Assembly: GCF_000143415.4 (NCBI RefSeq)
Contig: NW_003314290.1
Coordinates: forward strand, 859,586-923,585
Origin: Selaginella moellendorffii
Lineage: Eukaryota > Plantae > Lycopodiophyta
Length of the DNA stretch: 64,000 bases
Reading direction: 5' to 3'
The translations under genes and the position numbers were made by a program. Within the stretch, counting starts at the first letter, position 1. Each line of letters starts with the position of its first letter. Positions 1-64,000 of the stretch are shown piece by piece. Under the pieces are notes generated by a model. That model ran no database searches. It was not told the DNA's origin and saw only the letters and a program-made list of their open reading frames with translations.

Positions 1-2466
1 CTGTCTAATCCCGGCCACTATACTTTCCTGGTCTTTGAGTCCATCCGGGTGCATCGGCCGTGGGGAACCCTGAGGAATCATAGGTTCCCCAGTTATGGGA
101 TCTCTCTTGAAGAGTTCAATGCCGTCCACTGGCAGCCACACTGTGTCCCATTCTCTCATCTTGTACCTCATCACTGGAGCACCGTCACACATGCTGAAAT
201 GAAACTGAAGAGGCTTGGAGTGGCCAATCAGCGTTTCGGATCCGTCCCTGATGTAGCCTCTTACAAACCCCTTAAAGTCTGGAACCTCTGTCAGAAGTGC
301 AGCTTCAACAGTGCCTTTGATGCAATTTTGGAATTCATCGTAGAGTTGTGGGAGGGTGAGGACATTGGATGGCCGGAGGGACTCTGCCAGGTGACTGAAC
401 ATGGCATTGACGTCTTCATGAGTGTGCCCAACCATGAGAAAGCCAAGTGTAACCGTTTCAAATATGCCTTTGGCAACAAGCATCGCCAAGTACGCGAAGA
501 CGTACATGTTTTTGTTCTCACTGCCAGCATTGTCTGTTTGGAGCAGAAGATGGGGTGGAAGGCCATATCGGCCGCAAGAACTTCCTTGAGATTCTGCTTT
601 GTTTGGATGAGGCTGTGCATTCACCGGGCGACCAGCCTCGTCGGAATGGCATAAGGCCTCACGTGATAACCCTACAATCTGACGGCCAACATATTCACTG
701 GGATGGCATGGGGCCCCACGCGATACTGCAAGCCTTTGCTCCTCCTCCAGCTGAACCCTGTATGGGGTTCGATCGACAAGGGCCTTATGCAAGGGTTGGC
801 CGTTCAACTCAGTCTGCGCACTCTGCAAAGACCTTAAGTGTTTTGCTAGGGACGCAATCATCATGTTTGCACCCCCGCCACCCCATAGAGGTACAAAGAA
901 GTTCCCATAGTTCTGGGCACCATGCCCATGAGCGATTATGCCAAATAGAGACACAGGCAGCTGCATGGATGAAGAGATTGCCTTGGGGGCAGGATTGAGT
1001 CGAGGTAAGCACGTCTTTTTCTGGTCCATTTTGTCGTGGATGATGCAGAGGTAAGAGTCAGGTCTCTCCATGGAGAGAATCCTGTTATGATAATATGCAG
1101 TCCTGCAGCTTCTCTGCTCGATGTTGTGGTCGAGCCGCCTTCTAACCAACGTCTCTCGCTCTTGAGCGCTGCAAGAATTCTTCGACAAAGCCATTTTGAT
1201 AGCAGTGCACTCGTCACACTTTGAAAAGCTGGAGTACTTTCCTATACTCACATCCCTGAACCTGTTGCTCCACAATCTACTAAATCTAGATTGGCTCAGC
1301 TTCCTGTAGCCATTACTCTGGAGTTCCCGATTCACATCTTCCAATATGGCCCCCTTGGTATACATGGAAGGGAGAACTCGTTGGGTGTCTCGTGTTCCAT
1401 CTTCCAAGAGGCGGGTTTTATGTGGTTGTTGCTCGCTACATGTCTCGACAAACCTCTTGAAGATTGCCTCTCCATATACAACATGACCCCTGGTTTTGTG
1501 CGTATCGTCGTTCCCATGGACTGCCTGTTGAACCCTTTGTTCCTCGAACTCAGTTTTGATTCTGTAGAATGTGGTTCGAGGGACTCCATAAATGATTCTC
1601 CATACCTTCATGCAGACCAAACCCCTCTGGAAGACCATGCCCCCCACCTGATGTTCTGAAGCATCAACAGATGACCGTAATGCCTCATACACAAAATTGC
1701 GAGCTGCCTTCCAGGACAATGTCTTGTATCTTGCTCTCTCCTCTTCAATAGCATCCCAATCAGCATGTTGACAGCACCTCCTCTTGCAACAAGCAACTGT
1801 CGAGACCATTCGAACCTCCATCGCCATTTTCTGCCTTTTCAGTTCATTGCTCAGATCCCTTTGGCTGCGCTTTAGGAAGGTGTACTTTCTTTTCCCATGA
1901 AGAGATGTTCTGTCATCAGTTGTAGTGGTGTTTGATTGTGAATCCTTCACATTCTCAAACACTAAGTGCCTCAATTTCCACCGCACAATGCTTCCAATAG
2001 TCAGACTGTTTTCTTCTGTGTCAACAACCTCTAAAATCGCAACTCCAATATCATCCCAACCCAATTCTTGATTAGCAACCGCATCTCTTGGATCGACAAC
2101 TGTGGTTAAGCCCTCAGCTACCACCTCCCCCTCGGGGTTGTTTAGAAACACCTTCGCCTGAATCCATGTAACACGGTTCTTAAGATCCACGGAGGGAACA
2201 TGCGTCGCACTTGCACTGTCCCCAACATCTGCTTTCTTCTAAAGATTTTTCAAGGCAACAATAACATTTACCCCGACGACCATCTCTCCTCGTTCAATAG
2301 CGACCACATTCCCATCGAAGACAGTCTCTACTGATACAGCAGCATTGCCTTCCCCAAGCCTTTGACAGTGTATAACAAAGTTCCGATCCATAGACACAAG
2401 GGTCCCTTTTGCAACTCTCTTCCCACCATTCAAAATGTAAACCTTTTCCCCAACCCTGAAGGCCAT
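1..2466 (-). pseudogene. Sola1-like DDD transposase with two N-terminal Tnp1/En/Spm-like repeats; one in-frame stop; runs off the window edge
   Basis: Manual translation: the frame from ATG 2466 has a TAG at 2239-2241 and is then open to base 1. Motifs: CCKRRCC, VCMKVWRIIYGVPRTTFYR...HGN, FSKCDEC, LCIIHDKMDQKKTCLP (D1), LPPHLLLQTDNAGSENKN (D2), FLMVGHTHEDVNAMFS (D3 region). A splice acceptor (ttttctgcactttcag) lies just before the ATG. Confidence 0.8.
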
Positions 2467-2830
2467 TCTGAAAGTGCAGAAAAGAAGTTAAGACCATACA
2501 AAAAATGATTGGAAAATGGCCTAAATCATAACATACCAAACAACCTCAATAGCATGAGGCCACATGCCATTATTCAAACATGCTATTGACACCCACATGA
2601 AATTTCGCATTCACAAAATTGGCATGAGGCCTCATGCCATCTTGATATACACACAGCTGCAGGCAAGTAAAAACATACATGACAATACGCTAGCCATGAA
2701 ATTGCAAGGGCCCAAGATGGCATGTGGCCTCATGCCATTTCTAAATGTGGTCCTAAGCCATTCCATGGTGAACATACCAGGAAGCACAAGTGCTGAATAT
2801 CAAGAGGAAGCGGTAGCCACACCAAAGACA

Positions 2831-2965
2831 GTGCCGCTTGCAACACCGCAACTACTCGTAGCGCCGCTCGCAACACCGCAACTGCTCGTAGCGCCGCTCG
2901 CACAAACTGCCACTCGCATAAACTGCCGCTCGCAATGGCACTCGCAATGCCGCAACTGCTCGTAG
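2831..2965. repeat. 30-bp tandem repeat (gcgccgctcgcaacaccgcaactgctcgta) with degenerate tail
   Basis: Two near-perfect units at 2831-2890 followed by partial units. Confidence 0.8.
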
Positions 2966-3761
2966 ACGCATAAACCACAGCCCACAACGCCGCTTACACA
3001 AGCAACGCTCACTGCACTCAGTGGAACCAAGAACACGGTGCACAAAAATGATAGACCTAGGAATGAGTTCGAGAATTCAAAAATAACACACGCTTGAACG
3101 TCACATCAAATCCTCTGACAAACCAGATTTTATGATTCCTCTGAAAAATTTCAAATTGAGTAGCTTCTAGACTTTGCTGTCGGAGGTTGAACTTTGTCAC
3201 ATCATGTCCTTGCCTCGATCCAGCTGTGCCATGTCAGTGATTCGAATTTTGCCATGCCATGTCAGCGATCCGCACCAAGATTATTCGCCGTGTAAAGGAA
3301 TAATTATGCTGTGTGTGTACGTCCATTTATGGCAATATAAGGCCACACGCCATTCAAAGAATAATGCTAGTCGAGCATTTTTTGGTGCATTTTTGGGTTC
3401 AAAATTGCATGAGCCCACACGCTATAAAGTTTACCTGTACCAAAAATAGAAACAGCTTTATTTACTTGGGAATTTAAGTGGTTGAGGCATTTTTAAACTT
3501 ACAAACACATGCCCTACTTACATTCCTTTGGTTGCTTAAAATTCAAAAATATTATAAACCTTTCTTTTTGCATTTTCAATGTTTTCAATTATGGTTTTTG
3601 ATTTTCGCAGGACCAGCCTAGTAATCTATTTGCATCCCGTCATGTTTATAGCTAGCTTTCGTTTGTCCCCTTCGCTAGCCTGAGATACATCTGCTCGGCA
3701 TCTGCCTCTTACAGCATTTGCCCAAAAAGGGCATCTTTCTTCACGCAGCATTTGCCACATG

Positions 3762-3787
3762 TTTAGGGTTTAGGGTTTAGGGTTTAG
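3762..3787. repeat. Short interstitial plant telomere repeat (TTTAGGG)3+
   Basis: tttagggtttagggtttagggtttag. Confidence 0.9.
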
Positions 3788-4976
3788 CAATTCAATAGCT
3801 TGATAAACATGCAAATACAGAACTTGATGCAAAATCCTTTGATATGTCACAATGCCCCTAGGACCATAAACACATTTCAATAGAGAGGGTCTTTTCATTT
3901 CATAACTCCTTACGTAGATCTTGATGAAACCAGAGTTAGTGAAGTTAGTTTCTTGTGATCCTGCATCTGATTGTGATGTCCCTTTGCAGTGTCGATGGAA
4001 AGGTCAATGCACACCAAACTGTAAAATCTTGGAGCAAAATAACGGTTGGATCTATGGCAAATGCCCCTGAAACATTGTAAGGCTCGTGTGGTCTCATGTG
4101 GTGTCCGATCGAGATGCTTCTTTGCAGGGTCATCAAGAAAGACATTGTATACCATTCTGTAAAATCTAGTTGCGATCTAACAGTTGGATCTCCAGAAAAC
4201 TCAAAAAAATCTCGTGCGTGTCAGAATATTCTAGGAATATACTCCTATGTGCCCTTGAAAATGGCATGCGGCCCCATGCCATTCAAGAGATAACGCCAGA
4301 TGACACCGAGAATTTTTTGGTGCATTTTTTGGGTTCAAAATTGCATGAGCCCACACGCTATAAAGTTTATCTTTGCCAAATAGAGAAAAGTTTATCTGTG
4401 TCATGTGAGGTAGTTACAGTCTTTTGTGCTCGGCATCTGCCTCTTGCAGCATTTGCACTGAAAGGGAATTTTTCTCCATTCAGCATTTGGCCCTGAAAAT
4501 GGCATGCGCCCACACGCCATTCAAGGAATAACGCCACAAGACATTTTTGGGTTTAAAATGTTTAGGGTTTTTTGGGTTTTTTCAAAATATTTTGGGTCCA
4601 ACGTTTTTTGGGTTTCTTTGGTTCAAAATTGCATGAGTCCACACGCTATAATATTGATTTGAGAGAAAAATAGAAACAGATAGAATTTCTTTATTTAGCT
4701 GAACATCTGCCATTTTTGGAAATACAAGATGCTTTGGAATATCCAATCATGCATGGTATAAATATAGCGAGGGTATTAAATGATATCCCAATCATGATCT
4801 TTCTTTTGGATTTCGTGTGCATGCAGTCCGAGGAATGATGACGTTGCGGATTTCTTTTGGATTTTGCGTGCTTGCATGCGCGCGGCAATCCAGAAATTAA
4901 TGGTGGCACCCAAGTCCGAGGAATGATGACGTGGCGGGATTACCAACCGTTGTGACATTTCGCGAGGTTTTGCATT

Positions 4977-7900
4977 TTGCTTCGTACTCGCGCTCGCACA
5001 CTCGCGCTCGCATCGCGCTCCCACTCGCGATCACGCTCACATTCGCGCTCATCTACCTTCTCTACAGGTTTCTCATGTGCATCGGCGTCCACTCGTGCTT
5101 GCATCACACTCACGCTCGCATCGCGCTCGTGTGCATCGGCGTCCACTTCAAGACACACCCAGTTTGTAACTTCGCCGCCAACTCCGCCGCCCACTCCGCC
5201 ACCCACATGCAGCCCACTTGGCGTCCCGGGAGATTTCAGCGCCACTCTCCAACTGTAAGTGGCAGAGTAGCCTTGCTGCTACGATCCGCTGTACACACAG
5301 TGCACATTCGCCAGCGAGTCCGGCCTCGATTGTCACGGCCTCCATTCGGCTTCAAATGGTAAGTCTTTTAGGCCAAGTAGAAAATGGCATGAGGCCACAT
5401 GCCATTCAGTAGCAACATTGGCATGCACCGATTGGGCTCTCGAGTGCAGTCCGGTTACAGATGGCGTGTAGCCTCACGCCATCTTAGGATGCAGCCTCAA
5501 GACATCTTATGTAGTGGTGAATGGCGTGTGGCCTTATGTTATTTCCAGCTGCTAGCTTTTCATCTGTCAGCTCTAATTGTTGTGCATTTCTGAATAGGCG
5601 AGGAATTGTGTTCTTCTTCCAGCCACTGTCAATGTGGATGCAGAGAAGGGGGAGGAGCTCACCAGTTGGACTTTCGGGATGGAAGGCGAGGATCTGATGC
5701 TGTACAACACAGATGGTGGGAGAAAAAAATGCATGGGGATCCTCATCCAAGTGACAGACACTCCATGCAGTTCCATGCAAGAATATGGACTGGCACTTGT
5801 GGTAGAGACAACGTCCGCCTTCAAGATCCACCTTGCACATCCTAGCGGCTTCCCGAAGGGGGGCAGCAGCTATGAGGAATTCCTAGAGGGAGCTAGGGAG
5901 AGGTTGTCCAGGAGGCCCACAATTTCAAAGACGCTGCGGGTCTATGAAGATCACATGGAATCCATGGACCTCACCTACGGCGATGTTCAAAAACTATATT
6001 CCAACATTGAGCCGTTGAGAGTGCCTCCAGTTCGCGAAGCGAAGGGGAAGGGGGTCGATCTGGAAACTACCCCGAAGCAGAAAAGGGTGGTCAAGCTCAA
6101 GCCGACGTCTGACTCTACTGCTCCAAAAAAGAAGCTACTCAGTGATGCCATTGCCTCGGGTTTGAACACTACACCCACCAAAAAGAAGAGCCGCAAAGAG
6201 CAGAAAGAGCAAGAAGAGGCAGCAAAAATCGTCGCAGATAATAGTACTTGTTATTATTCCAACAAAGTATATACAATCGACGTGAGCCGTATCGACATCC
6301 AAAGCAAATACAACCACAGGCTAGTATCTAATGAGTGGGTGGAGAAACTGAAGCAGAAGATGCTGGCAAGTCCAGTAACACCCGACATCGCAGACGTGAT
6401 CCCCTACTACCGAACAATGAAGGGCGAGACGAGGTTTCCAAACTTGATCAATAGGAAGGTGTTGGACGATCAGAACATCCGGTTCTATGCCGTCTCCGGG
6501 CAGCATTCTAGCTTGGCGATGCAACAGATAGTTGTGGATATTATGGTGGGCGAGGAGGTGAGGAAAGTCTTCAAGACAAGAGTTGTCCGCCTGATAAAAG
6601 GCAACTCGCCCCTCCGATCTATCATATACATCTCCCACGCGTAGAATGTCAAGCAAGAAACGTGCTACAAATCGGGTCTGCACGAGACATTGGCACGAAC
6701 ACGGAAGCTCTGGGTTCAACTGAAGAAGCCACAAAAACCAGGACAAGGACGTGCACTAGCAACTAGCGCCTGGCAGGTAAGCCTCGTTGCATGTGGCATA
6801 ACATGTGGCCTCACGCCATTTCCATTGCAGGAATTCTCGAGTCTTCTCTCGAAAACACTGAGGGTCAATGACACACTCAGCTTCCATAACATTCTACTCG
6901 CGACAAAAGTTGTTTTTGACAAATGGGTAGATGTGCTGAGGAGGTACCATGACGGGGAGTTGCTAAACTCAATGGGTGTGGAGGACGGCCGGAAGCCCAA
7001 TGATTTGAAGCTCAAGGCTTGTGTTTCTCGCGGTCTCTAGATGACAACGACCTTCTGACAGTGGCTAATGCTCTTCTACGTGGTGAGGTAGTCTTGAACA
7101 AGACCAAAATGACTCCCGGCCATATTGTGACATACGAGGACTTGTGCATGACTCTGAGAGCTCGTGCGCTATTGAAGGATTGGATCTTCGAGCAAGTGGC
7201 TGTGGAGAGGGTGAGCATCGACACCACGCAAGAGATGATGGAAGAGCTAGACTTGTCAAATGAAGACATCGACGAGTACGTGAAGGGGGCCCCCAAGTTC
7301 ATCGATCTGCTGCGGGATGCCACGAAAAGTAAAGCTGAGAAGTTGGATCAGTATCCAAATTTCATTAAGAGGGATGTCGACCGCCGGCTTCAGAAACAGC
7401 TCGACCCTGCAGCAGAGGCCTATCGAGAACCTTACCGGGTATACGTGAATTCGGATGAGGATCAAAGGTGGAGGAGCATCGTTTCCCGCGGAGATGAGCA
7501 GGTCAAGAACATCTTTTGTGTGATGGACTTCACAAACGAGGAGATCACTCATGCAGACGAAGTCAGCTCCATCATTGACTTAATAGTGGGACTTGCGAAG
7601 GTGGAATCTTCAGTCCACTATATGATCTACGACTCCGAATCCTATCACAAGTTCTGGAAGGCCTTGAACGAGGTGAAGGCTCGGTTGAAAGGCAAGGAGA
7701 TGCGGGAGATCCATGGGATAATGGCTAAGAAGAAGATACCGACGAATGTCCGCATCTTCACACTCACCCTTGTTATTGGTCCTATAGCAGAGTGGGACTG
7801 GAGTGACTTCCCAGCTTCGTTCAACAAGGCCGATCGAATTGATCTGAGGGAGGTCAATTTACCCGTGCCTGAGGAACTGAAGACGGCTATGGAGCTTTCG

Positions 7901-10900
7901 AATCCAAAGAAAGCTCCAGGTGCAGCATGGGAAATGCTCAGCTGGGTCTTCAACGCAATAGCGGGTGACTCCAAGGGCAAATGCGTTGTCGAGTACAACT
8001 GCGGTGGACTATTCTTTCGAGCCGCACTACTCAAGGGTGTCCCGTGTGTTGCGGTGACAAACTCCATTGAAGAGGTGACTTCAATGGAGCATATAATTAC
8101 AGTTGCCAAAGAAAAACAGTATCTTCTCTGCGAACCTGGTGAGTACGCACTTTAAGTTTAAATGTTATCTCACAAGCTCTGTATGCAGGAGTGTGGCCAC
8201 CCCCAGATGCTGAAACGGCATTAACAGCTACTGATGTTAGGCCGAGCTCACAACCTGCACAAGGTAAGGTCACGTGAGGCCTCACGCCATTTTGATTATA
8301 GATAGTTGTGAATATTCAAACACGAGGACTGAAAAGCGCACTGGTGGCGCGTCGAAGAAGGACAAACAGACAAGCAATAGGAAAAAAGGAGGTACAAATT
8401 ATATTTGCAATGGCGTGTGGTCTCATGCCATTCCTTGCAGGAGATACTTCTTCAAAGGCAAAACAGGCAAGCACCAGCCAAGCTCAAACTGACAGTGGTC
8501 ATAAAAAGCGAAAGCACGTTGGACAGTCGTCGGGATCAGAGGCGTTTGATTTGAAAAGGAAGAAGGGCAACGAAAAGATGATAGGTAATGCCTTGCGGTT
8601 ATGGCGTGTGTGCTCATGCCATTCATTGCAGATCAAGGGCTGAGTGAAAGGAGCCAGTCACCACCTCCTGACTCAGATTCCTATGGCGGACTCCCCTTCC
8701 CCAATCTCAATGGAGAGGTACAATGGATGAGGGATGCTTTTCAAGTTAGGGCCACGTTTTTCTCATCTCGTCGTCTTCGAAGGGTGCAAGAACGTGCAGA
8801 AACCATGTTAAGACAGTCGGGTGAGGATACGGTCCTAGGTCAAGCACTAAAACAGGCTATGGTTGTCTTGTATTTTGAGATGGAGACTCGGCCAGATGAT
8901 TTTCCCAAGATGGTCCTGGAAGAACAAGCCATCCAGCCTGAGCAGCCTATGGAAGAAATGTAGGAGGGGGATGAGGAGCCAGAGAAAGATAATGAGCAGG
9001 AAGAGCAGAAGGACGAAGAAGAGGAGGACGAAGAAGAGGAGGACGAAGAGGACTTGGATGGTCCTCACAATGGTGACGATCACAATAACGACGATGACGA
9101 TGAGACAATGGCCAGCCTGAGGTGGCCAAAGAGCAGCGGAGGAAGGTCATACAAGACAAACCATCAGGTAAATAATAGTACATCCATTCCTAACCTTTTA
9201 CCATTTCTAACATTGTCCATGTAGGTCGCAGAAGAAATGGTAAGTAGAGATTATTCAGTTGAATTAAGATACAAACTCTAGCCTTTAGTGTCGAGGAAGG
9301 ATAGTGCCAAGCAAGGGTCGAAACGTATGTCCAATCCTTCAGAATCAGCAGTGCGCCCAAGTAATATCGGTCCTAGTTCCTCAATAGCAGTTGATGGTAA
9401 ATACAGTATAGTCGATTCAATGTGCTAATAAGTTTGTTTTTAGTAGCCAGTAGGGAAGATACCATCTCAATCGAAGGGAGATATTTGGACATGCATATGG
9501 ATCCGCCAGTGGACTCTACTTGCCTGCAAGAGTCATCAGAGCTGGTGGAGGCTACTATCCATATCAACGCCAAGTAAGCTGACCACGCTCCACTTGATGC
9601 TGCCCATACCACTGAGTCAATCTTGTCCACGTATCCAACTGACGGTGACCAGGCGCCATTGGACCCGCATGAGGCCGCCCCAGCCGCCGAGCCGGTCGTA
9701 TCCTCATTTCCAATGTGTGCCCAATTGTCTGACTACGCGCCATTGGAACCTCCCTACACCGCCCCTGCTGCCTGTTCGGTCATGTCCACTTTGCCAACGG
9801 AGGCACCAGCTGAAATGGCGTGTGATCACACGCCATCGGAACCACCCCATGCCACTGTTGAGCCAGTTGTACCAGAGTCTACAGCTGAAATGGCATGTGC
9901 CCACACGCCATCGGATGTGATTGACCCCACATTGCAGAGGAGAGTATTTCCGCCCTTCACGTTTCCTCAACCAAAACCCTCTCAACGACCATCGGGAGCA
10001 CCATTCGCTAATATTGTAGATGGTAAAATTGACTTGTACCATTTTTTATGCTGATGCATTTTATTTCAGAGTCACGGCGAAGGTACTGTATCGTTTTTGA
10101 TCTTAACGGTGTCCTTTTCTCCCATGAGCGTGGCTCGTCCTCGAATGTCACTGCACCCTCCAAAGCCTGCGGTCGCAAGTTGGTCAAAAGAGACAGATTC
10201 ACATTAATCACACGGGAGAAACTACGGGATCTAATAATGACCATGCGACACTTAAAACAGAGGGCCGGGTTCAATTTGCAATTGGGAGTTTGGACATCCA
10301 TGATGCGCCACAATGCAACGTTGCTACAGATGATGCACAATCAAACGCGAGTAATATTACCATTTGACTTTCTCCTAACGCAGGAGGATTGCTTGACTAT
10401 GGTCCATGTGAGGGGTAGCAAGCCCATCTTCGTCAAGCCAGAGGCTGTAGTGATGAACCGGACTGCTAGGTCAAGTGAAATCCTCATCATCGATGACTCG
10501 CCGATTAAAACTGCAGCGAACACGCACACATATGCAGTGCACCCCATCTCTTGCAGTATGGAAACTAGGGAGAAGAAACCGTTCTGGGGGACCTTGCAAA
10601 ACGGCTTGAAGCGATGGTGATAGAGAACCGGCCAGTCCAGGAGGTGGCTGCAGAAATCAACCAAATGGCAGATGGAACGGTATATCAGAAGCCATTTGAT
10701 CGGACAGACACCAGTCATCATTTATGGCATGTATATTGTCTAGTCAAGCACTATCCGCATCTCCATAATCTGCTCAACCGGATGGGTTCTTCGACCACTG
10801 AACATGAGCGTGGACGTATTAGAGAAGAGATGGCATTACTATTGGGTTTAAATCCTGATAGTGTGGAGAGTGATAAAATTCCAAGATTATTGTATAGGCG

Positions 10901-10925
10901 TTGGAGGCAAAAAATAACAGTTTGA
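4977..10925 (+). pseudogene. Multi-exon transposon cargo gene: ParB/Srx-like domain, possible degenerate N4/N6-DNA-methyltransferase fold, acidic/low-complexity region, FCP1/NIF-like HAD phosphatase domain
   Basis: ORFs 5634-6644, 6690-7040, 7019-8155 and 8601-8963 are joined by GT-AG introns (6777-6830, 8139-8188, 8264-8301, 8392-8440, 8585-8631); the link to 10048-10925 through intervening exons was not fully traced. Lesions: TAG at 6642 and 8961, frameshifts at about 7037 and about 10615. Motifs: FYAVSGQHSSLA; CVVEYNCGGLFFRAALLKG; IVFDLNGVL...ILIIDDSPIK. The 5' start is uncertain. Confidence 0.65.
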
Positions 10926-11389
10926 GATGGCATGTATTTATTTAAAAATGTAACTTATTATGGCATGGGGTTCCATGCCATTGTATTAATATTAAAAGAC
11001 AATTCTTTGAGAGGATTTGCATTATACTAGAAGTGTTACAGCATGTTATTGGAAGTCTACGAAGTTGTTTTATTAATAAGGGGAAAGTAAAGATTGAATG
11101 GGGACTTGGGCTCCACCTAGACTCGGAGCAACTGAGCCAATATTAAAAGGATGGAAAGAAATTAGACGACGATGACAAGGAGAAGAGAGAGGTGAAGCAG
11201 TGGCAGGGGGAGGAGAAGTGATTGAGTAGACATTTCCTTGTTTAAAATAAAATGGCATGTGCCTCAATGCAGTTGAATTTTGTTATATTTATATACTATA
11301 TAAAGGTTTGGAAACCTTATTTTACAAGTGGGATAATGACAATTCCCACTTTAACGAAATAGAGCTTTAAAGCTGTCCATGGCCCCATC

Positions 11390-14300
11390 ATTTGGCTACC
11401 TTACCATTCTTTCCCTTGAAGCTTCCATTTTCACCAAATCGGAGCAATTGGGAATTCATCTTTGGAAACACATTGCCTTTCCCACAATCTGTTAGCACCC
11501 AACACCTTAGTATTCTTATCCTAACTTTGCCATTTGGATTCTTTTCCATGATTCCCATGGCTCTTTTCTTAGCCACTAGTCTTTTGCTCCTATCCTTGAT
11601 TGTTGCACTCAGCAACATAGGATCGCTACCTCCATTCTTGAGGTATCCTTTCAGTTCTATAGCAAAGACTTTACTTTGCCAAATCCAAAGGGTGTTTACC
11701 CTTAGTATGTCTCTTTAGCATCTTCTACTATAGGCTCTATCCACAACCCAACTTTGAGACCCTTCCATGGGTCCCTATAAAAACTACTTTCTTCAGACTC
11801 ACTATGCCATTGCATTAACACAGCTCATGTCCTTTGGGTGTTTTTCCCACTTGGTCACCTTGACCAAGCCACACCATCTTCAATAGTTCAAATTAACACT
11901 TTGAACTAGAAATTTTATTCCTTAACCTCACAAAGATCTTGTTCTTGTTTTAACCATAAAATCACTTAGTGATCAAACTTTGGCACCTTAACAGGTTTGC
12001 CAATAGCTATTAAGCCTTCCAGACCTTTACCATGACCCCGGGGGCATCCCCCACACTTGGCAGTGCACCCAGGCCAACCCTTCCAGCCAAAGGTCCATAG
12101 CAACTGAAACTGAGTGTCCCCATCTCATTCACCACGTCCTTGGTGCCATTTGCACCAAAGTGTTTAAGTTAGATATGCCGAGCTTTCACGCTAAGTAATC
12201 TAATCATGCATCATGACTCTAGGGGCATCCCCCACTTAGCGGTGTGCCCAAACTAGTCTCCTTACTAAGAGTTCATGACCACCAAAAAATGAGTGTCCTC
12301 ATATTTCACTCACCCTAGTGAGTTGGGACTCAAACCCAAGCACTAGAGGGTTGGGACTCGAACCCAACCTTTGTATATGCATCTACGGATGGCATCACAC
12401 AAGATGCCTGGCGTGATTCCCCACGCTGATGCACCAACTTATACTTAAAGCGCGTTACAAATCATAGCTTGGGAACTTAGTTCCTCCACACTACCAAGTC
12501 CTCTCACTTGACAAGTCTATGATCATGCATGGACTCCTTCATGCTTAGCCCCATGGGCCACCCCTTTTGAAGTTAGCACCTTCAACTAGGGGATTTGTTC
12601 CCCTGACTTGCCAATCTTGTTTAGCAAGTCATCCGACTAACGTAACATGGTTTCATGCATAAGCGTGAAAGTCCTAGACCATCAACTTTCATTTAAAGCT
12701 ATCCCTTTAAACACTTGGGAATTACTTCCCCAACCTTGATAGTATTGTCTTATGGCAAGCTTTAAGACTACACTTCTGCTGCGCCACTCTGATTTCACGT
12801 GTTTTATAAACTATTTACACTTGGCTCTCTAAGTACTAAGCTATTTAGAATTATCTTTGGGAACCTTGAAGGAACTCTATCCTTAGCTTGCTAAAGTCTC
12901 TCTTTTCACAAGCTTTATAATTGCTATATGGTCTAACATAGACAATTCCATGCTTTAAACTCTCTATGGCACCATGGTTACTAGTAACAATATGGTCGAG
13001 TGCCCACTTGATTCTCCACTCTCAACTGACATAACCATCCTTGGTTATGCTCTTCGATTCCTATAGTTTGGTTCTATCCCTTTACTACTTGCTTTTGGCC
13101 TCATATATTTCCTTCAGTTATTCACCTCTAAACTAGGAAAATAGATTTGCAGTTTCTACCATGCCTTAGCAAATATTCTTAAGGATGAACTTACCCAATA
13201 CCTTAGAGAGTGGTTCCTCAATTCAGGTATGCTCACTTTATAATCCTACACACCGGGATTATCGTTGCTACTTATGGGCCTCTATATACCCATCACTAGT
13301 CTTGCCGAAATTTTATTTTTGGCTTTGTTCAATTCGTCTTCTCCCGTCTCCGCAACTTTTGACGTTTGGATAACATCTTCTATCCATCATTCACTAGGGA
13401 CTTAGTCCCTTAAGCCTTACTATTGCCCTTGCGACACCAAACATCACCTCTTGGTGTTCTAGAGTGTTTGGGTGTCCTAATGATGGCTTCCTTGACAATG
13501 AGCATTTTCTTTTATAACATTGACTTACTATATCGCAATATAAACAATTTATCCCCCATAAGGGTATATCTAACTTTCTTATGCCATTAAGAAGCCTTGG
13601 GTAGCTATCTTTTACCAGTTTAACCAATTATTTTACACTTCTTGCTTAGTTGCCTCATAGTTGTCAAGTTCTACAACTCATTGCTGGTGCTTCCACACCT
13701 CCATCATTATCTGAGTCACTACACTCTAACCGCATGCCTTCCAGCTCATTCCCATTTCGATCAGGATTCCTTTGGAAAGGGGTTTTCATTACCCCACCAA
13801 CTTGACCTCAAGGCATCATGCCTTGGCATATTCGATGTCTCCACACTATCGGCTCCACGAGCTTACATTTATGACACTTCTTTCTCGTGTTTAGGTCCTT
13901 GCCAAAACCAATATAATTCTTTCTCATGCCAACTATCTGTTAGCACTGCACCATAAAGTTTACACACAACTTTGTGTCAAAGTTGCTTTATTTTGGGAAC
14001 ACCTTTCCCATGACTTTAGTATGGCATATTCTACCATCAATGAAATACCCACGATTCTCATACTTAAATTGTATGATCCTCTCTATCCTTCGTGGGGTAC
14101 AACACACCTCAGTCCAAATACTTCCACCAGTCCTTTAGAACTATTGCTTGACTCCACTCGAGTTATTTAGTTTTTTGGACTTTACTAATGAACGACTTAT
14201 AAGGTCCCTTTTTGAAGTGCCAACTCTTTAGAATACAACTTCTTGTATTCATATCCCACTTATAAAGACCATTTATGCAAGTGTTACTCTAACACTTGAT

Positions 14301-15700
14301 TATTTTTTGTTCCCTGTGGGCTGCCTTTACCCCTTAGGACTATCCATCCATATGATGAGAATATTGACTCATCCTCTGAGCACACCTCCTTGGGTTTAAT
14401 CCAGCATTTATAAAAGGTAGTCCCGGCTACCATTTCAAGGACTTGTGTCCTCGTCTGTATTTAACCTCTCACGGTCATTAATTTTGGAGTCTCTATCTTT
14501 CCTGTGATCTTAAATATAATTGTTTACCACAACCACATTAGCCAGCTTGTCAAGTCAAATGCTCATTTAGATCACATCCTCAACTCTCTAAGGAAACCTT
14601 ATACTATTCCCAAGATCCCAAAGTCGTTCTCTCACTGGCCCCTTTTCTATTCACCATATTGTGCACAAGTTCACACATGAACTTGAGTGGAGAGCCATGT
14701 CCTCTCAATATACTACTCCTCGAGGATAAGTCCATACCTAGGACCTTCTAATTCTAATACAAGTAATGATATACTTGGTCATCAATAAAAGTCGGACTAA
14801 GGAACAGCTCTGATACCAAATTGTAAGTGACTAATTTTTCATTCTACTTTAGTCATGTAACCACACATCCAACCACTTGGAGGAATCTCTCTCACAACCT
14901 CCATAAGTTATATTCCGGACTTAGGGCTTGCTATCCCTGAGAATGGCATCCATACCCCTCAACTTTTGCACTTGGTCCACGTGCTCCACGTGTCCAATCC
15001 TATGATTTACACCCCAAGGTACCACCGACATATTAGCCCATTATGCTGAGGCCATGCCCCTTCACCTTGGTCACACCGGTGGTCTAACACCACCTGCATC
15101 ACAGTCCCATCTCTCAAAGACTGATCCATGAGTGATCATCCTAGATCCACTCCTTATCATCCTTAGGATGCTTGTAGATATGAGGAATAGCCTTTCCCAA
15201 CATCCCTTTTCTGGTCCCCACCAAGTCCCTTTCTGTCTATGGTCGTGTTCGCCAACATTGCCACTGGATCAAGGCCCACAGGCCCGACCACTAAGTCCCA
15301 CAGTTCTTTGGGAATTCCTCACCACACGACTATATCCTTGGTTACTACACTAGAGGATTGCTCCTCTTCCTTTCCATAGTCTTGGCCTTTGGGACAACAT
15401 TTCGAAACCCTGTGGCCCTACGCAAACTTCAAGGGTACTCTCCCTGCCTTCCGCCTTTGGGTGCTTTAGCCATGGGCTTAGAGCGAGGTTCCGTGGAGCC
15501 ATGCCAGGTATCGAAGTAGGTAGTGCCACCTATGCTTGGACTGGGAGCATCGACCATTCGATCTCTCGGGGGAATTAGAGCTAGCTTTTAACCATTTCAC
15601 CAAGCTACCCCATTTGTCAGTTCGTATTCACTCTAGTCTTGGACTTTCCAATGGTCAACTCATCACCCAACACTTGGGTACAGCCTTGTTGGACCAAACT
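11390..15700 (-). mobile_element. Decayed LTR retrotransposon(s): 5' LTR, PBS and gag-like remnant
   Basis: gctctgatacca at 14807-14818 is the reverse complement of TGGTATCAGAGC (tRNA-iMet PBS) and abuts an LTR end at 14822 (TGTAAG). A degenerate Zn-knuckle-like RCW...CGKG lies near 11480-11510. Many stops; boundaries approximate. Confidence 0.6.
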
Positions 15701-15780
15701 GATTTTTTCTAGCCAAGTTGGTTCAACTAGGCTCCAACCCCCACACTCTCCCTACTATACTTTTGGAACCCTCTACAGTT

Positions 15781-16780
15781 CCCCCCCCCCCCCCCCCCCC
15801 CCGGGGGACAATCGCTTTGGGCTTTCACCCAACTATACTCGGACTCGGACTCGGACTCGAACTCGGATTCGGACTTGGACTCGGTCTTAGTCTCGGTCTT
15901 AGTCCCATCTTGGACTCCATCTTGAACTCCATCTCGGGTCCATCTCGGACTCCATCTCGGACTCCATCTGGGGTCCATCTCAAATTTTGTCTCGGACTCC
16001 ATCTTAGACTCTATCTCGGGTCCATCTTGGACTCCATCTCGGGTCCATCTCGGACTCCATCTCGAACTCCATCTCGGGTCCATCTCGGGTCCATCTCATG
16101 TCCATTTCGGACTCCATTTTAGACTCCATCTCGGGTCCATCTCGGGTCCATCTCATGTCCATCTTGGACTCCATTTTAGACTCCATCTCAGGTCAATCTC
16201 GAACTCCATCTCAGGTCCATCTCGGGGACGATCGCTTTGGGCTTTCACCCAACTGTCTATATTAGTATTCAGACTTGGACTCAGACTCGGACTTAGACTC
16301 GAACTCAGACTTGGACTCAGTCTTGGTCTCGGTCTTGGTCTCGGTCTCAATCTCAGTCTCAATCTTGGTCCCATCTCGGGTCCATCTTGGACTCCATCTT
16401 GGACTCCATCTCGGGTCCATCTCGGGTCCATCTCGGACTCCATCTCGGGTCCATTTTGGATTCTGTCTCGGACTCCATCTCAGACTCCATCTTGGGTCCA
16501 TCTCGGACTCCATCTCGGGTCCATCTCGGGTCCATCTCGGACTCCATCTCGGGTCCATCTCGGGTCCATCTCGGACTCCATCTCGGGTCCATCTCAGACT
16601 CCATCTTGGGTCCATCTCGGGTCCATCTCGGGTCCATCTCGGACTCCATCTCGGACTCCATCTCAGGTATATCTCGGGTCCATCTTGGGTCCATCTCTAA
16701 CTCCATCTCAGACTCCATTTGGGGTCTATCTTGGGTCCATCTCAAACTCCATCTTGGGTCCATCTCAGACTCCATCTCGT
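15781..16780. repeat. Composite minisatellite: C22 tract, then two blocks of header + (ACTCGG)n + mixed 11/12-mer array
   Basis: Header ggggacratcgctttgggctttcacccaact at about 15804 and 16224; units GGACTCCATCTC and GGGTCCATCTC. Confidence 0.95.
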
Positions 16781-19700
16781 GTCATGTGTTGGTCCTTTAG
16801 TGTTCCTTTTCTAGAGACTCACTTATTGCTTGCTTTGTACTTGTTCCTCGAGCACTTTGTTGGGAGTTCCACTCCCGCTTTCGACTTCTCAAGTCGGAGC
16901 TTTTGGTCCAGACGTATTATGCTTGTTTGGCCTTTGCTTCAGCCACTACCACATGGCATGCTTTTAGCTCCACTTTGGGGCTTAGGGATTTGTGTCTCAC
17001 ATAGTGAAGGTGTTTAGCAAACACAGTAAGCTATCATTTAGTGAATATTGAAGGACAAATCTCAATATTATGGGGGTTCTTGATATTAACAAGTGCAAGC
17101 CAATGACACGAGTTTCTTAAATTAGGTTGAGTATGCTCAATAAAAAACACATAAGGTCCTACCTTATGTTTATCCGATTTAGGTGTAAGGTCATTAACTA
17201 GTTTCTTAACTAGCTCAAGTGGGAACAATAAAGGGAACTAATTGTATTGACCTCCTGCCGTCATGGCAATAAAGAGAGAGTGTCCATAAAGACTAGCTGA
17301 CAAGTATCTTTCAATACCTAAAGTCACATTCACGACAATGGAATAAGTTAAAGGTTTCCCTAGAGAGAAACCCCTACATATAAAGTAAAGATTTGGCTAC
17401 ACAAAGGTGGTGGGCTTGTAGTTTTATCAATGGAGTTTGCCATTTACAATAGTCTGCCAAGGCTTCTAGTGCAAAGATAAATGCAATAAGCAAATAAATC
17501 AAGGAGGACAATGTAGAGGACAATGGTTATATGATTGTTGAAGAATATTTGGATGAAAATATAAGCAATTAAAGAGAATAATCAAATTCAAAAACTTATA
17601 TTTGGTATTAGAAATGTCTTGGGTCCAATTCTATCAATTAGCTAAAGGAATCACACTATAACATTTAGCAGTCTAGCTTAGTCTATTTAGGCTATATCTG
17701 AGGGTAAAGTGTCAGAAAAGTGGGGCTCTTAAGAAAGTTATGACTTTCAACTTCCATTCATAGGGTGTGAATTTGCAAGTGTGATAGTAAAAAGAATAAT
17801 TTAAAAACTGTTCATAAAGGTTCAATATAGAGGGAAATGACTCATAAATAAGAGTGCACCTCTTTTTTGAATCTGTTAAAGGTCATAGGGTTTAGCGCTA
17901 TTGGGTTTAAGTAGTCCTAGGAAGTCCAAATTTAAACTTTTAAACCCAAGAAACTAAAAATTTAAGAACTATAGTTTATATTTAAATTGTATGTTTCTAC
18001 CCAAACTCATAGGAGTCTATAGTTAAGAGGACTCTTAAGAATATAGATGACTTGTTGCTCCATATATTCTTTGGTTGGGTAGAATGTAGGGAATGCTATT
18101 TTGTCATCCATATCTCAAGAAGTGGGGATAAATTCATGAATCTTTGCTTTCCTTATTATATACGATCCAGATTGGTTCCTCTAATCTAAATTTTGAAAAA
18201 TCACATATGTAATTAGAAAAGTTTATAAGCCACTTGGAATTAAACTTTGAAGGAAGCAATATGAGAAAGATATCTACCAAGTGAAATTGAGTACCTTATA
18301 TGATGTCCCTAATCCATTCCCACTGCTCCCCCACAAAATCTAGATCAAAGCACAAGCACCTAAGGATGTCAATTATGGTGATCACTATATAGACTTGGAA
18401 TACTCAGAAGCAATGCATTAAGCACCCCTATAGCATGCCACTCTAGTGTGGCCATTGTCATACCTCTATCACCATTGAGTGCCTAAAGCTTTCCTTAAGT
18501 GCATCCATTGCTATGATCAGCTTGTCAAATAGCTCATAGTACACCATTACAGCCATATAACTCTTAATTGCATCCTCAAAGTGGTTATTTGAAATGTTTT
18601 CTAGCTGTGTCTTCAAAAAGAAGTTGAAGTACATAATGGGATCATTGTTGTTGAGAATGTAATTCAAAGTAGCTTGCCAAGCATCCAGCTTCTCCTCATA
18701 TACCACAGGAACAAATTCATTGCCTCTAAATCTTTAGGTCTAATTCATAAATATCATGTATTTGCTCATTTTTCTGTATTTACTAAAGAGTATATTGACC
18801 ACTATTGGCTTAACCCTTTGTTAATAGGATTTGAATTCAAGACTTATTATGCAGATGGATGGGCATTTATGAACCCATACTTAATTTTTGTAATAGCTTG
18901 GGATTTGACTAAATTAAAACCTTTATAAAAGTAGTGTTTTGAACTTTGTACTCAAAATGTTCAACATAACCCTTTTTTCTTCTCCATTTTCTAAATATTT
19001 TATTAGTAGTCTTGTCATCTCCTTTTCTTTAGCTCTACTCAGATCTTAATACTCTACAGAAGTTATATGAAATGTTGAAGCAATATAATATAGTGTTTCA
19101 TTTGTATCTCTAGTAAATTATTCAACACTATTAGTGGCTTATTAGCAAGCGATTGCCTCTTCATGGCCGCAAAGAGCTCCATCACCTCTCTTTCCCGGCC
19201 ATTGTCGCCATAGGCCGTTTTAAAGCTAAAGATTGGTATGCTAGTAAAGTTTGATAGAATGTAGTCCAAATTCCATGGCTTCCTCAACCAAGTTAAACTT
19301 TGAATTGCCATACAACTTAATTGATATTCTACTCTACCTTTTTATATGGGTCTATCAAAACTTTTCTTATTGGGATGCCTTTGTTAAAGTTCTTCACCCT
19401 CTTTGAGAAAAGTGATCATGTTCTTTAAAATTTCAATCTCTTTGTTGAGCACTTCACTAGCATGTTTAGCAATATTGATCAAGAGTACACTACTATCAAT
19501 AAATTGCAGCAATTGTCCAAGACTTTAAGTCTACATCCAACTATGGATTAAAGTTCCAAATGGTCACCATTAATATTTCATGAGACATTGTAACCCTCAA
19601 AGAACATTTTCCCTATAATCTTCGTAACAATGTCAAAGATTTTATATTTTTTTCATTCAAATCCAACATCTCTCACAATTGTTTTTAATCTTATCATTTG

Positions 19701-20599
19701 TTGTGATAATCAATTGCAAGAATGATGATTAGAGTGTTGTTATCAAACTTTTGTTCCTCATCTAACAACCTCAGTCCTAAAGAAATTAATATATGAGCAA
19801 GGCATAATTCTAATAGAGCTTATAACCATATGTCGATAGTGTTTTTCCAAAGTTTTCAATATATGATAATATCAGATCAAGAGCCACCTTTGTATATATG
19901 ATAGTAATGTATATCAATTTTGGGAGCAATATCTTTATATTTGTGCTTGTCCTGGCTTCTATAGTGATATAGCATTTGTGGTTCTAAAAAACAAAAACAT
20001 CTAGTCCAATTAAGGGCTATTTAATCAGATAAGTCATCTCCTCTTCCTCATTTTAGTTTCATTTCTTTTTACGAATCCCCAAATTTTCTATTAGCACCAT
20101 TGTTGCTTGAAACTTGAAAAGTTAAACTTAATGAATTGAAAGTGAACAATGATATGGAATGCAAACTTCATTAACTTAGAGTTTTTACTTTCTCATAGCA
20201 ATCTTTTTCAACTAACACAACGTCCAACTTATGTTGAAGTGATGGACGGTTAACAAATCTCCTCTTCACTCATCATACATGAGACTAAATTGTGGAATTG
20301 ATTGTATTTAGAATTTATTATAGCATTTCTTTCAATGTTGTTTTCATCTTGAAACATTCATCATTCTTATATTCTGTAGTTTGAGTTAGTGAATCTATCC
20401 AATGGATTAGAAGTAGTGTAATATTAATTAAACAATTCTCACCTTCTTCAAGTCCTTTTTTTTTTCTTCTCAAATCCAAATTTCTATGTTTTCATGAGTC
20501 TTAATATGCCAGTTGTTAAGATTTTGGTTCTGTCTTCACAATTGTTATTCTTTCAATGTCAACTTCATGTATTGGAATTAAATTCATTATTCCCTCCAA

Positions 20600-20990
20600 G
20601 GATGCTAATTTCAAGGATGTTTTCAATAAAAGGAGAGCTGACATTTTACATCACATTAACTTTATAATTGTCCCATCAATCTTGTGGAGGGGAAATCACC
20701 ACTATTTAGTTCTATTTACAATATTTCATTAATGAAGTTGAAGGCATCATATAGATATATTAAAAAAAATCTTTCTAAATGTTTTATTCAACATTCTTAA
20801 TCTCCACCTAGTTCATTTATCTTCTGTGTATCCAAGAAAGATAAATCTCTTTGTTTGGTGATTGACTATTATAACCTAAACAAATCCATTTTCACTGATC
20901 CTTGAGAGATATTATAGTGGTTCTCCAAAGCTTGGTTCTTCACCATGATTAATTAATGTGGCACTTATAACCTGATTCACATTTGACTCA
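20600..20990 (+). mobile_element. Decayed Ty3/gypsy reverse transcriptase fragment (chromovirus-like)
   Basis: Translates across stops and frameshifts to FKDVFNKRRADIL...CPINLVEGKSPLFSSIYN...YIKKNLSKCFIQHS*SP...FCVSKKDKSLCLVIDYYNLNK...TYNLIHI. Confidence 0.75.
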
Positions 20991-21918
20991 AGAAGAACAT
21001 AACCATCATATTTATCTTGTATTCTAACATATTTGAAAATACAAAGAAATGTTATTTAATCAAGATTTAGTGAAGTTTTTAAGATATATTGCTTTTTCAT
21101 AATACATCATTATAAATTCTACTAAAGTTTCCACTATTCTTGAGTAGTAGTGCCTAACTTTTATTTATGATATCCAATGTTTTTTTTCTTTACAAAATTT
21201 TATTAATTTTCATTTAAGACTTATTTGAAATCACTCTTTCTACCATAATTTATACCCTTTTCTATGTTTTTTTATTGCCTAAACTTTTTTTTATCTCCTA
21301 AAATCTATATTCACTTCCATTCTAATTCTCATCTATCTAGACAACATAAAACTACATTTCATTAAAATAAATGCTTTAAATTTTCCTTTAGATATTGTTT
21401 TATCACAAGAGGAACCAAGTAATGAGTTTCATCTAATTTTTTTTCACACTTAAAAATACACACATGTAAAGATCATTTATGACATCTTCAATAAAAAAAT
21501 TGCTTACAATTGTGAACCCTTTTGAAATTTAGTGTTATTTCTTTAAAGATTTTTAGTTAAAATTCACACAACGGCAACACCTACATGTAGTGGTTTGCCT
21601 TTAAAGATATAAATACTTGCTTTTGTTTTATATCTAAAATTACTATATTTATTTATTGTTTTTGGATATGTTTTTGTGGTCATAGAGGCTATTGACTTTG
21701 GTAAGTACAATACATAACCATACTAAATCAACAACCAATCCTTATGCTCTTGATATAAATAACAAAGAAACTAGTTTAGTCTACAACATTGGTAAGGGAT
21801 ATAACATTTAGAGCTTTTGTCCCTTAACCTCTCACCACAACACTTTTACTATTCCAAAATCATGGCTCTTCATATTTAATAGCTCCATCACCTTTATTGC
21901 TAAACTCTAAAACATATA

Positions 21919-22018
21919 NNNNNNNNNNNNNNNNNNNNNNNNNNNNNNNNNNNNNNNNNNNNNNNNNNNNNNNNNNNNNNNNNNNNNNNNNNNNNNNNNN
22001 NNNNNNNNNNNNNNNNNN
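21919..22018. other. Assembly gap (100 N)
   Basis: Run of N. Confidence 0.99.
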
Positions 22019-23087
22019 GTGTGCTGAAGGTGGAGGGAAATCAACACATAAATTTTAAACCTAATAGTTACCATTAATTCAAGTGGCCCACTAGATTAAA
22101 AGAACATTCTCTAGATACTACAAAGTGATACTAACATTTTAGTTTTAAACATATATGACAAGAAATCCATTACATATTATTTAAAGTAAAGCTTCCAAAA
22201 GTCTACATTATAATTTAAAATAATTTCTATAATTAGAAGAAAACCAAGTGTTACTATTATGTAGTAAAAAAAATTTAATATTTAGTTTAATAGTAATATT
22301 TTAATTATAGTAATCTGGAATTTAAACCTATATTTTAAGGCATAATTCATTTTCATTAATAATTTTGCATAAAATAATTTAGTTTATATGAATTTAGATA
22401 GCTAAATCATTATTTAAGCAAAATATTTTATAGTGTGATAATAATTTAAACTTAGATTGAGTATTTTATGTGCACTATTCTAAATATATAAAAATCCCAA
22501 AAACATTTGGTTTTGCTATGGTATGTGAATTTTTTATTTTTATATTAATATTTAAAAAAATTTAAAATAAAGAGTATTAATAAATATTTATATAAAAAAA
22601 TTATGTCTAATTAAAGCAAGTTATTAGTTAAAAGTAATAATTTATTTTTATTATGGTTATATATATTATATTCTTAAATAATCCTCATTTCAGGATACCA
22701 ACTCTCCCATTATTAAAAAAAATTACTTTATTCGAGAGTATTACCTACTATGCCCATCATCCTATTTTGTTATCCTTTTATTCGTTCTTTGATCCACCAA
22801 TGCACTGGTATAATTTATAATTTCATTTTTAAGTGGAGTATTTAGCATTTAATTTGGAAACAAAATTATAAGTTTTATATATTTAATTTTGATTTGAATC
22901 AAAATAATTTCTACTATTCCTTTCATAAATATGATGGGATTTTAATTGAATTAGATTATTTAAAAATTAATGTAAAATTTAAAAGAAAAACATCATCAAA
23001 TAGTAGATGAAGTTTAGGAAATTTCATATCAAATATCATTCAAAATGTTAAAACAAATTAATTAAATAATTAAAATAAAATTATAAT

Positions 23088-26000
23088 TATGAGGTCCAAA
23101 TGTATAGCTATGATACCGTATATTAATATTAGTATTGTGGGATTTTGGTAGCCATTGGACTAGTTTCAATCTGGACCACTCACTCTTATATATAAACTTA
23201 CATTTACATTAGTGGAAGTGAGGGATAGCTTTGATTGTCCTTGAGGAGTGTTAGGATTTGGGATTTTGGTTTATCTCTAGCTTTTGCACCATTTAAATCT
23301 CCTTTTCTTTATAGCTTTTTCAATTTATTCTCTTTTACTTTTTACTTTTCATTTTTTTTCATGGTAGAGCAATAGCCTCCTCCTCTTTTGACTCTAGAAT
23401 AGCAGTTGATGCAATTGCTTGATGTTATTCAATTATAGTTGAATAATCAGATTTAGTTGATAGTGGCATTTATAGCATAGGGTACAATTCCTCATGCTTT
23501 TGTTGCCAATCCTTGCTTGTAATCGGAATTCTTTTGTGGGAATTCTAGGATGATGTATACAATTGATTTGATCACTTTATGGTGATTGCCATATATCATT
23601 CTTGAGATGATACTTGATGTTTGTATGAGTTTCTCATATATCTTCAAAAGACAGTGCTACAATGGTACAATAGTTTGAATGCAGCCACTCGTGAGGATTG
23701 GAGCATTCTCCCGAATGTCTTCAAATGCATATTTGGACATACCAATGATTGTGATGATGCCTTTCAATAATTGCATTGTCTTCGTTAAAGGCCATTTGAA
23801 TTCATGATGCAATTTGATGTTCATTTCCGAAGCTTCGTGTTTCATATGGAGCTAAATATATTAAAGTGGATCAAGTTGGGAATGTTGTGATTAACACTTT
23901 ATTAACATCTTGTAGGAACTGTGTATACACTTGCTCCAGCCACCTTTAACAATGCTCTTTGTTTGGTATAACATTATGAGACTTTGCCTTTTTTACTTCT
24001 TGTTGCACATCTTTCAATTTCACTTCTTATGGGAGATAGTCTTATTTTAATGAAGGTTGATGCTATTGCTGCCCAAGTTCAAGAGCAAAGGTGAGGACAT
24101 GGTTGTGGACATGATATCCATTGTTGGGCATGTTTTAGAAGAGTGTTTTTCAAAAGTCACGAAGTGTTTGGGTATATGAACCTCATATTGTGACAAAGCC
24201 TAATGGGAATATTCATTTTTGCATCAACTATCGTTCGTTAAATGAAGTGACAATTTCAAATGTGTACCCTCTTCCTCACACTATTAATTTCTTAGATCGT
24301 TTCGAGAGAAGTTGTTAGTTCACCAAGTTAGATCCTACTTCTGGTGTTGGCAAGTATCGATGGCAAAAAAAGATATTCCTAAAACTGTTTTTCATATATC
24401 ATACATATGCATGTGCATGGGATGAAGTGGACTTGGTTGTGTGTGTGGGTGATCTCTAGCTTGGGTTGCAATCATTGTGGGTGGTGCTGAGTCAAATTTT
24501 TGACCTCATCCTTGGTATAGATTGGTTACAATGCAATCATGCTAAGTATGATTTTAAGGCTTCTCCCCCTTGTCTCATACTTCTTTATATTTTATCCATT
24601 CCTCTCACTTCTGCACCTCTTCATCCCTTTATTTTTACCTTTATTTCCATTACTTTTATCCCCCCATTATTTCCTTCTATATTTCTGTTTTGTTTTGCTC
24701 TTCCTTTTCCCGATCCCTTCGACAATTTTTGTGTTGCAGCGGTTGACCGGCTCATGAGGGAGTATTTTGATCTCTTTGAATTTGACCTATTGCCTGTGCC
24801 AAGATTGCCACACATCATCCAATTCCAATCAGGGATGCTTGTCCAATCAAGGTTCTTACTTGTTGTTGGTCACCCAAAGAGATCAAAATTTTACGTGCAA
24901 ATGTCAAAGAGATGTTGAAGAAGGGTGTTATTTGGAAGGCACGAAATCCTTAGGCATGTGAACTTTATCTTATGACGAAGCTTGATGGGAGTATTCGTTT
25001 TTGCATCGACTATCGTTTGTTAAATGAAGTGACAATCTCGAATGTATACCCTTTTCCTCACATTGCTAATCTCTTAGATCATCTGAGACGAAGTTGTTGG
25101 TTCACCAAGCTAGATCTTGCTTCTAGGTATTGGCAAGTATCAATGGTTGAAGAAGATAATTCTAAGACTGATTTTCATACATTATTTTGTTTGTACAAAT
25201 TCTTGGTAATGCCGTTTAGTTTGAACAATGCTCTAGCAACTTTCTAGCAGATGATAGATGAGGTTTTTTGCGATATGCTAGAGATGACTACTGACTTCAT
25301 TGATGATGTTTTGATCCACTCAGAGGGGACGTGGGAGGAGCACGTTCGTGATGTTTGTAAAGTGTTCGATCAGCTGTGGGACATTAATTTAAAGTTAAAG
25401 TGGTCGAAGTGCATGTTTGGGTCCAAGGACACAATTTATCTTGGGTACCGTATTTCTCATGAGGGTTTGCAAGTTGATTTTGACAAACTTGTGGCTATTC
25501 TAAAGTTCTTTACTTTGAAGTGTGTGAATGATGTGCAACGCCTAGGCAAGGTGCAGTATCTTGGTCATTTTATGGATCATCTTTCTGATCGCACTACACC
25601 GTTGGGAGCATTGCTGAAGTCATCAATGTCATCTTTCATCTGGTCTCTAGATTGTGAGCGAGTGTTTGTGGATCTTAAAGAGCTTTTGATGACTCCTTCG
25701 GTTTGACTACACTTGATCTTTTATTTTGCACGTGAATGCTTCTAATATTGGTCTTGGAGGTGTGTTGATGCAAGAAAGCCCGAGTGTGCCTGGTCAACGC
25801 CATCCCATTGCATATATAAGCCGTACATTACAACTAGTGGAAGTGAATTACTCCATGACAAAGAAGGAGTCTTTAGCAACAATCTGGGGTTTCGAGAAAC
25901 TTCATGCATATTTACATGGTTCTCAAATGTTATTTGAAAGTGATCATGTTACCGTTATTTCATTATTGAAGTGAAAGAATTTGATTAGTCATACTACTCA

Positions 26001-27985
26001 GTGGGTTTTGAAGCTTCAAATATATAATTTTGATATTGTTCATCACCCAAGGAGTTCTAGGGCTGATGTTGATGCCTTTTCTCGAACTCCTTGTAAGCTC
26101 CTAAGTTTGGACTTTCTGGGAGGTCACTCAGCCCAGTACTATTCACACCCAAGGACGCTTAACCCCAAATATCCCAAGACCCTTAACCGTTTGGAAAAGG
26201 GGGTGCACTCTTGTTCATGGGCCCTTTCTCTCTATATTTGAACCCCATGGATCGTCTCTCAAGTCGTTCCCTTTGATTGCTTACACTCTTCTTCCTTCTC
26301 CACTCTCTTATCATGTTTTTGACAAGTCTATTGTTCTGGCATCTATGGATTTTCTAGACAAGGATTCTATACCGTTGGCGGTTGTTGTACTTGTCATTTA
26401 GTGTCCACAAGGTGTAAAGCAAGATTTACCTTCTCTTGATGAGGTTCATGTGGCTAAAAAGCTTGAGCCATGGATTTGAAGGCTTCAAGATGGGTTTGAG
26501 AATCCTACATCATTTGCTGATAACTTGCCATTCTGGCATTTACATTCTCAATATCGCCTTGAAGATGGCCTTCTTTATTTTGTAGGGATGGATCCTGATG
26601 ATCCTTTACTGCTAATGGTGCATTCCGTCTTTATTCCATGGTTTCTCTATGCCTACCATGATTCTCTTGTTCTAGGTGGGTATATGGGATATTGTCGTGT
26701 GACCGAGAAGCTGTGCAGGTCTTTCTATTAGCCGGAGATGTGACGTGATGTTATTCGATATGTGCGTAACTACGTTTGGTGCCAAGCTCGTAATACTCCC
26801 CCTCATGCTGTGGAAGGATAATTGGAGTCAATTGTAGTTTCTCGTTTATTTGAGTTAGTGGTGTTTAATCTTATGGGACCTTTTCCACGATTGACTGTTG
26901 GCAATGAGTATGTTATTATTACTTCTAATTATTTAACTCATCGGGTGGAAGTTGATGCTCTTACTAGTGCCTTTGTAACTGCTGTTAGATACTTCCTCCT
27001 CAATCGAGTGGTGTTCCAGCATTCTTATCCCGATTCTTTTGGATAATGGTCTCGCATTTATGGTTGAGGTATTTCATGTTTTGACGTCTTAGTTGGGGTA
27101 CTCCACACTTTCACGAGTGCTTATCATTCACAGTCAAACGGTTTGGTGGAATGGCTCATTCGGACATTCAAAGGAATGATCGCAAAATATGTGAACTTTC
27201 AGCATTCAGATTAGGATGATTATTTGCCATCTCTTTAGTATGCATATGTCATAGGGGTGTAGAGTTCTAGTGGTGCTTCACTATATAAACTTTAATATGG
27301 TCATGATCCAATATTACTAATGGAGCTAGGTTTACCTTCGCAATCGACACAAGCTGCCAATGCTAGGTCATGGGATCAGTATTTGACAAGCATTCTTCCA
27401 CTTGTCTAAGCAGAGTTTGCCAAACACTTAGGCCGCATATAAATGAGACAACAACAGTGCTACAACTCCCATTATCATCCACCTGTGGAATACAAAATGG
27501 ATGACCTGGTGTTAGTTTATTTTCCCTATTTTACGGTATATGGTTTATCTAAAGGGCTCCTTGCTCAGTGGAAAGGATCGTATCGAGTGTTACAGCAAGT
27601 TGAACTACAAATTTATGAGGTTTTGCATGATGTCCAGTAAGCCAATCCTCCAAAAATTGTGCATGTGTAACAATTGAAACACTTCATACAAAACGATCAA
27701 GAACAACTAAAACCACTTACAAATCCATTGATGCCTCCTTCAAACATTCTTCCAAATCTCGGCCTATTTTCAAAAGGGTCTCCGAGAGGAAGGGATGATG
27801 TGAGGTCTAAGTGTATGACATTAATATTATTGTAGTGGGATTTTGGTAGCCATCGGATTGGTTTCAATGCGGACCATTCACTCTTGTATATAAATTAGGG
27901 TTTTTAGGCTAATTGATATGTATATTTTCTGTATTCCTTTTCTATATTCCAAACACTCAAATCAGTTTATATCTTTGCATTTGCA
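23088..27985 (+). mobile_element. Decayed near-full-length Ty3/gypsy LTR retrotransposon
   Basis: Similar LTRs at 23088-23208 (shorter, internally deleted) and 27799-27985, sharing gtgggattttggtagccat...ggaccaytcactctt. PPT gagaggaagggatga at 27784-27798. Domain order RT (RFCIDYRLLN, FTKLDLASRYWQV, FIDDVLIHS), RNase H (NASNIGLGGVLMQ), integrase (H-H region, LMGPFP, AYHSQSNG), GPY/F-like (WKGSYRV). Many stops. Confidence 0.92.
26092..26285. mobile_element. Solo LTR (194 bp) nested in the gypsy pol region
   Basis: TGTAAGC...GCTTACA inverted termini; flanking 5-mers ctcct/ctctt (TSD with one mismatch); interrupts pol immediately after DAFSRTP. Confidence 0.8.
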
Positions 27986-28179
27986 TTATAAAATTTTTTT
28001 TCTTTGGTCCTGTAAATTAGAAAAACTAGAAAGATAAATAATAATGTAATAAGGTTATAAGAAATTTGATCAAATCAAATGAATTCCGTTTCTAATTATC
28101 ATTCTGGCTTTTCCTAGTAGATATTCTGTTTTAAGGTATAAATTCTTATAAAAAATACTGTCTTAAAAAATATACAATC

Positions 28180-29878
28180 TCATTTATTTCTAAAGGCCTC
28201 AATGACAGCAGAGAAATCATCATCACCCAAACCATTACCTTTAGCAACCTTATACACTTCATTTGCAGCGGCAGCAATTGGGATGTTTTGCAAAAGCTTA
28301 TCAGACATGTCCAATGCCAATCTCAAGTCCTACAAATTTAAAGAAGATTAGACTCATGCATTTGAAACCATACCACAAACCTTTTGCTGGTGTTTTAAAG
28401 GAAAGGCTGGAGTGTAGTTCCTTGCTAACATTGTTGGACCTTTTAGGGAGAACATTGGATTGTTGATAGCACCTTGGGATAGAACCTGAAAGTCACATTC
28501 TCTAAGAGTGAATAACAAGGATTAAAGTCATGCCTCTAGTATAGTTTGAGGATCAAGGCCAGCTTTGTCTCCAAGCATCAGACCCTCGGCAAAGCTTGCC
28601 ATCATGCTAAAGGAAAAAAAAAAAAAAAAAAAAACCTCAAAAGAGTAAAAAACATATTCGCACACGAACCTTCCCATGATCATGTTAACAACAATTTTCA
28701 TTGCAGCTCCGTTTCCCGGAGCTCCCAAGTAAAACCGCGACTAAAAGAATAAAAATAAGTGAAGTTTCCGCACAATAATTGTTACGAACTTAACCTTGCC
28801 CATCACGTCTAGCATTGGTACTACTGTATCATACAACTCCTTGTCTCCTGAAATACCACGTATTACCATGTGTTTTTGCTAGCTAAGGTGAAAAACCACA
28901 GACAGAGAGAGCTTACCAGCAGCTAGAAAAATAAGTTTTCCTTCTTCGGCTGGCTTCTTGGATCCCGAGACTGGCGCCTTCCAAAACCACAAAATGTTGG
29001 CTCACTTTTAGAAAGAAAGAATACCTCCAAGAAGAGAGAGCCTGAAGATTTCACTGCCTCGCATACAGTTTTAGTTGTCCCGGCATCGACGGTTGATACA
29101 TCAACATATCTGCAAAGTCATGTTGTGTGAAATTACGTTTTCATTCAATCAAAAATCTGTTATACCCTTTCCCCGGGCCCAACCCTCCAAGAGCGCCATC
29201 ACTCCCGAGAGCAACTTCGAGCTGCATGTAGAAGAAGGAAAAAAACGCAAAAGATAAAAGAGTTACACCGTGAGAGCATGTAAAGGAACAAGCCACAAAG
29301 TTTACGAGCGTGCATTACTGCTGCAACTGGATCAGCAAGCATCGCAAACGTGACGTCGCACATTTCGGTGACATTCTTTGGTGTGGAACCTCGTCTTGAC
29401 AATAAAAAGACATAAGGAAAAACCAAATCAATTAGAGACGAGATCCACCTTGCTCCTTCGCTCACTAAAGCTTCGCATTTACTCGCAGATCTGTTCCAAA
29501 CGGTGACATCGTAGCTATATAGCAACAACAACAACAACAAAAAAACAAACGGATCATGCTAGCAATCGAGCAAGAAAAAAGAGAGAAAAATAACATTTTT
29601 TACCCGGCTTTCACGAGATTTCTTGCCATTGCTGTGCCCATGATTCCAAGTCCCAGGAATCCCAGTTTCAAATGCTGGTTGCTCCCGGAAGCTGGAGATA
29701 AAGTTACTTCACTTGAGAAGAAAAGAGCACCAAATTTACCTTGAGAAGGAGAAGAAGAGGAAGAAGAAGCAAGCGCTCTCACAGTGCTCAGCGTTGTAGC
29801 AGTAGTAGCAATCGTTGGCTTGAGCCGCGGAGAAGGGCCGCCAAGGAAATTAGTCCTCAATGAAAACATGGCAGCCAT
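28180..29878 (-). CDS. GLYR2: Glyoxylate/succinic semialdehyde reductase 2, organelle-targeted (multi-exon)
   Basis: Transit-peptide-like N-terminus; LGFLGLGIMGTAMARNLVKAG, YDVTVWNRSASKC, GNGAAMKIVVNMIMG, AFPLKHQQK, and C-terminal DDDFSAVIEAF. Confidence 0.9.
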
Positions 29879-29989
29879 TCTCCTCGTCATAGCAGTAGGG
29901 TTTATCACTGTTAACATTAACAACTATGAAACTCTGATCAAATCGATCAAAGCTACGGTCATTCTTTTTTCTTTGAGAGATTGACAAAA

Positions 29990-30529
29990 TCAGTTGCCAG
30001 GCTTGATCGTGATGGTCTCTTTCGGCTTCTCTGGATCCGTGGGAACCTTGAGCGTGAGCACGCCATTGTCAAACACAGCCTCCACGTCCTCCTTGCTCAG
30101 CTTGGCGCCCTCAGGGAACTCAAACTTGCGAACTACGGCGCCAACGTAGCGCTCCTTGGCGTGCCACTTATCATCCTCGAGCTCCACCCTCTCGCGCTCC
30201 TTGGTCTTGATGGTTATCTCGTTGGCATCCGTGGTGATCTTGAAATCCTCGTGAGACAATCCTGGGGGCACAAAACCATCGCCATATCATCAACTATGAA
30301 AGGATTTCTTTGAGAGCTTCGAGTGATTCCCTCTCCGCAGCGAAGATTTCATACCTGGCATGTCGATGGTGATGAGGTGGTGGTCGGATCGCTGGACCCA
30401 GTCCGCGGGAGCGTTCTTCTTGGAGAAGGACGCCATCTTCTTCGCATCCGCGAGAGATTTCTTGGCGGGGGTCTTGGCGGCGGTGGTGATCACCTGCTGG
30501 AACCTCGCAGCCGTGGAGCGGAACGCCAT
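29990..30529 (-). CDS. Small heat-shock protein (HSP20/alpha-crystallin), probably mitochondrial; 2 exons
   Basis: DWVQRSDHHLITIDMPG|LSHED...ERYVGAVVRKFEFPEG...EAVFDNGVLTLKVP; intron 30354-30262; Arg/Ala-rich presequence. Confidence 0.9.
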
Positions 30530-30653
30530 CGTCCAAGCAAGCCAAAAGCCCTATCAAACGCTCTCGTCCCGCTATTTATATAAGACCCACAAGGCCAAAT
30601 CTGGGAGGAATATCCACGACGCGAGTTTTAGGGTTTATCGATCCAGCCCAGCC

Positions 30654-31276
30654 ATGGCGGAGCTGCTGCTCTTCGAGGACATCTTCACCATCACCGGCAT
30701 CGACACCGACGGCAAGAAATTCGACAAAGGTGATCGCCTCGCTCTCGGCATTTCGAGCGAGGAGAGCGATCGATTTGATTTGTTTTTCGCTGGATTCGTG
30801 TGATGAGCAGTGTCTCGCATCGAGGCCCGGAGCGAGCAGTTTGATATGCAGCTCGTCCTGGACGTGAACATCGACGTCTACCCCATCGCCAGGACTGACA
30901 AGTTCACGCTCGCGCTCTCCTCCACGCTGCGATTGGATGGAACTCCAGACGATGGCGTCTTCGACCAGGTTCCATTTGCTCGGATCTTCTCTGGCTCACT
31001 TTGACCTCTCGCAGTCTCGGAAGAAATCTCTGGCCGACAAGTACGAGTATGTCATGTATGGGAAGCTGTACAAGTACGATGACGACGAGAGCGGCGGTGC
31101 CATCAAGATGTAAGCGAGCTTTCTTACCGAGTTTTTGAAGTTTCTCTTCATCAATCGTTTCCAGCGGCGTCTATGTTTCTTTCGGAGGCCTGTTGATGAT
31201 GCTCAAGGGGGATAAGCAGCACCTGGGCAACTTAAAGCTGGACCAGCGCCTGTATCTCCTGATGAGAAAAGTGTAG
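30654..31276 (+). CDS. RPB8: DNA-directed RNA polymerase shared subunit RPB8 (4 exons)
   Basis: LLFEDIF...[16 protein letters not shown]...LDVNIDVYP...[16 protein letters not shown]...[13 protein letters not shown]...LYLLMRKV. Confidence 0.97.
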
Positions 31277-31355
31277 TGTTAGCCAGCTCGAGACACTGAC
31301 TCAAATCGATACTCTACTACTAAGACCAACCTTTGGTGTTCATATTTCTTTTGTC

Positions 31356-33892
31356 CTAGAAGAAGACTGGGAAGTAATTGTCCAGATGAATCGTCTCTAG
31401 AATCTCTGGGATCTTTGAGAGGTAGGAGGAGTGGCCGGTGATCAGATGCGTTACATTGACCTGAAAGGAAAAGTTTGTGGAGAAAGAAAGCGGTGCGTGA
31501 ATACATACGTTTTCTATCCCTGGGAGAGCAACTGGTTGTATCCCGGCAAGGCCTTGGGACAAAATGCTGTGAGAACCCCGGATCGTTAATCATAGATGAT
31601 AGAATGCTGGTCAAGAGAAGCTCACCTTGCACGGTATATGACTCCCAAGATCCAGTCGTTAGATGAATAGCAGTTCACAAATCTACCAGCCACAATCTTG
31701 CAAAAATAAATAAATAAATAAATAAAACAGAACTAACAAAGAAATGGAACTAGGAAAACATACCTTACGAGCATTCATCCACCGCTTTCTATCAAGAGAA
31801 AGAGGAGCTCCCAATAACACCACTCTTTCTACAATGCCACCTGTAACGAGAATCATGAGCTCTCGCCAGGTAAATAAAAGCATACCATTTCCTTTCTTTG
31901 CCAAGTGCTCCAAACACGAGAAAATCACTCGAGCTCCTAAGGAGAATCCCAAGAGCGTTACAGGCCTGTGAACAAGCGGCATAATACCAGAAAGGCAAGC
32001 GCCGAGAAGAACAAAGTTACCTGCTGCCATGGAGTCCGCTGAGCAGACAATTCGCAAGAATTTCTCCAGCCTTGTCAGATCTAGAACATCACGGATTATG
32101 CCAGTTCGTAATAGAACTTCGAACCTGTCAACGGCGATGGTCCATCTACTGTCGATGAAGTCTGTAGCAGACAGCAAAGCAGAAGGCCATGCTAGTGCTG
32201 CAAGTAGGCCACTCAAAACGGTCATCATCGCTCCTCGTTTCATCAACTCCTTTGCAACCGCTGTGTAATTAGCTTTGTTAGAATTCCATGAGAGCTATGT
32301 CTATCGAATACCTGTGGTCAGCCAATCTTGAATAGCAGAGCTCACAGCCATTAAAATCTTCGTTTCCCAGCGTAAAGAGTACCTGATCACACGCTCAGCT
32401 GCCTGCGATACACTTGGAAGAAGTACCTTTCAAGATCTGCGTCTGGAAATATCCATGGCCTGGTGAAGTCATCTTCCTCAAAAATGATCCCAGATATGAC
32501 AATAGCAACCGCCAGTCTCTACAAACGAAACTATCAGCATAAAAACCACTAGTAGTAGGTCCTACTCCTTGATTATGGTTGTCTCCAATAGCCTCAAAAC
32601 CAAACTCGTCAACATCACCAATTCTTCTAGCCATTTTGGATCCCGTTAAACCAGCACCAGCAGCTGTGAGAAAGTAAGTGGTTAGTAATACTTCTGATAA
32701 GTCACTACCTCCAAATGACGCCGCGATTGCAACTGAGCCAGCAGCCGTTCCAGTTGCAGCAGCAGCTGCTGCGAAACCACTTGCTCCAATGATAGGAACA
32801 ACCGTTCCAGCTGCCGGAGCTAAAGCGGCTAAACCAGCTGCAATTGCCGGAGCCGCTAGACCTGTATCGAAACGGTAAACCTCTGTGAGGAAGACAAGCT
32901 TAAAGAATAACCCCCAGTAATTGCTAGCAACGTCCCTCCCGTCACTGCTGCTGCGCCTATGAGACTTCCACGCTTCCACTTGGACCATTTGCTCTTTTCA
33001 GCTTCTGCTTCTGCTGTGCTCTGCTCTTTACGTGCAGCCATCGCCATGCATGCCACCATAACCTCCATAGCAGCCTGCCACAAAATGATAAGATTAGTAG
33101 CTCAACTGAAGCTTGCAACACCGACCATTTTCGACCATTTTACGTCAAACCATGTGGCCAAGAGTCGTAATGTGACTCTGTATCGAGAATCGTAGCCACC
33201 TCTGAATGCTTTCTTCTCGTCTGATGCATCAGCAACACAAGCAACAAGAAGTTCGTAGAGGACGGCCACTTTCCTTTGCCTCGTAAGCACCGAACTGTCT
33301 ATCTCCTGTGAAATGGAACACCTCTGATCCGAGAGTGGTGCTGACGAGCTTTCGCTGTCTCTAGACGGAGGATTCGCGTTCCGCGTTGGAGAAGTTGAAG
33401 AAGACTCTTCAAGTTTCAGGCTCATCGCATCTATGGCTTTGGCCAGGTCGTCTTCGGGCAAAGTTTCTGACGTGGTTGGCACATCTTCCTCGGACAGGAG
33501 CCTCAGAAACTAAGGACAAATTAGTGTCCATTGCAACAGTAAGAACAAATGTGTATATACTTACAGCACCTATATGGTGTTTAGCGTCGGGAGAAATAGC
33601 GGTCGTTTCCAAACCCATCCACGACTTCTTCTCGATATCCAAGTATCTAGTCGGCAACTTCAAACACTTACAATTGACAAAGAAGATTTTCAGCTCACCG
33701 GAAAACGTGCTGCGCGAGTCCAAACTCCTCACTGCTCCATGGCGTCTCCTCTTCCTGGCTACCTTCGGCAATAGCATTTTCATCATCGTTTACTCTTGGT
33801 GGCAAGCTTCGCTGATGGCTTTGTGCCTGGTTCAAAGCAAGCGAAAACAACGCGCCTGCCGCATACTTGTGGACAGGGCCCAGCTCGGCCAT
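31356..33892 (-). CDS. TMCO4/DUF726 family alpha/beta-hydrolase-like protein (multi-exon)
   Basis: GYDSRYRVTLRLLATW, KWKRGSLIGAAAVTGGTLLAITGG, LAWPSALLSATDFIDSRW, RPVTLLGFSLGARVIF, VERVVLLGAP. Confidence 0.92.
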
Positions 33893-33897
33893 GCTTC

Positions 33898-34195
33898 CCT
33901 ACTGCGAAAATCACGAAGAAAAAGAAGAAGAAAAAAACTATGACGCTAGATAGGTGAAAACTTACTCGATCCAGAAAAAATTCACCTCAAACTATCCCGA
34001 TCGCCTCGTCTGGATTCTTGATCGTCAAGATATTGTCAATCCCTCTTCAAATCAACGAGAAATCCCCCTACTGCGAAAATCACGAAGAAAAGAATGATGC
34101 GCTTACTCGATCCAGCAAATCACCTCAAACTATCCCAATCGAATGAGCTGGATTCTTGATCGTCAGAATATCTCTTCCAATCAAACACGAAATCC
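33898..34195 (-). repeat. Tandem duplication of a 5'-UTR exon/intron unit
   Basis: 33898-34066 and 34067-34195 share cctactgcgaaaatcacgaagaaaa...cttactcgatccag...cacctcaaactatccc...ctggattcttgatcgtca. Confidence 0.85.
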
Positions 34196-34790
34196 ACATC
34201 CATACCTCGATTCCTTGCTTACACCCTCGAATCGGCGCCTGCATTGAGCAAATTCGCTGCGTAGCTCTGGCGCTCTCCTAGGGTTTTCTTCTCTCTCTCA
34301 CTGTTTGGCGCTTTGAGGCAAGGCGGTCAAGCGCTCGATTCTCGAGGGAGAAGAAAATGCCTCGTAGATATCTTGTGAGTTACTCAAGCCCATGAGACCT
34401 AACAGTGCCAGCCTCGGGCAAAGCCGAGCCAAAGCCGTTTTGCCGAGCCTGGGCACACATATATACTGGAGCTCCATGGCGCCTTTGTCCGATTCCATAT
34501 TTGTAGGGTTTTGAGAGCGAGGAGGAGCGAGGGCTCTGCCGCGACAATCGACGCATCGATGCTGCATTCTCCTGCCGGATCAATTTCTCGTTGCTGCTCG
34601 ATCGTCTGCGCGGTCAGAGATAGGAATTTCCTCGCGGCGCTTGCCAGATTCGCATTCTCCCCGTTCCTGAGCTTCATCTTCGAGGCAGCGCTTGGCGATC
34701 GGCGTCTTCCTCCGTGAAAAGAGGTAGACTTTTATTTGGTGGTTATGATAACGAGGTTTTTTTTTTCTCTCTTCCCGTTTCTCTTCTAGG

Positions 34791-36454
34791 ATGACATGGA
34801 TTCATAGCAGTAGATTTGCGAAGAAGGTTAGAAACGCTGGAGGGGTCGAGAGGATTACTCCCGATGCGCCGGAACACGTCTGCCCGACTTGTAACAAGCC
34901 CATCGACAATGACAATGAACTGGTATGGAGCTAGTTACTGTTTCATTTCTTTTCCGAGAGCGTACCCATTGCTGCAAAAACTACGTCGCAGGCACCACAA
35001 GATTGGACTGGGCTTCCCGCCGGAGTGAAGTTTGATCCGAATGACAAAGAAATTCTGGACCATCTTGCGGCAAAGATTGGTCGCGGTGGAAAGCCGCATG
35101 CTCTCATCGACGAGTTTATTCCGACTCTGGAAGACGACGAAGGGATTTGCTCCAAGCATCCCGAGAAGTTGCCAGGTTTGTCGACGCTAGTTCCTATTTC
35201 TTTTTTTTTTTTTGGCCGAGGCACTGAAACGTTCGCTTTGAAGGTGTGAAGAGCGATGGAAGCAGCAGCCATTTCTTCCACCGGCCGTCCAACGCATACA
35301 CCAAAGGCACCCGGAAGCGCCGGAAAGTCCAGACGGACGATGACGACGAGACCCGATGGCACAAGACCGGAAAGACAAGGCCCGTGATGGAGAACGGCGA
35401 GGTCATTGGCTGGAAGAAGATCATGGTTCTCTACACGAACTTCAAGAAGAAGTCCAAGCCAAAGAAGACAAACTGGGTGATCCATCAGTACCACGTCGGC
35501 ATTCACGAAGACGAAAGAGAGGGCGAGCTGGTCATGTCCAAAGTGTTCTTCCAAACTCAACCTCGAGGCTCTGTGCGCGAGCCGTGCGAAGCAAACGAAG
35601 CAGCCGAAGCCAACGAAGGAGCCGAAGTAGCTGAGGCCAACGATTCGAACGACGTCAACGAAGCCTCGTTCAGCCGCGAGTTGGAGGCGGCCCTCGCTTG
35701 CGAGCCCGAGAACGATGAGTCTGCGAAGGTGGCAAGGACTTGCTCGACGAGCACTCCAGAGGTGGTGAAGCCCTGCTCGACGAGCACTCCAGAGGTGGTG
35801 AAGCCCTGCTCGACGAGCACTGCAGAGGTGGTGTGGCCCTGCTCGACGAGCACTCCAGAGGTGCTGAGGCCCTGCTCGACGAGCACTCCAGAGGTGGTGT
35901 GGCCCTGCTCGACGAGCACTCCAGAGGTGGTGAGGCCCTGTCCGAGCAGACCGGTGCCGCAGCTGGCGGAGATGTGCCCAACGATAGACGGCTACTATGT
36001 GCGTAACCTTTTGCTCGTTTTCTCTTGGCAAGACTAACTCCCTCTTTATTTTTCAGGGAGCGTCAACTTCTGGCATGTCCCTCGTGAGGTGTCCGACTGC
36101 TCAACAGCCTCTTCCACAAACCCCTGCCGAGAGAGTGATAGAGGAGCTGCTCTGCGACGAAAGTTTCAACAACGTTGCCACCGAGTTCGAGAACCTTAGT
36201 AGCCAGGAGATTCGAGCCTTCACGGAGGTCGCGGGGATAAGTTGCGAGGAGGAGGACATCCTGAACTTTAGCAACGAGATGGACTTCTCCCTTGGGGTTG
36301 CAGTAAGTTCTTCTTGGTTGCCCCTTTCGTGAATCAATTGACCACCTTTTGATCTGTCGTGCAGCCGGAGATCACTAGCCAGGAAGTAGCCGACTGGTTC
36401 AAGAGCCAGAGCCAGGAACAGGGACTGGAACAGGACTACAGAGCTCCTTTTTGA
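34791..36454 (+). CDS. SOG1: NAC transcription factor, SOG1/NAC008 clade
   Basis: N-terminal CPTC extension, [60 protein letters not shown]; C-terminal SQ motifs (SSQE, TSQE, SQSQE). Orthology to SOG1 itself is not proven. Confidence 0.82.
35741..35938 (+). repeat. Coding 33-bp tandem repeat x6 ([11 protein letters not shown])
   Basis: tgctcgacgagcactccagaggtggtgaagccc units. Confidence 0.97.
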
Positions 36455-36556
36455 CAGGTTAAGCTCGAAACCAAGAGCTTGTATAGTTAAATAAGTAGGA
36501 CAGATTCTTTCTCTTCTTCGTCCTCGTCGTTATTTTATCAGAGGTTCGTGGCGATT

Positions 36557-38155
36557 TTACTTGGCTTCGTTGAGAAAGCCAGCTTTTCTTCCCTCGAAGC
36601 CGGGTCGCATTAGCTTCTTCTCCCTCTGTGGTGTAAACAAGAGAGTCAGATCAATCAATGTAACAAGCTTGCAAACCTTCGCTATGAGCCTTTGCTTGCG
36701 AGCGTCAATGCGCTCCTTGATATGAGAGGCCCGGGTCTGTTGCTTCTCTTGAGCTCGCTGTGCTTCGCTATCGTGTCGATCTTGCCTGGAAAGAAAGAAG
36801 AGAGATTTTCGCTTTCACAGAGTGAGATTGATGGAGCACTGACCATTTCTTTGCACTCTTTTCGCGACGTTGGTGCTCTCGTTTCAAGCTTTGCTTGAGC
36901 AGCTTGGGATTGTCGAAGACCTTGAAGTAGAATCATCAAAGACATTATAGATCATCAGAAAAACAAAGCTTTACTTTCTGTCCGGAAGCTCGGCTGAGTG
37001 CTGCGTCCCACGAGTGCTTTGATGCAACGTCCTGTAGAGAAAGCAGTGGTGAGTTTTTGTTTCTTTCTCTAGAAGAAGGAAATCCAGTTCTTACTTTGCC
37101 CTTCTCGGTGTCTTGGATATCCTTTTGAAGCTTCGTAGCCTAGAAAAAAACCATCGATCAAAACTCGACTAGCTAAGAATAAGTTCTTTACCTGTTCGAG
37201 CAGCTTTTCCTTGCTCTTCCGGTTTAGAGTTCGCTTCTGGGAGTCTATTTTCACCCGGCCAAACTCCATATCACTCGCAACTGGGACCTTTTCGCTCGAA
37301 ACTGGAACAATCCCAGTTTCCTTGTGGCCCTGAAAGTGTTTTGACGCTCATGTGAATAAATCACGAGGATTCTTACTTGCTTTTGCCGCTTGTTGGCCTG
37401 AGTGGTCTTGTTCTCCGACTTCTTGCGTTTCTTCGAGGCGTCCTTGGTCCTTTCCTGCCAGTCCCGAGCTTTGTTTATTCGCCTCTCAGCTCGTATCGCC
37501 TCGATTCGCTTGTGGAGCCGTTCTCGCAGTTCCTGGCTCGACTTGACGCGTTCCGTCCCAGCAACGGGAGCTGCAAGATCCACGACTTCAATCGTGGAAA
37601 CGGATTGGTTCGACGGAAAACAGCCTACCTTGTTCTGCGTCTCCCTTGCCGTTTTCTTCTGCTTTCGCTTCCTCGTCTTCTTCCTCTTTCTCTGCGTGTG
37701 CCTCCGCTACTTCATTTCGTTGCTGCAAAACTTGCAAAGTTGTGACGAACTTCTCTGGATCGAGCTGCAGTTACAAAAGCTTCAATGAAGGGCAAGGCAA
37801 ACCAAAGAGTTATTTTCTAGCACACCATACACGATCTCTCCGCGCTTTCTTCGAGTGCTCCTTCGTTAATCTCCTCGCCTCTCGTTTTTCTCTCTTGGTC
37901 ATCCCAAACACCTGCATTATACCAGAAAGGAGCAGTAAATCACACCGCAATGCTCCGAGGTAGAGAAGAGCTTACCCATTGTTTCTCCACATTGTCATCA
38001 GCGGGAAGATAAAACTTCGGAGGAATCAAGTCCACCAATTCGTCAAAATCTGCAGGCGGAGCAATCGGTCGATCAAGGAACGCCAGCTGATAGGGAGACT
38101 TACAACGCGAGTTGGCACAGACGATCTCCGCAAGATCGATCGCCAAGCAGCCCAT
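36557..38155 (-). CDS. RRP14: RRP14/SURF6 ribosome-biogenesis protein (multi-exon)
   Basis: FDELVDLIPPKFYL, ELRERLHKRIEAIRAERR, MEFGRVKI, HSWDAALSRASGQK and C-terminal KLMRPGFEGRKAGFLN; three telo-box-like AACCCT motifs upstream (38166-38197). Confidence 0.88.
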
Positions 38156-38429
38156 CTCCTCGAAGAACCCTAAATCATGGAAGAACCCTAAAACCCTCGT
38201 TTTAGTTATAAAGAACTTTAAAGATTATACAGTCCTGTTCCTCACCGGGGCAAGCTTCTCGGAGGAGTTTTCTTCTGTTCCTTGAATAATCAATGTGATA
38301 CTTGTGACTTCGAAAACACTTATTCCTGAAATCAGAATCACTGGGACAACATTTTGTGATATCAATAACTTTTCCACGGTGACCACTTTCACAGCTGCCC
38401 CTTTCAGTCTATCACTTTAACATTCAATC

Positions 38430-38730
38430 CGGATGCATGTACTGAGCCTGAGGGATCACAAAAGCTTTCACTTGAAGATCGGTTCAGTCAACTTACTTGA
38501 GGACTGCATGTCTGACCTGGGATACGAGTCTCAAGCCCAGTGGTACTAGTTGAAGAAAACGTGCTCAAGGTCTCAACAAGCAGGCCAAGGCTGACGCCAA
38601 ATCTCAGCTCTGCCGAGTAAAGAACCCTAGAAGAAGAACATCAATGAAACAATGAATTTACTTCTTTCTAATTGTATGAGGCATCCCCATTCTTTAACAA
38701 TGATCACCGAGACCTTGCAAATAGGTGTGG
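38430..38730 (-). pseudogene. RAD1: RAD1 (9-1-1 checkpoint clamp) gene remnant
   Basis: IIVKEWGCL and, after an intron, LRFGVSLGLLVETLSTFSS...(frameshift) SYPRSDMQ resemble plant RAD1 LIVEETGCL / RFGISLGLLVDCLNTFSS...YPGPDM as recalled from memory. Truncated and frameshifted. Confidence 0.6.
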
Positions 38731-39484
38731 AAAAGGGAAGAAAGCTTTCTAGCCATAACAAGAAGAAACAATTCTTTCCTTACAGACTCAAGAGAGTATT
38801 CTTAAAATCTCTTTCTTTACTCCGTCCTAGCTTCCAAACAAATCCAAAGCAAAGTTCGAATCATTTTTTGCTCCATACCTCTGGCACTGAGAGCTGCAAG
38901 CGAAATGGCCCAAGTATGGGCAGGAACGCATCCTCCTCAAGAGCTCTACAGACCTTTCACACTCTAGTTCTTACTTGTAGAGATCATGCTGGGTTTTTCT
39001 TTGTAGCTTTTGCAGCCCAAGAACAAGAAAAAGCTTTTATTCTCCCAGAAACGAGAAACAAACCTGAACTGGGAAATCTCAACTCTCCGCAGCACTTCTT
39101 GTCCTTCCCACACAGTTGCATTGGTGTTAAGCTTCCTGGAATAATAGTTTCTTCAGAGGAGGAACTGCAAAGAACCTTTATCGTGAATTTTATAGAGCTA
39201 TTAATCCATACTATGGCAGTAAGATTATTTTGTTGTCATCAACTTTGATAAACTAAGTCAATAGACAATGTACTCAATTAACACTAAACATTTTAAAAGA
39301 AACACAGTTTATATTATCCTAAGAAGACAAATTAACAGTAAACACTAATTATAAAATAATTAGAGGTTTATCTGTTTCATTTGAGGAATATTTTAAAATA
39401 TACTTAAATATTCTAGAAATATTCGTTACACCCTTTCTAAAGTAAACCAAAAATATACTTGAAAAATTAATTATAGGGCTAAAG

Positions 39485-40996
39485 TTATGTAATTAAAATG
39501 AAACTCTTTGTGTATGTGCTAGATAAAAGCAAGAAAGAGGAGGGGCACTTGGGTTCCAGTTGATGGATGGACGTCGCAGCTCTCTCAGCCCGTTCCAGGT
39601 CACCATGGAGCACACACGCAGCGAGCAACTCTGTCCAGGTTTGAGCATCCGGCAAGAATGGCATTGAATGCGCCAGCTCCTCTGCCTCGTCCAGCAGCTT
39701 CGATCGGCCCAGAATCCCTACCATGGCGCTGTAGTGCTGGAGCGTGATCGCTAGGCCGTGGCCGGCCGCGATCGAGTGAAAGATTTCCCTGCCGCGATCC
39801 AGCATCCCGACGTGGTTGAATCCGCTCAGCACGCTTATGAACGTGATCGCGGTCGGCACGACGCCATCCAGGATCATCGCGCCAAAGAGCTCGACGCCAA
39901 GATCGCCGTGGCCATTCTGCGCGAACGCCTGGATGAGGGTGCTCCAAGAGATCGCGTCTGGATCGGGCATCGCAGCGAAGATTCGTCTGCATTGATCTGT
40001 GTGCCCCGCCTGGGCGTGCGCCTGGAGGAGCGTGTTCCAGGCGGCGGTGGATCGCCCGGGCATGGCGTCGAAGAATCGATGGAGCTGGGCGATGTTCTTG
40101 GCTAGGGTGTATGCCTGGAGCATTGCATTCCAAGCCACGGCATCGCGCTGGGGGAGAGATGCGAAGAGATCCTCAGCTCTGGCGATATTTCCTTGATCCG
40201 AGAAGCCTTGGAGCAGCGCCGTGGAGGAGACGACCTCGTGGAGTGGCATCCTCGCGACGAGTTCTTTCACTTGATCCAGTTGCCGCGCTAGGGTATTTGC
40301 GGCGATGAGCGCGTTCCAGGAGATCATGTTTCTCTGCGGCATAGCATCAAAGATTCGCTTGCATTCGCGGAGATTCTCAGCTCTTGCGCTCGCCTGGAGG
40401 ATTCCTGTCCAGGAAATCGTGTCTCGCCTCGGCATTCTCTCGAAGATCTCCCTCGCCAGCGCCGATTCACCGCTGTGCGCGTAGCCCGTGAGGATCGCGT
40501 GCCAGGAGACGAGATCCCGCTGCCGCATTCGTTGGAAGAATCCCCAGGCCTCGCGCAGCCGCCCGGCCCTGGCGTGGACAGTGATCATCACATTCCACGA
40601 CACGGTGTCTCGATCGTCCATCCTCTCGAAGCAGGATCGCGCCTCTTCCAGACGCCCGCGATCGGCATACGCGACGATGATCGTGTTCCAGGCGCGGATA
40701 TTTCGCCCAGGCATCGCATCGATGAGCTCTCGCGTCTCTCGCAGAAGCCCGCCGCGCGCGTAGGCCGCGATGATCCGGCTCCAGGAGAAGCCATTGGGGG
40801 ATTCGATCGAATCGAAGAGCTTGCGGGCTTCGGTCACGCATCCACAGCTCGTGTACATGTCGAGGACGCTGTTGGCAAGGTGCGTGTTCTTCCCGAGATT
40901 CTCAGTGACTGAGATTTGCTCGTGGATCTTCTTTCCCAGGGCGAGATCTCTGCTATCAGCGCAGCTCTTGAGAGCTTGGATGATTCGTGCTTCCAT
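39485..40996 (-). CDS. Pentatricopeptide repeat protein, PLS/E class, intronless
   Basis: Tandem 31-aa S-type repeats (F..MP.R..VSW..) ending in HYSAMVGILGRSKLLDEAEEL...MPFLPDAQTWTELLAAC (E domain); no DYW domain. Confidence 0.95.
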   Translation of the reverse strand: MEARIIQALKSCADSRDLALGKKIHEQISVTENLGKNTHLANSVLDMYTSCGCVTEARKLFDSIESPNGFSWSRIIAAYARGGLLRETRELIDAMPGRNIRAWNTIIVAYADRGRLEEARSCFERMDDRDTVSWNVMITVHARAGRLREAWGFFQRMRQRDLVSWHAILTGYAHSGESALAREIFERMPRRDTISWTGILQASARAENLRECKRIFDAMPQRNMISWNALIAANTLARQLDQVKELVARMPLHEVVSSTALLQGFSDQGNIARAEDLFASLPQRDAVAWNAMLQAYTLAKNIAQLHRFFDAMPGRSTAAWNTLLQAHAQAGHTDQCRRIFAAMPDPDAISWSTLIQAFAQNGHGDLGVELFGAMILDGVVPTAITFISVLSGFNHVGMLDRGREIFHSIAAGHGLAITLQHYSAMVGILGRSKLLDEAEELAHSMPFLPDAQTWTELLAACVLHGDLERAERAATSIHQLEPKCPSSFLLLSSTYTKSFILIT

Positions 40997-41042
40997 TTGA
41001 ATATCGCGGCCATTGTTCTTTGTTTTTAGGGTTTATCCGGCC

Positions 41043-42960
41043 ATGGCGAGCCTGTGCGTTCCAGGCGCTGGCGCTGTCGCCGCCGCGGTCCCACAGGCCA
41101 GATCTTTGGCTCGCGACGCCGCATTCAGCAAGAAGGTTTGCAGTAGATCACGGATTCACGCGAGGATCTTGAGTGGGAAATTTGATGCTCGTCGCGTCGT
41201 CATGGCCGCTGTTCCTGACGTCGTTCCTCCGCCAATAGAAAATGATTTGGAGGTAGAATTTTTGCTAGCAGAGCAGAGTTTGCTCTGGATTTGATGGTAA
41301 GCTGTGATGTTCCAGGATGTTTTGCTCGAAACCGGTGCACAGATCTCCGACAATGGCATCGTCCAGACGTTTGGAAACGATGAGGAAGCATTGAAAGCGG
41401 CCGATTCCGGATGTGCTGTAAGAGAACTGTTTCTCAGCGCTTTTTCTACGATGTTTAATTTTCTCGACTGACAGGTGATAGAGATGTCTCACTTTGGAAG
41501 ACTCCGGGGTTTGAATGTTCTATACTATTGTTTGTGCTGCAAACGCTGATGACTTTTATTATTCCAGTCACTGGTGACGACCGGTTGCGGTTTCTGCACA
41601 ACCAGAGTACTGCTGATTTTCTGCCGCTTAAGGACGGGGAGGTAAGTCCTACGTAGCGTGTGAGAGTTAGTTTTCCTGATATCAAAAGCTTTTCAGGGGT
41701 GCGATACAGTTTTTGTGACGAACACCGCAAGAACAATCGATCTAGCAACCGCATGGGCGATGGTGAGGATTTACACGCTTTGACGTTTCTGTTGATTTGG
41801 AATGGTTGCAGCAGACTTGATGATTGGTGCAGAATACGGCTGTGATTCTTCTCGTTTCTCCAGAGACTCGGCACGATCTTATCAAACTGCTCAATAAGTA
41901 ACTTGTCGATTTCTTCCCGACTTTGTCAGACCTCAACTTTTTCTTTGGTTTAGGTACATTTTCTTTTCGGACAAAGTGGAAGTGGATGATATCACAGAGA
42001 AGACCTCCTATTTTTCAATCGTAGGCCCCCAAAGCGATAATGTCAGTAAGAGCCCCCTTGTCTTTATGTTCAAGCAACAATCATGCTTTCCTGTTGAAGG
42101 TTATGCGGCAGCTAAAGTTGGAGTCTTTGATCGATAAGCCATACGGAACTCATGTACACTACACCGTAAGCATTCATTCATGCCAAGGAAAGTTGATGAC
42201 ACTTTGATCTCGTTCAACTTTTCAGGCGAATGGGGCACCTGTAACCGTGGGAGTCGGCTCTGGACTGTGCACGAAAGGCTACTCTTTCCTCGTGTCCACT
42301 GCCGCCGCGGGTCCTGTGTGGACCTCGATATTAAAATGCGGTGCTTTGCCAATGGGATCTTCGGCCTGGGAACGCTTGCGAATCTTGCAAGGTAATGGAA
42401 GAATCAATCGATTGTTTTTTATGAAAACCGAGGCTCTTGACGTGCAAGCGCAGGCAGGCCAGTTCCTGGCAAGGAGCTTACCGACGAGTTCAACGTCCTG
42501 GAAGCTGGACTCTGGAGGACAATCTCGCAAACCAAAGGTTAATTTTTTCTTTTCTTCGTCGTAAACGAAAACCAGCCAAGCACATTTCCCAGGTTGCTAC
42601 ATCGGGCAGGAAACAGTGGCGAGACTAATCACATACAACGGTGTCAAGCAACACTTGCACGGTGTAAAACTCACCGGAGCTGTGGAACCAGGAACGATCC
42701 TGACGACAAGAGATGGTGTCAAGGTACTCAAATCATTTTTTCTCAAAACCTGCGTTCCATAGCTTCACACCTTTTTCAAGGCCGGGAAGCTGACGAGCTG
42801 CACGAGAGAAGCTCCATATTTTGGACTGTGCTACATTAGAAAACAATGCGGCGGTCCCGGGCTGGAGATTAAAATCGGCGATGGATCAGTGACAGGAATC
42901 CTTGTCCAAGTTCCAGGCTTGGCTCGAGAGCTATCATCTGGATCACGAACGGTGACTTAG
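41043..42960 (+). CDS. Folate-binding YgfZ/IBA57-like (GcvT family) protein, plastid-targeted (multi-exon)
   Basis: Transit peptide; EMSHFGRLR, TGDDRLRFLHNQST, WERLRILQG, GCYIGQETVARL signature. Confidence 0.92.
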
Positions 42961-43189
42961 TTTTTGCGCCTTATCACATGGCCCCCCACGTTGTGAATTG
43001 GAATACTGGTTTTCAAACGGGTCGGATATGTATCAGGCTGACGTGGGCGACAAGCGTCCGTTAGATTCTCTTCCACTATCGGCGTACAGGATGGGCCTAC
43101 AGCGGGCGGCTGGGACGCGACACGTGTCACCGCAAAAGTCCACTGCCGAGGCATCTCAGCCGTCCGATTGCCGTCAGCCGGCGGTGGCC

Positions 43190-46100
43190 ATGGCCATGGC
43201 CGTGGCTTCTCCCCGCGATTCGAGCTTTAGGGTTCTCTCCGGAGCTCTCGATTCCTTCCCTAGAGAGGCGCTGGAGAAAGAGGAAGAGATGTTTGATCTG
43301 AATGAGCCGGCGGATGAGCCGCTAGCGCCAGAGGCATCGGCGGCTCGCGCCGCGGCTGCCGAGGAGCAAGATCGAAAGGAGAAAGATCTATCGCCAGCGC
43401 GAGAGCTCGACAAGGAGGAGGAAGAGGAGGGCGCTTGCTCGGGATTGTCACTTCTAGCGCACACGGTGGAGCAGTGGAAGCCAATAAAGAGGGCTTTGGA
43501 AGAAGAGGCGCAAGAACAAGGCGCCGTGCCGGAGATCCAAGCGAGTCAAGAAGAGATTCAGCTGGAGAAGCCCGGGAGCGAATGTAGGGGCTTGCTTCCA
43601 GCCCCACCCAGCGAGGAAAACGATGATGATCTAAATGCCAAGCAGTGGCGCCTCTCCTCCTCCGCCACCATCGCCGCCGCCGCCGCCAAGGAGCAGCAGC
43701 GATCCGCGTCGTGGCCCAGATCCCAGAGGCCGGCGGCGCCGGCGCTGGTTAGATCTACGAGCTTCCAGATGTTGTTTCGCGACGAGAGGGCGGACGACAA
43801 TGCCGTAGACTCGAACGGCCGCGCGGGCGTGGGGGAAGAGGAAGAACCCAAGAACACCACCGCGCCAGGAAACTTATGTGAGTTCTTCCCGATCGAGAAC
43901 GATCATCCCAGCGACAACGTGACGAAGAACACCACAGACTTAGAGGTATCTCATGACAAGATTTGCTCTTCGATCGATCTTATCGATGCTCGAGAGGAGA
44001 AAACTTCGATTACCACCTTGGAGGAGAGCTCGCCCGCTCCTCCTCCTCTTGCTACCGTGGATTCGACCACCACCACCATCGCCACCAAGAACAACAACGC
44101 CAGTAGCGAGACCATGATCCACCACGATCACTCTGACCCCCTCGACGACTCGAAATTCGTGAGTGTGATCTGGCAAGGACAGATTAACTTCCAAGATGTT
44201 AAAGTCCCTAGCATGGTTGCCGCATGCTCCAGGGGATGGCAACACGTCTTTAAGAACCGGAAGGTGGCGGATGATCTCACCGTGCAACGCTGCGCCAGTA
44301 CCGACAAGTACGTGAACTCTGGACGACCTCTTTTGTTTTTCTTTGCTTTTTTTTTCTTCTCTTTTTTTTTTTTCTGGTGTTTTTGGTGCTGTCCATTTTT
44401 TGTTCCATGTTTTCTTCGTTGAAAGTTTCGTGTTTTCTACTTGTGTACTCTAACATTACGCGTGTAGATTTCTGGGAGCTGTGAAGGAGTACGTAGCCGA
44501 GCCCGGTGTCAAAGTGACGCAAAGATCATCCGGCGCGTCGTCTCCGAATCTGAACAAGCTGGTAAGGGAGGATATGGATTCGTCAACTGTCATTTTCTCT
44601 TCTTTTTCGTGTGCGTGCGTGTGTGTGTGTTTGTGAACTTTTTTCTTACTTGTGCTCCTCTTGCTTTTTCTAGGTGGAATTCCTTGTTGGTGGTGGCACG
44701 GGAAATGATCCCGGCCTATCACTCAAAGGTCCTTTGGTCGCGGTGGTACCTCTCCACGACGAAGATAAAGTGTGGCTTGCGGACCTCTACCTTGTCCCTG
44801 CGTCGGCGCTCAGCGAGGCCGAGCCAGGAGAGCTGAGCTCGTCCGACGAGGATTTCCTCTACGGCTTCGTCTCACTCTCTCCGGCCGGGGATGGCGAGGA
44901 CGAGTCTTTCGCTTGGCTCAAGGATGAAGCATCGAATATCGACGACGAGCCAGTCACTAGCAGTAAGAAGGACGTTTTAGTGGAAGACAAACCACCTCCA
45001 GCTCCAAATGTGGATTTATCTGGAGATAGCAAGCACCAGCAGCAGGACTTGGAGGAAGGACAACTGGTTAGCGAGGATCAAGGTGGAAAAGAAGCTGCGG
45101 CCTATGCAAGCTACGATAGAAGGAAAAGATATGGCGAGGACGAGAAGAAATCCAAATCCAATGGTGGTGAGGCAGAGGGGAAGGCAAGGGATAGGCACCG
45201 GCATAGGGACCACGAGAGGGACAAGGAGCAGGACAGGGAACGGTTACCACGTCGTGATCGGGACCGTGAGGCGGACCATCGGGACCGAGACACCCGAGAC
45301 AACAGAGAGAGTGTTTATGCGAGGAGAAGTGGCAACTACGATTATCTCCCGCGACTAGACACCACCAAAGGTGGTCGCCATCGCGATGGTGACAAGGACC
45401 GGGGCCCGCACACCTGGGAGAATGGTGGCCGGGGAGGACAGAGTGGCAGGGAGAGAGTGAGGAGCCGGTCCAAGGAGAGGGAGAAGGAGCGAGAGCGTCT
45501 TCCTCCTCCTCCGCCTCCTCTTCCTCCGGTGGAGAAGAACGCCAAGGATGCGAGAGGGAAGAAGGTGACGGTGGTGGAACCGAGTAAGAAGCATGAGGCT
45601 TTTGATAAGAAGAAGAGGGAGAGGTCGCCGGACTATAAAGGCAGCAATGGGAAGCGCTTGAAGGAGGCGGAGGCGGATAAGCACGACGATGGTAGAGCGG
45701 GGCGGAAGGGTCGGGCGGAGGTAGATGGTGACTATCCGTTGGCGAAAATGCAAGGGAAAGAGAAGGGAGAGGTGACGAAGCACCACCATCAAGGCTCGGA
45801 GGAGCGAGCTGGTTCTAGTCCAGACCGAAAGGGAAAAGAGTATACGATAGTTACTGGAGAGGATGAGAACGAGGCGTATGCGGAGATGTTTGTGAGAAGT
45901 TGTGATCCCGACATACGAACCTGGGTTCCATCGGTACAAAACGCGAGACACTTGCGTGAGGATTATGGTAAGTAACTCAGTTATTTTTCCTGCTGTTGTG
46001 ATTGATGTTACTTCTCTTGGTGACTTGCGAAGGTGTCACTCTTCTGATGGATGTCATGGAACCTCAGCAAGGTGAGGAGGCTTTCACTTTAACTTTCTTC

Positions 46101-48170
46101 TGAAAACAATTTTTCTTCCATGCAGAAGCTCTGCATCTTAAGTTATCTTCACGCATCACGGAAAGTTGTCCTTCTGCGGAGGCCAGGTACTTCGTTCGGC
46201 GAGCCGCAGAAGCTTTGGGAGACGTTGTCCAGCGCGGTGTCTTCTCAAAGATCTTGTGGTATCCCGGACAGCTCGACCCCTTGTCAGTAGCTTCGGTGGT
46301 CCGGAAACTCCAAGGTGACGGCGAGGAGATCAGCAGCATAGACAGGATCCAGGAGTCGACGAGTATAATGGTCGGTGTCGTCTTGGACGGTGACGCCAAA
46401 AAATCTGCCAAGGTGGGACTCCGCCTGAGCAGTGCGAGGAAAAACGGTCTTGCACGGGCCACGAAGCAAACTCTGGAGCTGCTTGACCAAGTGGCGATGG
46501 AGATTGCTAAAGAGTCGATACCGCCACCTGGAGAAAGCAAGGACGGGAAGCTCTCAAGGCGGCCACTCTACGTGACAAACTGCCCCGACTACGCATCACC
46601 CCGCATGCTCAAGGGGATTTTCGAGAATGTGTTGCGAGAGAGGGTGAAAAAGACCAGCGAGCTCCCTCCCGGCTTCGAGCAGTCGCCAGACATGGTCTCG
46701 GACGTCAAGTACGCGTCGGAAGACAGCAACTCGTTCTTCGTGGAGTTTTCAAGCGACGAGCTGCTGGAAGCTACGCTGCAGATCTACACGGCGGACAGGG
46801 ACTTGTTCTGCGGGCTCAAGGTGGAGCTGCCATCGCCAGCGGCCATGAAAGTCTACGATATGCTAGTGGCGGAAGATCAGCGAGGCAAAGCAGTAGCGGA
46901 CAGGGACAGGGACGACTTTGGGACCGACTTGCTCGCGGATGCCGGGCGGCGGAAAGTGAAGCCGCTCTACCTGACGGAGCTGGGGAAGTACACGAGCGCG
47001 GACCAAGTGAGGAAGCTGTTCGAGGAGGTGATTGCAAGCCATATAAACCAGTCCCTGGACGGCAAGCTCGTCACGGCGATCCGTCACGTACCGTCGCGGG
47101 GCTGCATGTTTGTGGACTTGGCGACGCCGGAGCTGGTCGAGTACATGCTGGACCTCCACAACCGGCACCCGGAGGAGTTCGGCCACATGAAGATGGAGCT
47201 GGGGCGGAGCAACGACGGGGTGGAAAAGAAGCGGAGCTTTGCAGCGCTGGACAGGGCCCGGTCGGACCGAAACATGTCCCCAACGCCTCGGCTGCCAAAA
47301 CGGCGAGCTCCGGGTGGTGGTGACGATGGTGACGAAGGTGAAGATGGATATGGTGGCAGGAGGAAGCAGCGGTCGGACCCGGAGAAGACGGTGTACGCGG
47401 ACCACCTCCCGGAGAACTCGTCCGACGCGGTCATCCGGAAGATCTTCCGGGCGGTGCTGCTGGAACACATGACGAGCGAGCAGAAGGCGGAGCTAGGGGA
47501 CGAGGTGGTGACGGAGGTGCGGCATGTGAAGGCTAAGTACTGTGCGTTTGTTGTGTTCGTTTCAGAGGACCTGGCTCGCCTCGCCCTGGAGCTCTACAGC
47601 CGGGACGAGGAAATCTTCGACCATATGCGGCTCAAGCCGCACTTCAACTCGAAGCTGGAAGACATGTACAGGGAAGACGGGCACGATCGAGACGACGAGC
47701 CAACGCCGCACAGCAGCAACATCAACAACAACAACAGCAGCAGCAGCAGTGCTATCGGTGCCACTATCGCCACCGCCGCCGCCGCCGTCAGCAAGAGTGT
47801 TACTCCAGAGTTTGATCTCCAAGACTCCCGGGGGAGGTCTAGAGGAGGAGGAGGAGGAGGGAATGGAGTTTTCAAGGAGGTTGACAGGAGGAGATCGGTG
47901 TACGTGGATAGGATACCGGATAAGTACCCGGAGACGGCGATCAAGGAGGTGCTGGACAGGTTCCTGAGGCGCAAGGGGCGCGGCAGCCCGAGCTACGTGG
48001 TGTCGCACGTCTCCTTCTTCCGGGACAAGTATGACTCGTCCAAGCTGTGCGCGTTTGTGGAGGTGCGGAACGAGGACGCTGTGCAGGACTTGCTGGATTG
48101 CTACAACGCGGACGAGGGGGCGTTCGAGGGGATGCGCATCAGGCCAGCGGTCAAGTACTCGCACGGATAG
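43190..48170 (+). CDS. Large nuclear protein: EAR-like motif, SPOC-like domain, Arg/Asp/Glu-rich tract and four RRM-like domains
   Basis: Exons join in phase: ..44307 / 44468-44561 / 44674-45967 / 46033-46071 / 46126-48170. FDLNEP; IWQGQI...LTVQR...VAVVP...LYLVP; four RNP2/RNP1-like pairs (LYVTNCP..FFVEF, LYLTELG..CMFVDL, VYADHLP..CAFVVF, VYVDRIP..CAFVEV). The start could instead be ATG 43028. Confidence 0.8.
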
Positions 48171-48263
48171 CCGTGATCAATCGGGCAAGGGAGGAGCTCC
48201 CTCGGTGTAATCAAGCAAAAAGACCACGGATACGATCAAAGTTTGAGCTGAAAACCTTGGAAC

Positions 48264-48617
48264 TTAGATCTGGTGATGTTGTGTTTTCTTTTTCTTCTTA
48301 GACTTTTTGACGCGGGCATCGTCGTCTTGGGCTTGGGAGGCTCTCCCCAGTTTCTTCTTCTTCCTCGAGTAGTCCCTGGTGATGGAGCGCTGCTGGGCGT
48401 GGGCGTCCCTCTTTGCAGTGGCCGACTCGTGCAAATCCATGGCCACGGAATCGAGGTACCTGTGGAGCGTCTCGTCCGGCTGCGGTGCACCGGGAGCGGC
48501 GGCGGCATGGACAAGGAAGTCGGACATGGAGGTGGCTGCATTGGACATGGATGTGCGCGCGGAGGAGACCACTCTCCCTTCGATGTCTGCCGCCAGGCCG
48601 ATGGTGGAGTCGAACAT
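48264..48617 (-). CDS. Small protein with Lys-rich tail, putatively nucleolar (possible RNA polymerase I A14-like)
   Basis: GC-rich 117-aa ORF with ATG; GRVVSSARTSMSNAATSMSDFL...RYL followed by KKSKKKKK; palindromic telo-box-like site upstream. Confidence 0.65.
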   Translation of the reverse strand: MFDSTIGLAADIEGRVVSSARTSMSNAATSMSDFLVHAAAAPGAPQPDETLHRYLDSVAMDLHESATAKRDAHAQQRSITRDYSRKKKKLGRASQAQDDDARVKKSKKKKKTQHHQI

Positions 48618-49242
48618 TTCCGCTGCTTCACAAGCCCTAATTAGGGCTTGTGTTCACAATATATTCTGCCGTGAAATAAATTCTTAGAATATCTAAGTAT
48701 ATATATTTTTAAATTTTATTCTAAGCTTTATTTATCCTTTATAGAAGGCATGGAATTTTCTGTTTGACTGCATTTTGCAGCAGTAGTTGGTTTGCTTTGA
48801 AAAGTAAAAAAGAAGTATTTTTAGTGCTAATGTGGCTGTGAAAATAGTGTGGTATTGAGCTGTGATGAGTATAGGTGTGTCATTTATACTAACTGGAAGT
48901 TTTTAAAAGTTATACTCAAATGTGAGATTTTTCTTCTTGACTTTAGATTTCTAACATACTTGAGGTGTTTAATTTGAGGTGACATGGTGCAATGGTATAT
49001 AAAAAGTGTTTCCTTTGGCCATCTTCCAACTGTATTTTCTCCATTGACAACCATTGTTTATATGTTCAAAGGCATCCAGATTGAAAGTAAGTCTTATTAA
49101 CTTTGCTATGGAACATAGAAGTTATTTGACCTATTGACTGTGTTCACTTGGTGCTCAATGCTTGCAACTGTCAGAATTGCACTACTTGTATGGGATCCTC
49201 ATGCTTGATAACTTTAATCACTCACTTGGTAGGCTTTTCTCT

Positions 49243-49275
49243 TCATTCCCTCCCAGCAATTTCAAGCACTTTTTA

Positions 49276-49320
<45 letters not shown>

Positions 49321-49639
49321 GCGCTATTGGTTTCTCACCAGTATTTAGCCTTGGATGGAATTTACCACCCACTTAAGGCTGCATTCCCAAACAGCCCGAC
49401 TCGCCGAAAGAGCCTCGTGATGCAGTAGGGTCCGGGCTAGACAGGGCTCTCACCCTCTCTGGCGTCCCGTTCCAAGGGACTTAAACCCGATCCGCTGCAG
49501 AGGACCCTTCTCCAGACTACAATTCGGGGTGTAGAGACACCCCGATTTCCAAGCTGGGCTCTTTCTGTTTCGCTCGCCGCTACTAGGGAAATCCGTGTTA
49601 GGAGCATACTCCATCCTTTCTTATCCTGCTTACTGATTA
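49243..49639 (-). pseudogene. Dispersed 25S/26S (LSU) rRNA 5'-region fragment
   Basis: Reverse complement of conserved LSU D1 flanks: tctttccctcgcggtacttg, gtatttagccttggatggaatttaccaccc, gctgcattcccaaaca, tcgctcgccgctactagggaaatc. Isolated, mutated, with a short insertion near 49602-49616. Confidence 0.93.
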
Positions 49640-50669
49640 TCTTAGAAGCTTTTTTCTCCCATACAAATTGGGCTTTGCTTCCTGCTAGTATGATCTAGAG
49701 AACAGAACATGAGGAACTTGTTGGGATAAAGATCTCTTCTATTCGTTGTGGGAGGATGCACAAGGCTTTTGTTTTTGGCAGTTTGATTCCTATTGTTTTG
49801 CAACTTGAGGTGCTCCTTGAGGGCTTTGATTGCAATCACTCTGAGTGGAGGAATTCTTGGGAATTGTATAAACAAATTAAAGAAAGTTTAGATCACAACT
49901 GTTAGATTGCTAGAATATACTTAGATATCCTATTCCTTGTACCAAAACTACTTCTCTAAACGGATATATCCAAAGATTGATGAGTTCTTTAAGAAATAAG
50001 TAAAGAAACTACTAGGAAGAGTAATGCCACTTTTTGCTCATAATATTTCTAATGTTTTCTTGGAGTATTTTCTTCTTACTTCTTTAACTAATTGTTCTTC
50101 ACTTTACTTTTGGATCATTCCTTACTACTAAAACCTCTCACAGAAAAAGTTTAATAAATAGAATATACTTGTTTTCATCTTCTTAAAGTTACTGTATATT
50201 ATTATTACATATTTATAAGGTCATTAGGTGGAGGTGTTGCAAGGGAAAACTCACCACACATTCAAGATCTCATTTAAAACATTAAGAAAATGTGTTATAT
50301 CATTAGTCTCAATAATGAATCTGCTGTAAACACACAGAATAATCTCTAAGTATATCCCCCACTTACACAACCAGAGGAAGGCTTTGACAAGACGAGAAGC
50401 CATGGCCTACAAGTTGGAAAAGAATAGCTAAATTCTGCTTATAGATGGAAGATAAAGGATGAAAAATGAGATGGTAGAGAGTCAATGAAAAAGGAAAATA
50501 TAAAGAAAAAAGTGTGGAGCTTGAAAATACCAAGGATAATGGATAAAAGAAAAAATAACAAAAGCTAAAAATAAAAAGCAATTTAAGAAAAGAGTTTCAC
50601 TTGAATCCCAACTTATAACATGTATAAGATTGTGTTTTAAGTATTTTTGACTCCCAAGATTAACTAAAA

Positions 50670-52734
50670 GTTCAAGTAGAAAAAGAGAAGAACAAGGATA
50701 TATTGCAAGACTATTTTTTGTAAACCATTTGGTTTATATAAGTTTTTGGTGATGTTGTTTGGTTTAAATAATGCTCCGATGACTTTCTAGTTGATGATGA
50801 AATATATTCTTTATAATATGCCAAAAGTAATTGTTGACTTTATAAATAATATCTTGATTCACTTGAAGGGACATGAGAGGAGCACATCCATGAAATTTGC
50901 AAAGTGTTTGATTAGCTACAGAAAGTTAGTTTGAAGTTCAAGTGGTCAAAGTGTGTGTTTGTGTCCAAAAACATAATTTATCTTAAGTATTATATTTTTT
51001 ATGAAAGTTTATAAATTAATCCTGACAAACTTATAGTTATTTTGAAGTTTCTTATTCCAAAGTGTATGAATAATGTGGAACACTTCTTTGGCACACTATA
51101 ACATTGTTTTTTATTTGATCTAAAGATTGCAAATAGGCATTAAAGATATGAAAGAAGTGTTAATGACTCCTCTAGCTTTAGTGTATTTTAACTACATTTG
51201 ACCTTTCATCTTGTGTATAGATACTTTTAATATTGGTTTTGAAGATGTGTGAAAGTAAAAGAACACAAGTGTGTATTATTAATATCATCCCATTATATAT
51301 ATCAGCTATACATTACAACCAACAAAGATGAATTATTCCATGATAAATGAGTGTCTAGTAGCAATTTAAGATTTTAAGAAACTCATGTGTACTTATATAG
51401 TTTTGAACATTGTTAGGGCAATTATGTTTTAGTCACTTTATTACAGAAGTAGAAAAACTTTTAAAGCTTCAAATATATAACTTTGAAATTATTAATTACC
51501 CAATAAATTCTATAGGTGATATTGAACTCTTTTTACATATTCTTGACAAGTTTATTATTCTAGTATTAGTGGATTTGTTGGATAAGGATATAGTGCCATC
51601 AACAGTTATTGTGTTTGATATTCAATATCTACAATGTGTAAAATTAGATTTATCTACATTTGATAAACTTTATAAGGTTTAAAAGGTTAAATTTTGGATT
51701 TGAAAGTTTTATGATGCATTTGAGAATTTTGCATCATTTATTAATGACTTGTCGTTTTGGCATTTACATTCTTACTATTACTTTAAGGATAACCTTCTTT
51801 ACTTTATGGGGATTGATCCTAAAAATAATACTTATAATCTTTATTTCATGCTTTCTTCATTATCATTGATTAAGAAGGTGTGTAGGTCTTTTTATTGGCT
51901 GGAGATGTGACTTAATATTATTTAGTATATCTATAGTTACATTTGATGTTAAGCTCGTGATTTCGTTTGGTTCTATTGGCTATTTATAAAAAGTGTTTAG
52001 ATTTGCTAGTTTGGCATATTTATAAAATGTAGAAACTGTCTTATTCATAATGGTGTTATTTCTACTTCCAGATTCACAATTTAACACCATTCCATATTTA
52101 ATAAGTTTTTTTGATTGTCCTCAAGACTAATTATTAGGACTGGTGTGAAAGCTTAAAGCATGCATTCCTCTAGTTTGGGAGGGGGGGTTGGGAGTGGGGG
52201 CAGGTTTCCAATTATATGGTAGGATGGCAGGGATAGTAAGTTATGCATGGTTAACCATTCTAAGGTATAGTTTAACTTGTGGTTGTTTTTGTCTTCACTC
52301 CTTAAACTATACACTCAAGAGTTATTCTGTGCTCTAGTTTTCTACACTCTTTGACTATATATATTTAGAAGTTTTACTCTGTCCCTTTGTGTAGTCCAAT
52401 GCCCTAAATTTGAATTTTACTCCACTGCTCTTGGTCCACATGTCCAAAGGTTTACATTCCACTCTATGGTTATCCCATAACAAATTATTATAGAGTAAAG
52501 GGTGCCTTAGTCAGGTGGTGCTCTAGCATTCTTGTCTAGAGTTAATTCTCTCAAATAATAATCCCATATTTGAGGTTGAGGTATTTTACAAGTTGATATC
52601 TCAATTGGGAATATATCAATCTTTAACATGTGTTTATTATTTGTAAATGGATAGTTTGGTGGAATAACTCATTTGGATTTCAAGGGAATAATTATAAAGT
52701 ATGTGAACTTTCAACAATCAAATTGCTATATCTT

Positions 52735-52823
<89 letters not shown>

Positions 52824-53310
52824 AGAAAAGTATAGAGTTTCATTTGTGCTTCACCATATAGACTTTTATATGGTCATAATTCTATATTAAATGAGATCAA
52901 GTTTACTTTTGTGATTGCTATGCGTTACTAATGCTAAATTCTAAGATCAATATGTAATAAGCATTCTTTCATTGGCTCGAGTTAAGTCTGTTAAATATTT
53001 AAGTCATATATAAGTGGGAAAAAAAATAGAGCTAGAACTCTCATCATCATCCATTTGCATAGTCCATAGTGGATAATCTAGTATTGGTTCATTTCCTTGA
53101 TTTTATGGTACATGATTTATCTAAAGGGCTCCTTCTTTAATGGATTGAATTGTATTAAGTGTTATAGTAAGTTGGATTTCAAATTTATGAGGTTTGGCAC
53201 AACATTCTAGCCAATCTTTCAAAAATTATATATATGTAACAATTTAACATTTCATACAAAGAGATCATAAATAAGGTGTATTATCTACAAATCCACTAGT
53301 GCATCCTATT
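50670..53310 (+). mobile_element. Heavily decayed second copy of the gypsy family at 23088-27985
   Basis: Colinear similarity, e.g. 50863 gaagggacatgagaggagcacatccatgaaa vs 25323 gaggggacgtgggaggagcacgttcgtgat; 53116 tttatctaaagggctcctt vs 27544. Confidence 0.85.
52737..52820. repeat. (AT)n microsatellite, about 42 units
   Basis: Perfect AT run. Confidence 0.98.
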
Positions 53311-54505
53311 AATGTTCCTTTTATTTTACTTATGAAAAATATATAAAATAAAACCAATAGATATAGTGGTATAGAAGAAAGTAAAGAATAAATAGAATTA
53401 AGAATTTAAAAATTCAAAACTTATCATAAATATTTTATTTTTATATATAAAATTTTATTTAATAAATATTTAATATTAAAAATATAAAGCTAAGAAAAGA
53501 AAGTGCTTAAAGTATAAATGGTGAAATATAATGTAGTAAAACAAATCAGTGATATTAAATAATATAGTGTAAAATAATTACATATTTCTTACAAATAAAA
53601 ATAAAAATTTGATTTAAAATTTAGAATCATTTCACTTGCAACATATAGTAGAATATTGTTCTTAATATGGACAGAATTATATTAAAATGTAACTTTTTAA
53701 AAATATTCCATCTTAAAAGAAAAAGAGTAACTCAGAGATTTGAAAGAGTAAATCATTAATTTAATATGTGAGCATATTATGTGCCTTATACATACTAACC
53801 CTACAGTCTTAAAAGGAAAAAAAATTTACTATTGTTATAAATTTTTAAATTAATGTTTATGGACAATCTGAAAGTCTTTATATGCTTCTAATTAGGCAAA
53901 GTATTTAAAACATGTATTCACCATTGTTGATAGTTACACAATGGAATCACCATACTAATGAAACTGAGCAATTTATGATTGTAAAGATATTATATACACT
54001 TCAAGTAACAATAGCAGAGTGGCCAGGAGACATGAGCTATGCTTTTCCCTGCTCCTCCCAATTAAAAAAACTAGCAAGTCATGACTTTAACAATAAGGTT
54101 TGCTCTTCAACATTGCAAATGGTTTTGCTAATTACATACATTGACTTTCATTGACTTTCATTGACTTCCAAGCTCTTAGCCCGTGCCCAGAATTTGCTGG
54201 GCTAATCTACTTATAAAAGGTTAATTGAATACTTTCAACTGTCACACTTTTGTCGTTTGCCAGAATATATACCCAATTAGTCAGCGCAAATATTTCCACA
54301 TATCCCCAGGCATATATACTGATTTGCAATATCCGTGCACGGAAGCTAGCACACCAAAGAAGACTTCCTCTCCAGAGGACCACAAGAAAGGTGGCCAAGT
54401 AATAGGTGCTTGATTTTATACACGTTGTGTCACGTTCCTTATTTTTTGGAAAAGATCACTCCTTGTTCTTTTTCATGGGGATCTTCATATCTTTTGTTTG
54501 TTTCC

Positions 54506-57408
54506 TTATATAAAGTAGACCATGCCAACCTTGAGGAGCCTCGTATGTGGAATGTTGAGGATGAGAGTGCTCTCCCTAAAGTTTTTCCGGAGGAAGGCAT
54601 AACCGTAGTCCACCACAAACTTGTTGATAAAGCTCGAGTCCTCGCGAGCTCTCACATCGTTGTCGCCCAACAAGTATACGACCCCAGCTTTCCGGGACTC
54701 CTCGAGAAATCCTAGCTCCTCCACCACTCCCCTGCCTGGTATAGCGATCGCGCTCTCCTCTGGAGCTTGCGGTGGCGATAACTGGAGAGAAACCGGATAG
54801 ATCGCCACACTGCAGCTGTCCGTGTCGGCCTCGCCCAAATCCCTGGCCTCCATTTGCTTCCCATCGTCCTCAATGCTTATAAACTCGGCCAAGCTCTTGA
54901 AGAGATCCTCCTCAAACTGGGTGTCGCCCCTGTGACAATCCTTGTAGCCATACCTTGCAATGCAGCGATACATCCGAAACTCCTTGGACCCGACCCTTCT
55001 AAACAAGAACCTCTCCTCCGACAAAACGTTGCTCACAGGCAAGTTTTTGATCGTCACGAACATGATCACTGAGTGCATTGCCGGGAGATTCGTAATGTAG
55101 TGCGAGAAGATGGAAGGGATTCCTTGTGCAAGCTCCGTGTAGACCAATCCAACTCCACGAACTCGGGAGACTCCCAGGTTTGACCCCAGCCCGGTGATCC
55201 AGTCCATGGAGATCTTGTTGTCTAGCTCGTATTTGTAGCGCTTGGAGTTTCCACTGAACCAAATGACCATGACCGTGAGGAAGAGCACTGCGAAGAGGAG
55301 TGGAAGCCATCCTCCATCTTTAAACTTGTAGACCACAGCAGAGAAATACGTGAATTCCACACTCCAGTAGACGAGGAGATAGAGTAGAGCTAGAAACAAT
55401 TGTGTCTTCCATATCAAAACCATGATAATCGTTGTAAAAGTGGTGGTAACAGCCATGTCCATAACCACACATATTCCTGAAAGAAAACAAAGAGAGACAA
55501 TAGAGATTTAAACGGTGGTGGAAGAAAGAAAGAAAGAACTAACCATATGCGTTTCCAATTGTTGTAGTGTCTCTGAAGGCCGCAGTGATAAGTACACAAG
55601 CACACATCAGGAACCAATTCATCTCCGGGATATAAACTTGACCCACGAAGTTTTTCGAGGTGTGAACGACCTTGATCCGTGGGAAGCATCCCAATGCCTC
55701 GGCCTGCTTGATGATCTGAAACACCGCCGAGATCATTGCCTGGCTCGCGATGATCGCTGCAAGCACTGCTACTACAAACATTGGCCAGTACAAAGGCTCT
55801 GGAACAAATAGGATAAAGTGGTGTCAAGCTCTAGAGATTCGACAGAATAAACTTACTTGGAACTGATTTGTAGAAAGCTCTTCCAACGTCCTCTGGATGC
55901 TCCATGAGATAGGCAGCTTGGCCAATGTAAGCAAGGAGAAGTGAAGGATAAACGTAGGTTGTGAAGGCGATTTGGATCGAAGGAACCGTAAAATGGCCCA
56001 AGTCCGCAAACATGGCCTCAGTTCCTGGTGTGGAGCAGCAGTGTCACGATTTTAGAAGGCAAAAACCAAAGAAAAAGAAGGAAGAGGTCTCACAAACCTG
56101 TGATGCAAAGAACAACTCCTCCCAGCGAGATGAATCCTTCCCGCTTGTTGGTCTTGAAGTAGTCGAAGATGTACTTGGGATTGAAGGCGGCGAGAACTCC
56201 ATGATCGTGGTGAATTAAGTTGTAGAGGCCGATCATAGCGATCATGGCAAACCAGATCGTGAGTACTGGAGCAAACATGAAGCCGACCTTGTCCGTGCCA
56301 AACCGCTGGACGCTAAACAGGCAGATGAGAATGACGATGGAAACCACGACAATCACACCTGATAGTCAACCATGGTTTCTCGTTAGAACACTAGAAACGT
56401 AGGCAACGAATAACAAGTTAGAGCACTAGAAACATAAGAAACAAACAACAAATTTAAAGAGAAAAGAGAAGATGAATTCTTACTTTGGCTGAGGTTTGGA
56501 ACTTGGACTTGGATTCCTTGCACAGCAGAGAGCACTGGAAAGATAAAAATAAAACCAGAATTTTCCAAGTGATCGATGAAAAAGCTGTGAATTTCTTCTT
56601 ACCAGAGATGGAGGGGGTGAGAGTTCCATCGCCGATAACCATACAAGTTCCAAAGAAGGTGATCATCAGAAGCACGACGTGGACGGCCTTGTGTCCCTCT
56701 AGAAAATTCTTGATCCAGATCCCTCGTCGAATCTTTCGCTGGTTCGGCAAGTCGAGCTTGTACGCCGACAAGTTTTTGTCCTCGGGGTGTCTCTTGCCCA
56801 TCAAATCGACGTTGGCATTTCGACAAATCAACGAGTAGAGCGCAAACGCACCACCTGATCTCCACAACAAAAAGCACAGGAACTTTGAGAAGATCCAAAC
56901 AAAAACGCAATAGCAAAGCTACCTTCGCCGTTATCATTGGCTCGAAGAACAACGAACACGTATTTGATGAGGGGGCTCAGGGTGAGAGTGTAGATGATGA
57001 GCGAGAGCACGCCAAGAACGTTGGTTTTCAAGTGATCCCGCGAGATACCGCCAGGGAAAGTGCTGCTAAACACGTAGAGCGGCGAGGTTCCAATGTCGCC
57101 ATACACCACACCGATCGTTTGGAATGCCAGGCGGAGGATCACCGCCCTCGTCAAGATCTGGAAACCACATTCCTTGGTCATTTCAAAAGATCGAGATCAA
57201 GAAAAGAAGAGGAGAACTCGAGGGGTCGACGTTTCGATCGTTTCAATCGATTGGGGGAGGAGAAAGAAAAAGCTACCTTCCGTCCATGGTTCTCCATGCC
57301 CGTGACCTTCCCCGCATCACGCTCCAGCGAATCCATCCGGCCGAGCTTCTTCGACGAGGAGATTCGTGGCGGCGGGCTGTGGCTTGATTCCATGTCGGTG
57401 TCTTCCAT
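54506..57408 (-). CDS. HAK: KUP/HAK/KT potassium transporter (HAK5-like clade), multi-exon
   Basis: [88 protein letters not shown]. Confidence 0.97.
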
Positions 57409-58520
57409 AGCCGGCGAGAGGAGAAAGAAGAGCTCTCGTGAAAGGGATCACGAGCGAGAGCAGAAAAAGAGGAGAGAAAAAGCTCTCAAATCGATGGAAG
57501 AATCATCGTCGAATGGAAGATCAAACAAATAACTCTCCCTCTCTCCCTCTCCCTCTCACCCTCCCTCTCCCAGAGACCAAACCAAGGATGAAACAAAGCT
57601 ATGGTGGAGAAACGGGAGAGAAGAATGCTCTGCTCTCACATTTATAGGTATTACTATCTCCGCGTAGTTAACGTGTTAACCAATGGTTAACTTGTGCGGG
57701 CCAAATTTTCCGCCACACTTTCAACGTATTCTCGTGGCATATTCACATTCGAGACCGCGAGAGAGAGAGGGTGACATGAATTACCCTAAAACTCACCCAC
57801 TGGGCAGCTTCTCAAGTTGTCGCCCTCGCCCCACGTCTCGGAAATCTCGAGTCCACTCTACAGTCTCGTGCGACAATTTAGTCATCGCACGCCCAGGTTC
57901 ATCCGAAAATATGCTGCCGCTGCATACAAACAAACCGCGCATTTCTTAAGACTTGTTTTGGTCTATTTTGCAGAAGTCGCTGTCCCTTGCAAATGTAGAT
58001 CCGTTTCCATCCATCGCATGAGAAGAGAAGTTGGCAGCGTCACATCCAACGCATTTGCATTGCATCACAGCCAACAAACAGCTAACGAGTTTGGACCAGG
58101 GCACGGACACCCTTGCGGAACCCTAGAAAGTCCGCCACCTTTCCCACAAGCTTTGCACTGGTGGCGGTGAAGCAAAGATCATGGCTCCCAAACTTTTCCT
58201 TTAAAAGCGGCAACGCATTTAGTTTGACATTAATTTTAGGGCACGGCGGTCAACGCCCGTCACCGCCCTTCATCTCGCCCGTCGCGCGACGGGCGGTGGT
58301 GGGTAACCGGATTTTCCGTTCTTGCACAGAAAATATCTGTGTAGAGCGGATTCTTGAATGACGTGTTGAGAAGGGAGCGGGCGTGGCACGCATATTCCCG
58401 CTAGATTCGTCCTGGGCTGTGGCGCTTTCAGATCGATCGATTCCAGCGCGCGGTTCCAAGCACGAGAAAGAAAGAGCTTCTTCTCCCAGCCCAGAAAGAG
58501 AGCGAGTTTCTTTTCTGGCG

Positions 58521-59021
58521 ATGGAGAAAGCGAGCAAGAAACGATGCCTGGATCATCTCCTCCTCCTCCAAGGTGAGAGCAACGATCAGTTCTTAGAAGA
58601 TGACATCTCCGGGCGATCGTTGGGTGGGCCTCCTCCTCCGATCAAGCGGCGGTGCTCCTCCTCTCTGGAGCTCCATTGCGAGGATCTCCATCTCCTTCTC
58701 GCATCCCCGAAGGAGGACGATGATCAGCAGGATCCCAACTGGGCGATCTTGCGCAACGACGACTCCGACTCCTCCAGTGATCAGAGCAAGCAGAGCAGCG
58801 ATCTGGGCGAGGGGCTCGGGATCGCGATCCAAGAGCCGCTGTCGCCATTTCTCGGCGAGGCGCAAGGAGCGGCAGGAGATTGCTACTGGCCGCAGTGTGA
58901 TCTGGATCAAGCGTCCAAGGGGGCGATCGAGGACCAGGAGTGGATGAAGAGGGCAGTGGCGTCGATCGAGCCCTGCGCTTCTTCCTTTATCGATTGCTGC
59001 GTAGAGTTCTTTCTAGATTAA
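58521..59021 (+). CDS. Intronless acidic hypothetical protein (166 aa)
   Basis: GC-rich ORF, ATG in good context (gcgATGG), basic KKR motifs and acidic tail; family not recognised. Confidence 0.6.
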   Translation: MEKASKKRCLDHLLLLQGESNDQFLEDDISGRSLGGPPPPIKRRCSSSLELHCEDLHLLLASPKEDDDQQDPNWAILRNDDSDSSSDQSKQSSDLGEGLGIAIQEPLSPFLGEAQGAAGDCYWPQCDLDQASKGAIEDQEWMKRAVASIEPCASSFIDCCVEFFLD

Positions 59022-59064
59022 AGTGCTTCTAGGGCTCTCCGTTTTCTTTGCATTTCAAAACTGT

Positions 59065-59225
59065 GCACGACGTGTCACCCACGGTAAGTGCTGACGTGGT
59101 GATGACTTGGCGGTGACGCGGCGGGCGGATAGGTTTGAATTTGGATTAAATCCACGCCCTCCACGTCACCGCCTGGCACGATTTTGTAAGCTCCTTCCAG
59201 GGGGCCAAGAACTAGTATATAGCGC
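59065..59225 (+). promoter_or_regulatory. ACGT-core (ABRE/G-box-like) cluster and TATA box upstream of the TSJT1/AILP1-like gene
   Basis: gacgtgtc, tgacgtgg and ccacgtca, then tatatag at about 59216; 5'-UTR intron 59289-59367. Confidence 0.55.
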
Positions 59226-59388
59226 CGCTCCAGCCCTAGCTCATTGCAAGGTAGCTCGATTGATCGCTTTACCTACTTTTCGATCCAGGTGAGTTTCCTG
59301 CCATTCTTGCTCGGAATGTTAGCGCGATCGCGCATCGGCTCAGAGATTTCGTGTTTCTTGCGCTAGGTTTCGGGGATTCTTCGCAAGA

Positions 59389-60321
59389 ATGCTGGGCGTC
59401 TTTCACAAATCGGTCGCGGCGGGACCAGTGGAGCTCTCGGCCCCGGGAAGCGTGGATGATGATCGCCGGAAGAGCGGCGCCCAGATTTTGCAGTCATTCA
59501 CCTCGGCGATCCCACAGGCGGCATCGGTGCAGCTGGATGGGCTTAGCGCAATGGCTTATTCTCACGAAAAGCAAGCTCTTCTCAAGCCACGGTAGGAATG
59601 GAACTTTGGAAACTTTTTTTTTCACGTTGTGGTCCTTGTTCTTGGCAGAGCTTTCGCAGTTCTGGATGATATCTTTTGCATCTTCGTCGGTGTTCTGGAA
59701 AATCTTCCAGCGCTCAGGCAGCTCTACGGCCTCACGAAGAATGTGTGTGAGGTGACGCTGGTGATTGAAATGTACAAGGCCCTGCGAGATCGGGCTCCAT
59801 ATCCTGCGCATCAAGTTGTCAAGGATCTCTCTGGCCAGTTTGCATTCGTTCTCTTCGACAATGCGACCAAAACGCTGCTTGTGGCAAACGTAAGAACTCC
59901 TCCCTGTCCTGGGCGCGTTTATTTGCTAACGTTGAAGCTACACTCAGGATGACAAGGGCAAGGTTCCATTTTTCTGGGGCATTGCTGCCGACGAATCACT
60001 TGCATTCTCGGATAATGCAGATCTCTTGAGGAATGGTTGCGGCAAATCGTTTGCTCCATTCCCGGCTGGTAAGTTCTTCGAAAGTTTTTGTGAATCCGAT
60101 CGAATATTTCTCTTTTTCTCTCTCTTCTAGGATGTTTCTTCACAACTGGAGGTGGCTTGCGAAGCTTCGAGCACCCTTTAAACGCTCTGAAACCGGTGCC
60201 ACGAGTGGACAGCCAGGGACAGATGTGTGGCTCCACTTTCAAAGTGGACGAGTCACGCAAAGATCAACCGCGAAGTCTTCCTCGGGTCGGGAGCGACGCC
60301 TCGTGGGGAGCCGCCTGCTGA
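59389..60321 (+). CDS. TSJT1/Wali7/aluminium-induced protein (DUF3700, Ntn-hydrolase-like), 4 coding exons
   Basis: MLGVFHKSVA, LRQLYGL, VIEMYKALRDRAPYP, GCGKSFAPFPAGCFF, LRSFEHPLN, PRVDSQGQMCGSTFKVD, LPRVGS. Confidence 0.95.
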
Positions 60322-62043
60322 CAAGGTGTTTCAAGTTAAGACCATCTCCTTTTTCTTCTTTTCTCCCCGTGAACAGAATCACAGATTGCCGTGGGACATC
60401 ACAAGTTCTTCGTGCTTGTCTGCAAAGATCAGGACACAAGCTTAGAACTCCCAGTTTTGACTTGGTTGGCTCTTTTTTTTCCTAGTCAATTCTGTCACAA
60501 TTCCAGTGCTGGCTTCTTCTAGGCAATGCAGCGAGAAAAAATCTCCCTTTTTTCTTGCACTGCTCGGGAGATCACACCACACACGTACACGAATCGAGCG
60601 ATTTCTTTCTTTTGTGCGCCTTTTAGCGTAGCTAGAATGGGTCCATATAAAAATCGGCGAATCCATTAACACGTTGCGGCCCACTAGCTCCTTCATTGAA
60701 TTAGAGACGTATACGCAACTCCTTTCCCTAAAATTTGGATGTTTTGCCCTAAACTTTGCATTACTACGCGGCGGCGCGCGATTGGGTCCCACTCCCCACC
60801 GGCCGGCAAAGAAACCGGGCGGCGGCTCGCGATTGGCTGCCCAGATTTTGCCGCTTGACACGTGGCACCACGATACCGCCGGCCAAGTCGTTTTTATCTT
60901 TGTCCGGGCCCTGTCTTATTTCGGCCATGCATGGTCATGATGAGTCATGCCCAGGCATGGCATTTTGTCATTGGGTCCTTCCCACTCGGCGACAAAAGAG
61001 AGAATCCAGCGGCCGCTAGATACCCTATCTTGGACGGGATCGAACCCGATACCCTTTCTTGGTGAGAGTTCTTTTGTTTCCACACAGCAGCATTGTCGTT
61101 CTTGGGAGATCCTTTGTGGTTTGGGAGGATTATTCCAACGAGATGCGCACGGACCATCGTCAAACGCAAAGAATGGAGACTTTAGGTAGTCTAAGTACTC
61201 TTGATCTAGTACATATTGACCTTGTCTACGACTGATTGATTGATCCGACCAGCGCATATATCCAGTCCAAATTTCAGACTTGCCGCTCAAGCAAACCCTA
61301 GTGCTTTGGAAGCCACCAAATCACTAAAGAATTTTTTTCAATCGATTACTCCACCGCCACCCACTAGCAAACCAGCAACATCGTTTTTTTAGGTCACGGA
61401 CGCCAGGCAGAGATTCCAATGCGCCGCATTTCCGCGGTAAATTAAAACCGCCCAAATTTCCCAAGCTTTAGGCCCGAAAGACACGCCGACGTGGCAGGCG
61501 CGCTAGCGGTGTGTTACACGTGGCAGTAGCTGGACCGGTGGATTTAGCGGGACCGACCCCGCTGTACACCGCCACATCAAATTTGGGTGCGCCTGATCGA
61601 CAAGACAGCTCGAAACGGGCGACACGTGTCAGGGGTTCCGCCGTTGGATGCGGCGGATCGGACCGCTGGCGCCCGCCAGCCATCTTTAACATTGTGATGT
61701 CTCAGTATATACACACGCGAGGGAAATTCCGGGGCCTCGTGATTGGAAGGAAGAAAGAGAGGGAGAGAAGGCGCGATCGAGGCGACGATCGATCGCGAGA
61801 GTGAGAAGGCCGCATTAGATCGTAGCGAGATCAATCGTTAGCGAAGAAGGTGATCTTACCGCGAGGCCGGATCTAGGATTGCGTGTTCTTCACTCCTTTC
61901 TTTTGCTTTCTTTGCCTTGATTCTTCGCGAGATTTCGAGAGCGATGCATGGCCTTCTTGCTTCCCTGGCCCTGCATTGATCGATCCACCACTGGAGGGAG
62001 ATTTATTTGCATGTCGTAGCGCAGATTTCTGGAAGATCTTCCC

Positions 62044-63312
62044 ATGCCGGGTCCCAAGATGAAGCAGCCGGAGCGTGAATCGATCAAGAACGTGTGCCCG
62101 AGGCGAGTTCGCGTTGTGTGCTGCGATCCCGATGCCACAGACTCCTCGTCGGGCGAGGAGGATCACCAAGAACAGGGAAAGAAGGCGATGCCTGGATGTG
62201 GCAGAGCACGGGTAGACGGCGATCTTGTCGCCGCGACGACGACGATGATCTCCTCGGATAGCGAGGAGGAGAGGGATCTGGCCGTGGTTCCCAGCTACAT
62301 TAGCGTCTTTCGAGCGCACGCCATGGCCGATCTCGAGGAGAAGACGCGATATTTCGTGCGGCCGGTGCCCAAGATCGAGCCGGATGCCACCACGGACACC
62401 GAGGAGCAGGGATATTTCGCGAAGCCGGCGCCAGCGCCAGCGAAGATCGCGAAGAAATCCGTGAGGAGTAGCAGCAGCAAGAAGCGGAAGATCGTGGAGA
62501 GGGACGATGGCCCGCGGCCAAAGTACCGGGGCGTGAGGCAGAGGCCGTGGGGGAAATGGGCGGCGGAGATTCGCGATTTCTCGCGGGGGATTCGAGTGTG
62601 GCTGGGGACTTTCGACACTGCCGAGGCGGCGGCGGAGGCCTACGATCGCGCGGCGCGGCGGATGAAAGGGCCGAGCGCGCAGACCAATTTTGGGCTGGAT
62701 GGGAGGAGGATCGTGGAGCCGGGCAAGGTAGAGGAGCTCAAGCTCCGGCTCAAGGCAGCGGCGGAGCGCCCGGCGGCGGCGATGGAGCTGGTGTGCCGCA
62801 CGAATCGGCAGGAGATCGATGGCATCGACGCGATAGCGATCGAGCCAGCGATCGAGGAGCCAAACAGGAGATTCGTGGAGGAGGAGAGAGATTCGTGCTC
62901 GAGCATGGGTGGCAGCGCAATGACGAGGGTCGAGGCGATCAAGAAGGAAGTAACTGATGAGGACGAGGAGGAAGATCTCTCCTCCTCGAGCTGGGATTTG
63001 TTTAGCAGCAGATCCCCGGTCTCGGTTCTTGCGAGCTCCGACCCTTTTGGAGGAGCTTTCTTTTCCGAGTCGATCGAGGAGCTCCAGGGGAGCGATTTGA
63101 GCGAGCTGGCGATGGGGCTGGAGCGTCAGCAAGGAGGCTTGGATGATTTTCCAAGCATTTTTGATGGATCGTCGTTCCGGCTGGACGATCCTCCGGTGGT
63201 GGGCGACATGGATGTGAATCTGGGAGAGCTGGGCGATGAGCTAGACGCGGGCTTTGTCCCGGATTCCTTCGTGGCGATGTTACTCGAAGAGCCTTCGTCT
63301 TCCACTACTTGA
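62044..63312 (+). CDS. AP2/ERF transcription factor, cytokinin response factor (CRF) type
   Basis: CRF domain [19 protein letters not shown]; AP2 domain [19 protein letters not shown]...[17 protein letters not shown]; SPVSVL motif. Confidence 0.95.
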
Positions 63313-63631
63313 TAGATTTTTTTTTTCTTTTCTGTGAATAAGTAGCGAAATTTATTATAGCTTTGATTGATAGCTCCTGGTCCGGATTTTGTGAGAGAAG
63401 TTGTAAATAGATTGATTGGAAAAAACAAGCAAAAACGTTTTTAATCTGAGAATGAGACTCAAACCAAAGATCAAGAGTTTCGATCGTATAAAAAGAAAAT
63501 AGATTGATTGTAATCTGAGAATGCAAAGATCAAGAAATTTGATAAGATAGAACGTTTCGTTTCGCCTCCCGCCATGGACGCTTTAAAGAGCTTATAAGAT
63601 TTCCTTTGAGAACCAAGAAGCAAACCAAAAA

Positions 63632-64000
63632 ATGGTGTTTGTTCTCCTTCTCGTGGCTTCTTCCCTGCTCTTCCACGCACAGCGCTCGTCCCCCTCTCGC
63701 CTCGATCTGGCCCTCAAGCTCGATGGTCTCCGGCGCGTCGATGGATCCAACTCACGCGCCACCATCCATGATCTGGGCGATGATCTCGGGGCGATCGAGG
63801 ATCCCAATCCCGGCGATGGCTATAGCTGCAACTTCGAGATGTTCGAGGCGATGGGAGTTTGCAACACCCTCGACTACAAGTCGTGCTGTACGTCCGTCAA
63901 GACGGCGCTCTACGGAGGCTGCCTGTGCACCACCGTCTTCCAGGACTACATCCGCTACTGCATCCAAGTCACCCGCGAGCTCAACGAGTACCTGGACGAG
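63632..64000 (+). CDS. Secreted cysteine-rich protein (prolamin/nsLTP-like Cys spacing), truncated by the window end
   Basis: Open from ATG 63632 to the end and not in the ORF track: MVFVLLLVASSLLFHA signal peptide; C-x10-C-x7-CC-x11-CLC. Confidence 0.7.
   Translation, partial: MVFVLLLVASSLLFHAQRSSPSRLDLALKLDGLRRVDGSNSRATIHDLGDDLGAIEDPNPGDGYSCNFEMFEAMGVCNTLDYKSCCTSVKTALYGGCLCTTVFQDYIRYCIQVTRELNEYLDE

Follow-up and report, generated by a model that had tools for sequence, protein, structure and literature searches.

The window, by which we mean the whole 64-kb stretch of DNA analysed, carries at its left end a transposase gene on the minus strand (2466 to below position 1) and an accessory gene on the plus strand (5679-10925), arranged divergently around a 3.2-kb spacer (Table 1). 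This supports an earlier sequence-only reading of the same DNA, which had proposed a transposon exceeding 11 kb, whose two genes diverge and whose motif is private to it. The interval represents most and not the whole of the element, because the left end, with any target-site duplication, lies beyond the window edge; on the other side, the 30-nt block of the probable right terminus recurs 3' of the truncated transposase in another copy, L001, turned as a TIR would be. No paralogue of the transposase or of the accessory gene was found elsewhere in the 64-kb window, Rfam and tRNA scans of positions 1-12000 returned no matches, and exact-product look-ups with the 75-aa N-terminal ORF, the phosphatase ORF and the last ORF found no other copies and no leftward extension. 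The remaining 52 kb of the window hold ordinary plant genes.

Table 1. Features of the two-gene element, in window coordinates
Feature	Position	Strand	Remarks
Transposase (DUF7869, 'Sola1-type')	1..2466	-	ATG at 2466; premature TAG at 2239-2241; C-terminal ~240-330 aa off-window
2 palindromes	646-667, 703-724	.	Translated in frame, in a variable, unalignable transposase linker (columns 690-790 unconserved)
Divergent spacer	2467..5678	.	12 palindromes/half-sites and repeated modules
3 palindromes (2549, 2619, 2717)	2549..2738	.	Upstream of transposase ATG
Half-site 3337-3356 and variant palindrome 3404-3425	3337..3425	.
Spacer repeat modules	3337-3467, 4247-4403, 4485-4691		Each a canonical site plus ATTGCATG..CACGCTAT variant
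4 palindromes (4261, 4340, 4499, 4628)	4261..4649	.	Within two repeated modules
Predicted GT-AG intron, 5' UTR	5359..5409	+	Palindrome 5384-5405
2 palindromes (5461, 5521)	5461..5542	.	Immediately upstream of accessory-gene ATG
Multi-exon accessory gene	~5679..10925	+	Dead copy; from frames and splice-site prediction
ParB/DUF3723-like region (lead only)	6231..6776	+	SGQHS instead of DG(Q/H)HR
Predicted intron, 54 nt	6777..6830	+	Palindrome 6798-6819
Methyltransferase-like region (lead only)	7019..8139	+	Motif-I-like VVEYNCGGLFFRAALLKG; no DPPY-type motif
Predicted intron, 50 nt	8140..8189	+	Without palindrome
Predicted intron, 38 nt	8264..8301	+	Palindrome 8269-8290; sole choice keeping frames open
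Predicted intron, 49 nt	8392..8440	+	Palindrome 8410-8431
Predicted intron, 47 nt	8585..8631	+	Palindrome 8601-8622
2 palindromes (9815, 9890)	9815..9911	.	In coding, proline-rich tandem repeat, read AEMAC(D/A)HTPS
NIF/FCP1-type HAD phosphatase-like domain	10084..10527	+	DLNGV (10099-10113) replaces DxDxT
2 palindromes (10960, 11252)	10960..11273	.	3' non-coding end
Probable right terminus	11341..11372	.	30-nt block (11341-11370) common to copy L001; no palindrome site

The two genes and their decay

The minus-strand open frame running from 2238 to the window edge (746 aa) matches Pfam DUF7869 (PF25273) with an E value of 2.1e-40 and 138.8 bits. The transposase is 30-45% identical to eight proteins of 700-1144 aa, and 36% identical to 1074-aa proteins. 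Three motifs are conserved in an alignment of nine sequences, HDKMD (with D282 and D285 invariant), Q-x-DN(A/C)GSENKN and GHTHED-x-D, and the putative catalytic triad would be formed by residues of these acidic motifs. The gene product has helix-turn-helix and winged-helix domains, and Foldseek found nothing significant in the PDB for its predicted model. DUF7869 was not found mentioned in the literature searched, and the label 'Sola1' for this element leans on the sequence-only reading and on its likeness to the one described in PMC12477816.

The sequence-only reading had given the accessory protein ParB, methyltransferase and phosphatase parts. Only the last is confirmed: the phosphatase-like domain matches Pfam NIF (PF03031) above the curated cut-off (E 4e-5, 23.8 bits against 21.8, profile positions 1-126 of 160), and NCBIfam HAD-IIIC matches it with an E value of 0.045. 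Its DLNGV keeps the first Asp and has Asn for the second, departing from DxDx(T/V), and the Asn codon shows no difference from other copies among the 40 differences listed, with 43 more outside the listing. The other two parts have language-model features (ParB_N/DUF3723-like and N6_N4-like) in their favour and all sequence tests against them, and we treat both as leads. Residues 185-321 of ORF1 scored 0.96 against a cnidarian cluster, 0.95 against DUF3723 and 0.91 against a ParB_N cluster, and it had 32 language-model matches at 0.9 or above in the ParB_N set. The same region had no match in Pfam at E<=1, nor in NCBIfam or among PDB sequences at E<=10. The accessory gene lacks a GERR/GxRR arginine patch and has only SGQHS (ORF1 residue 273), and a single-sequence AF2 model of the ParB-like part, for which no homologues were found for an alignment, was unusable (pLDDT 33.6).

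For the methyltransferase-like region, the scores were 0.93 against a 'trimethylguanosine synthase' cluster and 0.85-0.88 against PF01555 clusters; in place of an FxGxG SAM motif the region has only the motif-I-like NCGGLFF. Searches for the methyltransferase profile (PF01555) gave no Pfam, NCBIfam or PDB match, a phage tblastn was empty, and the catalytic (D/N/S)PP(Y/F/W) motif is missing from every exon. Perhaps this region is a degenerate relative of N6/N4 methyltransferases. Word searches with ORF1 and ORF3 found no homologue, nor did a metagenome scan with ORF3 or PDB phmmer searches with ORF1, ORF3 and the phosphatase exon. An exhaustive HMMER search of 1.84 billion representatives with ORF3 found no true homologue, its single match being a spurious RTX-repeat protein. 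The element contains no ParA-like ORF.

This copy is dead, mostly by C-to-T change. Between them its two genes have three premature stops and one or more frameshifts, which other copies lack; the two accessory-gene TAGs (6642-6644 and 8961-8963) have C in other copies, and near 7015 the accessory gene has a 1-nt deletion where another copy has an extra C. At 28 of the 40 listed differences from other copies the window has T/A against C/G, 22 of these 28 being in CG or CHG contexts. The observed/expected ratio of CpG is 0.69, and the CpGs of the half-sites have decayed in 24 of 42 cases. RNA-seq gave zero reads over 5400-11190 (two runs, ~12% of reads sampled). Apparent junctions at 5406 and 8291, which seemed to join the two genes in another copy, proved to be merely motif-sharing contigs from palindromes 2549 and 646.

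The palindromes and their placement

A search of the 64-kb window with the consensus ATGGCRTG-N6-CAYGCCAT at up to two mismatches gave 17 matches, all of them within 703-10981, where chance would give 0.04 per whole window. At up to three mismatches there are 21 sites within 646-11273, plus the half-site at 3337-3356, and outside the interval a single three-mismatch match (40122), which is the chance level. Both claims made from the sequence alone, some 22 copies and none beyond the interval, were thus correct. Positions 1-11300 contain 31 instances of the half-site CAYGCCAT, and the rest of the window three (3.7 expected); the consensus can be extended to 24 bp as AATGGCGTG-N-GGCC-N-CACGCCATT. 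Two of the three palindromes upstream of the transposase ATG are also present in L001, which is 97% identical.

The sites lie in the spacer, in five tiny predicted GT-AG introns (38-54 nt, one palindrome apiece), in disordered linkers of both proteins and at the 3' end, with intervals of 1.85 kb or less between neighbours. Coding sequence holds four of the 21 sites against an expectation of 62% (P ~8e-5), and all four fall in disordered linkers of the transposase and the accessory protein. The intron at 6777-6830 has 54 nt and is stop-free, and therefore the reading frame cannot separate splicing from read-through at that place. We considered whether the palindrome introns are copies of a larger mobile 'introner' and rejected this, their flanks being unrelated apart from a short TTGCAG tail common to two of them.

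Related elements and the putative reader of the sites

About ten relatives carry palindromes of their own, of ~22-24 bp: GGCTCAAACT in L002, L003 and L010, TTTACGGACGC in L028 (11 copies), TTTACGAACGA in L054 (11 copies), CCACGGGTG in L029 (10 copies), TTTCCTCTCGG in L024 and L053, TTTCCAGTCGA in L027 (10 copies), GTTCCACTCGA in L025 and TTTGGCCAT in L007. The starred clades of the transposase tree, (L003, L010), (L028, L054) and (L024, L053, L027, L025), have matching half-sites, and between relatives both arms of the palindrome change together so that the symmetry is kept. In the relatives the palindromes form arrays directly upstream of the transposase gene; in L028 one lies within an intron that splits the conserved PISVT/GMIAHG motif. 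L024 is a complete element of 7.1 kb with TIRs of ~520-550 bp, one DUF7869 gene and six palindromes, and its terminal motifs (GGGAACGT repeats) are unlike its palindrome. Sites dispersed over more than 10 kb were seen only in the present two-gene family.

No homologue of the accessory gene was found in 86 loci (790 kb), and in a Pfam scan of 47 long ORFs flanking the relatives all matches were to retrotransposons or host genes, and none to ParB, methyltransferase or NIF domains. The contigs are short and the accessory gene could lie beyond their ends in most relatives, L024 could be a deletion derivative, and fast-evolving accessory homologues might escape tblastn and phmmer at 30-40% transposase identity.

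Our best explanation, which as a whole we hold at about even odds, is that the interval holds the greater part of a single copy, dead and decayed by methylation, of a cut-and-paste DUF7869 (Sola1-type) transposon with two genes in a land plant, and that its palindromes are putative docking sites. They would act at the DNA level, and the protein docking on these 22-24 bp would be dimeric, sequence-specific and encoded by the element. Private palindromes would be a trait of the whole transposon lineage, spelled differently in each relative and following the transposase tree; the site system appears to belong to the lineage and not necessarily to the ParB-like gene, because relatives including the one-gene L024 carry palindromes. 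Their presence in a one-gene element, upstream of the gene and in introns, and their unlikeness to the TIRs point to the product of the transposase gene, with its two DNA-binding-type domains, as the most likely reader, or at least to a reader independent of the accessory gene. In the two-gene family, sites would have been seeded wherever the sequence is unconstrained, across 11 kb or more, and such dispersal would fit recognition of the whole element as self, be it for autoregulation, anti-silencing or a compaction that joins distant ends. The accessory protein, with its ParB-like, degenerate methyltransferase-like and phosphatase-like parts, may be a helper directed at chromatin or DNA, possibly using the same sites. 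It counts against this explanation that a transposase would need two specificities to read its terminal repeats and also a palindrome unlike them.

The sequence-only reading had instead made the accessory protein the reader, a model also proposed for algal elements: the palindromes would be parS-like, and the ParB-like domain would load on and bridge its own element, bringing methyltransferase-like and phosphatase-like activities for anti-silencing or transpososome assembly. We think this possible though doubtful. The ParB_N/DUF3723-like features of ORF1 residues 185-321 are consistent with it, SGQHS sits at the position of the ParB/DndB-type DG(Q/H)HR, ParB proteins are palindrome-binding dimers, and site dispersal over more than 10 kb goes with the two-gene family. 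Self-binding has also been proposed for Sola1-1_Ec32 (PMC12477816) and for Plavaka PAG3 (10.1101/2025.02.11.637652). However, ParB was matched in none of Pfam, NCBIfam and PDB, the AF2 model was useless, and there is no GERR-type arginine patch. Relatives that have no detectable accessory gene, the complete L024 among them, carry palindromes that match these in size and behaviour, and this leaves the accessory protein unsupported as the reader.

Could the sites instead be promoter or enhancer elements for a host transcription factor? They do concentrate in the divergent spacer, and in relatives directly upstream of the transposase gene. However, the motif is absent from the host genes in the window, and the spelling shifts between close transposon lineages from the same samples while the symmetry is kept; this is the pattern of a private, co-evolving reader and not of a conserved host factor, which makes a host factor very improbable. 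Slightly less probable still is that the palindromes act as RNA, as hairpins that define or splice the tiny introns or feed small RNAs, with the DNA symmetry incidental: five of the predicted introns are each built round a palindrome ending 4-11 nt before the AG, three of them fold better than shuffles (z -1.9 to -2.5) and the right arm provides a yUnAy-like CTCAY. Against it, 12 sites fall within spacer that is untranscribed or promoter, four are in linkers that are translated and two are at the 3' end; two of the palindrome introns do not outdo shuffles in folding (z 0.03 and -1.2), one intron is palindrome-free, relatives have their sites in arrays upstream of the gene, the introns here are predicted and the motif is missing from host-gene introns in the window.

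Returning to an element-encoded reader, a broader proposal can be made, tentatively, for all DUF7869/Sola1-type transposons. Each lineage would use a private 'operator code', a ~24-bp palindrome of its own that co-evolves with a dimeric reader encoded by the element, and giant two-gene members would seed sites every 1-2 kb, using disordered linkers and tiny introns built for the purpose, which would mark the element as self over its full length. If true, eukaryotes would have here a counterpart to ParB/parS bridging or to VANC-type anti-silencing, undescribed for the superfamily or for land plants. The site system makes the identity of the reader protein directly testable.

Comparison with known systems

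The design had been called undescribed, which is wrong. The brown alga Ectocarpus has a giant Sola1-type element, Sola1-1_Ec32, with a ParB plus DNA-methyltransferase gene on the strand opposite the transposase, and such proteins were suggested to bind and modify their own transposon (Genome Biol 2025, PMC12477816). In the red alga Bostrychia, the Plavaka accessory protein PAG3 is ParB-like at its N-terminus, and inverted-repeat arrays by its gene were proposed as self-binding sites (10.1101/2025.02.11.637652). For algae, Sola1 elements with two genes and the notion that such elements are bound by their own proteins were thus already in print in 2025.

Compared by description, the present element resembles Sola1-1_Ec32 in being a giant Sola1-type element with its second gene on the opposite strand. 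It differs in that its host is a land plant, its accessory gene adds a NIF/HAD phosphatase-like domain, and sequence searches detect neither the ParB nor the methyltransferase part, with DPPY absent; palindromes are unmentioned in PMC12477816 (0 occurrences). With Plavaka it shares inverted repeats inside the element and an accessory protein whose N-terminal part, here only putatively, is ParB-like. However, the transposase superfamily is another one, the ParB of PAG3 is fused to a 2OG oxygenase, and the Plavaka repeats are tandem arrays adjoining the gene, whereas the present sites are dispersed through introns and linkers. New with respect to the algal papers are palindromes that extend across the lineage, are spelled per lineage with symmetry retained, occur in a one-gene relative and in introns, and are unlike the terminal repeats. 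Self-recognition by large DNA transposons, their escape from silencing and the joining of their distant ends are poorly understood in eukaryotes. If binding is confirmed, the palindromes and their readers would be naturally occurring, mutually orthogonal protein-DNA recognition pairs, and the tiny introns would be a clear example of introns built to hold such sites.

In bacterial ParB/parS, a dimeric protein recognises a palindromic site, and multiple sites permit bridging and condensation. There parS is 16 bp, and ParB has a CTP-binding GERR motif and partners ParA; here the sites are 22-24 bp and neither GERR nor ParA was found. DUF3723, among the best named matches of ORF1 residues 185-321 (0.95), is a recurrent accessory gene of the fungal Starship giant transposons, a likeness that is a lead only, having no sequence-level match; Starships are mobilised by a tyrosine recombinase.

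VANDAL21 of Arabidopsis encodes VANC, a protein that binds short, lineage-specific, fast-evolving motifs in the non-coding parts of its own element. The present palindromes are similar as lineage-specific motifs accumulating in the non-coding parts of their own transposon, but VANDAL21 belongs to the Mutator superfamily, its motifs are short and non-palindromic, and none of the domains suggested for the present element is related to VANC. En/Spm (CACTA) also encodes a second DNA-binding protein, TnpA, which recognises 12-bp subterminal motifs, often in inverted pairs, and influences how the element transposes as well as its methylation. Both elements have repeated motifs distinct from their terminal repeats; in En/Spm, however, the motifs are subterminal only, and TnpA is an alternative splice product of the same transcription unit.

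A private palindrome in unconstrained sequence

The sequence-only reading had about 22 palindromes confined to the transposon, and the counts in the window bear this out. With up to two mismatches, ATGGCRTG-N6-CAYGCCAT has 17 matches, all within 703-10981, where 0.04 would be expected in the 64-kb window; with up to three there are 21 sites, at 646-11273, plus a half-site at 3337, and the single match elsewhere in the window, at 40122, is at chance level. There are 31 CAYGCCAT half-sites within the interval, against 3 in the remaining sequence. The extended consensus is a 24-bp palindrome, AATGGCGTG-N-GGCC-N-CACGCCATT, whose R/Y positions are its two CpGs; of the 42 half-site CpGs, 24 have become CA or TG. 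The palindrome is absent from the host plant genes of the window (PPR, RRM, KUP potassium transporter, AP2) and therefore does not belong to introns or the genome in general. These genes beside the element also show that its surroundings are gene-bearing land-plant DNA.

The element carries its private palindrome in unconstrained sequence. Coding sequence holds 4 of the 21 sites, against about 62% of the element being coding (P about 8e-5), and all four are in disordered linkers. Two palindromes are translated in frame in the transposase linker, which is variable in the alignment, and two are read as AEMAC(D/A)HTPS in a coding proline-rich repeat of the accessory gene. The 3.2-kb divergent spacer has 12 sites, counting one in a predicted 5' UTR intron, the predicted introns of the accessory gene proper have four, and the 3' end of the element has two; neighbouring sites are at most 1846 bp apart. 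The accessory gene is multi-exon, on the plus strand from about 5679 to 10925, and its introns were predicted from reading frames and GT-AG sites. Palindromes in these introns end 4-11 nt ahead of the AG. Another short intron candidate, at 9168-9224, contains CCTTTTACCATTTCTAA, which resembles the right palindrome half with its flank and may be a decayed site. Four tandem repeats of about 30 nt (CTCGTAGCGCCGCTCGCAAC...) adjoin the first palindrome cluster in the spacer, at 2825-2965.

Predicted tiny introns of the accessory gene, and host genes of the window
Feature	Position	Strand	Remark
Predicted intron	5359-5409	+	5' UTR, one palindrome
Predicted intron	6777-6830	+	one palindrome
Predicted intron	8140-8189	+	without palindrome
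Predicted intron	8264-8301	+	one palindrome
Predicted intron	8392-8440	+	one palindrome
Predicted intron	8585-8631	+	one palindrome
PPR protein	39485-40996	-	
RRM protein	46215-48170	+	
KUP/HAK potassium transporter fragment	54506-55468	-	
AP2-domain factor	62044-63312	+	

Palindromes, transposase tree and element ends

The minus-strand frame, open from 2238 off the left window edge (746 aa), has a Pfam DUF7869 match at 2e-40. Identity is 30-45% to eight proteins of 700-1144 aa in other assemblies and reaches 97% to one protein in a Logan assembly; the alignment has the conserved motifs HDKMD, DN(A/C)GSENKN and GHTHED. The ATG is at 2466 and the frame is broken by TAG at 2239-2241. Small N-terminal modules (V-x-L..G..V-x-P..LG) are repeated at 2242-2466 and 2000-2238, one of which is missing from the related copy L001 through a 243-nt deletion; full-length relatives also have a C-terminal module resembling these, with a faint match to Pfam DUF8039.

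Metagenome contigs scanned with the transposase alignment gave 80 loci; peat or moss-type samples contributed many of these, with plant genes in their flanks. Ten relatives have palindromes of their own, of about 22-24 bp, mostly as arrays upstream of the transposase gene; in L028 one lies in an intron splitting the conserved transposase motif PISVT/GMIAHG. Having a private palindrome is a trait of the lineage as a whole and follows the transposase tree: the groupings in the maximum-likelihood tree are exactly the loci with like half-sites. Half-sites of close relatives already differ at 2-3 positions, with both arms changed, and together with the tree this is the pattern that would be expected of co-evolution with a dimeric, element-encoded reader.

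Palindrome half-sites of related transposase loci
Locus	Half-site	Copies
L002, L003, L010	GGCTCAAACT	3 each
L028	TTTACGGACGC	11
L054	TTTACGAACGA	11
L029	CCACGGGTG	10
L024 / L053	TTTCCTCTCGG	6 / 4
L027	TTTCCAGTCGA	10
L025	GTTCCACTCGA	5
L007	TTTGGCCAT	3

The palindromes are distinct from the terminal repeats, and an element in which no accessory gene was detected has them as well. This is L024, a complete element with six palindromes, a single DUF7869 gene and terminal inverted repeats of about 520-550 bp (1782-2302 and 8396-8904), in which no further recognisable gene was found; the GGGAACGT repeats of its termini are unlike its palindrome. Searches by tblastn, phmmer and Pfam of 86 loci (790 kb) found no accessory-gene homologue in relatives. 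Together with the intron site of L028, these results are relevant to the identity of the reader. In L024, a moss-type relative, GGGAACGT-like repeats are dense in the terminal inverted repeats, which start near an 18-bp palindrome, GGGACT-TTTGGG-AGTCCC; this and the terminal repeats both differ from the internal 22-bp palindrome.

L001, a 97% identical, internally deleted copy of the window element, abuts a LINE, with LINE-like reverse-transcriptase sequence following directly (L001:2230-3577). A 30-nt block common to L001 and window 11341-11370, in the orientation expected for a terminal inverted repeat, puts the probable right terminus at about 11366-11372; this block too differs from the palindrome. 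The left terminus and target-site duplication lie outside the window.

Candidate readers of the palindromes

The palindromes would be putative DNA docking sites for an element-encoded dimer. As reader we rank a product of the transposase gene first, at about an even chance, and include here any reading that needs no accessory gene.

Second in rank is the ParB-like accessory protein, a possible and less probable reader. By language-model features, residues 185-321 of its ParB-like part (ORF1) match a cnidarian cluster at 0.96 and DUF3723 at 0.95, and have 32 matches of at least 0.9 within the ParB_N set; the methyltransferase-like part (ORF3) matches a 'trimethylguanosine synthase' cluster at 0.93, then PF01555 clusters at 0.85-0.88. 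These matches are leads, not tests. Neither part found support in Pfam, NCBIfam or PDB sequence searches or in a word search, phage tblastn with the accessory parts gave no match, and HMMER against 1.84 billion representatives returned only a spurious RTX-repeat protein. The gene has SGQHS and a motif-I-like NCGGLFF, and has no (D/N/S)PP(Y/F/W) motif and no GERR patch; a single-sequence fold of the ParB-like part was unusable (pLDDT 33.6). The earlier assignment of ParB and methyltransferase domains thus agrees with the language-model features, but failed every sequence-based test, and the methyltransferase catalytic motif is missing. The phosphatase domain claimed with them stands: the last part of the gene matches Pfam NIF (FCP1-type HAD phosphatase) at 23.8 bits, above the cut-off of 21.8, and by this match it is the only confirmed accessory domain, phosphatase-like in that its catalytic motif is DLNGV in place of DxDxT. 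Among the differences from other copies that were listed, none falls in the Asn codon of DLNGV, a further 43 lying outside that list. The language-model likeness of 6231-6641, in the ParB-like part, to DUF3723 and the cnidarian cluster hints at widespread ParB-like helpers in large eukaryotic transposons.

That a host factor reads the sites is improbable. Action of the palindromes at the RNA level is the least probable reading, because introns hold a minority of the sites, shuffled sequences fold as well as two of the palindrome introns, and one predicted intron is palindrome-free.

Published designs and state of the copy

The element is a land-plant variant of a published design. Ectocarpus Sola1-1_Ec32 (21.5 kb) has an opposite-strand, 1104-aa ParB and N4/N6 methyltransferase protein, and such proteins are proposed to bind and modify their own transposon; palindromes are not mentioned anywhere in that paper (PMC12477816). 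Plavaka elements of Bostrychia have the ParB-like PAG3 with adjacent tandem inverted-repeat arrays (10.1101/2025.02.11.637652), and DUF3723, among the best named feature matches of ORF1, is a recurrent Starship accessory gene. Given the Ectocarpus and Bostrychia papers, the system cannot be called undescribed, as it had been: Sola1 with an opposite-strand ParB/methyltransferase gene is already in PMC12477816. The window element differs from these in its land-plant host, added phosphatase-like domain, degenerate enzyme motifs and dispersed sites.

This copy of a two-gene DUF7869 transposon is dead and silent, and its decay has a methylation-like pattern. Compared across 5200-11190, DNA contigs from other copies read C at the T of the window TAG at 6642 and 8961 and carry an additional C after 7015, at the frame change of the window. 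In run X4 the window has T/A against C/G in 62 of 78 kinds-of-change counts; this holds for 28 of the 40 listed differences, 22 of the 28 being at CG or CHG. The element has a CpG observed/expected ratio of 0.69, compared with 0.84 for the remainder of the window. No RNA-seq reads fell on 5400-11190 (two runs, same species label, 90% likeness).

In the spacer, 40 nt at 5252-5291 lie under about 100-200 RNA-seq reads per run, all continuing into unrelated sequence on both sides, so this stretch also occurs in an RNA expressed from another place; it had no hit in Rfam or tRNA scans. Run X19, under a second species label (organism B), holds 60% of sampled 31-letter words of the accessory gene (5300-11000), indicating a near-identical copy that carries a different name, belongs to a close relative or arises from mislabelling or transfer. 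AT-rich blocks lie at 20001-24000 and 50001-54000 (GC 26-28% against a background of 42-58%), and an (AT)n run begins at 41337.
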